Below, in pieces: positions 1 through 64,000 of a stretch of 64,000 bases of DNA. The stretch's first letter is position 1. Every line of letters starts with the position of its first letter. The notes under the pieces are model-generated. The model saw only the letters and a list, made by a program, of their open reading frames with translations. It made no database searches and was not told the origin of the DNA. The stretch is from Acidobacteriaceae bacterium (GTDB lineage Bacteria > Acidobacteriota > Terriglobia > Terriglobales > Acidobacteriaceae), in assembly GCA_049796755.1 (NCBI GenBank), contig JBARFA010000005.1, positions 2,625 to 66,624 of the forward strand, read 5' to 3'. Both the position numbers and the translations under genes were made by a program.

Positions 1-333
1 TTTTTCTTCAGCCAATACATTCTTCAGCGCAGCGAGGAATTCTATCCGGAGCCATTGCGGTTCGATCCGGAGCGCTTTACTCCGGAGCAGAAAGCAGTGC
101 GGCCGCGGTTTGCCTATTTTCCCTTTGGCGGCGGCTCCCGCCAGTGTATTGGCGAGGCATTCGCATGGATGGAAGGCGTGCTGATTTTGGCGACCCTGGC
201 GCAGCAATGGAGTTTCCACATGGTTCCCGGTCAGACGGTCGATGTGCAGCCCAAAATCACTTTGCGGCCGAAATATCCGATGATAATGACTGCGGAGGAA
301 CGAGGCGTCAATTCTGCTAGGCTCAAAATGTGA
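1..333 (+). CDS. cytochrome P450, C-terminal fragment (5' end outside window)
   Basis: Frame 1 is open from base 1. It contains the heme-thiolate loop FPFGGGSRQCIG. The TGA stop at 331-333 overlaps the GTG start of the next gene. Confidence 0.85.
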   Translation, partial: FFFSQYILQRSEEFYPEPLRFDPERFTPEQKAVRPRFAYFPFGGGSRQCIGEAFAWMEGVLILATLAQQWSFHMVPGQTVDVQPKITLRPKYPMIMTAEERGVNSARLKM

Positions 334-1427
334 ACTTTCGCAGCTTTCTGGGCAATGAAGCGACCGTGCGGCAACTGCAGGAATCCGCCGCATCCGGACG
401 TCTGCCGCATGCGATTCTGCTTTCTGGGCCGCGCGGCGCGGGCAAGTACTCATTGGCGATTGCGCTGGCGCAGGCGCTGAATTGCCTTGATCCGCAAACC
501 TTCAACGGACTGCCGGATGCCTGCGATGTATGCCACAACTGCACCCGAATTGCCGCCGCGCTGGACCTGGACGCGCGCGTGGCAGAAGCGGTTGAGGCGC
601 GGGAAGACCTGCGCGATGCCGACCGCAAAGATACTCGCATCCTGATCCAGACCCATCCGGATGTGCTGGTGGTGCCGCCCGATCCGCCGCAGAATTTAGT
701 CAAGGTGGGCCAGGTTCGGTCGCTGATCCACAATGTGCAGCGAGCACCGTCGGAAGGAAAAGACAAGATCTACATCTTTCCGACCGCCAAATTTATGAGC
801 GAGGCAGCCAATTCCCTGCTGAAAGTACTGGAAGAACCGCCGGAGTACGCTCATTTGCTGTTGCTGGCGGAAAACCCGTCGGACCTGCTTCCGACCATTC
901 GCTCCCGCTGCAGCCAGATGCGGTTGCACGCCGTGCCGATGGAGACATTGGAAAAAATCCTGGCCGAGCGGCACCCGGAATGGCCATCTGCTCGACGCGC
1001 GCTGGTAGCGCGACTGGCGGAAGGAACCATTGGACGGACGATTTCATTCGATGCCGATACCTATCTTGCGAGCCGCAAGGACGCCCTGCTGCTGCTGCGG
1101 ACAGCTACGGCTGAACCGGACCACTCAGCGCTATTTCGAGTGACGGAAACCTATCGCGCCGGGGCGGAGGGTCAGCAGAAGACTCAGGATTTGCTGCGCA
1201 GTCTATACCTATTGCTGGAGGACATGATGTTACTGCAGGCTGGACAGCAGGATATGGTGCGCAACATCGACATTTTGCCGGAACTTCGCCGTCTGGCCGA
1301 GAGTGTTTCGTTCGATTGGATTGAAAAAGCGGTGCGGCGAGTCGCAGAGGTAGAATCGGGTATGCGACGCAACCTGCTGCGTTCTCTCTCCCTGGACGCG
1401 ATGACGGCAGCTCTCCAGCGGCGGTAA
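330..1427 (+). CDS. holB: DNA polymerase III subunit delta-prime
   Basis: N-terminal GRLPHAILLSGPRGAGKYSLAIALAQALNC (clamp-loader AAA+ P-loop), a Cys cluster CDVCHNC, and an SRC motif (IRSRC). Length is 365 aa. Confidence 0.85.
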   Translation: MNFRSFLGNEATVRQLQESAASGRLPHAILLSGPRGAGKYSLAIALAQALNCLDPQTFNGLPDACDVCHNCTRIAAALDLDARVAEAVEAREDLRDADRKDTRILIQTHPDVLVVPPDPPQNLVKVGQVRSLIHNVQRAPSEGKDKIYIFPTAKFMSEAANSLLKVLEEPPEYAHLLLLAENPSDLLPTIRSRCSQMRLHAVPMETLEKILAERHPEWPSARRALVARLAEGTIGRTISFDADTYLASRKDALLLLRTATAEPDHSALFRVTETYRAGAEGQQKTQDLLRSLYLLLEDMMLLQAGQQDMVRNIDILPELRRLAESVSFDWIEKAVRRVAEVESGMRRNLLRSLSLDAMTAALQRR

Positions 1428-1597
1428 TTCCGAATCGACCTCCCTTGAAAATGAAAAAACAAACACTACAGTTGGAAAACGTTCGGTCTTCGACTAGCAT
1501 CGTATTCATTCAGCAGAATCAATTGGGTTGATGATCTCTCCTCCACCTCAGTCCCGGAGGTTAAAAACCTGGCCCTGCTGTCCGTTCGAATGAATCC

Positions 1598-2053
1598 ATG
1601 CCATTGCCCAAGCCCAAACCGGTGGAGCGCACCGCTGTCGTGGTGGCCGTCCCTGCGCCTTCGCAACCCGCAAACGACTTTTCCGGGCAACGCCGCCTGA
1701 TCCGGCCCAACCTTGCGTTACGGTCGGCTCCGCCTCGCCAGACCACGATTTTTGGCCATGGCCCAGCATTGACAGCCCGCGCCATGCCAGACGGCACGGT
1801 GGAAGACAGCTCGCACGCCGAAGTCTTTTATTTTCAGAAACAGATCCAGGCGCAGACGCGGATGATCGTGATGCTGGAAAACGGTGACGAACTGGAGGGC
1901 GTGATCGAGTGGTATGACCGGTTCGCCATCAAGCTGCGAAACGTGGGCCGTGGCGGCCCACAAAATGGCTCCCGAACCCGCGTACTCGTCTATAAAGACA
2001 GCATCCGCTACATCTATAAAGCCGGCGAAAACCTACCTCAAACCATGTCGTAG
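1598..2053 (+). CDS. Hfq-like Sm-fold protein with Pro/Ala-rich N-terminal extension (start uncertain; alternative ATG at 1784)
   Basis: The C-terminal about 75 aa resembles the Hfq Sm1/Sm2 motifs (MIVMLENGDELEGVIEWYDRFAIKL ... VLVYKDSIRYIY; compare the Hfq YKHAI motif). Confidence 0.45.
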   Translation: MPLPKPKPVERTAVVVAVPAPSQPANDFSGQRRLIRPNLALRSAPPRQTTIFGHGPALTARAMPDGTVEDSSHAEVFYFQKQIQAQTRMIVMLENGDELEGVIEWYDRFAIKLRNVGRGGPQNGSRTRVLVYKDSIRYIYKAGENLPQTMS

Positions 2054-2061
2054 TTGCGCAT

Positions 2062-2613
2062 CTAGTGAGCGGGATGCCGGGTCGACACGAAGAGTAGTAG
2101 CGTCCAATAGCCTGCCAGCAAGATGAGCGAGGCAACTGCCCAGACCGCCAACACTTGAGTCCAATTCAGCGGTAGCCTTTCAAGAACTGTCATTTTGGAC
2201 GAAAACAAGAATCTCCTTTTTCGTTCAATCCGATAGGTGCCAATTGGCACCAACGGCAACCAGAAAATCACAATGAAAATGGTTGTGATGAACTGCTCCA
2301 TTCCTGAGGCTCGGTCGAACTGGTGGTCGAACTTCGAATAGCGTTCTCGTCCTATCCCGAGGGGATGGAAGACTGCGAGGTGTCCGATGTTGTTAGCCCT
2401 TTCACCTTCAGCTCTCGCTTCTTCCTGCTGAAACTCTCGCTTGCGTTCTTCCGTCGCAATGCCGCGATTACGCATCACGATCGACAACGCCTGGTTGGCA
2501 TCGTCGGTCAATTGATCGGACTCCAGCGATAAGCGCAGGAGTTCTTCGTCTGTCCTAGCCTCGTATTCATGAAGAAAATTAACTGGCTGCATCCGAATTA
2601 TCTCCAGCGCCAA
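2062..2613 (-). CDS. hypothetical membrane protein
   Basis: 183-aa ORF with a charged N-terminal half and two or three hydrophobic C-terminal segments. No recognisable domain. Confidence 0.5.
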   Translation of the reverse strand: MALEIIRMQPVNFLHEYEARTDEELLRLSLESDQLTDDANQALSIVMRNRGIATEERKREFQQEEARAEGERANNIGHLAVFHPLGIGRERYSKFDHQFDRASGMEQFITTIFIVIFWLPLVPIGTYRIERKRRFLFSSKMTVLERLPLNWTQVLAVWAVASLILLAGYWTLLLFVSTRHPAH

Positions 2614-2687
2614 CTTCGTTTGCAGTGAGTGTAATTCACACGGCCAGCCCTTGCGGGATGAGTGCTAGGAATGTCTTTGAGTCCGCT

Positions 2688-3821
2688 CTACACTTTGCGA
2701 GCGGCCTTCAGCAGGCGATCGCGAATGGCCGCACCCAGGCCTGAATCGGCCGGCAATGGGCACAGAATGATCTGCGCTCCCATGGCGTCCAGCGTTCGCA
2801 GTCCAGCAAAGAGGCGCTGTGCCAACTCCTGATCATCCTCCCAGTTTCCCCAGGCAAAGTGAATGCCGCTAAATCCGTCGGGCAACGGCCATTCCGCAGG
2901 GAGGAGGACGCCAATTTTCTGCGCGGTGTCTAACTGTTCCTGCACCGCGTGCAGCCAGAGCTTCCGGCGAGTGTTTTCCGTGTGCTCGCTTATATCCAGC
3001 AGAACGACGCCGGCGTTGGGCGCGTAGTGGCGCATGTCCACGCCCGGGGATGGCAAGGATTCCGGTGGCATCGCACCGGTTTTGGCCGATCGATAGAGGA
3101 CCAATGGCCCGGCAATGGATTCAATTTCCTCTGCGGGGATGGCACCCGGTCGATAGAGAATGAATTCGTGATCGCGAACTTCAATCACCGTCGACTCCAC
3201 GCCGCACCAGGCGGGACCGCTATCCAGCACCAGATCGATGCGGCCGTCGAGGTCCTCCAACACATGCTGCGCGGTGGTGGGGCTGGTATGGCCGAAGCGA
3301 TTGGCGCTGGGCGCCGCGATGGGAAGATTGGCCGCATCGATGAGCGCCAGCGCCACCGGATGGGCAGGCATGCGAACGCCAACGAGTTCGCGGCCAGCGG
3401 TCACAACTGAAGGCACGGCTGGCTGCTTCGGTAAAAGGATGGTCAATGGGCCGGGCCAGAATTGGTCCATGAGTGCATCGATTTTTTGCTGCGCATTTCC
3501 TGGCACGCGAATCGTGATTTTCGCCAACATATCGCGATCGGATATGTGGACGATCATGGGATCCCAGGAGGGCCGCTGCTTGGCGAGAAAAATCTTTTCC
3601 ACAGCAGCTGGATTGAGCGCGTTTGCACCCAGGCCATACACCGTCTCTGTAGGAAACGCCACGGTACCGCCGGAACGAATGACTTCCGCAGCCTGGGAAA
3701 GAGCGGTTTGCGCGGCTACGGACGAGGTGGAATCGGCAGAAATCTCCAGCCGGATTGTTTTGTTAGGGATCATAACGGTTTGTAAAAGCTGCGTGCGCCC
3801 CGCTGGCCTTCCGTCTTTCAT
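2688..3821 (-). CDS. tsaC: L-threonylcarbamoyladenylate synthase (Sua5/YrdC plus Sua5 C-terminal domain)
   Basis: YrdC-fold signature VAFPTETVYGLGANA plus SANRFGHTSPTTA. The 377-aa length fits the long Sua5 type. Confidence 0.85.
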   Translation of the reverse strand: MKDGRPAGRTQLLQTVMIPNKTIRLEISADSTSSVAAQTALSQAAEVIRSGGTVAFPTETVYGLGANALNPAAVEKIFLAKQRPSWDPMIVHISDRDMLAKITIRVPGNAQQKIDALMDQFWPGPLTILLPKQPAVPSVVTAGRELVGVRMPAHPVALALIDAANLPIAAPSANRFGHTSPTTAQHVLEDLDGRIDLVLDSGPAWCGVESTVIEVRDHEFILYRPGAIPAEEIESIAGPLVLYRSAKTGAMPPESLPSPGVDMRHYAPNAGVVLLDISEHTENTRRKLWLHAVQEQLDTAQKIGVLLPAEWPLPDGFSGIHFAWGNWEDDQELAQRLFAGLRTLDAMGAQIILCPLPADSGLGAAIRDRLLKAARKV

Positions 3822-3905
3822 CCTAATGTGTCAAACGGTTGATTCGTGCAGACGGCCGGCATCTGCGAAACTATGGGTATGAGCGGGGAGACGGCGACAG
3901 GCAAG

Positions 3906-4490
3906 ATGGAAACTGAAATCAAAGTTCGATTGAAAGATCGCGCCGGGTTCACCATGCAGCTGCCGGCGCTGGGATTTCATCTGCAGACGGCGGAGACGAT
4001 GGAGCGCAATGTGTTGTTCGACAAACCCGACGGCGAGTTGCGGCAGCGCGGCGAATTGCTGCGCATTCGTCAGTACGGTGACCGCTGGGTGCTGACTCAT
4101 AAAGCGCCGGTGGAAAGCTCTGCGAACAGCACCCATAAAGTGCGCACGGAAACGGAAATCGAAATTGAGGATGGCCGTCCGCTGGCGGCAATTTTCGAAC
4201 GGCTGGGGTTTGCGCCCATGTTTGTTTACGAGAAGCTTCGCACAGAATGGGCCGATAACGAAGGACACGTCGTGGTGGATGTGACTCCCATTGGAGACTT
4301 CGCCGAGCTGGAAGGCAGCTCGGAGTGGATCGATCGAATCGCGGCTAAGCTTGGCATCTCGCCGGAAAATTACATGAAGGCGAGCTATGGTCAGCTGTTC
4401 CAGGAATGGAAACGTGCGACCGGCCATCCGGCGGTGAACATGACCTTCGCCGAGATTGGCAATCAGGAAGCCCATCCAGCGACGCGATAG
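3906..4490 (+). CDS. CYTH-domain protein (class IV adenylate cyclase / triphosphatase family)
   Basis: ExExK signature at the N-terminus (METEIKVRL), followed by acidic beta-strand motifs EIEIE and FAELE. The longest ORF starts at 3846; I chose the ATG at 3906. Confidence 0.7.
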   Translation: METEIKVRLKDRAGFTMQLPALGFHLQTAETMERNVLFDKPDGELRQRGELLRIRQYGDRWVLTHKAPVESSANSTHKVRTETEIEIEDGRPLAAIFERLGFAPMFVYEKLRTEWADNEGHVVVDVTPIGDFAELEGSSEWIDRIAAKLGISPENYMKASYGQLFQEWKRATGHPAVNMTFAEIGNQEAHPATR

Positions 4491-4624
4491 ATTCTGTGCA
4501 GCATTTCCTCAGATTTTTTTGACGCACGCAAGCGAGTTTGATTTAACGTCTCATGTGGAACGGATATTCCGCCGATACTGTTGGGAAAGATTCCGGCTGA
4601 GACGAGCACCCCGAAAGGAACTGG

Positions 4625-5368
4625 ATGCAATCTGGGAAGAAAGCACCGTTGAAGAAGGCAAAGAGAGCCAGCCGAGGCAAGGCGAAAAGTAAAACCAATC
4701 AACATACAATCTCTGAAAAGAAGCTTGCGCCTCGCAAGAAAGTGGCAGGCAGCGCGAAGTCCGGCACATCGAAATCAATTTCTTCCGGTTCCGCGCTGAA
4801 CGGAAATAAAGGCGGAAAGGTCGCACTGGTTTCCTCCAAGCTCGTGTATCAGGGACCCCTGTTTGACGTGTATACGGACTATGTACGCGAGCCCGAGGGT
4901 GAGACTGCCCGCCGCGATGTGATTCGGCACTCCGGTTCGGTTGTGATTCTCGCGGTGGATGGCACGCGCGACCCGGCCGATCCGATGATCGTCGTCGAAC
5001 GCCAATATCGCCACGCCGCCGGACAGTATATGTGGGAGATTCCAGCGGGTCGCAAGGAGCCGGAGGAAGATGTGCTGCCGGGCGCGAAGCGCGAATTGCT
5101 GGAGGAGACCGGATATATTGCCAAGCGCTGGAGTAAGATCGCGCGGTTCTATGTGAGTCCGGGGTTTCTGGGCGAGTGGATGCAGGTGTATCTGGCAGAG
5201 GGCTTGAGTTGCGGAGAGTCTGCGCCGGATGAGGACGAATATATTCAGCACCAGCAGATTCCTCTATCGCAGGCGCTGGAGTGGGTGGACAGCGGAAAAA
5301 TTATCGACGCAAAATCCATCATCGCAATTTTGATGTATGTGCGTCGTCGCGCCGCTGGAATTTCCTAA
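4625..5368 (+). CDS. NUDIX hydrolase (ADP-ribose pyrophosphatase-like) with Lys-rich N-terminal tail
   Basis: Nudix box GRKEPEEDVLPGAKRELLEETGY. The N-terminal about 70 aa is K/A/S-rich low complexity. Confidence 0.75.
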   Translation: MQSGKKAPLKKAKRASRGKAKSKTNQHTISEKKLAPRKKVAGSAKSGTSKSISSGSALNGNKGGKVALVSSKLVYQGPLFDVYTDYVREPEGETARRDVIRHSGSVVILAVDGTRDPADPMIVVERQYRHAAGQYMWEIPAGRKEPEEDVLPGAKRELLEETGYIAKRWSKIARFYVSPGFLGEWMQVYLAEGLSCGESAPDEDEYIQHQQIPLSQALEWVDSGKIIDAKSIIAILMYVRRRAAGIS

Positions 5369-5611
5369 CAACGATTCCCAAATCGGCACTCTCACGGCAT
5401 CGTCCGCTTGACCTCGAGTGCACCCGCATTTTTCCACAATAAATATCATCTCTTGGGCCGCGAAAAACATCGGGCGATCTGTCTTTCGCCATTTCTTCTG
5501 CTCCACATTCATATTTTTTTCATTCTCTGCATAACAATTCGTTGCTTCCCACGTCTATATCGGCAGGATCCCTTGGCGGTTTCCGATCTGTAGATTAGAG
5601 GTGCGTGTTCC

Positions 5612-5848
5612 GTGTCTCAGCACAAAGGCAAAGTGAAGTGGTTCAATAATGCTAAAGGGTTCGGATTCATTGGGCGCGACGATGGTCCCGATGTATTCGT
5701 GCATTACACAGCAATTCAAACTGATGGGTATAAGAGCCTGAAGGAAGGCGACCCTGTCGAGTTTGACATCGTGCAGGGAGATAAAGGACCACAAGCGGAT
5801 CAGGTGATGCGCTTGCAAGATGCGGTCCACGAGACGATGCGAAGCTAA
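5612..5848 (+). CDS. cspA: cold-shock protein (CspA family)
   Basis: [16 protein letters not shown] (RNP1) and DVFVHY (RNP2). GTG start preceded by AGAGGTG. Confidence 0.9.
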
Positions 5849-6003
5849 CGCTCATCTCCACAGCGGTTTTCTTGAATTGCAGTAGCTTTGCAATGGATTG
5901 AGTTCGTGTGCGCTCACCTGCGTCTCACGCATCCGAAACAATCCAGGCCGTAGTTGTGGTGCGACCGCATGTAATCTGAACCTTCATTCAATATGGCTTC
6001 CTG

Positions 6004-6032
6004 ACCCGGCCCCTGTGCCGGGTTTTCATTTT
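6004..6032 (+). terminator. intrinsic terminator about 155 nt downstream of csp
   Basis: Stem ACCCGGC / GCCGGGT with a 6-nt loop, followed by TTTTCATTTT. Confidence 0.6.
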
Positions 6033-6082
6033 CGTCGGCCGGGTGCGATGATGCCTTCGAGGGCTCGGAATTTTCGTCCGGT

Positions 6083-7837
6083 TTGATCGCCATGGAAAAT
6101 CGCCAGATTGCACAAATATTGTCGGAGACGGCCGACCTGCTGGAAGTGAGCGCGGCCGACTCATTTCGCATTCGTTCCTATCGCCGCGCCGCGGAGGTGG
6201 TGGAGCAGAGCACGATTGCACTGGGTGCGCTGGCGGCGGAGCCAAAGAGATTGCTGGAGATTCCCGGCATCGGCAAAGGGATGGCGGCAAATATTGTTGA
6301 GCTAGAGAAGACAGGCACGCTGAGCCTGCACCAGGATTTGCTGGCCAAATACAAACCATCGATGCTGGAGTTGTTGCGACTGCCTGGCATGGGGCCGAAA
6401 ACAGTAGCACTGTTCTGGGATGCCGCGCAAATTTCAAGTGTTGACGAGTTGGAAGCAGCCTGCAAAGAGGGCCGCCTGGATAACCTGCCGCGGTGTGGCC
6501 CCAAGCAGGTGGCGAAGCTGCTTCAAGGCATCGCGGAATATCGCAAAAACATTGGACGATTCCACCTGGATGACGCCGAGCTGGCGGCAGAAAAGTTGAC
6601 GGAATATCTGCGCAATTGTCCGGGCATTGACCGCGTGACGCCGGCAGGCTCATTGCGCCGCGGGCGGGAAACGGTGGGCGATCTGGATTTTCTGATCACC
6701 GGTCCGGCCTGCGAAGAAGACAAGGTCGCGGCGGTTGTGGAATACGTCGCTGCCTATCCACCCATCGCCGACATTCTTGGCAAGGGACAGAACAAAGTGA
6801 GCTTTCGGCTGCGGCAAGGTTTGCAGGTGGATGTGCGCATGCTGCCGGAAAAAAGTTATGGCGCCGCGCTGCAATACTTCACCGGCTCCAAGCTGCACAA
6901 CGTGTCTGTACGGCAGCGGGCGTTGAAGATGGGCTACACGTTGAATGAATACGCATTGGCGCGTTTGGACGATGGGACCGCGCTACCCAGCCGGACCGAG
7001 GAAGAAATTTATGCAGCGCTCGGTCTCGATTGGATTCCCCCAGAACTGCGGGAGGATTTGGGAGAAATTGAAGCAGCCGCGGAGCAAAGACTTCCCAAGC
7101 TGATCGAGCAGTCTGACATTCGTGGCGATCTGCACATGCACACGAATGAGACGGACGGTAAAAACACAATCCGGGAAATGGCGGATGCAGCATCGGCGCG
7201 CGGCTACGAATATATTGCAATCACGGATCACTCAAAAAATCTTGCCATGACGAATGGCCTGGACGATGTCCGCGCGCTGCAGCACATCGAACGCATCCGC
7301 GCCGTCGATCGCGAGATGGAGGGGCGGATTCGCGTGTTCCCCGGCATAGAAGTCGATATTCTGGTCGACGGAGCTCTCGATCTTTCTGACGAAGTTCTGG
7401 CGCAGATGGATGTAGTTGTGGCCAGCGTGCATTCGCATTTTGGTCAGCCGTCGGAACAGATGACGGAACGAATTTTGCGCGCGATCGAAAATCCTTTTGT
7501 GCGAATCCTTGGACATCCGACTGGCCGTTTATTGCTGCGTCGCGAGGCATACGCTCTCGACCTGGATACTATTCTGAAGCGCTGCGCCGAGTTGGGAGTT
7601 GCGGTGGAACACAATGCCTACCCGGACCGATTGGACCTGAATGATCGCAATCTTCGGCGCGCCCGGGAGCTGGGATGCAAGATTGTTGTGAACACGGATT
7701 CCCACCATACTTCGCACCTGGAAAAGATGCGTTATGGCATTCGCCAGCTCCGCCGAGCCGGCCTGAGGGCGGAAGATGTTGTAAATACAAGGTCAGCGGC
7801 GGAGGTGCTCAGTCAATTGCGTCCTCGAATTCTCTAA
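6083..7837 (+). CDS. polX: DNA polymerase/3'-5' exonuclease PolX (Pol X core plus PHP domain)
   Basis: N-terminal HhH Pol-beta-like region (NRQIAQILSETADLLE, GIGKGMA, GMGPKT), the nucleotidyltransferase motif GDLDFL, and C-terminal PHP motifs GDLHMHT and TDHS. Confidence 0.9.
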   Translation: MIAMENRQIAQILSETADLLEVSAADSFRIRSYRRAAEVVEQSTIALGALAAEPKRLLEIPGIGKGMAANIVELEKTGTLSLHQDLLAKYKPSMLELLRLPGMGPKTVALFWDAAQISSVDELEAACKEGRLDNLPRCGPKQVAKLLQGIAEYRKNIGRFHLDDAELAAEKLTEYLRNCPGIDRVTPAGSLRRGRETVGDLDFLITGPACEEDKVAAVVEYVAAYPPIADILGKGQNKVSFRLRQGLQVDVRMLPEKSYGAALQYFTGSKLHNVSVRQRALKMGYTLNEYALARLDDGTALPSRTEEEIYAALGLDWIPPELREDLGEIEAAAEQRLPKLIEQSDIRGDLHMHTNETDGKNTIREMADAASARGYEYIAITDHSKNLAMTNGLDDVRALQHIERIRAVDREMEGRIRVFPGIEVDILVDGALDLSDEVLAQMDVVVASVHSHFGQPSEQMTERILRAIENPFVRILGHPTGRLLLRREAYALDLDTILKRCAELGVAVEHNAYPDRLDLNDRNLRRARELGCKIVVNTDSHHTSHLEKMRYGIRQLRRAGLRAEDVVNTRSAAEVLSQLRPRIL

Positions 7838-7884
7838 ACTTTCTGTGCTGATTTCCTCGGATTCCGAGTAAACTGCTTGCAACC

Positions 7885-8544
7885 ATGATTACCCCCGAAT
7901 CTTCAGCTCCCGAGACGTCGCAAGAAGAGCCGTCCCTACCGCCCTCGACGCGGACCCCAAATGTGGGTGCGCTCGAGATGGATGAGATTGAGCCAGTCGA
8001 ACCCTGGCGCCCGCTTGTCGTTCCCGGCATTATCGTTGTCATAGGCTTATGCATCGCATGGGCGCTGTTTGCATACTTCGGGCGCTCAAAACCGGATGCC
8101 TCCGCCAGTTTGTTGCGGCAGTATGCGTATCAGGTTCAGGTGGACTCTGGCGCGTCCCCGCAAGGTCCGGGAATGCCGGGGGCGTTGCCGGAGCAGGATG
8201 AGACGGTGCTGCTGGTGCAAGCGCGAGTCACTAATGTCAGCAAAGACCCGCTCACGCTGTTTGACCTGGTTTCCGACATCAAGATGCCGGGGCAATCGAG
8301 CGGCGATGAAAGCTCCGCAGCCCTACCTGAAGATATCGATCGCTTCATGCAGCGCTTTCCGCAATTGACCGCGATGAGCATGGCACCGTTGACCCGCCAC
8401 ACAGTCATTCCGCCGGGAGGTTCTGTGGAAGGTTTGATGGTGTTCGCCTATCCCTGGACGAAGGCGCAATGGACTCAGCGCAAGAGCGGACAGGTCATTA
8501 TCAGTTTCCAGCACGGACGGTCTGTAGCGCTTCCGTTGCAGTAG
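7885..8544 (+). CDS. hypothetical membrane-anchored protein
   Basis: 219-aa ORF with a single TM segment (VVPGIIVVIGLCIAWALFAYF) followed by a soluble domain. No family recognised. Confidence 0.5.
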   Translation: MITPESSAPETSQEEPSLPPSTRTPNVGALEMDEIEPVEPWRPLVVPGIIVVIGLCIAWALFAYFGRSKPDASASLLRQYAYQVQVDSGASPQGPGMPGALPEQDETVLLVQARVTNVSKDPLTLFDLVSDIKMPGQSSGDESSAALPEDIDRFMQRFPQLTAMSMAPLTRHTVIPPGGSVEGLMVFAYPWTKAQWTQRKSGQVIISFQHGRSVALPLQ

Positions 8545-8612
8545 GTCGCATTCATTCGCCAACCAGCGTGATGTAGAAGGTCGCAGAGCGTCTGCGCGAA
8601 TCCGTTTACTGA

Positions 8613-9446
8613 CTACGGAACGAACGGCTTGGGCGCATTCTTTGGCGTTGCCAAGTATCCAGACACTTGATTCTTTCCGATTTGATTGACCACCACTTCA
8701 AAAAGCATCGGGTTTTTCCCGGTATAGAACTGCAGCGGCTCGTCGAGATCGCGATTCTTCTTTTCGATCTTCTTATCGTCGGAGTAAATGACGAGCGTGT
8801 AGCGGGAATGCTTGACGTCAGCTTTCTTCAACTGCAACTTCACGATCGAAATGGAAGATGCCGGCTGCCCTTTGTGCAAGGTAAATTGAAAATATTCGCG
8901 ATCTCCCAGATGCTTCAGGTAATCAAGCTGCTGCGAATTGGTTGCGATCAGGCCGCTCTGCACGCCTAAATCGCCGACAACAGCATGGAGTTGCTGTTCA
9001 GTGCTGGCCAGCTCCTTCTGCGTGGTAACAACATCTTTTTTGACGCCGCCCACATCGGTCTGCACATTGGAAACAGCATGCGAGACGTCTGTCACCTTTT
9101 GCTGGGTCGCCGCCTGTTGTCTGGCCATGCGCGCATTCGCCACCTGCTGTTGGTGCAGGATGCTTTGCGCCCGCAGCTCAATTTGCTGTTGGGTAATGCC
9201 GAGCTTGGCTCCAAACTCGTCGTTAGTTGCCCGCATTTGCCGCCATATTTCCGCATCCTGCGCGGACAGACGGTCGATGTGCTCCTGGGCCTGGGTCAAT
9301 TTTGCTTCGGTGGCGTCGAGCCGGCCTTGCAGGAAATAACTCCACGCGAGCGCGCCGATTGCCAATAAGAAGGAGAGCCCAGCGATCAAAATCAACAGGC
9401 CGGGTGAATTTCTCTGCTCCCCGTATAGGTCGTCATCTTCAGGCAT
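8613..9446 (-). CDS. hypothetical membrane-anchored coiled-coil protein
   Basis: N-terminal TM segment (LLILIAGLSFLLAIGALAW), a long Q-rich helical region, and a C-terminal beta-rich domain. GAGGAG lies upstream of the ATG. Confidence 0.55.
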   Translation of the reverse strand: MPEDDDLYGEQRNSPGLLILIAGLSFLLAIGALAWSYFLQGRLDATEAKLTQAQEHIDRLSAQDAEIWRQMRATNDEFGAKLGITQQQIELRAQSILHQQQVANARMARQQAATQQKVTDVSHAVSNVQTDVGGVKKDVVTTQKELASTEQQLHAVVGDLGVQSGLIATNSQQLDYLKHLGDREYFQFTLHKGQPASSISIVKLQLKKADVKHSRYTLVIYSDDKKIEKKNRDLDEPLQFYTGKNPMLFEVVVNQIGKNQVSGYLATPKNAPKPFVP

Positions 9447-9778
9447 TTCGAAAGAACTCCTCGCATCGTGCGATGCGTTTCAGCAGGACAAGTGATTCAG
9501 GACACTTCGGGTGCGGTCGAACGGCACACACTAGGTTTTCACAAAAACAAGGGTCGCACAAATGACGGAGGACACAGGGCAACAGTTGCGTCGTTGCCAC
9601 AACTGCAGCGATTCCATGCGAACCGCAGAAGGCGAAGCCTGAAGTAACCTGCGAAAGGTACATAAGACGCTGTCTAGCATGACGAACGGCTGGCTTGCAT
9701 TGTAGTATCGAGGTAGGAGTGTAGGGCGGACTGGCACCGGATTCTGCACACAGAAAAACTTGTCTGGAGAACACGAAC

Positions 9779-10912
9779 ATGGCTATGACTGCCGCGGCAC
9801 GCGGGTTGGAAGACATTGTTGCTTCCGACTCAGGAATTTGTCTGATCGACGGAGACGCGGGCGTTTTAGCCTACCGCGGCATTGATATTCATGAGCTGGC
9901 GGAAAAATCGACCTTCCCTGAAACAGCGTATCTATTGTGGTTTGGACGCCTGCCTACCAAGTCGGAGCTTGTCGACTTCAATCAACAACTGACCGCCGCA
10001 CGTGCGCTACCACCTGAAGTGGTGCGGTTGCTGGGAGAATTGCCGAAGGATGCATTGCCGATGGCAGCGCTTCGCACCGCGGTTTCCGCGCTAAGCATGT
10101 ATGACCCGGATCAGGAAGGCATGTCGCACGAAGCAAATGTGCGCAAGGCGTTCCGTTTAACCGCTCAAATTCCTATGATTGTCGCGGTGTTTGATCGCGT
10201 GCGCAAGGCCAAGTCGATCATCGCGCCCGATCCATCTCTTAGCCATTCCGGTAATTTTTTATGGATGTTGAACGGGGAAAAGCCTTCTGCAACGGCCGAA
10301 CGCGCGTTGGATGTTGCCCTGATTCTGCACGCCGATCACGAATTTAATGCCTCCACCTTCGCTGCGCGCGTCATCGTCGCCACGTTGTCTGACATGCATT
10401 CAGCAATTACAGGTGCGATTGGCGCGCTGAAAGGTTCACTGCACGGCGGCGCCAATGAAGCCGTGATGCGCATCCTGTTCGCCATCGATCAAGCGGGTGC
10501 CGATCCAGTGGAATATGTGCGGCAGATGCTGGCAGACAAAAAGAAAGTCCCCGGCTTCGGACATCGCGTATATCGCACCGAAGATCCAAGGGCGACGCAT
10601 TTGCGACGCATGTCGCAGGATCTGGGACGCGCCGACGGCAATCCCAAATGGTTCGACATGTCGCGCAAGATTGAGCTGTTCGTGAAAGAAGAGAAGAAGT
10701 TGAACGCCAACGTGGATTTCTATTCTGCCTCGACTTACACCACGTTGGGCATTGATGTTGATCTGTTCACTCCCATCTTTGCGGTCAGCCGCATTGCCGG
10801 ATGGTCAGCGCACGTGATCGAGCAGTTTGAGGACAATCGACTGATTCGTCCACGCGCCGAATATACCGGACCGGCCTATCCGAACAAGTACGTGGCCATC
10901 GAAAATCGCTAA
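9779..10912 (+). CDS. gltA: citrate synthase (short, type I/2-methylcitrate synthase-like)
   Basis: Catalytic-region motifs LHADHEFNAST, GSLHGGANE and GFGHRVYRTEDPRA. Confidence 0.9.
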   Translation: MAMTAAARGLEDIVASDSGICLIDGDAGVLAYRGIDIHELAEKSTFPETAYLLWFGRLPTKSELVDFNQQLTAARALPPEVVRLLGELPKDALPMAALRTAVSALSMYDPDQEGMSHEANVRKAFRLTAQIPMIVAVFDRVRKAKSIIAPDPSLSHSGNFLWMLNGEKPSATAERALDVALILHADHEFNASTFAARVIVATLSDMHSAITGAIGALKGSLHGGANEAVMRILFAIDQAGADPVEYVRQMLADKKKVPGFGHRVYRTEDPRATHLRRMSQDLGRADGNPKWFDMSRKIELFVKEEKKLNANVDFYSASTYTTLGIDVDLFTPIFAVSRIAGWSAHVIEQFEDNRLIRPRAEYTGPAYPNKYVAIENR

Positions 10913-10940
10913 CTGTTTCCGCAAACCTCCGTGCAACGAT

Positions 10941-10971
10941 AAACCTCGCGGGTCTCCGCGAGGTTTTATTT
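10941..10971 (+). terminator. intrinsic terminator after citrate synthase
   Basis: 8-bp GC-rich stem CCTCGCGG / CCGCGAGG with loop GTCT and tail TTTTATTT. The flanking AAA can extend the stem. Confidence 0.8.
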
Positions 10972-11062
10972 CCGCCGCTGTCACATACATGAGCGAGCCA
11001 TTGCACAGGGGCTTTCGCTACTCTTGTGACACAATAAAGGGTTTGGTCGAGGCACCTTTCTT

Positions 11063-11992
11063 ATGAGTATGAACCCGCTGCGCTCTGCGTTGATTGCGCT
11101 ATCGCAGAACAAACAATTGCGCTCGTTTGCGGAACAGTCCCGCATGGGCCAGAAAATGTCCGGGCGATTTATCGCGGGCATGAATGTTTCTGATGCGTTG
11201 CGCGTCGCCGAGACACTGAACCGCGAAGGCATTCCGGTTTCGCTCGACAGCCTGGGCGAAAATGTCTCCACAGAGGAAGAGGCACGCCGCGCCGCCGACA
11301 TCTATCACCAACTGCTCGACGAGATTCAACAGCGCGGGTTGAAGGCCAACGTCAGCGCGAAGCTGACGCAGATGGGGATGTACATCAGCCCCGCCATTGC
11401 GCGGCAGATTACCACCGAGTTGGTCGACCATGCGGCCGCGACCAATAACTTTCTGCGCGTCGATATGGAAGGCAGCGATCTGACGCAGGCGACCATCGAC
11501 ATGACCCGCGAGATTCATGCCATGCCCAATCATGCGGGCCGCATCGGAACAGTGTTGCAATCGTATCTCTATCGATGCGAAGAAGACGTGAACCTGCTGC
11601 TGGCAGATCGCATTCGCATTCGGCTATGCAAGGGCGCGTACAAGGAACCGCCGACGCTGGCGTTCCCAGAGAAAGCGGTTGTGGACGCCAACTATTTGAA
11701 ACTGACAAAGATTTTGCTGACCAGCGGAGTGTTTCACGGGCTGGCCACACACGATGAAGTGATCATCCGCGAGATCAAGAAGTTTGTGGAACAGGAAGGG
11801 ATCGACAAACGCAGCTTCGAGTTCCAGATGCTCTATGGTATTCGGCGCGATCTGCAAATTTCTCTGGCGAAGGAAGGCTACGGCTTGCGCGTGTATGTTC
11901 CGTTCGGTACGGATTGGTATCCATACTTCATGCGACGCCTGGCAGAGCGTCCGGCCAATGTTTTGTTCATCGCGAAGAATCTTCTCAAGTAG
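11063..11992 (+). CDS. proline dehydrogenase (monofunctional)
   Basis: 309-aa protein with a PRODH beta8-alpha8 barrel pattern (VSLDSLGE, VSAKLTQMG, RVDMEGS, RLCKGAY, ATHD, FEFQMLYGIR). Confidence 0.85.
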   Translation: MSMNPLRSALIALSQNKQLRSFAEQSRMGQKMSGRFIAGMNVSDALRVAETLNREGIPVSLDSLGENVSTEEEARRAADIYHQLLDEIQQRGLKANVSAKLTQMGMYISPAIARQITTELVDHAAATNNFLRVDMEGSDLTQATIDMTREIHAMPNHAGRIGTVLQSYLYRCEEDVNLLLADRIRIRLCKGAYKEPPTLAFPEKAVVDANYLKLTKILLTSGVFHGLATHDEVIIREIKKFVEQEGIDKRSFEFQMLYGIRRDLQISLAKEGYGLRVYVPFGTDWYPYFMRRLAERPANVLFIAKNLLK

Positions 11993-12044
11993 CGGACCTC
12001 AGCGCTTAAAGGCGAATCTCGGCGGCCTCTCAACCCCGGACTAG

Positions 12045-12115
12045 AGTCCGGGGTCTGCCGAAGCGTTGAGTTGCGGAGGCTAATTCAATGTTAAAGTCCG
12101 GGATCTACCGGAGCG
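12045..12115. repeat. two copies of a 21-nt direct repeat in a convergent intergenic region
   Basis: AGTCCGGGGTCTGCCGAAGCG (12045-12065) and AGTCCGGGATCTACCGGAGCG (12095-12115) match at 18/21 positions. Each copy overlaps a hairpin-capable segment. Confidence 0.4.
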
Positions 12116-12118
12116 AGT

Positions 12119-12640
12119 TTAGTAGTCTTCGTCGTAGCGGCGGGTTCTACGATCGCTGCGGCGGTCGCCACCACCACGCAGCAGATCCAGAGTGGCGCGG
12201 ATAGTGTTCATCCATCCGCCAATCTGCCGCAGCGGCGCCATAATGTTGTCCTGAATGGTGCGGGTTCCGCGGGCGATGCCGTCCAGCGTGTCCGTCACCA
12301 TGTTGTCGATGCGAGACACCTGGGTGCGAGTCTTTCCGGTGACATCGGTGACGACGCCGTCGATATGGTTCACTTGATTGCGCAGCGTATCGGTTGCCTT
12401 CTGGACATTTTCGGTGATGGCGCGCATGCGCGGAGTTAAGTCGTCGAGCGTCTCCATGATATTCGCGCTGGACTCGACGATGGTGTGCACTTCGGCTTGC
12501 AGGCGATCAGCCTGCTCCATGATTTTGGCTTGAGCCGCCTTGGCAGCGACGGCAAACACTACCAAGACAATCGTCTGCAAAACAACGGCAAACGTAACCA
12601 CCCCAGTAAATACAAGGAAAACCGTCGATCCGGTTGGCAT
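12119..12640 (-). CDS. membrane-anchored helical-repeat protein (DUF948-like general stress type)
   Basis: N-terminal TM segment followed by repetitive amphipathic helices (TDTLRNQVNHIDGVVTDVTGKTRTQVSRIDNMVTDTL). It sits next to a YtxH gene, as in Firmicutes stress operons. Confidence 0.45.
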   Translation of the reverse strand: MPTGSTVFLVFTGVVTFAVVLQTIVLVVFAVAAKAAQAKIMEQADRLQAEVHTIVESSANIMETLDDLTPRMRAITENVQKATDTLRNQVNHIDGVVTDVTGKTRTQVSRIDNMVTDTLDGIARGTRTIQDNIMAPLRQIGGWMNTIRATLDLLRGGGDRRSDRRTRRYDEDY

Positions 12641-12823
12641 GAAGCCCCCTCATTACGAAATTTGCGCTAGCAGACGCTTGACCCGACCGTGGCTCTGACC
12701 CCATCGGGCGAAATCCGCTGAAAGGGAGCCGAAGTCAGTGGCCTGAGCACAAGTGTAGAACCGCAAGGCACAACTATACCAACGGCGGCAGGAACCGCAA
12801 GGCGCACCTGCCTTTGAGATGCA

Positions 12824-13195
12824 TTAAAAGCGATTTTCGGCTGCACCGCCATGAAACGGTTCTTCTTCATCGTTCACATGGTGTTCCGCCTCAGACCGGC
12901 TGCCGGCAACGCGGTCCACAATGCCACTCCAGCGTTCGCGGCCCTTTTCGGCGGCTTCCTTGCCACGCTCAGCAAACTCGTTCACCTGCTCGCGGCCTCT
13001 GTCGACCACGGAATTGATCTGCTCACGCGCCTCGCGGCTGCGAGCGGTTACATAATCTTTCTTATCCTTCGCGCTGGTCATCAAGCCTTCACGAAGTTCC
13101 TTGCCTGCCTTGGGGGCAAACAAAATACCGAGCAACGCACCTAAGCCAAGGCCTGCGATAAACCAACCAATTCCTGTCGTTTCCTGTTCTGGCAT
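12824..13195 (-). CDS. YtxH domain-containing protein
   Basis: N-terminal GLGLGALLGILFAPKAGKELRE followed by charged helices, which is typical of YtxH. Confidence 0.7.
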   Translation of the reverse strand: MPEQETTGIGWFIAGLGLGALLGILFAPKAGKELREGLMTSAKDKKDYVTARSREAREQINSVVDRGREQVNEFAERGKEAAEKGRERWSGIVDRVAGSRSEAEHHVNDEEEPFHGGAAENRF

Positions 13196-13578
13196 TTGCT
13201 TATCTCCTTCGCGCAGTGGAGGAATTACGCGATCATCTGGATAGTAGCAAATGGATATTGGCGCGGCAATGTGCAGTTGGGTTCCCCATTTGCCCTGAAA
13301 TCAGGTCAAGATGGCCCCGAAAAACAGCAATTCTGGTCTTTGCACGGGAGTCCTAGGACCTGAGATGAGAGCAATGAATCAGGTTCAAGTCCGCGCTGAG
13401 CGGCGGTTTCGCGGGCAGATCCTTACCAGATTTTCATGCTGGAAAGACTATAGTAAACGCAAGAGCCTGCACTTCTTGCGACCAGCGTCCCCTACATCCG
13501 GGCTCTCGCCCAGATGGCAGGGGTGCCTGATCCTCGTTCTTCCCCATTTGCATCTAACGTAGCGTTAAAGGGGAATTC

Positions 13579-15315
13579 ATGATCGACACGCATCACGAAC
13601 ATCCTTCTGCGTATTTGACGTTTACTTTGCACGCACATTTGCCGTATGTGGTGAACCATGGAACCTGGCCGCATGGTTTGGAATGGTTGCTGGAGGCCGC
13701 TGCGGAGACCTATTTGCCGCTGTTGCGCGTGATTGCCAACCTGGAGCGCGACGGAATTGCCTTGCGCGCCAATTTGAATCTTTCTCCCATTTTGCTGGAA
13801 CAGCTGGCTCACCCGGTGTTCCGCAAGGAATTTCCCCAGTATCTTGAGCGCAAGATAACGGCCGCCCGTGAAGATGAGGCTTACTTCGGCCAGAATGGCG
13901 AACCGCAGCTGGCCGAGACTGCGCGATACTGGCGTGCCTACTTCCAGCAGGCGCTGGATGATTTTAACGCTCTCGATGGCGATATCATCCGAGGATTTCG
14001 CGAGGCTGCCGACCGCGGTTTGATTGACATTATCACCTGCGGTGCAACCCATGGCTATTTTCCGCTGCTGGGAACCGATGAGTCGATCTGGGCGCAAGTG
14101 CAGACCGGCGTTGCTACCCATGAACGGCATATTGGCATGCACCCGCGAGGAATCTGGCTGCCGGAGTGCGCCTATCGACCTGCGGGGATGTGGAGTTATC
14201 CGGTTGTTCCGCACGGCAGCAAAGAGCCCTGGCACCCGTTCGATCGCAGAGGCCTAGAAGAGCCGCTGGAAGATGCCAAGATCGATTACTTCTTTGTCGA
14301 TACTCACCTGGTGGAGGAATCGGTTCTGTTTACCCCATATGAATTGCGGGCCGGAGGGGCAGTCGGCGTGGCCGCATCGCTGGAGGTTGAGACCTGCGAA
14401 CCGCAACACTCCCTCTACAAGCCGTACTATGTGGAGGGCCCGCGCGCTCATCGCAGACCGGTCACGATTTTTCCGCGCGATCCTCGAACAGGCCTGCAGG
14501 TTTGGAGCGGAGACGCTGGATATCCAGGGGACGGCAATTATCTCGACTTCCACAAAAAGCGGTTTCCAGGCGGCCATCGCTACTGGCAGGTGACGGGCTC
14601 GAAGATCGACATGGCGTTCAAGACGCCGTATTTTCCGGAGAAGGCGGCAGCGCGAACCAAATCGCATGCAGAACATTATGTCAGCCTGGTGGTCGACTCA
14701 CTACGATCTGGATTTAAAGATCCCGTGCCCGCCATCCTGACTTCTCCGTTCGATGCCGAGCTTTTTGGTCACTGGTGGTTTGAAGGAACGATGTGGCTGG
14801 AACAAGTAGCGCGCATTATGGCGCGGGAAGAAGTTCCGGTCGCGCTGACCAGTTGTGCTGCGTATCTCGATCGCCATCCGCCAGACAGTTTTCTTGCGCT
14901 GCCGGAAGGTTCGTGGGGAAAGAATGGCACGCACGAAGTCTGGCTGAGCCCGGATACGCGCTGGACGTGGGAATATTTGTACCCGGCAGAGGTCGCAGTG
15001 CGCGCAGCCGCAACCTCGGATCACTGGAAAAATAATCCCGTGGGAGAACGCATCCTGAAGCAGCTGTGCCGCGAGTTGTTATTGCTGGAGTCTTCCGACT
15101 GGCAGTTTCTGATTACGACGGAAGCCGCGCGAGACTACGCGGAAGACCGCTTCAACGAACACCTGGCATCCTTCCGCACGATTGAGAAGATGTGGCAGTT
15201 GCATTCCGGTGGCGGCACGCTCAGTGCCGACGAGGAAGCTGCGTTGCACAAGATCGAAGTGCAGGACAGCGTGTTTCCTCACGTCGATCCCAGCCTGTGG
15301 ACCGCATTGAAATAG
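13579..15315 (+). CDS. GH57-family 1,4-alpha-glucan branching enzyme
   Basis: N-terminal LHAHLPYV, then GATHGYFPLL, WLPECAY and ELFGHWWFEG. The size (578 aa) and C-terminal helical domain fit GH57 branching enzymes. Confidence 0.8.
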   Translation: MIDTHHEHPSAYLTFTLHAHLPYVVNHGTWPHGLEWLLEAAAETYLPLLRVIANLERDGIALRANLNLSPILLEQLAHPVFRKEFPQYLERKITAAREDEAYFGQNGEPQLAETARYWRAYFQQALDDFNALDGDIIRGFREAADRGLIDIITCGATHGYFPLLGTDESIWAQVQTGVATHERHIGMHPRGIWLPECAYRPAGMWSYPVVPHGSKEPWHPFDRRGLEEPLEDAKIDYFFVDTHLVEESVLFTPYELRAGGAVGVAASLEVETCEPQHSLYKPYYVEGPRAHRRPVTIFPRDPRTGLQVWSGDAGYPGDGNYLDFHKKRFPGGHRYWQVTGSKIDMAFKTPYFPEKAAARTKSHAEHYVSLVVDSLRSGFKDPVPAILTSPFDAELFGHWWFEGTMWLEQVARIMAREEVPVALTSCAAYLDRHPPDSFLALPEGSWGKNGTHEVWLSPDTRWTWEYLYPAEVAVRAAATSDHWKNNPVGERILKQLCRELLLLESSDWQFLITTEAARDYAEDRFNEHLASFRTIEKMWQLHSGGGTLSADEEAALHKIEVQDSVFPHVDPSLWTALK

Positions 15316-15327
15316 GCTTGCTGCGGA

Positions 15328-16581
15328 TTAATCCTCTGCAGCGAGCCTCGCCACGTGCTCGGCAATGATGCGATCTTCGTCCGCCGGCAACACATAAACA
15401 ACGATCTTCGAGTCCGGCGCGCTGATGATCTTCGGTCCGGCGTGAGTGGGCTCATTCGCGGCGGGATCGAGCGCCAGGCCGAAAACATCCATGCCCACGC
15501 ACACCTGGGCGCGCGTCTTGGGATCGCGTTCGCCGATGCCCCCGGAGAATACCAGCGCATCCAGACCCCCCATCAACGTGACGTAGCCGCCGATCATTTT
15601 CTTGACCGACAACGCGAAGGCCTCAATCGCCAATGCGGCTTGCGTGTTTCCATTTTTTTCTGCTTCACGGAGGAGGCGCATGTCGTTGGATAGGCCGGAG
15701 AGTGCAAGCATGCCGGAACGCTTGTTCAGCAATTGCTCAACAGCGTGGGTGGCGTCGGCCGCGCTGCCACCTTGCAGACGCATCAGGTAAAAGACCAGGC
15801 CGGGATCGAGATCGCCGGGACGGGTGCCCATGATGACGCCGCTGGTAGGCGTAAGGCCCATGCAGTGATCGAGAGCTTTTCCATCGCGAATTGCGGTCAC
15901 GCTGGCGCCGCTGCCCAAATGGGCGTAGATTACGCGCGTTGGAATCTGGTTTGGAGGATTCAGGTTCGGGACTCGACCCTCTCGAAATTGTTCCATGATG
16001 GATTCGCACGATAAACCGTGAAAGCCATAGCGATGCACACCCTGATCGCGAATTTCTTTCGGCAACGGGTAGATCGACGCGACCTCCGGTAGGTCCTGAA
16101 GAAAAATCGTATCGAAACAGGCGTAGTTCTCGACGCCGGGAAAACTATCCTTCGCTTCACGAACAATTTCGAGTCCGATCGGCTGATGCAGCGGAGCGAA
16201 ACAGGTGGCCTTTTCAATTTCCAATAGCACTGCCGAGGTGATCGGTTGATGCGCGTGCAGATTCGGTCCTGTGTGGACGATGCGATGGCCGATGGCGGCA
16301 GGCTGAGTCAATCCCGACTGATGCAACAGGGCTGCAATCTTTCGCACGGCATCGCGGATCGAGCCAATATCTTTCGGTTCCGACTCCGACACCAGCGTCT
16401 CGCGTTTTCCGTCGCGAAAACCGTAAAAGTTGAACTGCGGCTCGGGGGTTCCGATGCCGCCCGCTTCGCCCTCGTTCAGCTTCGTCATCTGTTTGCCATT
16501 GGCAATGTAAATGGAAAATTTAATTGACGAGGATCCGCCATTAAAAACCAGGATCGGTAAATGTTTCAGGTCAGTTCTCAT
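15328..16581 (-). CDS. ackA: acetate kinase
   Basis: [19 protein letters not shown]-like HRIVHTG, and FTGGIGE-like FSGGIGE. I chose the ATG at 16581, which forms an ATGA overlap with the phosphoketolase stop. The longest ORF starts at 16599. Confidence 0.9.
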
Positions 16582-19010
16582 CCCAGGGGCCATTTCCACT
16601 CTCGAATTTCCTTTCGGTCGATCCCATTCTCGTGCGCGTAATCAACCGCGTCGGTGATTTGGTCTTTCAGCCATTCCTTAACGTGCGCTCCGGTTGCGCG
16701 CAGCTTCGGCACGCGGTCAATCACATCAATCGCCAGGTTGAATCTGTCCACCTGGTTCAGGATGGCGAGTTCCAGAGGTGTATTGATGTTGCCTTTTTCC
16801 TTGTATCCGCGGACATGCATGTTGTCGTGATTGGTGCGGCGATACGTCAGCTTATGGATCAGCGATGCATAGCCGTGAAAGTTGAAGATGACGGGCTTGT
16901 CCAGCGTAAACAGCGAATCGAAGTCACGGTCAGACAATCCGTGTGGATGTTCTGTTTCCGGCTCCAGCTTGAACAAATCGACCACGTTGACAAAGCGAAT
17001 CTTCAATCCCGGAAAGCGCTCGCGAAGAATTGCCACTGCTGCGAGCGATTCCATGGTGGCAATATCGCCGGCCGTTGCCATCACCACATCCGGCTCCGCA
17101 TCCTGATCGTTGCTTGCCCAGTCCCAAATGCCGATACCCTTGGTGCAGTGCCGCACAGCTTCCTCAATATTCAGATACTGCAGATGGGGCTGCTTGTCGG
17201 CAACAATCACGTTGACATAATTCGTACTGCGCAAACAATGATCGCCGACACTCAACAGACAATTCGCATCCGGCGGGAGATAGATGCGCGTGATGGCCGC
17301 GCTCTTGTTGGTCACGACGTCAAGAAATCCCGGGTCCTGATGGGTGAATCCGTTATGATCCTGCCGCCAGACCAGCGAAGTAATCAGAATGTTGATCGAG
17401 GAGATTGGCGCGCGCCATTTCACTTCTGTCTTGCACTTCTCCAGCCACTTAGCATGCTGGTTGAACATGGAATCGATGACGTGGACGAAGGCCTCATAGC
17501 TGGCGAATAGGCCGTGGCGTCCGGTGAGAACATAGCCCTCGAACCATCCTTCCAGCGTGTGTTCGCTCAGCATTTCCATGACGCGGCCGTCGAGCGATAG
17601 CTCGCCGCCGTCCTGATCTTCCGGCAAGTATTTGGCGAGCCAGGTTTTCTTGCTCGCCTCATAAATGGCCTGCAATTTGTTAGAGGCGGTTTCATCCGGC
17701 CCGAAGACGCGAAAGCTGTCCATGTTTCTGCGCATGGTTTCGGCGAGGAAATGCGCCAGCACTTCGGTGGGTCCTACTTCACTTGTCCCAGGTTTAGTCA
17801 CGGTAAACGCGAAGTCTTGAAAATCCGGCAGCCGCAAGGCCTTGCGCAGCAAACCGCCATTGGCGTGGGGATTGGCGCTGATCCGGCGATGACCCGTCGG
17901 CGGCAACTCTTTTAGCTCCGGAATTAGAGTGCCGGCGGCATCGAACAGTTCTTCCGGTTTGTAACTCTTCATCCAGTCTTCCAGCAGCCGCATGTGTGCC
18001 GGATTGGTGGTCACATCCAGAATTGGAATCTGATGCGCGCGCCAGAATCCTTCGACCTTGTGACCATCCAGTTCCTTCGGGCCGGTCCATCCTTTGGGGC
18101 TGCGCAGAACCACCATGGGCCAGCGCGGCCGATCGGCCGTGTTGGTACTGCGTGCGTGTTTCTGGATGGAGCGAATCTCCTGAACGCAATGCTCCAGCGT
18201 GGCCGCCATCTGCTGATGCATGATGTGCGGATCGTCTCCTTCAACGAAATACGGCGTCCATCCGTAGCCGCGCAGCAACTGCTCCAACTCCTGCGGGATA
18301 ATGCGCGCCAGGAGTGTGGGATTGGCGATTTTGTATCCATTCAGGTGCAGGATAGGAAGCACCGCGCCGTCGCGAATGGGGTTGAGGAATTTATTGGAGT
18401 GCCAGGAGGTCGCCAGCGGTCCGGTTTCCGCTTCGCCGTCGCCGACAACCACCGTGGCGATTAGATTCGGGTTATCGAAAGCCGCTCCAAACGCGTGCGA
18501 AATGCTGTAGCCGAGTTCGCCGCCCTCATGGATTGAACCGGGAGTTTCCGGAGTACAGTGGCTTCCAATTCCGCCCGGAAAGGAAAACTCTTTGAAGAAT
18601 TTCTGCATTCCTTCTTCATCTTCGCTCTTGTCGGGATAGACCTCAGAATATGTGCCTTCAAGATAGGCGTTGGATAAAGTGGCGGGCGCGCCGTGGCCCG
18701 GACCGGAAATGTAGATCATGTCGAGGTCGTATTTTTTGATCAGGCGATTCAGATGGACCCAGACAAATGTCTGGCCAGGGTCAGATCCCCAGTGGCCGAG
18801 CAGGCGCTGCTTGATATGTTCCGGGCGCAGCGGTTCGCGCAGCAATGGATTGTTCCGCAGGTAAAGCATGCCGACGCAGAGATAATTGCAGGCGCGCCAA
18901 TAGGCGTCCATCTTGTGCAGCTCCTCGCTGGCAAGCGGTTTGCGGGAAGCGATCTTGTTCGCGGCGGAGGCGGAACGACGGGCGGGGACGGTGCGGATGT
19001 CGGTGGTCAC
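16578..19010 (-). CDS. xfp: xylulose-5-phosphate/fructose-6-phosphate phosphoketolase
   Basis: 810 aa with hallmark motifs [16 protein letters not shown]-type [11 protein letters not shown], and the ThDP-binding GDGE region. Confidence 0.95.
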
Positions 19011-19125
19011 AGAAACCTCTCAATCGGCGATGACTACATATATTAGATGAGAGTTCTGCCGCGCCGTCATCGGGGCCCGCAAAATTGACATTCGCTTCAT
19101 GTTGGAACGGCGGTTTTGTGGTCGC

Positions 19126-20175
19126 TCAATCGCCATGGGCATCCGCAGTTTCAGCCACTTTGCCTCGAAACATGCGATAGACGAAGATAAAATATCCAAT
19201 CGCAAGCAGGATGCCAAAGCCCCACCAGACCAGTCCGACGGCCAGCCCATGGTGGCCTGCAAGCGCTTTTGAGATGGTGATGTCCTGCGCGGAGTTGCGG
19301 CTGGATGGCAACAGAACTGGGCAAAGACCCACGGCCGCTCCGGCCAACATCAGCGTCAAGTAAAGGCATGAACTTAGGAACGCAGGAAAATCTCTGTCCT
19401 TGCGCGAGTAAAGAAGGATGCCGAACAAACTGCCAAGCACGCCGGCGGGAATAAGAAACGCGATTGGATAGTGGAAGTAACTCTGCAAAACGGCGGGTCG
19501 CACCAGCATGGTTGCCGTCAGGCTCAGAATGGTGAGAATCAGCAGAAGAATCCAGGCGCGCTGCACCAGATCGCGCGCCCGTTGCTGCAGCTCTCCGCCG
19601 GTTTTGATCGCGAGGTACAGGCTGCCGTGAATTCCAAGGGCAACCAGCGCAACCAGGCCGCCGATCACGGTATACCAATCGAGAATGCCGGGATTGGGGC
19701 CGACTCTCCAGTTGGTCCACAAGGGAGCGAAGAAATATCCGTCGGCGTTCAGCGGCACTCCGCGAATGACATTGGCCAGCGCGGCACCAAGAAAGATGGC
19801 GAGCAGAATACTGGAGATGGCGAAGGAGCCATCGAAAAATCCGCGCCAGACGACGGTGCCGAAGTGCGATCGCAATTCGATGCCGATACCGCGCAGAATC
19901 AGAAGCCACAACACGATCATCAGCGGCAAATAAAACCCGCTGAATGATGACGCGTACAGCAGCGGAAACGCAAAGTAGAGCGTTCCGCCGCCAGCCAGCA
20001 GCCAAACCTCATTGCCATCCCACACAGGCCCGATGGTGCGCAGAATTGTATCGCGATCCTGGCTCGATCTAGCAACCAAGAAATGTGAGATGCCCACGCC
20101 AATATCGAAGCCGTCGAACACTACATACGCCACCAGCATCAGTGCGACAATCCAGAACCAGATCAAGCCCATCAT
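19126..20175 (-). CDS. cydB: cytochrome bd ubiquinol oxidase subunit II
   Basis: 349-aa polytopic protein immediately downstream of cydA. N-terminal pattern WFWIVALMLVAYVVFDGFDIGVG and the WDGNEVWLL motif. Confidence 0.9.
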   Translation of the reverse strand: MMGLIWFWIVALMLVAYVVFDGFDIGVGISHFLVARSSQDRDTILRTIGPVWDGNEVWLLAGGGTLYFAFPLLYASSFSGFYLPLMIVLWLLILRGIGIELRSHFGTVVWRGFFDGSFAISSILLAIFLGAALANVIRGVPLNADGYFFAPLWTNWRVGPNPGILDWYTVIGGLVALVALGIHGSLYLAIKTGGELQQRARDLVQRAWILLLILTILSLTATMLVRPAVLQSYFHYPIAFLIPAGVLGSLFGILLYSRKDRDFPAFLSSCLYLTLMLAGAAVGLCPVLLPSSRNSAQDITISKALAGHHGLAVGLVWWGFGILLAIGYFIFVYRMFRGKVAETADAHGD

Positions 20176-20196
20176 GGGGAACTCCTGTACCTCGGC

Positions 20197-21561
20197 CTAT
20201 GCGGCGCTGACCGGTGCGCCTGTGTGGATGCCGGATGCGGGTGTGCGCTGCGGTCCGCGCGCAAGCTCGGCATAAATCAGGAAGACAAACAGGATCGACA
20301 ACATCGCATACAGCCCCATGAACCCAAGCAGCGTAAACAGCGTGTTCGCTGGAGAGACAAACTGGGAATATCCCTGGGTGGTGCGCATCAAGCCGTACAC
20401 CAGCCACGGTTGTCGACCAACCTCAGCCGTCAGCCAGCCTGCGGTATTGGCCACGTAAGGCAACGGAAAACTCAACATCAGCGCCCACAGCAGCCACTTC
20501 GCGTGAAACAACGTACCCCGCCACAACCAGATGACGGCCAGCACCATCAAGGCAACGAAGTAGGTCCCCAGACCGGCCATGATGTGATACGCGAAGAACA
20601 GGAGAGGTATATTGGTCGGCCATTGATCTTTGGGAAAACTCTCTAAGCCTTTGACTTCTGCCCGGGTGGTTCCATAGATCAGATAGCTGAGCACCTTGTT
20701 GACCACAAGCGGATTGTCAATCTGCTGATTCTCGACATTAGGCTGCCCCAACAGCACCATCGGAGCCCCTGGTTCCGTTTTGAAGAGACCCTCCATAGCG
20801 GCCACGGTCACCGGTTGGTGGCGAGCCAGGTATTTTCCGTGCATATCTCCACTGGGAAAGATCTGAAAAATGCAGGCAATCACTCCGGCGACGACACCCA
20901 CTCGCAGAAAAGCGCGACCATGGGCTGAGAATTTGTTTTCCAGCAGGTAAAACGCTCCTACCGAGCACATGACGAAGGCGCCGGTGATGACAGCTCCGCT
21001 CATGTTGTGGGCATATTCCAGCAGGGCCCAGGGATTCAGCAGTAACTTCCAGAAGCTGGTCACTTCATACGATCCGTTCGCCAGCACGCGATAGCCGACC
21101 GGATGCTGCATCCAGGCATTGGTGACGATGATGAAAAATCCCGAAATCCAGGAGCCGACAAACACCAGAAATGCGGCCGCCCAATGACCCCATTTAGAGA
21201 GGCGTTTTTCCCCGTACAGAAACAAGCCAAGAAATGCCGATTCCAGAAAGAAGGAGAACACGCCTTCCATGGCCAGCGGCTGGCCAATCACACCTCCGGT
21301 CATACGGGAGAACTGGGCCCAGTTGGTTCCGAACTGAAATTCCATCGGAATTCCCGTGACTACGCCCATGATGAAGTTGATCCCGAAGATACGCGCCCAG
21401 AACCGGGCTGCCTCGTCATAAACAGGATCATTGTTGCGAATGGCAATCGTCTTCAAAATGACGATTAGCAACGCCAATCCCATAGTAAGTTGAGGAAACA
21501 GATAGTGGTACGTGACCGTAAAGGCGAAATGCAGGCGATGGAGCAATAGCGCGTCAGACAT
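20197..21561 (-). CDS. cydA: cytochrome bd ubiquinol oxidase subunit I
   Basis: LHRLHFAFTVTYHYLFPQLTMG start region, Q-loop and GWLTAEVGRQPW motif. I chose the ATG at 21561 (RBS GGAAAGAGGGG upstream). The longest ORF starts at 21585. Confidence 0.9.
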   Translation of the reverse strand: MSDALLLHRLHFAFTVTYHYLFPQLTMGLALLIVILKTIAIRNNDPVYDEAARFWARIFGINFIMGVVTGIPMEFQFGTNWAQFSRMTGGVIGQPLAMEGVFSFFLESAFLGLFLYGEKRLSKWGHWAAAFLVFVGSWISGFFIIVTNAWMQHPVGYRVLANGSYEVTSFWKLLLNPWALLEYAHNMSGAVITGAFVMCSVGAFYLLENKFSAHGRAFLRVGVVAGVIACIFQIFPSGDMHGKYLARHQPVTVAAMEGLFKTEPGAPMVLLGQPNVENQQIDNPLVVNKVLSYLIYGTTRAEVKGLESFPKDQWPTNIPLLFFAYHIMAGLGTYFVALMVLAVIWLWRGTLFHAKWLLWALMLSFPLPYVANTAGWLTAEVGRQPWLVYGLMRTTQGYSQFVSPANTLFTLLGFMGLYAMLSILFVFLIYAELARGPQRTPASGIHTGAPVSAA

Positions 21562-21608
21562 GCGGCCCCTCTTTCCCTCAACCATAGGGAGGAAGAGTTG
21601 AAAACAGC

Positions 21609-21624
21609 GGTGACGACCGTCACA
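21609..21624. promoter_or_regulatory. Crp/Fnr-type palindrome upstream of cydAB
   Basis: GGTGACGACCGTCACA, that is GTGAC-N4-GTCAC with perfect arms. It is centred about 55 nt upstream of the cydA ATG at 21561. Confidence 0.5.
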
Positions 21625-21654
21625 GATGTTATATCAACTGTGGGATTTGACGGC

Positions 21655-22386
21655 CTAAACGAGAATCTCGAGCGCAGACTTGCGCAGGATGGTCAGCGAT
21701 GTTCCCTTGATGGAAATAATCTCTTTGCGCTTGAGTTCGCTCAGCACGCGCGTGATGGATTCGCGCGTTGTGCCCAGCATAGTGGCCAGTTCTTCGTGGG
21801 TCAACGACATGGTGAAGCGCGGTTTGGCATCGCGCGAGCCCGATGTCATTTCCAGCAGCAGCCGGGCGACACGGCCGGCGATCGACATGGAAAGCGCGAG
21901 CCGGGTGGCATCGCCCAGGGCATCGCGATATTCCTTATTGATCATCTTGGTCGCATGCATGCTGCCTTCCAGATGGTGTTCGATGAAGTGCAGAAAGTCC
22001 TGCCGCTGAAATGATTTCACCTGGACCGGCTCGATCGCCTGCGCAGTAATTTCATACGCCGTGCCGGAGACGGCAGCGCTCAGACCGAGCACATCTCCGG
22101 GCCTGGCAATTCTTACCAGCAGCGTCTTGCCATCTTTTGAGGAGGTGGTCAGCTTCACATGGCCGCCGCACAAGATATACACGCTGCGAGCAGTTTGCGA
22201 CTCAAAGAAAAGCGTGCTGCCGGAAGGAACTGTCATCTGCATGCCAAGCGTTTCAAATTCCACCAGCGCCTGCGGAGAAAGATTGCAGAACCAGTCGGCA
22301 TGCCTCTCCTTGCACATGAAGCAGCCTTCATTTTCCATTCTGTTGACACAGTTGTCAGTCATGGTCGCACCCTGAAAATTCAACAC
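21655..22386 (-). CDS. Crp/Fnr family transcriptional regulator with N-terminal Cys cluster
   Basis: cNMP-binding-like beta-roll (ILCGGHVKL) and a C-terminal HTH (THEELATMLGTTRESITRVLSEL). The N-terminus has C13, C22, C25 and C34 (CVNRMENEGCFMCKERHADWFC). Confidence 0.85.
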   Translation of the reverse strand: MLNFQGATMTDNCVNRMENEGCFMCKERHADWFCNLSPQALVEFETLGMQMTVPSGSTLFFESQTARSVYILCGGHVKLTTSSKDGKTLLVRIARPGDVLGLSAAVSGTAYEITAQAIEPVQVKSFQRQDFLHFIEHHLEGSMHATKMINKEYRDALGDATRLALSMSIAGRVARLLLEMTSGSRDAKPRFTMSLTHEELATMLGTTRESITRVLSELKRKEIISIKGTSLTILRKSALEILV

Positions 22387-22418
22387 AATCTAGTATTGTT
22401 TTCCTGGCGTCAATCGTT

Positions 22419-22434
22419 TGTGACGTGCATCACA
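22419..22434. promoter_or_regulatory. Crp/Fnr-type palindrome in the divergent promoter region between the crp/fnr gene and the NapH-like gene
   Basis: TGTGACGTGCATCACA matches TGTGA-N6-TCACA exactly. It is centred about 40 nt from the regulator start and about 55 nt from the NapH-like start. Confidence 0.55.
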
Positions 22435-22480
22435 GCTGTCGCTTTCGCCTTCCTCTAGAGTCAACCTTTGAGGGTGGGGG

Positions 22481-23632
22481 ATGTCCGCACAGTCTGAGGC
22501 CGAGTTGCAGCAGCCCATGGATGCAGGCAGCATACCTGACGGAGTCACTGCCGGGTTTGTTTCGTCGATTGCTAAACCCCGCAAGAAGCTGATTCGACGT
22601 ACCTTACAGGACCGTTCGCAGTGGTTTCGTCATAGCGTTCAGGCCGCCTTTGTGATGCTGAACATAGGGCTCGGAATCCAGTTTTGCCTATGGACACGCT
22701 ACTATGACACGGCCGGAAAAACGCTGTATGTGAACCGCCCCGCCGGGGTCGAAGGATGGCTGCCCATCGCCGGCATGATGAACACGAAATACCTGCTGGA
22801 AACCCATCACATTCCCCAGATTCATCCGGCAGCCATGTTTCTGTTCCTCGCATTCCTGCTCAGCAGCCTGCTGCTGAAAAAAGCGTTCTGCTCTTGGCTA
22901 TGCCCGATCGGCACGTTGTCAGAACTGCTATGGAAAACAGGCGCGAAGCTTTTCGGCAGAAACTTTCGGCTTCTCAAATGGCTCGACCTCCCGCTGCGCG
23001 GATTGAAATATCTCCTGCTCAGCTTTTTTGCATTTGTAATTGGAAGTATGTCGGCTGCGGCGTTGGCTGACTTTTTGCATTCGCCGTACGGCATGGTCGC
23101 GGATGTGAAAATGCTGAATTTCTTCCGCGACATGGGCCAGATCGGGATCATCGTTTTCGTCGTTCTGCTCTCGCTTTCTCTGTTCATACGGAATTTCTGG
23201 TGCCGCTATTTGTGCCCATACGGGGCGTTGATGGGATTGGCATCGCTGCTGAGTCCGGCAAAGATTCGGCGCGATGCGGCTGCATGTATCGATTGTAGGA
23301 AGTGCGCGCGTGCCTGCTCGGCCAACCTGCCAGTCGATCGGCTGATCCAGATTCGCTCTGTAGAATGCGCGGCCTGCATGGAATGTATCGCTGTGTGTCC
23401 GGCGGAGAACGCATTGCAGTTTTCGCTTCCACCCCGTCGCAGGGCTGAAGGGAGTGATCGCTGGCGCAATCTTGTGCTGACTCCCATGGCCGTGGTGATT
23501 GTGCTGGCGTGCGTCTTTTTTGGATTTGTCGGGTTCGCGAAAGCGAGCGGGCACTGGAATACAAATCTGCCGCGCTCGCTCTACATGGAACTGGTACCCA
23601 ATGCGAATCACCTCGCGCATCCGGGAATGTGA
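22481..23632 (+). CDS. NapH/NosR-like membrane 4Fe-4S binding protein
   Basis: Several TM segments, two CxxxCP motifs (CSWLCPIG, CRYLCPYG), and two ferredoxin-type motifs (CIDCRKCARAC, CAACMECIAVCP). Confidence 0.75.
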   Translation: MSAQSEAELQQPMDAGSIPDGVTAGFVSSIAKPRKKLIRRTLQDRSQWFRHSVQAAFVMLNIGLGIQFCLWTRYYDTAGKTLYVNRPAGVEGWLPIAGMMNTKYLLETHHIPQIHPAAMFLFLAFLLSSLLLKKAFCSWLCPIGTLSELLWKTGAKLFGRNFRLLKWLDLPLRGLKYLLLSFFAFVIGSMSAAALADFLHSPYGMVADVKMLNFFRDMGQIGIIVFVVLLSLSLFIRNFWCRYLCPYGALMGLASLLSPAKIRRDAAACIDCRKCARACSANLPVDRLIQIRSVECAACMECIAVCPAENALQFSLPPRRRAEGSDRWRNLVLTPMAVVIVLACVFFGFVGFAKASGHWNTNLPRSLYMELVPNANHLAHPGM

Positions 23633-23976
23633 GCTCAGTCAACAGGGATCAGGGGCAAGTTGCTCTAGGACAGTGGAGCGCCAAAGCCTTCCCGGCGTCG
23701 CCTTTCGCGGGCGTTGCAGATTTGGCGGTGGGTCGGAAGGTCTCAAAGTATCTCTCAGAATATTTACAGTTTGCGCTTCGACTAGCCCGCAAAGGGCTTC
23801 ATCATCGAAGCGCATTTCTTGACAGCGCTGAGAAGAAGAAGGGGCTCGCGTTGAGAGGCAATGCGGTGATCATTCCGGCGAGAGAGTATCTTTGGATTAG
23901 TGACGCAAGCGACCTCCCTTTGCTCGATAAATCAAACTGATCCCTGCTCCCTGTCCACTCTTCCCTGTTCCGTGTG

Positions 23977-24738
23977 CTAGATGCCTTCGCCCATACTCAC
24001 GTAATCTGACCGCGGATATTGCTGGCTGCGATAGCGCGTGCGTTCTTCTTCTTCCACGGCGAGCGCGCTTTCAGGATCTGTCAACAAGGTTTGCTGCAGC
24101 TGGCCATCCAGGAGCTCCACGCGAGATTTCAGACGCTTCACTTCGTCACAGAGAGCGACGATCACATCCGATAATGGATCATTGATTTCGCGTGGATCGG
24201 TAATTAACACGCGTTTGCCGCCTTGATACACGATGTGCGCTGGAACACCGACGACGGTCGAATCCGGTGGCACGTCGCGCAGCACGACGGAGCCGGCACC
24301 CACGCGAGAATGCTCTCCAATGGTGATATCGCCAAGGATGTTGGCATTGTTGCCGACAAACACTCCATCGCGAAGGGTCGGATGGCGCTTTCCGGTGCCC
24401 TTTCCGGTACCGCCGAGCGTCACACCCTGATAGAGCGTCACGTCGTCCCCAATGATTGCCGTCTGGCCAATCACCACGCCGATGCCGTGATCGATAAACA
24501 GTCGTCGGCCGATCTGCGCCTCTGGATGGATCTCAATTCCCGTCCAGAAACGGGTGACTTGCGACATCAGTCGAGGCAGCAGACGCCAGCCATGCGACCA
24601 AAGCCTGTGATGGATGCGATGGGCCCACACGGCGTGCAGGCCCGGATAGCACAGCAGCACCATCGCCTTCGAGGTAGCCGCAGGGTCGCGCTCGAACACG
24701 CAGCGAACGTCTTCGCGAATCAATCGAACCAGATTCAT
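23977..24738 (-). CDS. cysE: serine O-acetyltransferase
   Basis: N-terminal SATase helical domain ([30 protein letters not shown]), IHPEAQIG, and left-handed beta-helix hexapeptide repeats. Confidence 0.9.
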
Positions 24739-24759
24739 AGAAGCGGTCTCATGACCGCG

Positions 24760-25731
24760 TCATACCGTCACGGCGGATGTTTTGGTTTCCATGGCCTCTT
24801 TGCGGAACTCGTCGAACAACACGGTCGACAGGTATCGCTCGCCGCCGCTGGGAATGATGACAACGATCAACTTTCCCGCGTTCTTCGGGTTCTTCGCCAC
24901 CTGGATCGCGGCATGGACCGCCGCTCCGGAGGAGATGCCAACCAGCAGGCCTTCTTCCTTCGGCAACCGACGCGCCATGGCAATAGCTTCGTCGTTTGTG
25001 ACCTGAACGATCTCGTCAATCAGATCGGTCTTCAGCACCTTGGGAACGAATCCAGCGCCAATTCCCTGGATTTTGTGCGGCCCGGGTTTGCCTCCGGAAA
25101 GCACAGGACTGTCGGCGGGCTCGACAGCGACCGTCCAGAAGCCAGGTTTTTTTGCCTTGATATATTCGCTGACGCCGGTCAGGGTTCCACCGGTACCGAC
25201 TCCGGAAATAAGGATATCGGCTTTGCCATCGGTGTCGTTCCAGATCTCCGGGCCGGTGGTATCGAAGTGAATCTTCGGGTTCGCAGGATTGTTAAATTGC
25301 TGCAGCATATAGCCGTTCGGAGTCTCTTTCAGAATCTCTTCTGCCTTGGCGACGGCGCCCTTTACGCCGCTCGGGCCGGGAGTCAGGACAATTTTCGCGC
25401 CAAACGTCAGCAACAGGATTCTGCGTTCCAGGCTCATCGTATCCGGCATGGTCAGGATGATGTCGTAGCCCTTGACCGCAGCAACAAATGCTAGCGCAAT
25501 GCCGGTATTGCCGCTCGTGGGCTCAATCAACACGGTTTTTCCGGGAGCAATCTTTCCTTCCCGCTCGGCCGCCTCAATCATGGCCAGGCCAATGCGGTCT
25601 TTCACGCTGCTCAGCGGGTTCTGGCTCTCCAGCTTTACCACCACTCTCGCCTTGCTGCCTTCGGTCACATGATGCAACTCCACCAGAGGAGTACGTCCAA
25701 TCAGATCCGTTACGCTTGCGGCAATATTCAT
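24760..25731 (-). CDS. cysK: cysteine synthase A (O-acetylserine sulfhydrylase)
   Basis: PLP-lysine motif [16 protein letters not shown], and [10 protein letters not shown]. Located 21 nt upstream of cysE. Confidence 0.9.
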
Positions 25732-25787
25732 GGTCGGTCCTTTCTACAGTCCTAGATAACAAAAGCATACCGTTTTTTGAGTTGGGC

Positions 25788-25803
25788 CGTGACGCACGTC
25801 ACG
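25788..25803. promoter_or_regulatory. Crp/Fnr-type palindrome between cysK and the 2OG oxygenase gene
   Basis: CGTGACGCACGTCACG, that is GTGAC-N4-GTCAC with perfect arms. It is centred about 65 nt from both divergent start codons. Confidence 0.45.
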
Positions 25804-25861
25804 GAGGAATGTGCGCCGGAGTGAGACCGTATTCCTGAGTGCCTGCTTTCGGAGGTTGGGT

Positions 25862-26590
25862 ATGACCTATCTCGACTCGGGACATATCGAGTCTCTTTCC
25901 CCGGAAAAGTTCCGTACGCGGAAGCCCTATCCCTGGATCAGTATTCCGGCTGCATTGACGGCAGAAGGCTTTGAGCGCTTGCGCAACGCCATGCCCGATG
26001 TGGAGAAGTTCGACCGCAAGGTCGGGATCAAACGAGGGTACGGACAAGCTCCGCATGATCGCTACATTCTGCATTACAGGACGGGCATCGAATTGCCGGA
26101 ACCATGGAAGGAATTTGTCGCTGAGCTGCAAGGCAATGCCTACCAGTCCTGGCTGCGAAGGATGCTGGGTCCGCAGCAGTTTATTTTGACGATGGAGTGG
26201 TATTACGCGTGGCAAGGATGCTCCGTCTCCCCACACTGTGATGCACGACGCAAGCTGGCAACCCACATTTTTTACTTCAATACGGACGAGGACTGGGATG
26301 AAAACTGGGGTGGCCAGATCCTGATGATGGATGACGAGGGCCGCTGCAAGCCGCATTCCGCACCGGCCTTCGACGATCTGAAAGTGGCCGCTTCGCTGGT
26401 TCCGCGCGGAAATGAGAGCCTGTTTTTTCAACGGACTGATCATTCCTGGCACGGCGTCCGGCCTTTGGAATGCCCATCCAACAGCCTGCGAAAGCTCTTT
26501 ATTGTGACCGTGAACGTGCCTACATTTCAGGTGTGGTGGAGGCGCGTTCGCGGGAAAGATCCCGACGGATACCGGATGGGAGCGGCGTGA
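25862..26590 (+). CDS. 2OG-Fe(II) oxygenase superfamily protein
   Basis: HxD (SPHCD) plus a distal His (SWHGV) in a jelly-roll-like context. I chose the ATG at 25862 (GGAGG upstream). The longest ORF starts with GTG at 25811. Confidence 0.65.
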   Translation: MTYLDSGHIESLSPEKFRTRKPYPWISIPAALTAEGFERLRNAMPDVEKFDRKVGIKRGYGQAPHDRYILHYRTGIELPEPWKEFVAELQGNAYQSWLRRMLGPQQFILTMEWYYAWQGCSVSPHCDARRKLATHIFYFNTDEDWDENWGGQILMMDDEGRCKPHSAPAFDDLKVAASLVPRGNESLFFQRTDHSWHGVRPLECPSNSLRKLFIVTVNVPTFQVWWRRVRGKDPDGYRMGAA

Positions 26591-26701
26591 AAGTTTGAAA
26601 GCCGGGCGCGACCGGAGCTGCAAAGTGAAAAGCACTTCCACCGCTTGGGATAACGACTGGCGGTGAATCTTAGAATCCGAAGCAAAGAAAGCGGTCCTTA
26701 T

Positions 26702-27196
26702 ATGTCATCCACAGAAACAATCCAGGTTCCATCGAAAACCCACACGCCAGTCAGCAAAAAGGCCATCACAGAGCCGCGCGTGCTGAACGAAGCTTTCGAA
26801 TACGCCAAGCCATCGTCGTTCTCCCGCGGGCTGCGGCTGGACATCAAAGGCGTCACCATCCTGCTGATTTCAGGCACCGCGAGCATCGATGAGTTTGGAA
26901 AAACCGTGCATGTCGGGGATTTTGGCGCACAAATGGCCCGTACCCTGCACAACATCACTGGCCTGCTGGCTGCCGAAGGCGCTACCTGGAAGGATGTTGT
27001 GCGGACAAGCTGCTATTTGCGCGATATCGAGCGAGATTACGACGAGTTCAACCAGATACGGACGCAGTTCTTTCGGGAACAAGGGCTGAACCCTTTGCCC
27101 GCCTCCACGGGGATCCAGGCAATTCTTTGCCGCCCTGATCTGCTGATTGAGATTGAGGCGATGGTCATGTTCGAGACCGATCACTCAGCACAATAG
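26702..27196 (+). CDS. RidA/YjgF family protein
   Basis: YjgF-like pattern ILLISGTASID ... VVRTSCYLRDI ... PASTGIQA ... LIEIEAMV. I chose the ATG at 26702. Confidence 0.7.
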   Translation: MSSTETIQVPSKTHTPVSKKAITEPRVLNEAFEYAKPSSFSRGLRLDIKGVTILLISGTASIDEFGKTVHVGDFGAQMARTLHNITGLLAAEGATWKDVVRTSCYLRDIERDYDEFNQIRTQFFREQGLNPLPASTGIQAILCRPDLLIEIEAMVMFETDHSAQ

Positions 27197-27292
27197 TCGG
27201 CTTACCGAGGAAAAAACTCGCCTGAGAAACTCCACGCTGGGATCGAAAAAAGATGCGATGCCTGGCGTCGCGGGGGCATTCCAGCCGACATA

Positions 27293-27320
27293 TTGAAATT
27301 GGGAAATCGTCGGCTAGAAT
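27293..27320 (+). promoter_or_regulatory. sigma70-like promoter for the CHASE3 kinase gene
   Basis: TTGAAA, 16-nt spacer, TAGAAT. It lies inside the longest ORF (start 27253), which supports the ATG at 27349 as the true start. Confidence 0.45.
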
Positions 27321-27348
27321 AGTTCGGAAGGATCAGCCCCTCGGACTT

Positions 27349-29118
27349 ATGCAAAACTTTTATAAACGTGCCGGAGTCCTGACTGGTTTTGTCTTATTGC
27401 TGCTCATCCTGATTGCGAACGCGTTCGTCACGCGGCGGCAACTTGCTGTGCAGGTTGCCAACCAATCCTGGGTGCTGCACTCACGACAGGTCCTTTTCGA
27501 GCTGAGCCAGATCGAGTCGCTGCTGAAAGATGCGGAAACTGGCCAACGAGGATTCCTGTATACCGGCCAGCCGTTGTACCTGCGACCCTACAATCTCGCG
27601 CTAACACAGATTGAACCGCACCTGCGCAATCTTTCTCAACTGACCGCCGATAATCGGCGTCAACAAGCGAACATTTCTCAGCTGCGTGGCTTGACGCAGA
27701 AGAAGCTGAACGAACTCGCCCAAACCATCCTGCTATATAAATCGGGACAAACCCAACAGGCAAAAGCGCTGGTCCTGTCGGATTATGGCCTGGCGACGAT
27801 GGACAAAATTCGACAGCTGACGAATCAGATGATGCAGGAAGAAACGTCACTGGAACAAGCGCGCATGGCCGCGTACCGGCGCAGTGTGCGCTCCACGATT
27901 CTTTCCATTTACTTCGCCACCATATTGGCGGCATTGGGTCTGCTGTTGCTGGGCTATCGGATTCTGCGGGAAATGGATCTTCGCGAGAAACATGGCGCTG
28001 AAATTCGAGAACGCGAGGAGTGGTTCCGAGTCACGCTGACCAGCATCGGTGATGCCGTGATTGCCACGGACAAGCAGGGGACCGTCACGTTTGTGAATCC
28101 TGTAGCCGCGCAGTTGACTGGAACCAGCTTTGCGCAGGCCAAAGGTAGGCCGATCCAGGAGATCTTTCCGATCTTCCATGAGTACACCCACCAGGTGAGC
28201 GAAAATCCTGTGAAGAAGGTGCTGGAGCAAGGAAAGATCGTGGGACTGGCGAATCATACCGTGCTGCAGCACAGAGACGGCTCGCTGACTCCGATTGAGG
28301 ACAGTGCGGCGCCGATCCGTAGCGATAGCGGAGATGTGGTTGGAGTCGTCCTCGTGTTTCGAGATGCGACCTATCATCGGAAATCGCAGGAAGTCCTTCG
28401 CAAAGCGGAGAAGCTCGCGGCAGCGGCGCGATTGGCAGCGACGGTGGCGCACGAGATCAACAATCCGCTGGAAGCTGTCGGCAACCTGATTTACCTGGCA
28501 AAGGCGGCTCCGCAAATGCCGACAGAAGCCATGCAGCAGCTGACGATGGCAGAGCAGGAATTAGCACGCGTATCACATCTGACACGGCAAACCCTCGGAT
28601 TCTATCGAGAGTCGAGCTCCGCCGTATCGGTGGAGGTTCCCGCGCTGATCGAGTCTGTGCTCGCTCTCTACTCCAACAAGTTCAATACGAAAAATATTAC
28701 GGTGGTGCGGGATTTTGGCGAATGCCCGCCGATTCAGGTGGTGCGCGGGGAGATGAATCAGGTAGTCGCCAACCTGATCTCCAATGCCGCCGATGCGGTC
28801 GCACACAATGGCGTGATTACCATTCGCCTGGCCTGCAAGCAAAGTACCGACGGACCCGTGGTACATCTGGCTGTGGAAGACGATGGCCCAGGAGTCACGG
28901 AAGAGAACGCGCAGCGCATCTTTGAACCGTTCTTTACTACCAAAAAAGACGTAGGGACGGGGTTGGGACTTTGGGTAGTGAAAGAAATTGTTGAACGCCA
29001 CGGAGGCGCGGTTGTAGTGAATTCGCACAACGGCAACGGCTCGCGCGGCGCCACCTTCACCGTGCAGTTACCCTGCAATACAGGGGCAGCAGTTGCAGAG
29101 GAAGAAGCTTCCGCGTAA
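27349..29118 (+). CDS. sensor histidine kinase (CHASE3-PAS-HisKA-HATPase)
   Basis: TM segment plus a CHASE3-like periplasmic helix bundle (ETGQRGFLYTG), a second TM segment, PAS (FRVTLTSIGDAVIATD), H-box VAHEINNPL, N-box and G-boxes (DDGPGV, GTGLGL). Confidence 0.85.
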   Translation: MQNFYKRAGVLTGFVLLLLILIANAFVTRRQLAVQVANQSWVLHSRQVLFELSQIESLLKDAETGQRGFLYTGQPLYLRPYNLALTQIEPHLRNLSQLTADNRRQQANISQLRGLTQKKLNELAQTILLYKSGQTQQAKALVLSDYGLATMDKIRQLTNQMMQEETSLEQARMAAYRRSVRSTILSIYFATILAALGLLLLGYRILREMDLREKHGAEIREREEWFRVTLTSIGDAVIATDKQGTVTFVNPVAAQLTGTSFAQAKGRPIQEIFPIFHEYTHQVSENPVKKVLEQGKIVGLANHTVLQHRDGSLTPIEDSAAPIRSDSGDVVGVVLVFRDATYHRKSQEVLRKAEKLAAAARLAATVAHEINNPLEAVGNLIYLAKAAPQMPTEAMQQLTMAEQELARVSHLTRQTLGFYRESSSAVSVEVPALIESVLALYSNKFNTKNITVVRDFGECPPIQVVRGEMNQVVANLISNAADAVAHNGVITIRLACKQSTDGPVVHLAVEDDGPGVTEENAQRIFEPFFTTKKDVGTGLGLWVVKEIVERHGGAVVVNSHNGNGSRGATFTVQLPCNTGAAVAEEEASA

Positions 29119-29156
29119 TTGGCACTAGGGTGTTAGAACGGCGAAAGACTGCCGTT

Positions 29157-30299
29157 TCACCGATAGGATTGGATGGCACGATCCAGATCGGCCAGCAAAT
29201 CTTCCTCGTCTTCAATTCCGACAGAAATGCGCACGAGGTCTTTTGGCAGGTCACGCTGCGACATCAACTCCACCGGAACGCTCGCGTGCGACATGTTTCC
29301 GGGCACGCTGATGGAAGAGTTGACGCTGCCGAAGCTGACGGTGATGCGGAACAGCTTGGCATTTTCCGCGATCGCTTTTGAGAGCGCGACAGAACCGGTC
29401 GTGAAGCTCAAGACTGCGCCCGAGCCACGCGCCTGAGAATGCTGCAACTCATACCCGGCATCGCTTTTCAATCCGGGATAGCAGACTCTTTGTATCGCTT
29501 TGTGCCTGCTGAGATATTCCGCAATGGCTTGGGCGTTTTTTTGCTGACAATCGAGGCGCAGCTTTAATGTCTTCATGCCACGCAACAGCAGATAGCAATC
29601 GAACGGCGCAAGCGCGTTTCCTTCCGCATTCTGGACAAAATAAATTTGCTCGGCGAGCGCCTTGTCTTTGACGACGATGGATCCAGCGGTGACGTCATGG
29701 TGTCCGCCGAGAAACTTTGTTCCCGAATGCAGAACCACATCTGCTCCCAGGTCAAGCGGGTTCTGCAGGTAGGGCGACATGCTGCTATTGTCGACGCAAA
29801 ATAATGCACCGTGAGCCTGCGCCATGGCAGCGAGTTTGCGCAGATCCACCACGCGCAGCAAAGGATTGGTCGGCGACTCGACGTAGATCATTTTTGTTTT
29901 CGGAGTGATCTGTCGCTCGAAATTTTCGAGATCGCACGCGTCTGCATATTTGGCGGAGATGCCGGTCCGCTTCAGCACCTTGGTAAACAGGCGGCAGGTG
30001 CCACCATACAAATCGTTGTCGGCAAGAATTTCTTCACCGTTCTGCAGCAATTTGGTCGCGGTGGTGATCGCGGCCATGCCGCTGGAGAAACAATATCCAT
30101 GAGTTCCGTTTTCCAGCGATGCAATTTGCGTTTCGACCACCGCACGAGTCGGATTGCCGCTGCGCGAATAATCGTACTCGCCGAACTGATCGGAATATTC
30201 CTGCTCGAACGTTGCGGTCTGATAGATCGGTGTGGAGATGGGCCGGAAGCGATCTCCTGGAGCGGGATCGAAGCTGACCAGGCGGCTAGCGATTTTCAT
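29157..30299 (-). CDS. Cys/Met-metabolism PLP enzyme, cystathionine beta-lyase-like
   Basis: YDYSRSGNPTR, SSGMAAI, and a PLP-Lys region HSGTKFLGGH. I chose the ATG at 30299, which overlaps the upstream gene's stop by 14 nt. The longest ORF starts at 30422. Confidence 0.85.
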   Translation of the reverse strand: MKIASRLVSFDPAPGDRFRPISTPIYQTATFEQEYSDQFGEYDYSRSGNPTRAVVETQIASLENGTHGYCFSSGMAAITTATKLLQNGEEILADNDLYGGTCRLFTKVLKRTGISAKYADACDLENFERQITPKTKMIYVESPTNPLLRVVDLRKLAAMAQAHGALFCVDNSSMSPYLQNPLDLGADVVLHSGTKFLGGHHDVTAGSIVVKDKALAEQIYFVQNAEGNALAPFDCYLLLRGMKTLKLRLDCQQKNAQAIAEYLSRHKAIQRVCYPGLKSDAGYELQHSQARGSGAVLSFTTGSVALSKAIAENAKLFRITVSFGSVNSSISVPGNMSHASVPVELMSQRDLPKDLVRISVGIEDEEDLLADLDRAIQSYR

Positions 30300-31626
30300 G
30301 GCCACCCTCTTTCTCCTGCACGCTACATCCAGCAGCTGCCATCGCCTGCTCCAGATCGCGGATGATATCTTGCGGCGCTTCCAGTCCGACGGAGAGTCGA
30401 ACCAAACTATCGGTGATGCCAAGCTTACGGCGCAACTCAGGGTCCAGATCGGCGTGCGTTGTTGAAGATGGATGCGTGATCAGAGTTTCCAAACCTCCCA
30501 GACTTTCGGCGCGCGAGCAGAGCTGCACTTGATTCAGCATGCGAATTGTGGCGTCGTATCCAGCCTTCAACTCAAATGCGATCATGCCGCCAGCCGCTCC
30601 CTGTTGCTTTTCTGCTAAAGATTTTTGCGGACACGATTGCAGACCGGGATAATACACTCGCGCCACTGCCGGATTGCTTTCCAGCCATTCAGCAATGACC
30701 TGCGCGTTTTCGCAGTGGAGTTTCAACCGCGCGGGCAACGTCTTCATTCCCTGCAACGCCAACCATGCTTCGAACGGAGCCTGCGTGGTGCCGATGGTCT
30801 TGCGGATCAAACGAAATCGCTCCAGCAGCTTCTCATCCCGTGTGGCCAACGAGCCGCCAACGGTTGCATTGTGACCGTCGATGTATTTCGTCGTTGATAA
30901 GAGAGAAATGTCTGCGCCTAGTTGGAGGACGTTCTGCAAGACCGGCGTCAAGAATGTGTTGTCGACTGCCAGCAAAATCGAATGGCGCTTGGTGATCTCG
31001 GCAACCGCGGCAATATCCGAAAGCTTCAGCGTTGGATTGCCCGGCGTCTCCAGGAAAACGATGCGAGTCGCAGGAGTGATTGCCGCTTCAACATTGCCCG
31101 GATCGGATGTGTCCACGAACGACGCGGTGATGCCGAGATGATCCAGGACTTCGCGAAACAGGCGCATGGTCCCGCCGTACACAACATCGGTCAATACGGC
31201 GTGATCGCCGGACTTCAACACGGAGAGAAACAGCGTGGTCACTGCGGCCATGCCTGTGCGAAAACAAACTACCGTCGGGGTTCCTTCCAGCGCGCCAATC
31301 GCCTTTTCCAACGCGTCGACGGTGGGGTTCGACACGCGCGAGTAGCTAAATCCTTTGTCGACGCCGACTGCATCGTGCACGAAGGTACTGGTCTGGTAGA
31401 GAGGAAACAGGATCGAGCTGGCGTGGGAATCCAGCGATCGTCCGCCATGAATCGCGACGGTAGAAATGTCCAAATCTGGTGAGCTCAAAACGCAATCTCC
31501 ATTAGGGCTATGCAATGGTTCCTGGGAGAAACTGGCCGTGGCGGGAACTCCCCAGGCGGCTACCAGAATGAAGATTGAGCGGGATAACTCAGACTTCTGA
31601 AGCTGGCCTGCGACCACCTGGGGCAC
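30286..31626 (-). CDS. Cys/Met-metabolism PLP enzyme, cystathionine gamma-synthase/gamma-lyase-like (start uncertain)
   Basis: YSRVSNPT, RTGMAAV and STTKYIDGH. The GTG start at 31626 gives a hydrophobic N-terminal extension; a shorter start near 31490 is possible. Confidence 0.85.
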   Translation of the reverse strand: MPQVVAGQLQKSELSRSIFILVAAWGVPATASFSQEPLHSPNGDCVLSSPDLDISTVAIHGGRSLDSHASSILFPLYQTSTFVHDAVGVDKGFSYSRVSNPTVDALEKAIGALEGTPTVVCFRTGMAAVTTLFLSVLKSGDHAVLTDVVYGGTMRLFREVLDHLGITASFVDTSDPGNVEAAITPATRIVFLETPGNPTLKLSDIAAVAEITKRHSILLAVDNTFLTPVLQNVLQLGADISLLSTTKYIDGHNATVGGSLATRDEKLLERFRLIRKTIGTTQAPFEAWLALQGMKTLPARLKLHCENAQVIAEWLESNPAVARVYYPGLQSCPQKSLAEKQQGAAGGMIAFELKAGYDATIRMLNQVQLCSRAESLGGLETLITHPSSTTHADLDPELRRKLGITDSLVRLSVGLEAPQDIIRDLEQAMAAAGCSVQEKEGGHENR

Positions 31627-31768
31627 GCATGGCCATATACATTCGAGAAGGTTGAATCGTCGTCACTCGGCAGAACTCCAGCACCAAAGAAGTTGCTAAA
31701 TTGTAGCATAGGAAGAGCGCGATTCAGGCAGCCCCGTAAGCCTGGCAACCGCAAGAATTGCAGGCAAA

Positions 31769-32335
31769 ATGCTGCTGAAGATTGTTGCTGTTGGACATCC
31801 CGTATTGCGGCAAACGGCGCGTGCACTCACGCCCAAAGAGATTCGCAGCCCAGAGATCAAAGACCTGATTGAGCATATGCGTGAGACTCTGCGAGACGCA
31901 CCCGGAGTTGGATTGGCAGCGCCGCAGATTGGTCAGTCCTTAAACTTGGCGGTGATTGAAGATCGTGCGGAATATCACAAGGCGGCGACGGAAGCGGAAT
32001 TGAAGGAGAGGGAACGCGTGCCCATCGACTTCCACGCGCTGATTAATCCGCAGATTGAATTGCTTTCCGACTCGCAGGTTTCTTTTTTTGAAGGCTGCCT
32101 GAGCCTTCCGGGATTTATGGCGGAGGTTCCGCGCTCGCGCTCGGTTCGTGTCACCTGTCTCGACCACCATGGCAAGTCTCGAGTGATTGAAGCGAAGGGA
32201 TGGTACGCTCGCATTTTGCAGCATGAGATCGATCATTTGCATGGGAAGATTTACATCGATCGCATGCGAAGCCAGACGTTTTCCACGCTGGATAACTACC
32301 AGCGCCACTGGAAGAATCGCGCACCCGATCATTGA
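31769..32335 (+). CDS. def: peptide deformylase
   Basis: The three PDF motifs are present: GVGLAAPQIG, EGCLS and HEIDHL. Confidence 0.9.
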   Translation: MLLKIVAVGHPVLRQTARALTPKEIRSPEIKDLIEHMRETLRDAPGVGLAAPQIGQSLNLAVIEDRAEYHKAATEAELKERERVPIDFHALINPQIELLSDSQVSFFEGCLSLPGFMAEVPRSRSVRVTCLDHHGKSRVIEAKGWYARILQHEIDHLHGKIYIDRMRSQTFSTLDNYQRHWKNRAPDH

Positions 32336-32409
32336 GATATTCGCCCGATTACGATGCCGAACGACGGCGCGAAGAATGGGGGCACGATTGAAAATGATGG
32401 CATGATGAT

Positions 32410-32439
32410 TTGACAATATTTTGTTGCGGCCTCTATGCT
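32410..32439 (+). promoter_or_regulatory. sigma70-like promoter about 200 nt upstream of tRNA-Cys
   Basis: TTGACA (32410-32415), 18-nt spacer, TATGCT (32434-32439). I found no better promoter-like sequence closer to the tRNA. Confidence 0.45.
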
Positions 32440-32482
32440 CGATTTCAAGAGGCAGCCACACCGCTTCCGAAAGTTTTCGCCA

Positions 32483-32551
32483 ATGATGAACATCGCTCCA
32501 GCCCGCCGCTGTCTATGCTGTTGCTGCAGCTATATGCGGGTGTGTCCATGA
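32483..32551 (+). CDS. candidate 22-codon poly-cysteine leader ORF (MMNIAPARRCLCCCCSYMRVCP)
   Basis: Read directly from sequence: ATGATG ... TGT CTA TGC TGT TGC TGC ... TGT CCA TGA. It has 6 Cys in 22 codons. There is no obvious Shine-Dalgarno sequence. Confidence 0.3.
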   Translation: MMNIAPARRCLCCCCSYMRVCP

Positions 32552-32578
32552 GCGAATCGATCTAAAACAATTTCGCGC

Positions 32579-32635
32579 AACCATGGAAACCCACCTGCCG
32601 TAGATTGGCCGAGTGGGTTTTTCGTTTGCATGGTT
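32579..32635 (+). terminator. compound terminator-like hairpin in the tRNA-Cys leader
   Basis: Core stem GAAACCCAC (32586-32594) / GTGGGTTTT (32613-32621) followed by TCGTTT. An outer helix AACCATG / CATGGTT encloses it. The loop is long (18 nt, with an internal GCC/GGC pairing). Confidence 0.4.
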
Positions 32636-32644
32636 CAACCAAGA

Positions 32645-32720
32645 GCACCGGTGGTGAAGTGGCTAACGCGCTGGTCTGCAAAACCAGTATTCGCGGGTTC
32701 GATTCCCGCCCGGTGCTCCA
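32645..32720 (+). tRNA. tRNA-Cys (anticodon GCA)
   Basis: Hand-folded cloverleaf. Acceptor GCACCGG/CCGGTGC; D-arm with an A13-A22 mismatch; anticodon stem CTGGT/ACCAG with loop CTGCAAA; T-arm GCGGG-TTCGATT-CCCGC; discriminator U73; encoded CCA. Confidence 0.9.
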
Positions 32721-32801
32721 TACATCTCATTCGCCTAGATCCCGAGTATCCATTGCCTTGGGGCAGGTTTCAACGTTAGCCTGAGTCGGAGGGGCCAACG
32801 A

Positions 32802-34292
32802 ATGCGCTTTCATTTCCGCGATTTTCTTTTCCCAGTCCTGTTCGGTTTTATCCTGGTCGCCGCCAGCTCTCCGCTGGTGAATGCGCAATCGCAATCGAAG
32901 CCTCCAGATTTGCACGGAGCTTATCGATTTGAGCGGGCCAATTGGGTTTATGTCCACCTGCAGGGCACGCCGCACCAGATTGGCTTTGAAAACGGATATT
33001 TGTTGGCACCCGAGATTGAGGATGGCTTTCATGCCATTCAGCTGGAAGACACGCATAACACGCATCGCAACTGGGAGTTTTATCGGACGACCGCTAAGGA
33101 TGTTTACTGGCCGCACATTGAAGCCGAGTATCGCGAAGAATTACAGGGAATTGCGGACGGCCTGAAGGCCCACGGCATTACCGACATGGACATCTGGGAC
33201 GTGGTCGCGGTGAACGGCTTCAATGAGACCGACGAATATTACATCCCCTATCTCGAAAGCAAAGGACATCCAACCGCCCTTGCAAGCTTGAGCCCACGCG
33301 GGCGTTGCAGCGCCTTTGTTGCCACAGGGGATTGGACGCGCGACCACAAGCCGGTTATTGCTCATAGCCTGTGGAGTCCATTTCTTGAAGGCGAGCGTTG
33401 GCGCATCATGTATGACATTGTTCCGCAACATGGCTATCGAATTTTGATGGATGGCTGGCCGGGCAAGATCGACAGCGGCGACGATTTCGGAATCAACTCC
33501 GCCGGAATCGCCATTACAGAAACCACGATCAGCGGTTTCCATGGGTTCGATCCCAATGGTGTGCCGGAATTTGTCCGTGCGCGCAAGGCCATGCAGTATT
33601 CGTCGAATATCGACGACTTCGAACGCCTGATGGTGACGGGAAATAACGGTGGTTATGCCAACGATTGGCTGATCGCGGATAACCATACCGGAGAAATCGC
33701 CCGTCTGGAACTGGGACTGAAAATCCATCGCCTTTGGCGCACCAAGAACGGCTACTTTGTGGGTTCCAATTTTCCCAGCGATCCGACACTCACCCGGGAA
33801 GAGACCACATTTGATCCCAACGATGCGAGCAACACCGCGAACGCGCGGCACAAACGGTGGGACGAATTGATGGCGCAATACAAGGGCCAGATCGACGTTC
33901 CGCTGGCGCAAAAGTTTTTAGCCGATCACCTTGACGCCTATACCGGGAAGTGGGGACCGGATGAACGCACATTGTGTGGACATGAAGACGTCTCCCCACG
34001 TGGCGTTGCAATATGGGGTGACCCGCCTTTTGAACCGGGTGGCGCGGCCAATGCCAAAGCGGCCGACAGTTCGATGATTAGCAAAATGTCGTTTATGGCG
34101 CGAACCAATCGGCCTTGTGGCGAGCCATTTCTTGTCAAACCGTTTCTGGCGAAGCATCCTGAATTCGCATGGGAGAAGCCGGTGCTGCGGGATATGCAGG
34201 GAACTCCGTGGGCCATGTTTCGGGCGAATGATCATGCTTCATCCACTGCGGCGAAAACGGGCAACGTCCACGCGAACGTCGGCGGAAATTGA
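32802..34292 (+). CDS. phospholipase B-like (PLBD/LAMA family) Ntn-hydrolase, secreted
   Basis: Signal peptide, candidate nucleophile in RGRCSAFVA, and GWPGKIDSGDDFGINSAGIAITETTI, which closely resembles the SGDDF...ETT block of eukaryotic PLBD proteins. Confidence 0.7.
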   Translation: MRFHFRDFLFPVLFGFILVAASSPLVNAQSQSKPPDLHGAYRFERANWVYVHLQGTPHQIGFENGYLLAPEIEDGFHAIQLEDTHNTHRNWEFYRTTAKDVYWPHIEAEYREELQGIADGLKAHGITDMDIWDVVAVNGFNETDEYYIPYLESKGHPTALASLSPRGRCSAFVATGDWTRDHKPVIAHSLWSPFLEGERWRIMYDIVPQHGYRILMDGWPGKIDSGDDFGINSAGIAITETTISGFHGFDPNGVPEFVRARKAMQYSSNIDDFERLMVTGNNGGYANDWLIADNHTGEIARLELGLKIHRLWRTKNGYFVGSNFPSDPTLTREETTFDPNDASNTANARHKRWDELMAQYKGQIDVPLAQKFLADHLDAYTGKWGPDERTLCGHEDVSPRGVAIWGDPPFEPGGAANAKAADSSMISKMSFMARTNRPCGEPFLVKPFLAKHPEFAWEKPVLRDMQGTPWAMFRANDHASSTAAKTGNVHANVGGN

Positions 34293-34527
34293 ACCTGAAA
34301 CGTGGAGGACGGGATGAGAAAATCTTCAGCCCTTCACCTGAACAGCCGGCCGCGAAAACTCCGCGATGGCTTATGGCCTCCGCAAGGAAAATGATCGCCC
34401 GCGACTAGAAAGTTCCCGCTTCCAATGCAGCTTGGGCAGCCCATGTGCACATCTCACTGAATGTGCTAATTTGTCTCGCTCTTTTGCTCGCAAATCGATT
34501 CCGCGCGATTCTCTTCGAGAAACCGTG

Positions 34528-35028
34528 ATGGTTCGAAGGGACGTTTTCCTCGCCCCCGTATTGGAGGCGGCACTCATTGTGGTTCTTGCGGTGGTGGGTT
34601 GGCTCAGCCGAACACCTTTCGTGTTTGCCAGTCTCGGCCCCACAGCGTATGAAATCGTCGAGACCTCGAAACGTCCCAGCGCTCGTCCGTACAACATCAT
34701 CATGGGAAATCTGATTGCCGTTCTGGCCGGATTCGCGGCCCTCTGGATAACTGGCGCGTGGGGAGTACCGAGTATTTCTGCGCATGGTGTCCCGCTGGCT
34801 CGAGTGTGGGCTGCCACCATTGCCGCGTTGCTGACGGTATTGGGCACGCTACTGGCGCGCGCCACGCAACCTGCCGCTCTATCCACAACGATGTTGATCG
34901 CGCTGGGAATCATGCAGACCGCGAGAGATGGAGTCATCATCATGCTCGCCGTTCTTTTGATCACTGCAATCGGTGAGCCGCTTCGACGCTGGCGCATCAA
35001 GCATGCGCCACCTTCAAACCCTTCGTGA
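34528..35028 (+). CDS. HPP-family-like integral membrane protein
   Basis: Four or five TM segments and an FASLGPTAYE ... RPYNIIMGNLIAV pattern resembling the HPP family. I chose the ATG at 34528; the longest ORF starts at 34366. Confidence 0.55.
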   Translation: MVRRDVFLAPVLEAALIVVLAVVGWLSRTPFVFASLGPTAYEIVETSKRPSARPYNIIMGNLIAVLAGFAALWITGAWGVPSISAHGVPLARVWAATIAALLTVLGTLLARATQPAALSTTMLIALGIMQTARDGVIIMLAVLLITAIGEPLRRWRIKHAPPSNPS

Positions 35029-35091
35029 CCGCACCGTATTCTGGTAGCTGGAGTTACACTGAAGCAACCTGCCAACTCCGTCCTCACTCCT

Positions 35092-37425
35092 ATGACAGTG
35101 TTCTCGCGTGCAATTAAACTCCTAAGCCTGCTTGTTATCGGCGGGGCCTGGAGTTTGCTGGCGCAGGTGAACACAGGCGAACTCCGTGTCGTCGTCACCG
35201 ATCCAGCGGGGCCGGCCGCACATGTGCCTGTCACGGTGAGCAGTGAAGGAACACACTATCACAACACTCTCATCACAAATGCTTCCGGCATTATCGACTG
35301 TAAAGAACTTCCCTTCGGCATGTATTCCGTCCAGGTAGATCGACTTGGTTTTGCGCCTGCATCCATCCGCGCAGACATACACTCCGCAATCCCTGTGAAA
35401 CGCAGCCTGCATCTCGATCTCACTCCCATTACGACCGTGGTCAAAGTGAGTACACCGAACACTCTCATCGATCCTTATATGCCGTCCTCTGTGATGGAGA
35501 TAGGTTCGCAGCAAATCCAGGATCGCGTGAGATCGCTGCCCGGCCGATCGGTGCAGAACCTGGTGAACTCGCAGCCGGGATGGCTGTACGAGGGAAATGC
35601 TGTCCTGCATCCGCGCGGATCTGAATATCAAACTCAATTCGTGATCAATGGCATTCCGCTTACAGATAATCGTTCTCCCAGCTTTGGTCCGGAAATCGAA
35701 GCGAATGATCTGTCGTCCATCAGCATCTATACCGCCGGCTTTCCCGCGGAATTCGGTCGCAAAATGGGCGGAGTCGTGGAGTTGAACACAATTCGCGATA
35801 CCAATCCCGGACTGCATGGCCAGGTGGTGCTATCGGGTGGCAGTTACGATACCGGTTCCGCTTTCACGCAGCTGCAATATCTGCGCGGCAAAAATACGTT
35901 TGGCGCCACAGGCGCGGGCAGCATGACCGATCACTATCTGAACCCGGTTGTCCCGGAAAACTACACCAACACCGGGACGACCGGTGACTTTTCCGGTCGC
36001 TACGAGCGCGATTTTTCCGCTGCCGATCGACTGAGCCTTGGGCTGCGGCATGAGCTTTCGCGTTTTCTAATTCCAAATGAATTGGTGCAGCAGCAGGCGG
36101 GTCAACGCCAGTACGGCGACAACTTTGAAACCATGGGCACCGTTCACGACCAACATACTTTCTCTGCTAACAGCATCGGCACGCTGGCTGGCATGGTGCG
36201 CGACAACTCCAACGACCTCACGTCCAATGCGGCCTCAACGCCGATCATCGTTTTTCAGCATAATCATTTCCGTGAGGGCTACTTTAAGGGGACGTATTCT
36301 CTACACCACGGCAATCAGGAGATCAAAGCCGGCGTCGAATCCGACAACATTTTCCTTGACGAGAATTTTCACGACATTATTACCGATCCATCGCAGTTTG
36401 ATCCTGACACCCCATCGACATTCACCTTCATCGCGAGCCGCCCGGACCTGGAGCAGGCCGCTTTCGTTGAGGATTTGGTGCGCCTCGGCAAGTGGACGGT
36501 GAGCGCAGGTCTTCGCTACGACCACTATCAACTGCTGTTGAATGAGTTCGCATTCAGCCCGCGGCTTTCCGTCGGACGCTATTTTCCCTCGGCCGATCTT
36601 ATGCTGCACTTTTCCTACGACCGCGTGTTCCAGACACCGTCGTTTGAGAATATTCTGCTTTCCAGCTCGCCCGAGGTGGATGCCCTCAGCGATCAATTCC
36701 TGCGGCTTCCTGTGCAACCCTCTCGCGGAAATTATTACGAAATCGGCGCGTCGAAAGCGTTCCTCACGCGCATGCGTATCGACGCGAATATATATCGCCG
36801 CGATACGAGTAATTATGCAGACGACGACCAACTGCTGAACACCGGCATCAGCTATCCGATTGCGTTTAACCACGCAGTCATTTATGGCGCAGAAGGCAAG
36901 TTTGAACTGATTCATCTCGGCAGTTTCAGCGGATTCGTCAGCTACTCCTATATGGTCGGGAATGTTTGGCTGCCCGTCACCGGAGGTCTATTTCTTGGGC
37001 CGGACGCGAGCAGCGCAGCCAGCCAACTCTCCGGACACTTTCCCGATTCGCAGGATCAGCGCAACACAGTGAGAACGCGCTTTCGCGATCAACTGACGCC
37101 ACGCTTCTGGCTGGCAGCCGGCGCGGAATTCAATTCCGGCTTGCCTTTTGACTACACCGGTACGAAAGCGGATGCGATTGCACAATATGGCGCGGCTGTG
37201 GTGGGGCGGTTGAATTTCCCGCGTGGACGAGTAGAGCCGGCGCTGCTGTTCGATGCGACCGCAGCAGCTGAACTCTACAGAAACAAGCGCGTCACCATGA
37301 ATCTGCAGGTCGACGGAACCAATCTGAGCAACCAGCTCGATGTGATCGATTTTGGTGGACTTTTTTCCGGCAACGCCATCGGCCCCGGCCGCAGCTTCAA
37401 TCTCCGACTGAACACCTCGTTTTGA
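35092..37425 (+). CDS. TonB-dependent receptor with carboxypeptidase-regulatory-like N-terminal domain
   Basis: Signal peptide, a CarboxypepD_reg-like beta-sandwich (GELRVVVTDPAG ... GMYSVQVDRLGF), a plug region (NGIPLTDN), a long beta-barrel, and a C-terminal aromatic residue (...NTSF). Confidence 0.85.
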   Translation: MTVFSRAIKLLSLLVIGGAWSLLAQVNTGELRVVVTDPAGPAAHVPVTVSSEGTHYHNTLITNASGIIDCKELPFGMYSVQVDRLGFAPASIRADIHSAIPVKRSLHLDLTPITTVVKVSTPNTLIDPYMPSSVMEIGSQQIQDRVRSLPGRSVQNLVNSQPGWLYEGNAVLHPRGSEYQTQFVINGIPLTDNRSPSFGPEIEANDLSSISIYTAGFPAEFGRKMGGVVELNTIRDTNPGLHGQVVLSGGSYDTGSAFTQLQYLRGKNTFGATGAGSMTDHYLNPVVPENYTNTGTTGDFSGRYERDFSAADRLSLGLRHELSRFLIPNELVQQQAGQRQYGDNFETMGTVHDQHTFSANSIGTLAGMVRDNSNDLTSNAASTPIIVFQHNHFREGYFKGTYSLHHGNQEIKAGVESDNIFLDENFHDIITDPSQFDPDTPSTFTFIASRPDLEQAAFVEDLVRLGKWTVSAGLRYDHYQLLLNEFAFSPRLSVGRYFPSADLMLHFSYDRVFQTPSFENILLSSSPEVDALSDQFLRLPVQPSRGNYYEIGASKAFLTRMRIDANIYRRDTSNYADDDQLLNTGISYPIAFNHAVIYGAEGKFELIHLGSFSGFVSYSYMVGNVWLPVTGGLFLGPDASSAASQLSGHFPDSQDQRNTVRTRFRDQLTPRFWLAAGAEFNSGLPFDYTGTKADAIAQYGAAVVGRLNFPRGRVEPALLFDATAAAELYRNKRVTMNLQVDGTNLSNQLDVIDFGGLFSGNAIGPGRSFNLRLNTSF

Positions 37426-37498
37426 TTCGAGCGAAAGATCGACCTTCACCGCGTATTGGGCAACCTGGGCTGTCCTTCGATTCAGCGAGGTCAACGAA

Positions 37499-37516
37499 CT
37501 GGTCCATCAGGACCAG
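37499..37516 (-). terminator. hairpin downstream of lhr (weak terminator candidate)
   Basis: Perfect 7-bp stem CTGGTCC/GGACCAG with a 4-nt loop. On the minus strand it is followed by TTCGTTG. Confidence 0.35.
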
Positions 37517-37533
37517 CGCAATGTGCGTCGCAG

Positions 37534-40500
37534 CTAGGCGGGAAACAGCCGTTCCTGACGCGAGCGATCTGAATGCGAGTCGATTCCATGATTGCTGCTT
37601 TCGCCGGACGGAATTGATTTCCTTCGCGCGGCTACATGGCGAGGCGGCCGATTCCGAGTTCGGGGATGGTTCGCGCGGGCCTCCATTTCGGGACCAGTTG
37701 TTGCCGATTCCGATTCTGACTTTCCGTCGCGATAGGTGACCACCCGCCCGGAAATCGCGGACGCGCGCTTCCCAGGAACAACGATGTCAACCAGGTTCAT
37801 CGGGTCAGCGGCTGCCACGGCGATGTTTGTCGTGTTGGTCGCATCAGCGTTGCGCGTGCGAGCCAGACGCAGAGATTCAACTGCCTCCGGCAACGCATAT
37901 TGCTCCCCACTAAATCCGCTGACGAATCGCCCGCCACGCACCTCTCCCCGCGCTTCGAGGCGTCGCAACACTCCCAGCAATTCCCGCCACTTTGGCATCG
38001 TTGTCTCTCGTTTCAGCAGGTCACGAAACAAAATTCCATACCGCCGCAGCAAAACCCAGGCTGCTGACTCCATCGCCTCGTCATCGATTCTGGCTTGCTG
38101 CGAAGCGGCGGCATTCAAGACAGCGGCGTTGCGTAGCAGATACCAGCGTCCCGCCGCACTACGCAACCGCTTGCCAGGGTTTTTCATTCGCTGGATATGC
38201 GTTGCGGATTTGCGCTTGGAATCCATAATGGCGCGCAGCTGGTCGAATCCATCCGCAGCAGCTAAACCGGCGGCCGTCAATTCCCAGAGCGCGTGCTCCA
38301 CCTGTTCTGTGGTTAAGTCGGTAGTTCGCTGCAGTTCTTCCACAAAGCAGGCGCCGCGATCTTCCAGGCGCGTTCGAATTTGTTGTGCTTCCTGGCTCAA
38401 CGACTGGCGCAGTTTTGCTTTGTCGACCGCCTGGTTTTCCAGTACGGCGTCCAGCCAGAGCGCAGTCTCGCGGATATAAAACGTGATGGGAGACATACCC
38501 GTGGGAACCACTCTGCGCGGCGCACCAGCATCTGCCGCTGACCACGCCGGATGCGGCGAAACGCGGCCCCAGCCGACCGCACCCGACAGGCACAACTGAT
38601 CGAGCCAGCGAGGATCGTATCCGGTTACTCGATGTACCAGGAGCGACTGTTCCCATTCAACTGCGGGTGCTTCAAATCCTTCCAGTTGCGAGAGTGCCTG
38701 CAACACGCCTTGTTCACCACTCAATTGCGACTGCGGCGCGACGTGCTGCCATGCAAGCACCCACTGCATGTAGACAGCAGCCGACGCAGGCTCGATTTGT
38801 TTGCGCAAATTTCCAATCGTGAGGCGATGAATGCGCTGCAACAGGCGACGTTCGCACCATTCGACATCGAAATCCGAGGATCGTGCAGTTGTAGCGTTTT
38901 CAAAGGTCCCGCGCAGAATCGTTCCCTGCATTTCCAGTTGCAGCAGCTTCTGGAAAGTGTCGGAAGCGGGCAAACCCAGCAGAGATGCCAATGAATTTGC
39001 CGTCACCGGTCCGAGAATTTGCAGCCAACCCTGGACCAGCTTGATCACTGCGTCGCTATAGGCAACTGTATCGGTTACATATTCACCCTCAGACCAAAGG
39101 AATTTGGCCGAGGCTATGTTTTCCGTCGCGACCCAATAACCACCTGTCCGGACCTCCTCGACGCTGGCGCGCCCGGTTCGCTCAAGGCGCTCCAACAGCG
39201 ATGTCCACGAGTACGTTTCCTCCCGCTGCAATATGGACACAGGTAGCGCCACCAGCTGAAAGAGCAGGTCGTGCATTTCATGTTCATCGCGCAGATCCGG
39301 CCAGCACTCCGACCGCACAGCCGCAATCGCAGCCGGGTCGAGCTGCCCCGCATCCGCTTGCATGCTAGCGGGTAAGGTGCGGCGCATCGAGACCGCGCGT
39401 GCGCGACGCTCCTCCAACGGAGCATCGTCCAGAAATGCATAAGGATTCGCGTTCAACAATTCGTGCGCAAACTGTGAAGGAGCAGTGGTATCGATGGCGA
39501 CGCATTGGATCGAACCGTCAGCAAACCCTTGGAGCACGCGCTTCAGGCCGGCCAAGTCCATCGCCTCTCCCAGGACGTCTTTCATGACCTCCCGTACCAG
39601 CGGATGATTTGGAATTTTGCGGTCACCTTGGATATTTTCAAGACAGGCTGATACCTGGGGAAACACGCTGGCCAGAAGGTCGTCGGAACGAGTACGGAGA
39701 ATCTGCGGCGCGACTTTTTTTCCCTTTTGGAACCGTAACAGTTGCAAACTACGTCCCGCAGCCCATGTCCACCGCGACTTGAAGATCGGCGAATCTAATG
39801 CTGCCTGCTCCAGCAGTGCTTGCACCGTTTGCTGCGTGAGGAATTGAAACACATCACTCAGCGGAAAGCTGTGCTGCTCCGCCAGCGAAATGCAAAGGCC
39901 GTTGTCGGTGGCTGCGGCCTGCAATTCAAAATTGAAGCCCCGGCAAAAACGCTTGCGCAACGCCAAGCCCCAGGCCTTGTTGATGCGGCCGCCGAAAGGC
40001 GCATGCAAGATCAGCTGCATGCCTCCACCTTCATCAAAAAAACGTTCGGCAACGATTGTTGTCAGGGACGGCACCGCGCCAAGGGCGGCTCGACCCGCGG
40101 CGATGTAACCAATCATCTGCTCGGCGCCGCCATCGCACACGCCGCACTCCTGCTTCAGCCAACTGGCAGCGTCCGCCACACCCGCATGGGCATGCGACAC
40201 ATGGCCTGGCAATACCTTCGAAGTCCGAGCGGAAATTTCTTCGCGCAGACGCGCCACGTAGCCGCTTAAGACATCCGTGCGCTGCGGGGCTTCACCGGCC
40301 CAGAACGGTAGGTTCGGTGGCTGACCGTGCGCATCTTCAACGAACACTCGTCCCGTTTCGATTCCCTGAATTCGCCAGCTTGTGTTGCCCAGCAGGATCA
40401 CATCTCCCGCCGAAGAATCGATGGCGAAATGCTCATCGAGCGTCGCGATCTGCAGTCCTTCCGGCTGCATAATGACCGCGTATTGTGCGGTGTCGGGAAT

Positions 40501-42072
40501 CGTACCACCATTGCACACGGCGGCGAGTCTCGCACCGCGGCGGGCGTGCAATTCTCCGTGGATCGCATCCCGCATCACGAAAGCTCCATACCGACCGCGG
40601 CTGGATTCGATGCCGCGATGAAGAACCTGGATCAGTTCGTCAAACTCGCCCCGCGTCAGTTGGCGATACGGATGGGCGCGACGCAACACCGAGTAAAGTG
40701 CATCCTCATTCCACGATTCAGCGGCGCAGGCGGCGACAATTTGCTGCATCAAGACGTCGAGCGGCTGAGGTGGAATCTCCAGACGATCCAGGTCGCCGGC
40801 ACGCATTGCCTGCACCAGTGCGGCACATTCGATCAAGTCATCGCGGGTTGTAGCGAAAAAACGTCCCTTCGGAATGGCCCCTCGCCAGTGGCCGGCGCGG
40901 CCAATCCGCTGCATTCCCGCTGCAACTGCGCGCGTAGATCCCACCTGGCAAACAAGATCGATGGCGCCGATGTCAATACCCAGTTCCAGCGAAGCCGTGG
41001 CGACCAACAATTTGATTTCGCCATTTTTCAGCCGGATCTCCGCGTCCAGGCGCAGCTTGCGCGAAAGGCTGCCGTGATGCGCGGCGACATTTTCCGCACC
41101 GATGCGCTCGCCGATGGCATGCGAGAGCCGCTCGACCATGCGGCGCGTATTCACAAACACCAGTGTCGAACGATGCTCCTGTGCAAGCGCGGCCAGGCGA
41201 TCATATGTTTCGTCCCACATGTCATTCGTGGTCACGGAACCGAGCTCTTCACAGGTTGGAACTTCGACCGCAAGATCCATCGTGCGCCGCCGCCCCACCT
41301 GGACGATTTTCGCTGGATCGCGATCTTTCGCGCAGCCAATGAGAAACTCTCCGACCAGCTCGATTGGATTTTGTGTTGCCGACAATCCAATCCGCTGCGG
41401 CGGTTTCGTCGCTGTCGCCACACGCCCGGCCCGAGCGATAATATTTTCACCACACACCAGCGCTTCCAACCGCTCCAGTGACAACGCGAGGTGTGAGCCG
41501 CGCTTGTCATCCGCGACCGCATGAATTTCATCGACGATTACGGTGCGCACATGGCGAAGATTTTCGCGGCTGTTTTTTGAGGTCAACAGGATATACAGCG
41601 ACTCCGGCGTCGTCACCAGGATGTGCGGCGGCTTCTTCAGCATGGCCGCGCGTTCTGACGCCAGCGTGTCACCGGTGCGCACCGCAGTGCGAATTTCGCC
41701 GCACAGATAGCCGCGTTCCAGTGCGAGTTGTTGAATCTCCCTCAGAGGCTGATCGAGATTCTTCTGAATGTCGTTCGAGAGCGCCTTCAGCGGCGAAATG
41801 TACACCACCTCGGTATGCGGAGTCAGGGTGCCTGAAATCGCCTTGCGCAGCAGATGGTCGATGCAAACCAGAAACGCCGCGAGCGTTTTGCCAGAACCGG
41901 TAGGCGCGGAGATCAGCGTCGGATGACCAGCTTGAATATGCGGCCAACCCTCAATTTGCGGTTCTGTGGGTGTAGCAAATCGCCCAACAAACCACTCCTG
42001 CGTGATGGGATGCGCCCAATTGAGACTCGCTGGAATAGCGAGCTCGGCACCGATTTGTAGCGTCGGGGGCAT
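37534..42072 (-). CDS. lhr: ATP-dependent helicase Lhr (large helicase-related, SF2 DEAH with long C-terminal domain)
   Basis: 1512 aa. Walker A APTGSGKT, DEIH box (VIVDEIHAV), SAT (LSATQ), motif VI (QRIGRAGH), and a roughly 700-aa Lhr-type C-terminal extension. Confidence 0.9.
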   Translation of the reverse strand: MPPTLQIGAELAIPASLNWAHPITQEWFVGRFATPTEPQIEGWPHIQAGHPTLISAPTGSGKTLAAFLVCIDHLLRKAISGTLTPHTEVVYISPLKALSNDIQKNLDQPLREIQQLALERGYLCGEIRTAVRTGDTLASERAAMLKKPPHILVTTPESLYILLTSKNSRENLRHVRTVIVDEIHAVADDKRGSHLALSLERLEALVCGENIIARAGRVATATKPPQRIGLSATQNPIELVGEFLIGCAKDRDPAKIVQVGRRRTMDLAVEVPTCEELGSVTTNDMWDETYDRLAALAQEHRSTLVFVNTRRMVERLSHAIGERIGAENVAAHHGSLSRKLRLDAEIRLKNGEIKLLVATASLELGIDIGAIDLVCQVGSTRAVAAGMQRIGRAGHWRGAIPKGRFFATTRDDLIECAALVQAMRAGDLDRLEIPPQPLDVLMQQIVAACAAESWNEDALYSVLRRAHPYRQLTRGEFDELIQVLHRGIESSRGRYGAFVMRDAIHGELHARRGARLAAVCNGGTIPDTAQYAVIMQPEGLQIATLDEHFAIDSSAGDVILLGNTSWRIQGIETGRVFVEDAHGQPPNLPFWAGEAPQRTDVLSGYVARLREEISARTSKVLPGHVSHAHAGVADAASWLKQECGVCDGGAEQMIGYIAAGRAALGAVPSLTTIVAERFFDEGGGMQLILHAPFGGRINKAWGLALRKRFCRGFNFELQAAATDNGLCISLAEQHSFPLSDVFQFLTQQTVQALLEQAALDSPIFKSRWTWAAGRSLQLLRFQKGKKVAPQILRTRSDDLLASVFPQVSACLENIQGDRKIPNHPLVREVMKDVLGEAMDLAGLKRVLQGFADGSIQCVAIDTTAPSQFAHELLNANPYAFLDDAPLEERRARAVSMRRTLPASMQADAGQLDPAAIAAVRSECWPDLRDEHEMHDLLFQLVALPVSILQREETYSWTSLLERLERTGRASVEEVRTGGYWVATENIASAKFLWSEGEYVTDTVAYSDAVIKLVQGWLQILGPVTANSLASLLGLPASDTFQKLLQLEMQGTILRGTFENATTARSSDFDVEWCERRLLQRIHRLTIGNLRKQIEPASAAVYMQWVLAWQHVAPQSQLSGEQGVLQALSQLEGFEAPAVEWEQSLLVHRVTGYDPRWLDQLCLSGAVGWGRVSPHPAWSAADAGAPRRVVPTGMSPITFYIRETALWLDAVLENQAVDKAKLRQSLSQEAQQIRTRLEDRGACFVEELQRTTDLTTEQVEHALWELTAAGLAAADGFDQLRAIMDSKRKSATHIQRMKNPGKRLRSAAGRWYLLRNAAVLNAAASQQARIDDEAMESAAWVLLRRYGILFRDLLKRETTMPKWRELLGVLRRLEARGEVRGGRFVSGFSGEQYALPEAVESLRLARTRNADATNTTNIAVAAADPMNLVDIVVPGKRASAISGRVVTYRDGKSESESATTGPEMEARANHPRTRNRPPRHVAARRKSIPSGESSNHGIDSHSDRSRQERLFPA

Positions 42073-42232
42073 GTTGTGGATTGTACCGGATCGATTCGTT
42101 TTTTATTCGCCAATCTTGGAGACGCGAATCCGCACGCGCAACTCAAGGACGGCTAAATTTCCAAGCTACTGCACCGGCGGCGACTAGCAAGCCCGCTCGC
42201 TACATCCGGGCACTCGCGCATCTCAATAGAGG

Positions 42233-42883
42233 ATGTCGCCGATTGCTCAAAAACGGTTCTCCGCGCTGCCGTTTATCCCCAGCAGCAACAGCCTCGCTAC
42301 ATTGCGAAAGGCTGCGAAGGATTGCGAGGGTTGCCCGCTGTTCCAACGCGCCACGCAAACGGTTTTTGGCGAAGGTGCTGTTCACGCCGCGATGCTTTTG
42401 GTGGGCGAGCAACCGGGCGACCACGAGGATATTGCCGGCAAGCCGTTTGTTGGGCCCGCAGGAAAATTATTGGACAAATGCCTTTCGGAAGCCGGCATTG
42501 AACGCAAGCAAACCTACGTCACGAATATGGTGAAGCATTTCAAGTGGGAGCCTCGGGGAAAACGTCGTCTCCACGAAAAGCCAAACCAGGCGGAAATTTC
42601 TGCCTGCAAACCGTGGCTCGAACGCGAGATTGAAGCGGTGCAGCCGAAGATGGTCGTCGCTTTAGGTGCGACGGCCGCGCAAGGACTACTGGGATCCTCG
42701 TTTCGCGTAACAAAGCAACGGGGCACGGTGTTGCGAATCGAGGGCTATCCGCCAATCCTGGCGACCGTACACCCTTCGTCCTTGCTACGCCAAATCACCG
42801 ATGAAGATCGCGAACGAGAAACACGATTTTTTGTCGCGGACCTGAAGAAGTGCGCGGAATTTATCTCGGGCGAAGCCGGCTAA
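42233..42883 (+). CDS. udgX: UdgX-type family-4-like uracil-DNA glycosylase (Fe-S)
   Basis: Motif A is GEQPG (42404-42418) instead of the family-4 GE[AG]PG. PFVGPAGKLL and HPSSLLR are present. A UdgX-specific insertion VKHFKWEPRGKRRLHEKP carries the KRRxH loop (His codon 42572-42574). Fe-S cysteines are CEGC and ISAC. Confidence 0.8.
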   Translation: MSPIAQKRFSALPFIPSSNSLATLRKAAKDCEGCPLFQRATQTVFGEGAVHAAMLLVGEQPGDHEDIAGKPFVGPAGKLLDKCLSEAGIERKQTYVTNMVKHFKWEPRGKRRLHEKPNQAEISACKPWLEREIEAVQPKMVVALGATAAQGLLGSSFRVTKQRGTVLRIEGYPPILATVHPSSLLRQITDEDRERETRFFVADLKKCAEFISGEAG

Positions 42884-42893
42884 AACCCCTATC

Positions 42894-43646
42894 TCAGTCG
42901 CGACTCCGGACCTTTGCCAACAAATTTAAAATTTCGATGTACAGCCACACCAGGGTGACCATCAATCCAAACGCACCGTACCACTCCATATATTTCGGTG
43001 CCTGGGCGCGCACGCCACTCTCGATGAAATCAAAATCCAGCACCAGATTCAACGCCGCAATGATCACAACCACGACGCTGAAACCAATGCCGATGAGACC
43101 ATTGCCATTGATCGAGGCAAAGTGAATTCCGAAAAATCCCAGCACAATTTCAGCGATGTAGAGCAGCATGATGGCGCCGGTAGCCGCTACAACTCCCAGG
43201 CGAAACTTTTGTGTCACGGGAATTAGCCCAGAGCGATACGCCAGCAGCAAAACCAGCAGGGTTCCGAAGGTGAGACCCACGGATTGCATGGCGATGCCCG
43301 GATATCGCAGCTCGAGAACCGCGGAAATGCTGCCCAGCGCTAACCCTTCCAGCAGAGAGTACACAGGCGCAGTCACCGGAGCCCAGGCCTTTTTGAAAAT
43401 GGTGATCATCGCGAAAACCAAACCTCCGAGCAGGCCGATCCACATGAGGGGAAGGACGCTGGCGGCGGATCGCGTCTGCATGAAGACGTGCCACGCCCAG
43501 GCCGCGGATGCGCCAGCGCAAACCAGCAGAATTCCTGTTTTGTTCACCGTGCCATCCAGCGTCATGGATTCGCCAAGAGCAGCATGCTCGCCCTGAAAGA
43601 TCTGGGAATTCAACGCGGGATTCGAGGTCTTCATTAGTTGCGCCAT
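42894..43646 (-). CDS. Bax inhibitor-1/YccA family membrane protein
   Basis: About 7 TM segments, an SNPAL-type N-terminus, and a charged C-terminal tail, as is typical of the BI-1/YccA family. Confidence 0.8.
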   Translation of the reverse strand: MAQLMKTSNPALNSQIFQGEHAALGESMTLDGTVNKTGILLVCAGASAAWAWHVFMQTRSAASVLPLMWIGLLGGLVFAMITIFKKAWAPVTAPVYSLLEGLALGSISAVLELRYPGIAMQSVGLTFGTLLVLLLAYRSGLIPVTQKFRLGVVAATGAIMLLYIAEIVLGFFGIHFASINGNGLIGIGFSVVVVIIAALNLVLDFDFIESGVRAQAPKYMEWYGAFGLMVTLVWLYIEILNLLAKVRSRD

Positions 43647-43775
43647 AGTTCTCCTCTGTTACTACCATTCGTATACCACGTGGCGATTGTCGCACGCATT
43701 CTTGCCGGGCGCAGTATTGTCACACCGCAGAAATCATTCTCTGCAGCGATGCGCCAAGGCGCGGATCGAAGTCGT

Positions 43776-45539
43776 ATGATGGCTCATTGCGTGAATCTGA
43801 GATCTTTTTTCGAAGGACCGGTCAACGTGATTTCAAAGCTGAAAATCGTTTCGTGCGCGTGTCTGTTGATGTGCATCACCGCCTGCCTGCAGACCGCCGT
43901 TGCCCAGCCGAGTCGCGAGCAGTCGCGCTCCATGGTGATGACGCAGTATGGAATTGTAGCCACCAGCCAGGCCGTTGCATCGCAGGCCGGTGCGGCCATT
44001 CTTGCGCGTGGTGGCAACGCGGTAGATGCGGCCATTGCCGCCAACGCTGCGCTCGGCGTGATCGAGCCCATGATGAATGGGGTAGGCGGCGATCTGTTCG
44101 CGATTGTCTACGATGCCAAGACGAAAAAGCTGTATGGCCTGAACTCCAGTGGCTGGGCGCCGAAAGCCATGACCATCGACGATTTGAGGGCGAAGGGCAT
44201 CGTGAAGGAGGTTCCTGAGACTGGCATCCTTTCGGTGACTGTTCCTGGAGCGGTTGCGGGGTGGGATGCACTCCGGCAGAAATTCGGCAAGCTTTCCATG
44301 GCGGAAGACCTGGCGCCGGCGGTCGCGCTGGCGGAGCAAGGGATCGCCGTCACCGAAACGGATGCTGAAAACTGGCAGGAATTTGGACCGCAGTTCGCCG
44401 ACAGCCCAGGCTTTGCGCGCGTTTTTCTGCCCGATGGCCAAGCGCCGGCGGCCGGACAGCTGTTTCGCAATCCGGATCTAGCCGCGACGCTGCAACGCAT
44501 TGGGCAAAAAGGTCGCGATGGCTTTTACAAGGGCCAGACAGCGGATGCGATTTTGAAGCTATCGCAGCGGCTGCATGGATTTCTGCAGGCGGATGATCTC
44601 GCAGATTTTCAGCCGGAGTGGGTCGACCCTGTCAGCACCACCTACCGCGGATGGACCGTTTGGGAGATGCCGCCGAACGGACAGGGCATTGCCGCGCTCT
44701 CCATGCTGAACATCATGGAGCAATTTCCGATTGCGCAATGGGAGCACAACAGCCAAAAGTCTCTGCATGTCGAAATTGAGGCAAAAAAACTGGCCTATGC
44801 GGATATGCGATATTACGTCGGCGACCCACGCGCCACGCACATCCCGGTGCAACAACTCATCTCAAAAAAGTTGGCAGTGCGCCGCGCTGCGCAAATTAGT
44901 GACCGCGCGAACTGTAGCGTGTTGCCGTCTGACCTGACCGGACAACTCTCGCATCTGTCGAGCGACACAACGTATCTGGCAGTGGTCGATCATGACGGGA
45001 ATGAGGTGTCGCTGATCCAAAGCAATGCGGGAGCGTTTGGCAGCGGGTTGGTCGCCGATGGAACCGGATTCGTACTGCAAAATCGCGGATCGGCCTTCAC
45101 CCTGAAACCGAACCAGCCGAATACGCTGCGCCCGCGCACCCGCCCGCTGCACACCATTATTCCTGCCTTCATGCAGAAGGGCGACGAGCGCATCGCCTTC
45201 GGCATCATGGGCGGATTCAACCAGGCGCAGGCGCACGCGCAATTCGTGTCAAACATCGCGGACTTCCACATGAATATTCAGGCGGCGCTGGAGGCGGCTC
45301 GCTTCACCATGCCTTCATTCTCCGGTTGCAGCCTGTTGATGGAGAACGGCATCGCACCGCAGGTGATCGATGGCCTGCGGCAACAGGGGCACATCATTAA
45401 AGTTCTGCCGCGCTATTCGCAAAGTATGGGCCGTGGCAATGCGGTGCAGCACAACCTGCAAAGTGGAGTGAATTTCGGCGCTACCGATCCGCGCGCCGAT
45501 GGAGAAGCGGTTCCCGAGCAAATGCCGTTCCAGCCCTGA
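43776..45539 (+). CDS. ggt: gamma-glutamyltransferase
   Basis: Autoprocessing/nucleophile site SSDTTYLAVVD, plus GGFNQAQ and a signal peptide (ISKLKIVSCACLLMCITACLQTAVA). The start is uncertain: ATG at 43776 or GTG at 43827. The longest ORF (43638) would overlap the BI-1 gene. Confidence 0.9.
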   Translation: MMAHCVNLRSFFEGPVNVISKLKIVSCACLLMCITACLQTAVAQPSREQSRSMVMTQYGIVATSQAVASQAGAAILARGGNAVDAAIAANAALGVIEPMMNGVGGDLFAIVYDAKTKKLYGLNSSGWAPKAMTIDDLRAKGIVKEVPETGILSVTVPGAVAGWDALRQKFGKLSMAEDLAPAVALAEQGIAVTETDAENWQEFGPQFADSPGFARVFLPDGQAPAAGQLFRNPDLAATLQRIGQKGRDGFYKGQTADAILKLSQRLHGFLQADDLADFQPEWVDPVSTTYRGWTVWEMPPNGQGIAALSMLNIMEQFPIAQWEHNSQKSLHVEIEAKKLAYADMRYYVGDPRATHIPVQQLISKKLAVRRAAQISDRANCSVLPSDLTGQLSHLSSDTTYLAVVDHDGNEVSLIQSNAGAFGSGLVADGTGFVLQNRGSAFTLKPNQPNTLRPRTRPLHTIIPAFMQKGDERIAFGIMGGFNQAQAHAQFVSNIADFHMNIQAALEAARFTMPSFSGCSLLMENGIAPQVIDGLRQQGHIIKVLPRYSQSMGRGNAVQHNLQSGVNFGATDPRADGEAVPEQMPFQP

Positions 45540-45656
45540 TATTTGTGACTGGAAACACAGCCACCCTATGCTACGATGAGACGCGGCACCCCGCCGCGCA
45601 ACAGTAAAACCTGCTTCTATTTCTGGCCATCCCCGAGGTCGCGTGATAACGTTCGC

Positions 45657-45676
45657 CTATTACCCGTCGGTAATAG
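45657..45676. promoter_or_regulatory. perfect 8-bp inverted repeat upstream of the ABC operon
   Basis: CTATTACC-CGTC-GGTAATAG, 28 nt upstream of the ATG at 45704 and followed by ATACTTTTCTT. Confidence 0.3.
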
Positions 45677-45703
45677 ATACTTTTCTTCCTGGGGATTCCA
45701 TTC

Positions 45704-46585
45704 ATGGCACTCACGATCACCAACATTTCCAAGGTCTATCCCAACGGCGTGCGCGCGCTGAAAAATCTTTCGCTCACTATTGGCAACAACATGTTTGGAC
45801 TTCTGGGTCCGAACGGCGCGGGAAAAAGTTCGTTGATGCGTACCATCGCCACCTTGCAGGATCCTGATTCCGGATCGATTGACCTTGACGGAGTGAACGT
45901 TCTGACGCAGAAAGATGCGGTGCGCAAGCTTCTCGGCTACCTCCCGCAGGAATTTGGGGTCTATCCCAGAATGTCGGCGATCGATATGTTGAACCATCTT
46001 GCGATTCTGAAGGGCGTGACGGTTGCAAGCGAACGTAAGGAGATGGTGGATGCGCTGCTGCAGCAAACCAATCTATGGGATGTGCGGAAGAAGGCCGTGT
46101 CCACCTACTCCGGCGGAATGAAGCAACGTTTTGGCATCGCGCAGGCGCTGCTCGCCAATCCACGACTGATTATTGTCGATGAGCCCACGGCCGGCCTTGA
46201 CCCCGCGGAGCGCAATCGCTTTCTGAATCTTCTTTCCTCCATCGGCCGCGATGTGATCGTCATTCTGTCGACCCACATTGTCGATGATGTGCGTGAACTC
46301 TGCCCGCGCATGGCCATCATTGCGTCCGGCGAGGTGCTGCTCGAAGGCTCGCCCAGCGAGGCTCTGGCTGCGCTCGAGGGTCAAATCTGGTCCAAGGTTG
46401 TCGCTACTGATGAGGAGCTTCGCGCCATCGAAGCCGAACTTCAGGTCATCAGTACGCACCTGGCCGGCGGCCAGCACGAGATTCGCGTTTTTGCTCCGGC
46501 CTCCCCAGGGTCCGGCTTCCATGCTGTCCCTTCGGGACTGGAGGATGTGTATTTCCTCAACCTGTCCCGCCAAGCGGTCAACTAA
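45704..46585 (+). CDS. ABC transporter ATP-binding protein (ABC-2 type)
   Basis: Walker A GPNGAGKSS, signature YSGGMKQR, Walker B LIIVDEPTAGLD, and H-loop STH. Confidence 0.9.
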   Translation: MALTITNISKVYPNGVRALKNLSLTIGNNMFGLLGPNGAGKSSLMRTIATLQDPDSGSIDLDGVNVLTQKDAVRKLLGYLPQEFGVYPRMSAIDMLNHLAILKGVTVASERKEMVDALLQQTNLWDVRKKAVSTYSGGMKQRFGIAQALLANPRLIIVDEPTAGLDPAERNRFLNLLSSIGRDVIVILSTHIVDDVRELCPRMAIIASGEVLLEGSPSEALAALEGQIWSKVVATDEELRAIEAELQVISTHLAGGQHEIRVFAPASPGSGFHAVPSGLEDVYFLNLSRQAVN

Positions 46586-46609
46586 ATCTCCGCCACCAAG
46601 GATCACGCC

Positions 46610-49600
46610 ATGGCAATGTTCTGGGAGTTTTTTACATTTGAACTTCGTTTCCGTCTGAAAAGCATCTCGACGTACGTCTACTTTGTGCTCTGGTTTACCT
46701 ACTCGTTTCTCTGCGTAGCGTCAGAGAGTTTCGGTCCAAGCGGATTTTCCAACGGCAAAGTCCTGCTGAACGGCCCTTACGCCAACAGCTTTAACGATCT
46801 TTACGCGTGCCTGTTCGGCATGATTATTATTGCCGCTATCTTTGGTACGTCGATTCTGCGCGACTTTCAGCGCGACACCTACCAGATACTGTTCACCAAG
46901 CCGATCACGAAGTTCGCCTACCTGGGCGGACGATGGGCTGGCTCACTTGTGACGACGGTACTGGTGTTTTCTGGATTGATGTTCGGCACCTTCGCGGGCA
47001 CGTTCGCCCCCTGGGCCGATCACACGCGGATCGCGCCGAACCACCTGTGGTGGTATCTGCAGCCGTTTCTTTCCATCGTCGTCATCCAGATCTTTTTTCT
47101 CGGCTCGCTCTTTTTCACGATTGCGGCACTGACCCGCAAGCTCTTCATCGTGTACCTGCAGGGCGTCACTCTGTTCATGATCTACGTCATTGGTATCACG
47201 GTGTATTCGGCGACGCGCTCGCTGGAGCATTTCTGGTCGGGAATTCTGGATCCCATTGGGTTGATCCTGAACGATAACGTCACCCGCTACTGGACCGTAA
47301 TCGAGAAGAACACGCTACTGCTTCCGTGGAATTTTTCCGGTGATTCGCCCGGTGTTTTCCTCTATAACCGACTGCTGTGGACGGCTGTCGGACTGGTGGC
47401 GCTGGTGGTCGCGTGGCGTTTCTTTCCTATCTCTGTCGAGGCACTCACCTCCAAATCGCAAAGTCGTCGTGCCGCAAAAGCAACGCTTCAGGATGAGGAA
47501 GAAAAGCGTTCAGTCCGCTCGCTGGTGGTCGCGAAATTACCGCGCATACGGCAGATTTTCGGTGCCCGCACCTCGTGGATCCAATATTTGTCGCTGACAC
47601 GGTTACGTATTCGAACCATCCGACGCGAAGTTTTTTTCTGGGCCATTGTCGGCCTGATGATTGTGTTCGCCATCAATAATGGCCACTTCGCGGGCCATCT
47701 CGGTGACGAGAATGTCTGGCCGGTCACCTACCTGATGCTGCAGGCGGTTGAGGGCGGCGCAACTCTGTTCTTCTACATCGTTGCGGTCTTCTACTCGGCG
47801 GAACTGATCTGGCGCGAGCGGGATAACCACTTCGACGGCATCCACGATGCGCTGCCAATTTCAGAGACCACCGACTGGCTCTCGAAACTCACGGCGATCG
47901 CGTTCGTCGAACTGGTTCTGCTGGCGGTCACGATGCTTGTCGGTGTCCTGATGCAGACCATCGCCGGCTACTACCATTACGAGTTCCTGCAATATTTCAA
48001 GGAACTGTACCTGATCACTTTCCCGCAGATCATGGGCATCGCGCTGTTGTCGATGTTTGTGCAGACCATCGTTTCAAACAAATTCGTCGGCTATGGAATT
48101 GTGATCGGCATTGTGGTGCTGCAGCCGATTCTCTTCAACTTTGGATGGGAAAACACCCTGTACCTTGTCGGCTGGGTCCCACCGTATACCTACTCCGACA
48201 TGAATGGCTACGGACATTTTGTTCCCATAATTTTCTGGTCCATTACATACTGGTTCGCGATATTTGCACTGCTGGGTGTCATTTCCATCGCGTATACACG
48301 CCGCGGAACAGAAGATTCGCTGGCGGCGAGGACGCGACTAGCGTTGGCCAGAGCGCCACGATTGGCTCCGGCAGCCATTGTATTTCTCTTGCTCGCAGTC
48401 GGATCGGGAGCCTGGTACTTTTACAACGCACACGTGTTGAATGAATTTCTGACGGCCAAAGATCGGCGGAATATCCAGGCTGGATACGAACGCGATTTTA
48501 AGAAGTACCAGTTGTTCCCCCAGCCCAAGGTGACAGCGGTCGACACCGACATCAACATCTATCCTGCGCGCAGATCGTTCGATGGCACGGCCCGGATTAC
48601 GCTGCAAAACAAGACGGACCAGCCAATTTCTCAGATTCACATTACCGACGAGCAACAGGCCGTTTCGAACGTCAGATTCGATCGGCCGTTCCACCTGGTC
48701 AGCCGTGCGCCGCGCGATCTATATTCCATCTACGCACTGGATCAGCCGCTGGCTCCTGGAGATGTCGTCACGCTCACGTGCACGGTGTCGCACACCACGC
48801 GCGGCTTCCGCGACGGCAATGAGCTCCCGGAGTTTGCCTACAACGGGACATTTTTCGACTCGAGTTTTTTCCCGACGATCGGATATGACCAGAGCTATGA
48901 ACTCTCCGACCCGCGCCGCCGCCGCGAAGAACACCTTGGCAAGCTGCAGGAGATGGCGCAGCGTGGAGATCCGGTCTATTCGCGCAGAAATCTTTTCGTT
49001 CCCAGTTCAGACTGGATTACCTTCCACACCATCGTCAGCACCTCGGCGGATCAAATCGCCATCGCTCCGGGCTATTTGCAGCGCACCTGGAAGCAGAACA
49101 ACCGGTATTACTACGAATACAGCATGGGATCCACGCACATCGCCGATTTCTTCGCGTTTCTGTCGGCTCGATACGCTACCCGAAAAGAGATCTACCACGG
49201 CCCCAACGGACCGGTGAACCTTGAGGTCTACTACTACCCCACTCACACCTACGATATTGATGACATGCTTGCCGCCAGCCGCGCCGGCCTCGATTATTAC
49301 CAGACCCACTACAGTCCGTATCAGTTCACGCAATATCGCATCATGGAGTTTCCGCGCTATCGCGACTTTGCGCAGTCGTTTCCCAACACTGTGCCATTTT
49401 CAGAGGGGATCGGTTTCATCGGACGCATGGTGCATAAGAATGATATCGACCTGACGTATTTTGTCACTGCACACGAGCTGGGCCATCAATGGTGGGGCCA
49501 TCAGCTGATCGGCGGGCAGGTGCAAGGGTCGAACATGCTGTCGGAAACTCTGGCGCAGTATTCCGCCTACATGGTTGTGCAGCACAGATACGGCAAGGAC

Positions 49601-50302
49601 TACATGCACAGAGTCCTGCGCCACTTTCTCGATCGCTATCTGCGAGGCCGTGCAGGAGAAATTCGTCATGAGCCGCCGCTGTCCTTGGTGCAACGCGAAC
49701 CATACGTCTGGTATGAAAAGGGCGGCCAGATCATGTACACCCTCGCCGACTATATTGGCGAGGACAAGATGGATCTGGCGCTGCACAACTTCCTGATGCA
49801 GTACCGGTATGCGAATGCCAACAACCAGGCAGACGCCGCCGACAGCACGCGCGGCGCCGGTACGCAAGACCAGCCCTATCCGGACACACGCATGCTGATC
49901 GCGGCCATTCGCGCCCAGACGCCGCCACAGTTCCAATACATGATCGATGACGGTTTCAATCGCATCGTGATCTACGATAACAAGGCCCTGTCAGCGACCT
50001 CTCAGAAGACAGCGGATGGTAAATACAAAGTCACGCTGAAAGTCCAGGCGCGCAAGTTCCAGGCAGACGGCAATGGATTTGAGACTCGGATGCCGCTGGC
50101 CGACTATATCGAAATCGGCGTCTTCACCGGCAAGAAGGATGAGGAAAAGCCCCTGTATATGCAGAAAGTAAAAATGACACAGGAGCACGAGACCTACACC
50201 ATCGTTGTGGATCAGCAACCCACACGCGCCGGAATCGATCCGTACAACAAATTGATTGACCGCATAGCCGACGACAACATGATTGATGTAACCCGTGAAT
50301 AA
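46610..50302 (+). CDS. ABC-2 permease fused to M1-family (gluzincin) peptidase domain
   Basis: The N-terminal about 560 aa is polytopic and hydrophobic. The C-terminal half carries HELGH (49472-49486) with a downstream Glu in MLSETLAQY, and a degenerate GXMEN-like RIMEFP. Confidence 0.85.
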   Translation: MAMFWEFFTFELRFRLKSISTYVYFVLWFTYSFLCVASESFGPSGFSNGKVLLNGPYANSFNDLYACLFGMIIIAAIFGTSILRDFQRDTYQILFTKPITKFAYLGGRWAGSLVTTVLVFSGLMFGTFAGTFAPWADHTRIAPNHLWWYLQPFLSIVVIQIFFLGSLFFTIAALTRKLFIVYLQGVTLFMIYVIGITVYSATRSLEHFWSGILDPIGLILNDNVTRYWTVIEKNTLLLPWNFSGDSPGVFLYNRLLWTAVGLVALVVAWRFFPISVEALTSKSQSRRAAKATLQDEEEKRSVRSLVVAKLPRIRQIFGARTSWIQYLSLTRLRIRTIRREVFFWAIVGLMIVFAINNGHFAGHLGDENVWPVTYLMLQAVEGGATLFFYIVAVFYSAELIWRERDNHFDGIHDALPISETTDWLSKLTAIAFVELVLLAVTMLVGVLMQTIAGYYHYEFLQYFKELYLITFPQIMGIALLSMFVQTIVSNKFVGYGIVIGIVVLQPILFNFGWENTLYLVGWVPPYTYSDMNGYGHFVPIIFWSITYWFAIFALLGVISIAYTRRGTEDSLAARTRLALARAPRLAPAAIVFLLLAVGSGAWYFYNAHVLNEFLTAKDRRNIQAGYERDFKKYQLFPQPKVTAVDTDINIYPARRSFDGTARITLQNKTDQPISQIHITDEQQAVSNVRFDRPFHLVSRAPRDLYSIYALDQPLAPGDVVTLTCTVSHTTRGFRDGNELPEFAYNGTFFDSSFFPTIGYDQSYELSDPRRRREEHLGKLQEMAQRGDPVYSRRNLFVPSSDWITFHTIVSTSADQIAIAPGYLQRTWKQNNRYYYEYSMGSTHIADFFAFLSARYATRKEIYHGPNGPVNLEVYYYPTHTYDIDDMLAASRAGLDYYQTHYSPYQFTQYRIMEFPRYRDFAQSFPNTVPFSEGIGFIGRMVHKNDIDLTYFVTAHELGHQWWGHQLIGGQVQGSNMLSETLAQYSAYMVVQHRYGKDYMHRVLRHFLDRYLRGRAGEIRHEPPLSLVQREPYVWYEKGGQIMYTLADYIGEDKMDLALHNFLMQYRYANANNQADAADSTRGAGTQDQPYPDTRMLIAAIRAQTPPQFQYMIDDGFNRIVIYDNKALSATSQKTADGKYKVTLKVQARKFQADGNGFETRMPLADYIEIGVFTGKKDEEKPLYMQKVKMTQEHETYTIVVDQQPTRAGIDPYNKLIDRIADDNMIDVTRE

Positions 50303-50447
50303 AATTCCGCGCGAACAGTGACGGCGCTTTTTGTACGGACCTGGCTTTGCATATGTCTTTGCAAAAAAGACGACGCGCCAGGAAATTAGCTCGACAGGTA
50401 CAAGATTCCGTGTCACGATGCGATAGAAATTTCGGTATGGATACCGC

Positions 50448-51965
50448 ATGAGCGGCTCAACGAAACTCTCTTCTGCCCCCGCGCGCCTGCGGGACCGCCT
50501 GCTGAGCGGATATGAGCCCGCGCCTCCAGAGTCTATTTCGCGGCTCGAATATTACCCCTGGCTCGTTGTCGGCGCCACCTGCATCGGCGCCTTCATCGGC
50601 CAGCTGGATGCCAGCATCGTCCAGCTGGCACTGCCCGCACTGGAGCGTGAATTCCACGCCACACTGACGGCCGTCAGCTGGGTCGCTATTGCCTACCTGG
50701 TGGCGCTTGCATCCCTTTTGCCTGTTTTCGCACGCCTGTCTGAAATCTTCGGGCGGAAACTTCTCTATCTCGGTGGCTATGGGATGTTCACCGCAGCCTC
50801 CCTGATGTGCGGATTGGTTGGGCGGCTGGATCTGCTCATCCTGTTCCGCGTGATTCAAGGAGTGGGCGGAGCGCTATTGGGCGCCAACAGCCTTACTATT
50901 CTAGTGAAAGCGGCTGGACCTGCGAGACGCGGCCGCGCCATGGGATTATTCGCCGCTGCTCAGGCTGTAGGCATCAGCGCAGGGCCTGTCGTTGGCGGTG
51001 TGCTGCTGGGAATGCTGGGATGGCGCTGGGTGTTTTGGGTTTCTGTCCCATTCGGACTCGCAGGTATTGTCTTCGGCTGGTTCGTTTTGCCGAAGACTGC
51101 CGGCCTGGCAGTGGAGAAGCGATTCGACTGGAAGGGTGCACTGCTTTTGACGCCTGCCGTTGTCTCGCTGGTCGTCATCTTGAGCGAATTTCGCGCTTGG
51201 GGTCCGCGCTCAATCCCGTTGATCGGCACCGTTCTGGCAGCCGCAGTTCTGTTGCCGCTTTTTGCCTGGCGCGAACGCAAAGCAGCGGCTCCTCTGATTG
51301 ACCTTCATCTGTTTCGCATTCCGGCCTTTACCGGCGGCGTGATCGCGGTAAACCTTTCCTATGCGCTGTTGTATTCCATGTTCTTCCTGATGTCCTTCGC
51401 GTTCATTCGCGGCTTTGGTGATTCGCCGATTTCGGCCGGCCTCCGTCTCGCCATTATTCCAGTTGCACTGGGGCTGGTAGCACCCATCAGCGGCGCTATG
51501 TATGAGCGGTTGGGCGCCAGAACTGTGACGACTGTGGGTATGGCGCTTTCCCTTGGCGCTATGGTTTTGTTGTCAAAAACGCTCACTGGTGCGCTTGGGG
51601 GTGGCATTCCACGAATGGGTGCGCTGGCTCTGTTCGGCATTGGGCTCGGATTGTTCGTCGCCCCGAATAACAGTGCCACCATCGCTGCGGCTCCAGAAGA
51701 TCGTTCCGGCGAGGCAGGGGGCATGCTGAACCTGATGCGGGTGCTGGGATGCATCGTGGGTGTGGCGACGGCTTCCACCGCGCTTTCATGGCGCCTCGCG
51801 GTAATGACCGGCGTAGGAGACCACACCCTGGGCGTTCCCACACAAACGGTGCTGACGGCGGCGAATAATGTGTTGTGGATCCTGGGCACATTTGGAGTGG
51901 TTGCGGGGATTGCGGCTCTGATGCGCTCCCATCTTCAACCGTCACCCGCCCAAGCGGCCCGGTAG
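50448..51965 (+). CDS. MFS transporter, DHA2 (EmrB/QacA-like, 14-TMS) family
   Basis: 505 aa with about 14 hydrophobic segments and a motif-A-like GRLSEIFGRK-type loop (ARLSEIFGRKLL). Confidence 0.85.
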   Translation: MSGSTKLSSAPARLRDRLLSGYEPAPPESISRLEYYPWLVVGATCIGAFIGQLDASIVQLALPALEREFHATLTAVSWVAIAYLVALASLLPVFARLSEIFGRKLLYLGGYGMFTAASLMCGLVGRLDLLILFRVIQGVGGALLGANSLTILVKAAGPARRGRAMGLFAAAQAVGISAGPVVGGVLLGMLGWRWVFWVSVPFGLAGIVFGWFVLPKTAGLAVEKRFDWKGALLLTPAVVSLVVILSEFRAWGPRSIPLIGTVLAAAVLLPLFAWRERKAAAPLIDLHLFRIPAFTGGVIAVNLSYALLYSMFFLMSFAFIRGFGDSPISAGLRLAIIPVALGLVAPISGAMYERLGARTVTTVGMALSLGAMVLLSKTLTGALGGGIPRMGALALFGIGLGLFVAPNNSATIAAAPEDRSGEAGGMLNLMRVLGCIVGVATASTALSWRLAVMTGVGDHTLGVPTQTVLTAANNVLWILGTFGVVAGIAALMRSHLQPSPAQAAR

Positions 51966-51991
51966 CAAACCCCTCCGCCGAAGAGACTTGA

Positions 51992-52639
51992 TCATAGAGC
52001 CCATCGAACTTTGCCCGCATGCAGGCGAGGTTTACTTCGTAAGTATTTGGCCGGAATTGGATGTGCCGGCGACTCAGCATCCCAAAAGATATTCACGATC
52101 CAATAGCGCTTGCCATCGTTCAGCAGCTGAAAACTGTTGATGCCCCGGGCGAAGGGTTTGGCATCATCGGCATTGTGGCGAGATTCGTAGGTGCTCCAAA
52201 TTTGAACAATATTTCCGAACTGCTCCACATCATTATGAATCGAGTGCTCGAAGAAACCGTTGGCGGTCATTCTTCCGCTGCTGCGCGCGATGTAATCATC
52301 AATCGTAAGCAGGACAGCGTCTGTGTGGGCGGCCTTATCCCCAGTCGCAGCGACAGTGATGGCAGGGATGAGGCGGGCGCCTGGGATAAACAGGGACCGC
52401 ATTCGATTCCAATCGCGCGCCTGTCCTCTGCCGCCGGAAATTACGTCGTACACCGCGTTCAGAATGGCTTCGGGCGATTTCACATCCTCCGGTTTCGCGG
52501 CGGGCCAGTCGGGATGCGCGGCGATCGCGCCAACAAGCGGCGGCAACGGCGGCGGGACCGCAGGCTTGGTAGTTTGCGCAGTGACCCCTAGACTGAAAAG
52601 CGCGAGGACGAGCGACGCCGGTAGATATCTTGCTTGCAT
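51992..52639 (-). CDS. secreted hypothetical protein, possibly NTF2-like fold
   Basis: Signal peptide (ARYLPASLVLALFSLGVTAQ) and an alpha+beta pattern ending in YWIVNIFWD. ATG at 52639 with GGAGAA upstream. Confidence 0.45.
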   Translation of the reverse strand: MQARYLPASLVLALFSLGVTAQTTKPAVPPPLPPLVGAIAAHPDWPAAKPEDVKSPEAILNAVYDVISGGRGQARDWNRMRSLFIPGARLIPAITVAATGDKAAHTDAVLLTIDDYIARSSGRMTANGFFEHSIHNDVEQFGNIVQIWSTYESRHNADDAKPFARGINSFQLLNDGKRYWIVNIFWDAESPAHPIPAKYLRSKPRLHAGKVRWAL

Positions 52640-52890
52640 GATGGGTTCTCCGTCAAGTGACAAAAGTTACTCTACTGGCCGGCGCTGATGCATGGTAGAT
52701 AAAAGTGTGAGGTGCGCCAGCGTATTGCGGCAGGCTTATCCGGCAATCGGGTAGAGTGCGATGCAATTCTGGAACGCTATACTGTGTTTCTCGAAGCCGA
52801 AGCGGTGCGGTCGTCTACCCGCTCTATCTATTTGTGTGTGAACATGAATTTCCCGGAATGGCAATTCGTTGCCGGTGAGGATCCATCAAT

Positions 52891-53697
52891 ATGTATTGGG
52901 TTTACGATCTGCCAAACTGGCTGTTTGAGCTGCTCACCATATCTCTGTTTATCGCCTTCGGCCTGGCAGGACTGCTCGCCAGTCGGAGGATGATTCGCCG
53001 CGTTCACCTGCAGCACTCCTACAACGACATCGTCGGATTTTATCTGGCCGGAATCACGGTTCTGTACGGAGTTACGCTAGGCCTGCTGGCGATCGGAGCG
53101 TGGACGACCTATACCGACACAGAAGCGAAGGTGGCTCGAGAGGCGGCGGCCGTCGCCAGCCTCTATCGCACCGTCGGAAGCTTGGAAGAGCCGATGCGGA
53201 GCGTGCTGCAACAGGATATTCGCGACTACACCATAAGTGTCATTAAGATTGGCTGGCCGGAACAGCAGCGAGGAATTGTCCCCACCGAAAACCGCGTCGC
53301 GCTGGATAAGTTTCGCCGGGATTTTCGCAAGTGGGAACCGGCCACCGAGGCGGACAAAGTTCTTGAGCAGGATATCTCGCGAGAATTCGACGCTCTCGAA
53401 ACAACTCGCAGCATCCGTCTGGACAGCGTAACGGACGAACTACCGTCACCCCTGTGGGCGTTAATTATGATAGGCGCGGCGATCTGTATCATCTCAACCT
53501 GGTTCTTTCATATGCAGAGCTTGAAAATGCACATCTGGATGACCGTCCTTTTCTCCGCACTGATCGGGCTGATGGTGTTTATGGTGGCGGCGCTCGATAA
53601 TCCCTATCGCGGAAAAATCAGCGTGAAACCCGAGCCTTTGGAGCGCGTATATCAGCAGATGATCCATCCGCGCCAGTATCCCGGACCAACGCAATGA
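52891..53697 (+). CDS. DUF4239-like membrane protein
   Basis: Two N-terminal and two C-terminal TM segments flank a soluble helical region. Its stop overlaps the start of the SDR gene (ATGA). Confidence 0.5.
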   Translation: MYWVYDLPNWLFELLTISLFIAFGLAGLLASRRMIRRVHLQHSYNDIVGFYLAGITVLYGVTLGLLAIGAWTTYTDTEAKVAREAAAVASLYRTVGSLEEPMRSVLQQDIRDYTISVIKIGWPEQQRGIVPTENRVALDKFRRDFRKWEPATEADKVLEQDISREFDALETTRSIRLDSVTDELPSPLWALIMIGAAICIISTWFFHMQSLKMHIWMTVLFSALIGLMVFMVAALDNPYRGKISVKPEPLERVYQQMIHPRQYPGPTQ

Positions 53698-54470
53698 GGC
53701 TGGATCATCGCACCGCGTTGGTTACTGGCGCGAGTAATGGAGTCGGCAAAGGCATTGCCCTCGCTCTAGGCCGGGCCGGATGTAACGTTGCCGTGAATTA
53801 TTTCACCGATGCTCAAGGAGCTGAGAATACTGTCTCCGAGCTGCGGAACATGGGTGCGGATGCGTTTCCTGTTTTCGCTAACGTTGGCAGTGATTTCGAT
53901 GTGAAAGAAATGTTCGCCGCGGTCGACGAGCGATTTCATCACATCGATATTCTGGTGAATAACGCCGGCGTTCAGACCTGGGGACCGTTGATTGACCTGG
54001 AAGAAGCGGAATGGGACCGAGTGATGGATACGAATTTGAAGGGCTGCTTTCTTTGTACGCAAGCGGCAGCCCGAAGGATGCGCAACCGGTCAAGTGGTGT
54101 CATTGTCAACATCGGTTCCGGAAGCAACAAAGTTCCTTTTCTAAACCTTGCCTCCTATACGACAAGCAAGGGCGGAATTGAGATGTTGACGAAAGCCGCC
54201 GCGGTCGAACTAGGCCCGTACGGAATCCGCGTGAACTGTGTCGCTCCGGGAGCGATCGCCATTGAACGGACAGAGCTGGAAGCGCCTGGATATAGTGACG
54301 CGTGGGCGGATATCACGCCATTGCGACGCATCGGAACTCCGCAGGATGTTGGCGATCTGGTTGTTTTTCTGGCGACGGAACAAGCATCCTTTATTACCGG
54401 GCAGACAATCTGGGTGGATGGCGCCGCCTTTACCCAGCCACGCTGGCCACACGAGAAATACAAAACTTGA
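53694..54470 (+). CDS. SDR family oxidoreductase
   Basis: TGASNGVGKG (TGxxxGxG), NNAG, and the catalytic YTTSK (YxxxK). Confidence 0.9.
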   Translation: MRLDHRTALVTGASNGVGKGIALALGRAGCNVAVNYFTDAQGAENTVSELRNMGADAFPVFANVGSDFDVKEMFAAVDERFHHIDILVNNAGVQTWGPLIDLEEAEWDRVMDTNLKGCFLCTQAAARRMRNRSSGVIVNIGSGSNKVPFLNLASYTTSKGGIEMLTKAAAVELGPYGIRVNCVAPGAIAIERTELEAPGYSDAWADITPLRRIGTPQDVGDLVVFLATEQASFITGQTIWVDGAAFTQPRWPHEKYKT

Positions 54471-54492
54471 ATGACTTCCACTCCCAATCCCG

Positions 54493-56466
54493 ATGAATAA
54501 GACATCTCTCCTGTCGGTGCTTGAGACTCCAGATCCCGGACAGTTGGACGTCGTCACGCATGCTCCGGGGCCGGCGGGACAGTTGCCGCTGACACCGGAC
54601 ATGTTGCTGCAACTGCCGTCTGGGAATCTATTTGGCCTTAGCCAAAACGTAGGCATGGGGTGGTCACCGCATGACTTGTCAGGACCTGAAGTGTTATTGC
54701 TCAGCACCCATGGAGGGATTCGCGCAGAAGATGGCACCCCGGTCGCGCTGGGCTTTCATACCGGCCATTGGGAGGTGGGATTACTGGTCGCGGAAGCGGC
54801 TCGTGCGCTGAAGTCCTCCGGCGCGGTACCTTTTGCTGCCTATTGCACCGACCCTTGTGATGGGCGAACTCAGGGCACAACGGGGATGTTCGACTCGCTG
54901 CCATTTCGCAATGATGCGGCAACAGTATTCCGGCGGCTCATGCGGTCATTGCCCACCAGAAAAGGCGTTGTTGGTTTCGCTACCTGCGACAAGGGCCTGC
55001 CCGCGATGATGATGGCGCTTGCTTCGGCGCAGACCATCCCGACTGTGCTGGTTCCCGGAGGTATCACCCTGCTGCCGGAACAAGGCGAGGACGCGGGCCT
55101 TGTGCAAACCATCGGCGCACGTTTTGCTCATGGAGAGATCGCGCTCGACTACGCCGCGGAAGTGGGATGTCGAACCTGCGCCACCCCTGGCGGTGGCTGC
55201 CAGTTCTTAGGCACGGCGGCAACCGCGCAGGTGGTCGGGGAGGCACTTGGCCTTTCTCTTCCTCACACGGCGCTGGCGCCATCCGGGCACGCGATCTGGC
55301 TGGATGGGGCAAACCGCTCTGCGGCGGCATTGTTGCGGCTGCTTGAACTGGGGTTGGGAACTCGCGATTTCCTTTGTCAGGAATCGATCCATAATGCGAT
55401 GGTGTTGCATGCTGCGTTTGGCGGATCGACGAATCTGCTGCTGCATCTTCCGGCAATTGCTTTCCACGCGGGCTTGCAGCGGCCGGACGTATCGGATTGG
55501 CTTCGAGTGAACCGCTCCGTGCCCCGCCTGGTGGATGCACTGCCGAACGGCCCGAGAAACTATGCGACCGTGCAGGTTTTTCTTGCCGGCGGCGTTCCTG
55601 AAGTGATGTTGCATTTGCGGCACGCAGGTTTGATTGATACGAGCGTCTTGACTGCCTCGGGATCCACGCTGGAGGATAGTCTGGACTGGTGGCAGCAAAG
55701 CGAACGTCGCTATGCATTGCGTGCGCGACTGAAAAAATTGGATGGCATCGACCCCGATGACGTCATCATGGGTCCCGATCGCGCCAGGGCCCGCGGCCTG
55801 ACCTCAACTCTCTGCTTCCCGGTCGGAAATATCGCCGTCGAGGGTTCGGTGATCAAGAGTACAGCCATCGATCCTTCTCTGGTCGATGAGTCCGGAGTTT
55901 TCCGCATGACAGGGCCTGCCAGAGTTTTTGTTTCGGAGTCGTCTGCGATCAGAGCCATCAAGAACGACACGATACAGCCCGGCGATATTCTCGTGCTGAT
56001 CTGCGGCGGCCCCTACGGCTCCGGCATGCAGGAGATTTATCAAGTCACCTCCGCGCTGAAGCATCTTCCCCACGGAAAACATGTGGCTGTCATTACGGAC
56101 GCCCGATTCAGCGGAGTTTCTACGGGCGCATGCATTGGACATGTTTCCCCTGAAGCGCTCGCGGGGGGAAGCGTGGGCAAAATCCTCGATGGCGACATGA
56201 TTGAAATTGTGATCGACCGGATCAAGTTGGAAGGATCGGTCAACTTTGTAGGCGAAGCCGGAGAAACGTTCGATGCGAAAGAGGGCTCACGTCGGCTAGC
56301 TCTGCGATCGCTACGCGACGATCTAGCGTCCGAACCGAATTTGCCCGACGACACTCGACTTTGGGCTGCGCTGGTGCATGCCAGCGGCGGAGTGTGGGGT
56401 GGCTGTGTCTACGACACCGACGCCATCATCCATGCTCTTGCTGTCACAGATCTTTCTGCGAAGTAA
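54493..56466 (+). CDS. IlvD/Edd-family sugar-acid dehydratase, YjhG/YagF (D-xylonate dehydratase) type
   Basis: Collinear near-identity blocks with my recollection of E. coli YjhG/YagF: [70 protein letters not shown] and LPDDTRLWA. Confidence 0.9.
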
Positions 56467-56989
56467 GCAATCTTGCAAGTTTCCGCACGGCGGGCGGAGA
56501 CTGCGTTGCCGCAAGATTGCCAAATCCAAGAATGAATCCGGGATGCGTCACGTCACCCAGGTAAGAGGCCGACAGAGGCCAGAGGGAGAGATTTTCTTTG
56601 GCGGCGCGCTCTGCAATTTCTCGATCGCGAGTTCCATCGGGCAACGCCACTGTCAGCTGCAAGCCGGCCTGATCGCCGAGTATTTCCACCATCGATCCCA
56701 GCTCTTTGCCGATGCTTTCTACCAGCGCTGTTCTACGCTCGTTGTAGAGAACCCTCATTCTGCGAATGTGGCGCGCAAAGTGTCCCTCGGCGATAAATTC
56801 CGCTAGCACTTCCTGATTGAACGTAGGCGCTCCAAGATCCATGGCGCGTCGTATTTTTACAAAATGGTCGACAAGGTCACGCGGTACGACCACATATCCG
56901 AGGCGTAAAGAAGGAAATAATACCTTGCTGAATGTTCCGATATAGATGACGCGTGCGTTTGCGTCGAGCAGGCGACTGAATCGTGCCAT
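56444..56989 (-). pseudogene. remnant of a MocR/GntR-type PLP-dependent regulator (C-terminal about 180 aa only)
   Basis: It contains the aminotransferase PLP-Lys region YIGTFSKVLFPSLRLGY and the C-terminal small domain. A TAA lies immediately upstream of the first ATG. There is no HTH or N-terminal half of the aminotransferase fold in any frame of the next 170 nt. Confidence 0.7.
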
Positions 56990-57225
56990 TTACTTCATCG
57001 AGTATGCGGAAGAGGTGAATCGCAATCCGCAATCAGGTGACTGGCATTATTTAGGAAAAGTGATCGAGGCGATCTCCACCGTGCATGGCACCATGCAAGC
57101 AGGCAACATTCCCCGAGAGTCGACGAACTTGACCCTGATTTAAAAAATGGGTGCGCTCTTAATCGGAGCGACATGAGACGATGCTCGGCGCCTCATGCCG
57201 CTCCGTAACTTGAATGCCGTGCGCC

Positions 57226-57696
57226 TTAGTGGTGACCGCCGCCCGAATGACCGCCGGCGCTGTTTCCACCACCATGGCTTCCTCCGCCGTGATATCCGGG
57301 CAGAGCATGTTCCGATGCTCCGCTGTGGCTAGCGTTGCCCGCGTGGCCTTGTCCATCCCGAGCTTCGTTGGCATGGAAGTTGTCGAACTTCTGATCGCCG
57401 CGTGCCGGTAACGGCCCCTTGTAACCATGGCGAGGATCATACCGGTTGTCGACATGTCCATAAAATCCATGCGGGCCGTGAAACCAGGGACCGGCTCCAA
57501 TAAATACACCACCAACAAACCAGTCTGGCCCATAGTAGCCGTAGGGAGCACAGTCATACGGCGCGTAGTCAAAATACCCGTAAGGGCACACAGGCGCCAC
57601 TCCAATACTGATAGAAACCTGGGCTGGCGCTGCGGATGTGTAACTGAAAAGTGCACCCGCAAGGATCGAGAGGGTAAGAAATTTCAGGTAGGACAT
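57226..57696 (-). CDS. secreted Tyr/Gly/Pro-rich protein with His/Gly-rich C-terminal tail
   Basis: Signal peptide MSYLKFLTLSILAGALFSYTSAAPAQV, a Cys/Tyr core VCPYGYFDYAPYDCAPYGYYGPDWF, and a tail HGGGSHGGGNSAGGHSGGGHH. Confidence 0.65.
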   Translation of the reverse strand: MSYLKFLTLSILAGALFSYTSAAPAQVSISIGVAPVCPYGYFDYAPYDCAPYGYYGPDWFVGGVFIGAGPWFHGPHGFYGHVDNRYDPRHGYKGPLPARGDQKFDNFHANEARDGQGHAGNASHSGASEHALPGYHGGGSHGGGNSAGGHSGGGHH

Positions 57697-58367
57697 GCTG
57701 CCTCCTTAGCTGGCCAATTATAACCTTGCGGAAGAACAACTTAAGATGAAGTTTCCGCCGTATTCGGTTATCGCAATTCGGTCGGATTTCCTTCAGGATA
57801 CCGGGGGCGAAGCGGCCTTGGCCATATGCATTCAGGGACCCATCGGTGATGACGGCCAGCGAAGCACCGGTAGATTGCCTAAACGGGATGTAGAACCCAT
57901 CCCGCCCTTCTCTCACCTTGAGCATGGCGTTTATAAGGCAACGCTCTCAGGTCGCACTGTCCTCTAGGTCATTCGTCATATCCATGGGCAAGTCAAGCGG
58001 CTGATGACAGGGCTTTTATCTGAGCATGGAATGAAGGGGGCGGACTTTCGAGAACAGGTTGACGAACAAATCCTGGAGAAGCGACTCGAATAATCGCGCT
58101 AAAATTTGTTTTTCTTCGTGAATAGTATTAGTGCTAGAGAGAGCTCGTTTTTCAGCTGCGAGGCATATCACCCACAAGCCTCACGTGTACGTCCAGGACA
58201 CTTATCAAACCGGGCAGCAACATCGCCAATCAAAATGCCGTGATGCCTCAGCCGGAAGAAGCCGCGTGGGTTCCCTGACTGATCCATTGAAATGAGCGGA
58301 ACTTGCAGCGCGATCTGGTCGAGTCAATCTCGGGTTGCGATCATCACCATGAGAGAGGATCAAACGA

Positions 58368-59978
58368 ATGAAGTTCAAGCAGGGAGCGGTTGTTGGGCGG
58401 GTGGTATTGGGCGCGATGTTCTGCGCCGCCTTGGCCATGCAGGCTCAAGTTGCAGGAGATCTTGCCACGGCGCCCCCCTCATCAGGTACATCGACGTATC
58501 AGGAAAGCCCCTCCCCTGTCAGCGCTAATGCCTATCAGCAACAAGGTCCTCCAGGCCCGAGCGGATGCCGTGGCTGTTTCCCGGTAAAACCTGCGGGGCA
58601 AGGACCGAATCAGGAAGCCGGACTGCCGCAGCCGACGCAGCAACAAGGCGGCTTTAACGCACATCTGCGTCGCGTCGGGCCGCCGGCGTCGCTGCCCAAT
58701 CCGTTGCCTTACGATCTGCTCTTGTTGCACGGACACGTGATCGATGCCAAGAACAACATCAATCGCGTGATGGATGTCGGGATCAAGGATGGCAAAATTG
58801 CCGCAGTCGGCGAGCACCTTGACCCCAAAGACGCAGTCAAGACAATCGACGTCACCGGCTACTATGTCACACCGGGACTGATCGACATTCACACCCATGA
58901 CTATGCCTCGACGGGCGAAGCACACTCCTATGCGGGCGACTACGGCATCTGGCCGGACGGCTTCACCTTCCGCAATGGCGTTACGACTGTGTGCGATGCG
59001 GGCAGCTCCGGCTGGCGCAACTTTGAGGATTTCAAGGAACATGTCATCGACCGCGAGCAGACGCGGGTACTGGCGTTCATCAACATTGTCGGCGCCGGCA
59101 TGCGCGGCTCCCGGTTTGAAGACAATCTGGATGATATGCAGATGGTGCCGACGGCGTGGATGGCCATGCGCTATCCGGATACGATCATCGGCATCAAGAG
59201 CGCGCACTTCACCGGACCGGACTGGTGGCCGTACATCCAGGCCGTGGGTGCGGGCAACATCGCGCACATTCCTGTGATGATCGACTACGGCGCAAATCGC
59301 ATTGAGCGCCCACTCTACGATCTGCTGACGAAATATCTGCGTCCCGGTGATATCTACACGCACATGTACTCCGGCCTGCGGGGTGAGCAGGACGTTATGA
59401 CGTTGGGTCCGTCGAAAGCAATGATCGAAGGACGCAAGCGCGGCATCTGGTTCGATACCGGAACCGGCGGTGGCAGCTTCCGCTTCCGCGTGGCGATGCC
59501 GATGATCAAAGATGGATTCCTGCCGGACTCCATCTCCACCGATCTGCACGTCGACAGTATGAATTCGAGCACCAAAGGCATGCTCAACGTGATGAGCAAG
59601 TTCATGGCGATGGGATTGACGCTGCAACAAGTGGTTGCCGACACGACATGGCATCCGGCAAGAGAAATTCAGCGTCCTAACCTTGGAAATCTCTCGGTTG
59701 GAGCTCCGGCAGATGTCGCAGTGTTGAGCGAGGAACACGGAAAATTCGGTTATCTCGACATGGACAACACTAAGTTGATGGGGAACACTCGGCTGGTCGC
59801 TCAACTCACGGTGCGCGCAGGACGGGTAGTGTATGACCTGAACGGCATCTCCATGGATCTGTGGAATCAGGAGCATCCGTCCAGCAATCCGCAGATGGCC
59901 AACCACTGGACTTCGTTCCGTCCGCGTCCGCCGTTGCCGGAACAGATTGTTCCGCGGCGTCCGTTAGAGAAGCAGTAG
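58368..59978 (+). CDS. secreted amidohydrolase-superfamily metallohydrolase (dihydroorotase/deacetylase-like)
   Basis: Signal peptide, about 100 aa of P/Q/G-rich linker, then VIDAKN...GKIAAVGE and the metal motif GLIDIHTH. Confidence 0.8.
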   Translation: MKFKQGAVVGRVVLGAMFCAALAMQAQVAGDLATAPPSSGTSTYQESPSPVSANAYQQQGPPGPSGCRGCFPVKPAGQGPNQEAGLPQPTQQQGGFNAHLRRVGPPASLPNPLPYDLLLLHGHVIDAKNNINRVMDVGIKDGKIAAVGEHLDPKDAVKTIDVTGYYVTPGLIDIHTHDYASTGEAHSYAGDYGIWPDGFTFRNGVTTVCDAGSSGWRNFEDFKEHVIDREQTRVLAFINIVGAGMRGSRFEDNLDDMQMVPTAWMAMRYPDTIIGIKSAHFTGPDWWPYIQAVGAGNIAHIPVMIDYGANRIERPLYDLLTKYLRPGDIYTHMYSGLRGEQDVMTLGPSKAMIEGRKRGIWFDTGTGGGSFRFRVAMPMIKDGFLPDSISTDLHVDSMNSSTKGMLNVMSKFMAMGLTLQQVVADTTWHPAREIQRPNLGNLSVGAPADVAVLSEEHGKFGYLDMDNTKLMGNTRLVAQLTVRAGRVVYDLNGISMDLWNQEHPSSNPQMANHWTSFRPRPPLPEQIVPRRPLEKQ

Positions 59979-60013
59979 AACAATCGACGCAAACCATCAC
60001 TCCGGAGGAGAGA

Positions 60014-60475
60014 ATGCGCACCCCAACAAAAATCCTGCGACAAGCAATCTGTTTGGGATTGCTTTGGAGTGGGGTCGCCTGCTTCGGCGCTGAACCCAAG
60101 CCGGTCACCGTGAGCTGGCCGACGCTGCAGACGCTGAACTTCAATATTCCGCAGTCGCAGCAGAAAGCTCCGATACTCGCGCTGTCCGGCAAACGAGTGA
60201 GCATTCCAGGATTCATGGTGCCGCTGGAAGATGATCTCGATGTTGTTACGGAATTCCTGCTGGTACCGTATGCGGGCGCGTGCATCCATGTGCCGCCACC
60301 GCCGCCGAACCAGATTGTCTACGTGAAGATGGACAAGAATGCTAAGGTTCAGGTGACATTTACCGATCCGATTCTGGTGACAGGAACCTTGAACATATCG
60401 ACTGTGCAAAGCCCTTACGGGGACGTCTCCTACGATCTTTCAGGAGAGAGCGTTGTTCCCTACCAACAGCAATGA
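60014..60475 (+). CDS. DUF3299 domain-containing periplasmic protein
   Basis: Signal peptide and the hallmark FLLVPYAGACIHVPPPPPNQIVYV. ATG at 60014 with GGAGGAG upstream. Confidence 0.75.
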   Translation: MRTPTKILRQAICLGLLWSGVACFGAEPKPVTVSWPTLQTLNFNIPQSQQKAPILALSGKRVSIPGFMVPLEDDLDVVTEFLLVPYAGACIHVPPPPPNQIVYVKMDKNAKVQVTFTDPILVTGTLNISTVQSPYGDVSYDLSGESVVPYQQQ

Positions 60476-60487
60476 ACGCACTCACAA

Positions 60488-61189
60488 ATGGAGCCAGTAT
60501 TGGAATCCTCTGAGGCGATCCATCTGCAGAACGTGGTGTTCGGATACGACCGCCGAAACCCGGTGCTGCATGTAGAAGAACTTATTGTGAAGACTGGCAA
60601 GCGGGTCTTCCTATATGGACCCAGCGGTTCCGGAAAGACGACGCTGCTGGGACTGATCACTGGAATTCTGCAGCCGCAGTCGGGCAGCTGCAAAGTGCTC
60701 GGTCAAGAGATGACCAGGATGTCGATGTCTGCGCGGGATCAACTGCGCGGGTCAGAGATTGGATACATTTTCCAGAGCCTGAACCTGATTCCCTACCTTA
60801 CGGTTCAGCAGAATGTCGCGCTCCCATGCCACATCCATGCGCGTCGCCGCAAGAACATTGTTGCGCCTACCGTGAACGAAGAAGTTCAGCGGTTGATCAA
60901 CCGGTTGGAGTTGGACACGCACATCGATCGTGGCGTGAAGAAACTGAGCACGGGTCAACAGCAGCGGGTTGCGATTGCGCGCGCCATCATCGGCAAGCCC
61001 AGCCTGGTGATTGCAGATGAGCCGACTTCCTCGCTCGACACCGATCGCCAGCAGGCCTTCCTGGAGCTGTTGTTTGAGGTTTGCGACGAGGCCAAGGCCA
61101 CTCTGGTTTTTGTCAGCCATGATCGCTCGCTGATGACAAGGTTCGACGAGCAAATCGCGTTGAGCGAAGTGAGCAGGGTGAGCGCATGA
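60488..61189 (+). CDS. ABC transporter ATP-binding protein (MacB/LolD-like)
   Basis: Walker A GPSGSGKTT, Q-loop, signature LSTGQQQRVAIARA, and Walker B LVIADEPTSSLD. Confidence 0.9.
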   Translation: MEPVLESSEAIHLQNVVFGYDRRNPVLHVEELIVKTGKRVFLYGPSGSGKTTLLGLITGILQPQSGSCKVLGQEMTRMSMSARDQLRGSEIGYIFQSLNLIPYLTVQQNVALPCHIHARRRKNIVAPTVNEEVQRLINRLELDTHIDRGVKKLSTGQQQRVAIARAIIGKPSLVIADEPTSSLDTDRQQAFLELLFEVCDEAKATLVFVSHDRSLMTRFDEQIALSEVSRVSA

Positions 61190-62436
61190 TGATCCTTCAG
61201 CTAGCTTTCAGATCGCTCTGGAGCCGCAAATTCACCAGCAGTTTGACGGTGTTTTCAATTGCGCTAAGTATGCTGCTACTTGTGGGCGTGAACCGTATTC
61301 GCAAGGGAACGCAGGTGGGCTTCGAGGGCACGCTGAGCCAGACGGACCTGATCGTCGGACCGCGTGGAGGCTCACTGCCACTGCTGCTCTACTCTGTCTT
61401 CCACATCGGCACAGCGAACAACAACATCTCCTACGCCACGTATCAACACTTCGCACATCATCCAGCAGTGCTGTGGACGATTCCAATTTCGATGGGTGAC
61501 AGTCATCGCGGGTTCCGCGTGGTCGCTACGGATGACAATTTCTACGAGCATTATCGCTATCGCGGCGACAATAGCTTGGCCCTGGCGCAGGGCTCGCGGC
61601 CGGAGGGGATCTTCGACGCAGTGCTGGGCAGCACCGTTGCCTCGCAATTGCATTATCACCTGGGGCAGAAGATCGTCCTGAGCCATGGCCTTGAAGGCAG
61701 CTTTTTGAAGCACACCGCCGATCCTTATACGGTCGTCGGCATATTGAAGCGCACTGCGACGCCCGTGGATCGAGCCATCTATATCACGCTGCTCGGCGAT
61801 GAGGCGATGCACCTCGGTTGGGAGCACGGCGCACCACCACTCAATCCGATTCCTGAGTCGCAGATTCATGCGTCAGACCTGCATATTGATGAAATCAGCG
61901 CGTTCCTGCTGCGTACCAAGTCGCGCATCGGCACGCTGTTTCTACAGCGAGAGATCAACACCTATAAGCCGGAGCCGCTGACGGCGATCATTCCTGCGCT
62001 CACGCTGGAGGATTTGTGGAGCGTGCTGAGCGCCGCCGACGTTGCCTTGACGCTGGTAAGCGCAGCCGTACTGATCGTGGGCCTGATGGTGATGCTGACT
62101 GCGCTGTACACGGCACTGAATGAGCGGCGGCGGGAAATCGCTATCCTGCGCACCCTCGGACTGCATGCGCGCCAGATCTTCACGCTGATCATTCTGGAGT
62201 CGACGCTGATCAGTGCGCTTGGCGCCCTCATTGGCGTAGCTGCGGCCTATGCAGTCCTGTTTCTGGTGCGGGTTCCAGTTGAAAATAACTACGGAATCCC
62301 GCTGGCCATGGTGGGCATTTCTTCGCGCGTGGTGTATTACGTGATCGCCGCTGTGGGGGCAGGAACGCTGCTGGGCTTCATTCCTGCAATTCGGGCGTAT
62401 CGCAATGCGTTGGTGGATGGCCTGAACGCTGGGTAG
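61186..62436 (+). CDS. ABC transporter permease, FtsX/MacB-like
   Basis: TM1, a large periplasmic MacB-PCD-like domain, then three C-terminal TM segments (FtsX domain; EIAILRTLG motif). ATGA overlap with the ATPase gene. Confidence 0.85.
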   Translation: MMILQLAFRSLWSRKFTSSLTVFSIALSMLLLVGVNRIRKGTQVGFEGTLSQTDLIVGPRGGSLPLLLYSVFHIGTANNNISYATYQHFAHHPAVLWTIPISMGDSHRGFRVVATDDNFYEHYRYRGDNSLALAQGSRPEGIFDAVLGSTVASQLHYHLGQKIVLSHGLEGSFLKHTADPYTVVGILKRTATPVDRAIYITLLGDEAMHLGWEHGAPPLNPIPESQIHASDLHIDEISAFLLRTKSRIGTLFLQREINTYKPEPLTAIIPALTLEDLWSVLSAADVALTLVSAAVLIVGLMVMLTALYTALNERRREIAILRTLGLHARQIFTLIILESTLISALGALIGVAAAYAVLFLVRVPVENNYGIPLAMVGISSRVVYYVIAAVGAGTLLGFIPAIRAYRNALVDGLNAG

Positions 62437-62489
62437 AAGTGAGCTTGGAGGACTGAAAGCCGCTTGATAAATTACCAGCCTTCAGGCTT

Positions 62490-63698
62490 CTAGACCAAAG
62501 CGATCGACCGGAGATTGGGAACGGATGAAACGCGGTACGCCTTGCGCGGTGTTCCTGTATGAGCATCCAGTTCCGCCGCAATCATTCCTCGGTCAGAGGC
62601 TAGCCAGAGTGTTGGACCTGCGGCGTGCATCGACGCGACTTCACTCGCGGGAAGGGAGATTTCAGAGATTCGCTGCAGCATTCCTTTTTTCGGATCAATC
62701 GTCCATGCCGTGAGCCATGCCTGACGTGTCCCTCGAATTTGCGCCTCGAAAACAATGTTCTTATCGGAAGAAAAACAGATTGCCGTCGGCGCAGCGTTCA
62801 GGGAAGCGTAAGCGACTTGCATAGGTTTCATTTCCGAAGTTAAGCGGTAGGCTGTGAGCGCCGGACGCAAGATCTGAGCGACAACGAAGAGTTTTCCATC
62901 CGGATGCATTGCAATCTTAGAAGGGCCACTCCCTGGGGTACAGGGAATGCGGGCTACGACTTTCGAGTTGCCGGAGCCTGGTTCTCCGCGATCAGAAGCC
63001 AGAATGTCCAATCGATCTGCGCCGTAGTCCGCAGCAATCGCGATGCCTGTTCCAGGATGAAACAAAACATGCGATGGATGAGCGCTCGCTTGTTCGGTCG
63101 GGTGCACTCCGTGTCCAACCTGCTTCAGAATCACGGAAGGCGCCGATGGCAGCCCTGATTCATCGATCGCCAGAACGTTGTATGCGCCGCCGCCAAAGGC
63201 CGCAACGAAAAGACTGCGTCCGTCTGGAGATATTGCCAATGATTGCGGCCGGGTTGCCGAGAGAGATAGAGGCTGACGCCCGACAAGTTCGAGCGTGCCC
63301 GTTGCTTGATCTACCGCGAAGGTTTCGACGGTGCCACGCGGCTGATGGCGATAGAGACTCACATCATTCGCAACATAAAGGATCGACCGGAAGGGATGCC
63401 GCACGATTGCAGCAGGCCGCTCCGCGGGATGCGTGTACAGTGCACGGACTCCGTCGCGCTGAATCTGCATCAGGTGCAGGGTTCCAGCATCTGCGGCGCC
63501 GAATGATCCTGCGCATAGCAGCAGCTCTGCGGCACCGCTTTCGAAGATCGACCGCACATGTGGTGACAGCGCAAAGACCGCGCCCCCCAGACCCATGCCT
63601 GCAAGGAAGGCGCGCCGGTTCACGCGCGAATCGACCTTAGAACACGACGTTTCTGCGTTTCGGTGGAGCGCGGCTTCGTTCGCGGTGAAATCACTCAT
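62490..63698 (-). CDS. Tat-exported 7-bladed beta-propeller lactonase family protein
   Basis: Twin-arginine signal NRRAFLAGMGLGGAVFA and a repetitive propeller pattern, as in 6-phosphogluconolactonase/cycloisomerase-2 family proteins. Confidence 0.8.
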   Translation of the reverse strand: MSDFTANEAALHRNAETSCSKVDSRVNRRAFLAGMGLGGAVFALSPHVRSIFESGAAELLLCAGSFGAADAGTLHLMQIQRDGVRALYTHPAERPAAIVRHPFRSILYVANDVSLYRHQPRGTVETFAVDQATGTLELVGRQPLSLSATRPQSLAISPDGRSLFVAAFGGGAYNVLAIDESGLPSAPSVILKQVGHGVHPTEQASAHPSHVLFHPGTGIAIAADYGADRLDILASDRGEPGSGNSKVVARIPCTPGSGPSKIAMHPDGKLFVVAQILRPALTAYRLTSEMKPMQVAYASLNAAPTAICFSSDKNIVFEAQIRGTRQAWLTAWTIDPKKGMLQRISEISLPASEVASMHAAGPTLWLASDRGMIAAELDAHTGTPRKAYRVSSVPNLRSIALV

Positions 63699-64000
63699 TC
63701 CTGCACACTCATGCTGGAGTGGAAGACGTTGTTCGGATCATACTTCTGTTTCACCTGCTGAAGGAATGGATACAGCCCGTCGCGTCCATAATACAGTTCG
63801 GGCCAATACGCGTAGCGGAGCATGTCCGAGTCCGGATAATTCATGTAGCAGCCCTCGTAGCGTTCGCCCCAGGGTGTTCCCTGATGATGCGCATCCACAT
63901 GGCTGCCGGTGTATAGGTCGGTGTAGAACTTGTCCAGTTGCTCAAGATGTATCTGGTCGCCGGATGCTTCGCGCCAATAGCACTGCCATTGCAGTTTCAT
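63695..64000 (-). CDS. FAD-linked oxidase, BBE (berberine-bridge-like) C-terminal part (5' end outside window)
   Basis: C-terminal BBE motif YMNYPDSD ... LQQVKQKYDPNNVFHSSMS. Its TGA stop overlaps the lactonase ATG (ATGA at 63695-63698). Confidence 0.8.
   Translation of the reverse strand: MKLQWQCYWREASGDQIHLEQLDKFYTDLYTGSHVDAHHQGTPWGERYEGCYMNYPDSDMLRYAYWPELYYGRDGLYPFLQQVKQKYDPNNVFHSSMSVQE

What the first reader, a model, noticed from the sequence alone, without database searches (positions are those of the whole stretch)
45704..50302. ABC ATPase plus a 1230-aa ABC-2 permease fused to an M1 zinc-peptidase domain
This is a two-gene operon with a 24-nt gap. A standard ABC-2 ATPase is followed by one polypeptide whose first about 560 aa are polytopic membrane segments. 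Its C-terminal about 650 aa carry an M1 gluzincin active site (HELGH at 49472-49486, with a downstream Glu in MLSETLAQY). The exopeptidase GXMEN motif is degenerate (RIMEFP, Asn replaced). This suggests altered substrate N-terminus recognition, or a role that is not aminopeptidase activity. Physically coupling a peptidase to an ABC membrane domain implies processing linked to transport, or mechanotransmission to an extracytoplasmic protease. Such fusions are annotated in databases, but to my knowledge they are not functionally characterised.
Basis: partly seen in the sequence, partly recalled or inferred. Interest (0 to 1): 0.6.

Follow-up and report, generated by a model that had tools for sequence, protein, structure and literature searches.

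The report
ABC transporter fused to periplasmic peptidase
A soil acidobacterium carries a two-gene ABC transporter whose membrane subunit is fused to a zinc peptidase that sits outside the cytoplasmic membrane; this fusion family is widespread and already catalogued, but nobody has found out what it does.

Summary
An ABC ATPase (45704-46585) lies 24 nt upstream of a 1230-aa protein (46610-50302) that has 13 membrane helices followed by an M1-type zinc peptidase.

It is not an artefact. Contigs from four independent soil runs cross the fusion junction without indels. 77 of 83 loci from several phyla carry the same single ORF of about 1200 aa, and the ATPase is always adjacent.

What I added:
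- Charge bias and a confident AlphaFold model (pLDDT 89, pTM 0.86) place the peptidase in the periplasm.
- The membrane part is two ABC-2 (type V exporter) domains in tandem. The nearest solved structures are NosY and Mycobacterium Rv1217c.
- HExxH, the third zinc ligand and the catalytic Tyr are kept across 368 relatives.
- The true counterpart of GAMEN is FAQSF (920-924), not RIMEFP, and no relative examined has a GxMEN.
- The helical cap domain of M1 enzymes is absent.
- No third gene is conserved nearby.

The architecture was already described in 2013 for Myxococcus Q1D520 (TCDB 3.A.1.145), and NCBI names it "ABC transporter permease/M1 family aminopeptidase". I found no functional study.

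My best guess (about 0.4) is that the transporter pushes or extracts a peptide-like substrate into its tethered peptidase, which does not need a free N-terminus. This is a new member of a known, uncharacterised kind, of moderate interest.

The parts
45704..46585 (+). ABC ATPase (nucleotide-binding subunit, 293 aa), expected to act as a homodimer. Walker A is at 45806-45829, the Q-loop at 45941-45952, the signature YSGGMKQR at 46106-46129, Walker B LIIVDEP at 46166-46186 and the H-loop at 46265-46276. There is a C-terminal extension of about 70 aa.
   Evidence: PF00005 at 1e-30. The best NCBIfam partial matches are DrrA and GldA-type ABC-2 ATPases, all below their cutoffs. Motifs were located. 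A 53-87% identical homologue is adjacent in 76/76 loci that include the flank.
46586..46609 (+). 24-nt intergenic spacer with an AAGGA ribosome-binding site, implying co-transcription of the two genes.
   Evidence: Sequence read directly.
46610..47509 (+). TMD1 (aa 1-300): an N-terminal amphipathic connecting helix (aa 2-17) and TM1-TM6, with short periplasmic helices between TM5 and TM6 (aa 208-235). It is followed by a basic cytoplasmic linker (aa 272-318; 14 K/R in loop 277-336).
   Evidence: Hydropathy and positive-inside analysis. AF2 secondary structure. Weak PF12679 match. Family-profile hits to PmtD and NosY.
47564..48292 (+). TMD2 (aa 319-561): a second connecting helix (aa 319-339) and TM7-TM12. 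The conserved periplasmic loop YSDMNGYGHF (aa 528-537) is at 48191-48220.
   Evidence: PF12730 at 2e-13, above the gathering score. AF2 models. Conservation analysis.
48320..48508 (+). 13th transmembrane helix and periplasmic stalk (aa 571-633). It carries the chain from the cytoplasm to the periplasm and tethers the peptidase.
   Evidence: A basic loop precedes the helix (R565, R574 conserved).
48527..49249 (+). Periplasmic beta-rich N-terminal domain of the M1 fold (aa 640-880).
   Evidence: AF2 strands. Foldseek alignments of about 600 columns to ERAP1, ERAP2, IRAP and APN.
49250..49963 (+). Thermolysin-like catalytic domain (aa 881-1118). The GAMEN-equivalent FAQSF is at 49367-49381. HELGH is at 49472-49486. 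The third zinc ligand E979 is at 49544-49546. The catalytic Tyr Y1035 (YEKGG) is at 49712-49714. The invariant E913 within RIMEFP is at 49337-49354.
   Evidence: PF01433 above the gathering score. Alignments to ERAP2 and PepN. Residue conservation in 128-368 relatives.
49964..50302 (+). C-terminal beta-sandwich (aa 1119-1200), a conserved tail AGIDPYNKLIDRxxDDN (aa 1204-1223) and the stop codon. The helical domain IV of classical M1 enzymes is absent.
   Evidence: AF2. Conservation. The tail (aa 1201-1230) was not modelled.

Best explanation
This is an acidobacterial orthologue of the catalogued but uncharacterised ABC family TC 3.A.1.145.

Composition (shown): two copies of the 293-aa ATPase would power one 1230-aa membrane subunit. 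That subunit holds two ABC-2 (type V exporter-fold) membrane domains in tandem, a 13th helix that takes the chain out of the cytoplasm, and a periplasmic M1-lineage zinc peptidase packed against the transporter's outer face. The peptidase keeps all of its catalytic chemistry: HExxH, the third zinc ligand Glu and the transition-state Tyr. It has lost the GAMEN glutamate that anchors a substrate's free N-terminus, and it has lost the helical lid domain.

Mechanism (inferred): like other type V exporters, which expel hydrophobic or amphipathic cargo from the membrane or cytoplasm at the periplasmic gate, the ATP cycle delivers a peptide-like substrate directly into the tethered active site. Candidate substrates are membrane-embedded or amphipathic peptides, lipopeptides or N-blocked peptides. 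The peptidase then cuts the substrate without needing a free N-terminus, acting as an endopeptidase or blocked-end peptidase. The outcome would be destruction or processing of the cargo.
For: Architecture and topology:
- K+R residues total about 32 in the predicted cytoplasmic loops against about 6 in the periplasmic loops, and there are 13 TM helices.
- The AF2 full-length model has pLDDT 89.3 and pTM 0.86. Two halves of about 600 aa could not reach that pTM unless their mutual placement were confident, which implies a defined peptidase-transporter interface.

Type V exporter fold:
- Foldseek of the membrane part finds NosY (TMt up to 0.74).
- Over all ~610 columns it matches the tandem-TMD drug exporter Rv1217c (TMq 0.51-0.54), followed by PmtD, ABCG and ABCA transporters.
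- Rv1217c has the same subunit layout and a periplasm-facing hydrophobic cavity (PMC11406275).
- The family profile also hits the peptide exporter PmtD and NosY by sequence.

Active enzyme:
- HExxH is present in all 368 full-length relatives.
- A Glu follows 19 residues later in 305 of the 362 with a locatable HExxHQW, and YxKG is present in 355 of those 362.
- H955, E956, H959, E979 and Y1035 are invariant in alignments of sequences with 31-55% identity.

Loss of exopeptidase features:
- GAMEN aligns to FA[QE][SA]F, and no relative examined has a GxMEN.
- The GAMEN Glu is the residue that binds the substrate N-terminus, and M1 enzymes can act as endopeptidases (AplP and NosP; PMC13039773).
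- Domain IV is absent.

Coupling:
- Single ORFs of 1150-1313 aa occur in 77 of 83 loci across Acidobacteriota, Bacteroidota, Gemmatimonadota, Myxococcota, Planctomycetota and Pseudomonadota.
- The ATPase is always adjacent.
- The transporter's periplasmic loops are more conserved (0.53-0.63 for four of the six) than its TM helices (0.36-0.51) or cytoplasmic loops (0.42-0.46).

Precedent:
- The ABC system YbbAP-TesA is described as a periplasmic hydrolase complex that extracts hydrophobic compounds from the inner membrane (PMC12646458, abstract seen).
Against: - No substrate is known or hinted at. No third gene is conserved next to the pair in 83 loci, and there is no regulatory RNA or conserved leader upstream.
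- The closest structural relative of the membrane domain, NosFY, moves no substrate across the membrane as far as I know (from memory). It works by mechanotransmission.
- Loss of GAMEN shows that N-terminus anchoring is altered. It does not show endopeptidase activity. The invariant E913 or E932 might compensate for the lost Glu in space.
- There are no expression or phenotype data.
Confidence: 0.4

Rival explanations
1. Mechanotransmission without transport. As in NosDFY or FtsEX-EnvC, nothing crosses the membrane. ATP binding and hydrolysis in the cytoplasm flex the membrane domains, and this opens, closes or repositions the tethered periplasmic peptidase. Periplasmic proteolysis would then be switched on only when the cell spends ATP.
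For: - NosY is the best structural and one of the best sequence matches for the membrane domain.
- The AF2 model implies a rigid, confident interface between the peptidase and the membrane part (pTM 0.86).
- The periplasmic loops are conserved.
- The M1 lid (domain IV) that normally gates the active site is missing, so another gate would be useful.
Against: - The other structural relatives (Rv1217c, PmtCD, ABCG, ABCA) are true exporters.
- No conserved partner or substrate protein is encoded nearby.
- A covalent fusion to a single-chain tandem TMD is compatible with both models.
Confidence: 0.27
2. Co-localisation only. The transporter exports some small molecule, such as an amino acid or derivative (as suggested when TC 3.A.1.145 was defined), or a drug or lipid. 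The peptidase is simply a membrane-anchored nutritional or housekeeping periplasmic peptidase that uses the permease as its anchor. There is no mechanistic coupling.
For: - The only published comment on the family proposes export of an amino acid, a derivative or a product of amino acid metabolism (PMC3924187).
- The host phyla are mostly soil and aquatic bacteria; from my own knowledge many of them degrade polymers.
- In one MAG (L005) the gene is interrupted exactly at TM13. This would leave a separately anchored peptidase if the split is real.
Against: - A single TM helix would suffice as an anchor.
- The fusion and its length are kept across at least six phyla at only 30-40% identity.
- The periplasmic loops of the transporter are unusually conserved.
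- AF2 predicts a fixed interdomain arrangement.
- Loss of GAMEN argues against an ordinary nutritional aminopeptidase.
Confidence: 0.2
3. Uptake system. The periplasmic M1 domain acts as a built-in substrate-binding or processing module that captures peptides, trims them and hands the products to the ABC domains for import.
For: The extracytoplasmic domain is tethered to the membrane subunit, as in some importers with fused binding proteins (general knowledge). The hosts are mostly soil and aquatic bacteria.
Against: - The membrane domains have the type V exporter fold. All of their structural relatives found here are exporters, flippases or mechanotransducers.
- There is no similarity to type I/II importer permeases or to substrate-binding proteins.
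Confidence: 0.06
4. Inactive pseudo-peptidase or artefact. Either the M1 domain is a non-catalytic binding module, or the long ORF is an assembly or frameshift chimera.
For: - GAMEN is absent.
- The NCBIfam aminopeptidase N model scores far below its cutoff (29.7 against 591).
- One MAG locus (L005) shows a frame break.
Against: - All zinc ligands, the catalytic Glu and the Tyr are invariant across distant relatives.
- Contigs from four independent runs cross the junction without indels.
- 77 of 83 loci have the intact ORF.
Confidence: 0.03

Closest known systems
TCDB family 3.A.1.145 (prototype Myxococcus xanthus Q1D520; PMC3924187). NCBI's name for the protein is 'ABC transporter permease/M1 family aminopeptidase'.
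   Same: About 1200 aa, 13 TM segments, an N-terminal ABC-2 domain and a C-terminal zinc M1 peptidase domain. It is functionally uncharacterised. Myxococcal relatives of the window protein are 36-39% identical over the full length.
   Different: Nothing architectural differs.
Mycobacterium tuberculosis Rv1217c-Rv1218c (type V ABC drug exporter; PDB 8k1m-8k1p)
   Same: Two non-identical ABC-2 TMDs in one polypeptide, plus a separately encoded ATPase that forms a homodimer. Connecting helices, coupling helices and extracellular helices are present. Foldseek aligns about 610 columns.
   Different: Rv1217c has no 13th helix and no extracytoplasmic enzyme domain. Sequence identity is only 12-13%. 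Its host is not a classical diderm.
NosDFY (NosY permease; PDB 7o0y, 7znq, 7qba)
   Same: It is the best structural match for a single TMD (TMt 0.67-0.74), with a weak sequence match. It is an ABC-2 system whose job is carried out by a periplasmic protein docked on the permease.
   Different: NosY is a single 6-TM domain that dimerises. NosD is a separate protein and is not a peptidase. Its function is copper-site maturation of N2O reductase (from memory).
PmtCD (Staphylococcus phenol-soluble-modulin exporter; PDB 6xjh)
   Same: An ABC-2 permease related by both sequence profile (E 5e-4) and fold. Its cargo is amphipathic peptides.
   Different: It has no fused peptidase, its permease is homodimeric, and its host is a monoderm.
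Classical M1 aminopeptidases (E. coli PepN, ERAP1/2, APN)
   Same: The N-terminal beta domain and thermolysin-like catalytic domain are shared, together with HExxH, the Glu ligand and the catalytic Tyr. Foldseek E is 1e-18 and the Pfam PF01433 threshold is passed.
   Different: GAMEN is replaced by FAQSF. The spacing is HExxH-X19-E instead of X18. There is no helical domain IV. The domain is tethered to a transporter. The protein fails NCBIfam's aminopeptidase N model.
Two-domain M1 peptidase of Deinococcus radiodurans (PDB 6a8z) and the bifunctional M1 leader peptidases AplP, EryP and NosP
   Same: M1dr also lacks domain IV (TMt about 0.7). AplP, EryP and NosP show that the M1 fold can support endopeptidase cleavage.
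   Different: All of these are soluble. NosP, AplP and PepN keep GAMEN (PMC13039773).
Other ABC-hydrolase couples: PCAT1 (C39 peptidase-containing exporter), YbbAP-TesA and FtsEX-EnvC
   Same: They share the concept of an ABC motor joined to a hydrolase, or of one controlling a hydrolase (abstracts seen).
   Different: PCAT1's peptidase is a cytoplasmic cysteine protease on a type IV fold. YbbAP and FtsEX are type VII (MacB-like) systems, and their hydrolases are separate proteins.

Membership tests
ABC ATPase (PF00005) | Walker A, Q-loop, ABC signature, Walker B with the catalytic Glu, and H-loop | tested here: met
   GPNGAGKS, LPQE, YSGGMKQR, LIIVDEP and LSTH were located. PF00005 scores 107 bits against a cutoff of 25.
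ABC-2 / type V exporter membrane domain | Pfam ABC-2 model above the gathering score | tested here: met
   PF12730 scores 50.9 bits against 27 for TMD2. TMD1 gives only a sub-threshold PF12679 match of 21.1 bits against 27.2.
ABC-2 / type V exporter membrane domain | Six TM helices per domain with the N-terminus inside, an N-terminal connecting helix, a coupling helix between TM2 and TM3, and short extracellular helices between TM5 and TM6 | tested here: met
   AF2 secondary structure shows H2-17 and H319-339 (connecting helices), H91-94 and H409-414 (coupling helices) and H208-235 (extracellular helices in TMD1). The corresponding loop in TMD2 has no helices. The feature list is taken from PMC11406275.
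ABC-2 / type V exporter membrane domain | Fold similarity to solved type V transporters | tested here: met
   Foldseek gives NosY with TMt 0.67-0.74 and Rv1217c with TMq 0.51-0.54 over about 610 columns, then PmtD, ABCG and ABCA. E-values are modest (2.5e-3 and weaker).
Peptidase family M1 | Pfam Peptidase_M1 above the gathering score, and the M1 fold | tested here: met
   PF01433 scores 42.6 bits against 27.7. Foldseek to ERAP1 gives E 2e-18 over about 600 columns.
Peptidase family M1 | HEXXH-X18-E zinc site and catalytic Tyr | tested here: met
   HELGH 955-959, E979 (19 residues after the motif rather than 18) and Y1035 are present. They are invariant in relatives.
Peptidase family M1 | GXMEN exopeptidase motif (the Glu binds the substrate's free N-terminus) | tested here: not met
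   GAMEN aligns with FAQSF 920-924. No GxMEN was seen in 368 relatives.
Peptidase family M1 | C-terminal helical domain (ERAP1_C / domain IV) capping the active site | tested here: not met
   Only a beta-sandwich follows the catalytic domain. The best compact match is the two-domain M1dr.
Aminopeptidase N (NCBIfam TIGR02412 equivalog) | Score above the curated cutoff | tested here: not met
   29.7 bits against a cutoff of 591.2.
TCDB 3.A.1.145 (ABC-2 permease fused to M1 peptidase) | About 1200 aa, 13 TMSs, an N-terminal ABC-2 domain and a C-terminal M1 zinc peptidase | tested here: met
   compared with the description in PMC3924187.
TCDB 3.A.1.145 (ABC-2 permease fused to M1 peptidase) | Significant full-length sequence similarity to the prototype Q1D520 | not tested
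   The Q1D520 sequence was not at hand. Full-length homologues from Myxococcaceae and Myxococcales (P0276 at 39% identity, L021 at 36%) make membership very likely.
TCDB 3.A.1.145 (ABC-2 permease fused to M1 peptidase) | A dedicated ATPase partner | tested here: met
   An ATPase is adjacent in 76/76 loci that include flanking DNA. It is upstream in all but L017, where it is downstream.

The most novel reading that the evidence does not exclude
The pair is the first example of an 'extract-and-cut' machine. A type V ABC transporter would pull membrane-embedded or amphipathic peptides out of the inner membrane and feed them, under ATP control, into a chamber formed with its own lid-less M1-derived endopeptidase. 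Candidate substrates are signal-peptide remnants, lipopeptides or antimicrobial peptides. This would be a previously unrecognised envelope quality-control or peptide-antibiotic resistance mechanism, found here in six phyla, all of them (to my knowledge) diderm.
Probability: 0.25. Interest if true: 0.7.

Novelty: new member of a known kind. Interest (0 to 1): 0.4.

Why it matters
The family is large: at least 1354 clusters at 50% identity match the peptidase domain at E<1e-30. It occurs in many soil, aquatic and some opportunistic bacteria, including Stenotrophomonas maltophilia, yet it has no known function.

It joins a type V ABC motor covalently to an extracytoplasmic metallopeptidase that has lost the hallmarks of an aminopeptidase. 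Solving its function would add a new job to the ABC repertoire, either ATP-coupled periplasmic proteolysis or peptide disposal. It would also show how an M1 scaffold is re-purposed.

For this window specifically, the gene is an ordinary, intact member of that family.

Tried and rejected
- **Genomic context for a substrate or partner.** I clustered ORFs from 83 loci. Only the ATPase and the fusion protein are conserved. The neighbours in the window (gamma-glutamyltranspeptidase upstream, DHA2 MFS pump downstream) are not conserved elsewhere.
- **Upstream regulatory RNA or leader.** Rfam gave only a chance-level hit, and the alignment of upstream regions shows no conservation. The hairpin at 45657-45676 is not conserved.
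- **Anti-phage defence models.** PADLOC gave only generic ATPase matches and nothing for the fusion protein.
- **Internal duplication of the two TMDs by BLAST.** No significant similarity. The tandem nature rests on Pfam and on structure.
- **Global hhalign against E. coli PepN.** It gave a different, low-confidence register that put E932 opposite the GAMEN Glu. I rejected it because two HMMER alignments (ERAP2 and PepN), the motif-to-HExxH spacing (32 against 33 residues) and the predicted strand pattern all favour FAQSF=GAMEN.
- **The N-domain residue equivalent to PepN E121.** I could not align it reliably.
- **Stand-alone versions.** The short hits in the representative search begin inside TM helices and look like fragments.
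- **Literature.** Searches on fusion names, the TCDB family name and cryo-EM terms found only the 2013 cataloguing paper.
- **Model coordinates.** They are not exposed by the tools. The distance between the active site and the transporter gate, and the position of E913, could therefore not be measured.

Full report

Yes. On the + strand an ATG-initiated ORF of 293 aa (45704-46585) is followed, after 24 nt that contain an AAGGA Shine-Dalgarno, by an ORF of 1230 aa (46610-50302).

The first protein is a complete ABC ATPase. It matches PF00005 at 1e-30 and has Walker A GPNGAGKS, Q-loop, signature YSGGMKQR, Walker B LIIVDEP and H-loop.

The second passes Pfam's gathering scores for an ABC-2 membrane domain (PF12730, aa 337-501) and for Peptidase_M1 (PF01433, aa 894-1073). 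HELGH is at 49472-49486 and the Glu of MLSETLAQY is E979.

The long ORF is not an artefact:
- Contigs assembled independently from four soil metagenome runs cross the junction between the membrane part and the peptidase (about 48290-48440) with no insertions, deletions or joints.
- The same architecture of about 1200 aa recurs in thousands of database proteins.
- It is a single ORF in 77 of 83 loci. Four of the six exceptions are cut by contig ends; the other two, L005 and L059, are described in section 6.

**2. Anatomy**

Hydropathy analysis finds 13 membrane helices. The predicted cytoplasmic loops hold about 32 Lys+Arg, including a 60-residue linker with 14. The periplasmic loops hold about 6. 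The N-terminus is therefore inside, and everything after helix 13 (aa ~604-1230) is outside the cytoplasmic membrane.

AlphaFold2, run on an alignment of 141 homologues, gave a confident model of residues 1-1200 (pLDDT 89.3, pTM 0.86). Its parts are:
- an amphipathic N-terminal helix plus six TM helices;
- a disordered basic linker;
- a second amphipathic helix plus six TM helices;
- a long 13th helix and a stalk helix;
- a beta-rich domain (aa 640-875);
- a helical catalytic domain (aa 883-1117);
- a small beta-sandwich (aa 1119-1200).

A pTM of 0.86 for a chain made of two halves of about 600 residues implies that the predicted packing of the peptidase on the transporter is itself confident. 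This is my inference. The tools did not expose coordinates.

The membrane part was modelled on its own (pLDDT 89.8) and searched against the PDB. It matches NosY of NosDFY (TMt up to 0.74). Over its full length (~610 columns, TMq 0.51-0.54) it matches Rv1217c of Mycobacterium tuberculosis, and then PmtD, ABCG and ABCA transporters. Rv1217c-Rv1218c has exactly this subunit logic: two non-identical type V membrane domains in one chain, an ATPase homodimer, connecting and coupling helices, and a periplasm-facing hydrophobic cavity (PMC11406275). A sequence profile of the family also reaches PmtD (5e-4) and NosY (1e-3). The 'ABC-2 permease' is therefore a tandem, pseudo-heterodimeric type V exporter module.

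**3. The peptidase**

By sequence (ERAP2 at 5e-8 with the single sequence and 6.5e-16 with the family profile) and by fold (ERAP1, ERAP2, IRAP and APN at 1e-18 to 1e-16 over about 600 columns), the ectodomain is of the M1 lineage.

The catalytic apparatus is intact and conserved. H955, E956, H959, E979 and Y1035 are invariant in alignments of relatives that are only 31-55% identical. Among 368 full-length relatives every one has HExxH. Among the 362 with a locatable HExxHQW, 305 have the ligand Glu exactly 19 residues later and 355 have YxKG.

The exopeptidase motif is a different matter. Three HMMER alignments, two to ERAP2 and one to E. coli PepN, place GAMEN opposite F920-A-Q-S-F924. The family-wide consensus is FA[QE][SA]F and no relative examined has a GxMEN. 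Its Glu (E913) is nevertheless invariant and remains unexplained.

The GAMEN glutamate is the residue thought to bind the free N-terminus of the substrate (PMC13039773). Its replacement by Ser argues that this enzyme does not recognise substrates in the way an aminopeptidase does.

The helical domain IV, which caps the active site in PepN and ERAP, is absent. The best compact structural match is the two-domain M1 peptidase of Deinococcus (TMt about 0.7). M1 enzymes with endopeptidase activity are known (AplP, EryP, NosP). NCBIfam's aminopeptidase N model is missed by a wide margin (29.7 bits against 591).

**4. Distribution and context**

The window comes from a soil acidobacterium. The best hits are Acidobacteriaceae MAG proteins at up to 93% identity, and the near-identical DNA is found only in soil metagenome runs.

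The peptidase domain alone finds 1354 clusters (50% identity level) at E<1e-30. Of the best 150, 128 are 1150-1280 aa long and the remaining 22 look like fragments.

In one-genome-per-species data at least 400 species carry a relative. The best 80 are spread over Acidobacteriota, Bacteroidota, Gemmatimonadota, Myxococcota, Planctomycetota and Pseudomonadota, including Janthinobacterium, Stenotrophomonas maltophilia, Brevundimonas and Maricaulis. To my knowledge these are all diderm phyla, which fits a periplasmic role.

A 53-87% identical ATPase gene is adjacent in all 76 loci that include the flank. No other gene family is shared by more than 6 of the 83 loci, and the flanks differ even between close relatives. 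There is no conserved leader or known RNA element upstream. The unit is a self-contained two-gene module.

Within the transporter, the periplasmic loops are more conserved than the TM helices or cytoplasmic loops. Examples are LDPxG...TRYWT..EKNT between TM5 and TM6, and YSDMNGYGHF between TM11 and TM12. Since periplasmic loops are not usually the best-conserved part of an exporter (my expectation, not tested here), this points to function at the outer face.

**5. How it most likely works**

Shown:
- the composition, the topology and the type V fold;
- an intact zinc-peptidase centre;
- the loss of GAMEN and of the lid domain;
- obligate pairing with the ATPase.

Inferred: the ATP cycle of the transporter delivers a peptide-like cargo from the membrane or cytoplasm to the tethered active site, which cleaves it without needing a free N-terminus. 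I put this at about 0.4.

The main rival, at about 0.27, is NosDFY- or FtsEX-style mechanotransmission, in which ATP turnover merely gates the peptidase. Simple co-localisation of an exporter and an anchored peptidase is about 0.2. This is the essence of the only published comment, which suggested export of an amino acid or derivative (PMC3924187). An uptake system (about 0.06) and a pseudo-enzyme or artefact (about 0.03) are unlikely.

The discriminating experiments are listed under the next steps.

**6. What is known, and novelty**

The architecture is not new. Getsin et al. 2013 (PMC3924187) described Myxococcus xanthus Q1D520 (1200 aa, 13 TMSs) as an ABC-2 domain fused to a zinc M1 peptidase domain, and created TCDB family 3.A.1.145 for it. 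NCBI's pipeline names such proteins 'ABC transporter permease/M1 family aminopeptidase'. I found no experimental study of them.

The window's genes are therefore a new member of a known, uncharacterised kind. The points added here are:
- the periplasmic placement of the peptidase;
- the tandem type V organisation, with NosY and Rv1217c as the nearest structures;
- the family-wide FAQSF replacement and the absence of domain IV;
- the strict two-gene module;
- the distribution across six phyla.

Interest is moderate (0.4). It is a real and widespread open question, but not a surprise to anyone who has browsed TCDB, and nothing in this particular locus is unusual.

Variants noticed in other loci:
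- an Edaphobacter MAG in which the gene changes frame exactly at TM13;
- a Flavobacteriaceae MAG that lacks the C-terminal beta-sandwich;
- one locus with the ATPase downstream.

Noticed in passing
L005:5001-8655 (Edaphobacter sp. MAG, JAOAPF010000035.1): The orthologue is in two frames. Query aa 1-570 match frame 3, and aa 591-1230 match frame 1. The break falls exactly at the 13th helix that separates transporter from peptidase. It is either a sequencing frameshift or a natural split into a permease plus a TM-anchored peptidase.
   Followed up: partly
L059:5001-8294 (Flavobacteriaceae MAG); L017:749-5277: The L059 protein stops at the equivalent of aa ~1120 and so lacks the C-terminal beta-sandwich. 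In L017 the ATPase gene lies just downstream of the fusion gene instead of upstream.
   Followed up: partly
window 50219-50278 (aa 1204-1223): The extreme C-terminal tail AGIDPYNKLIDRxxDDN is among the most conserved stretches outside the active site (P1204, D1210, P1211, D1217 and N1223 at >=90%). It lay beyond the 1200-residue limit of the structure prediction, so its position is unknown. It could dock on the transporter or in the active site.
   Followed up: no
window 49346-49348 (E913) and 49403-49405 (E932): Two glutamates flanking the GAMEN-equivalent are invariant in the family. E913 lies in the strand RIxEFP, and E932 aligns with the Glu of the 'TYRE' segment of ERAP2. Either might substitute spatially for the lost GAMEN glutamate. 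This could not be checked without coordinates.
   Followed up: partly
window 43638-45539 (+) and 50448-51965 (+): The flanking genes on the same strand are a gamma-glutamyltranspeptidase (PF01019, 7e-146; the ORF as listed starts at TTG) and a DHA2-family MFS efflux permease (TIGR00711 above its cutoff). Neither neighbour is conserved next to the module in other genomes.
   Followed up: yes
window 45657-45676 (+): There is an 8-bp hairpin, CTATTACC-CGTC-GGTAATAG, followed by a T-rich run, 28 nt before the ATPase start codon. It is probably the terminator of the upstream gamma-glutamyltranspeptidase gene. It is not conserved in related loci and has no Rfam match.
   Followed up: yes
L003 (JANXZQ010000470.1, labelled Gammaproteobacteria MAG): This is the closest species-level locus (74% protein identity, with an ATPase 84% identical), yet it sits in a MAG labelled Gammaproteobacteria. 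All other close relatives are Acidobacteriota. The contig is probably mis-binned.
   Followed up: no
window 37534-42072 (-), 29157-31626 (-), 52891-53697 (+): Other genes in the window are a 1512-aa Lhr-type large helicase, two adjacent Cys/Met-metabolism PLP enzymes whose listed ORFs overlap by 137 nt (so the upstream gene's true start is probably further in), and a bestrophin-like channel protein. Together they look like an ordinary chromosomal neighbourhood.
   Followed up: partly
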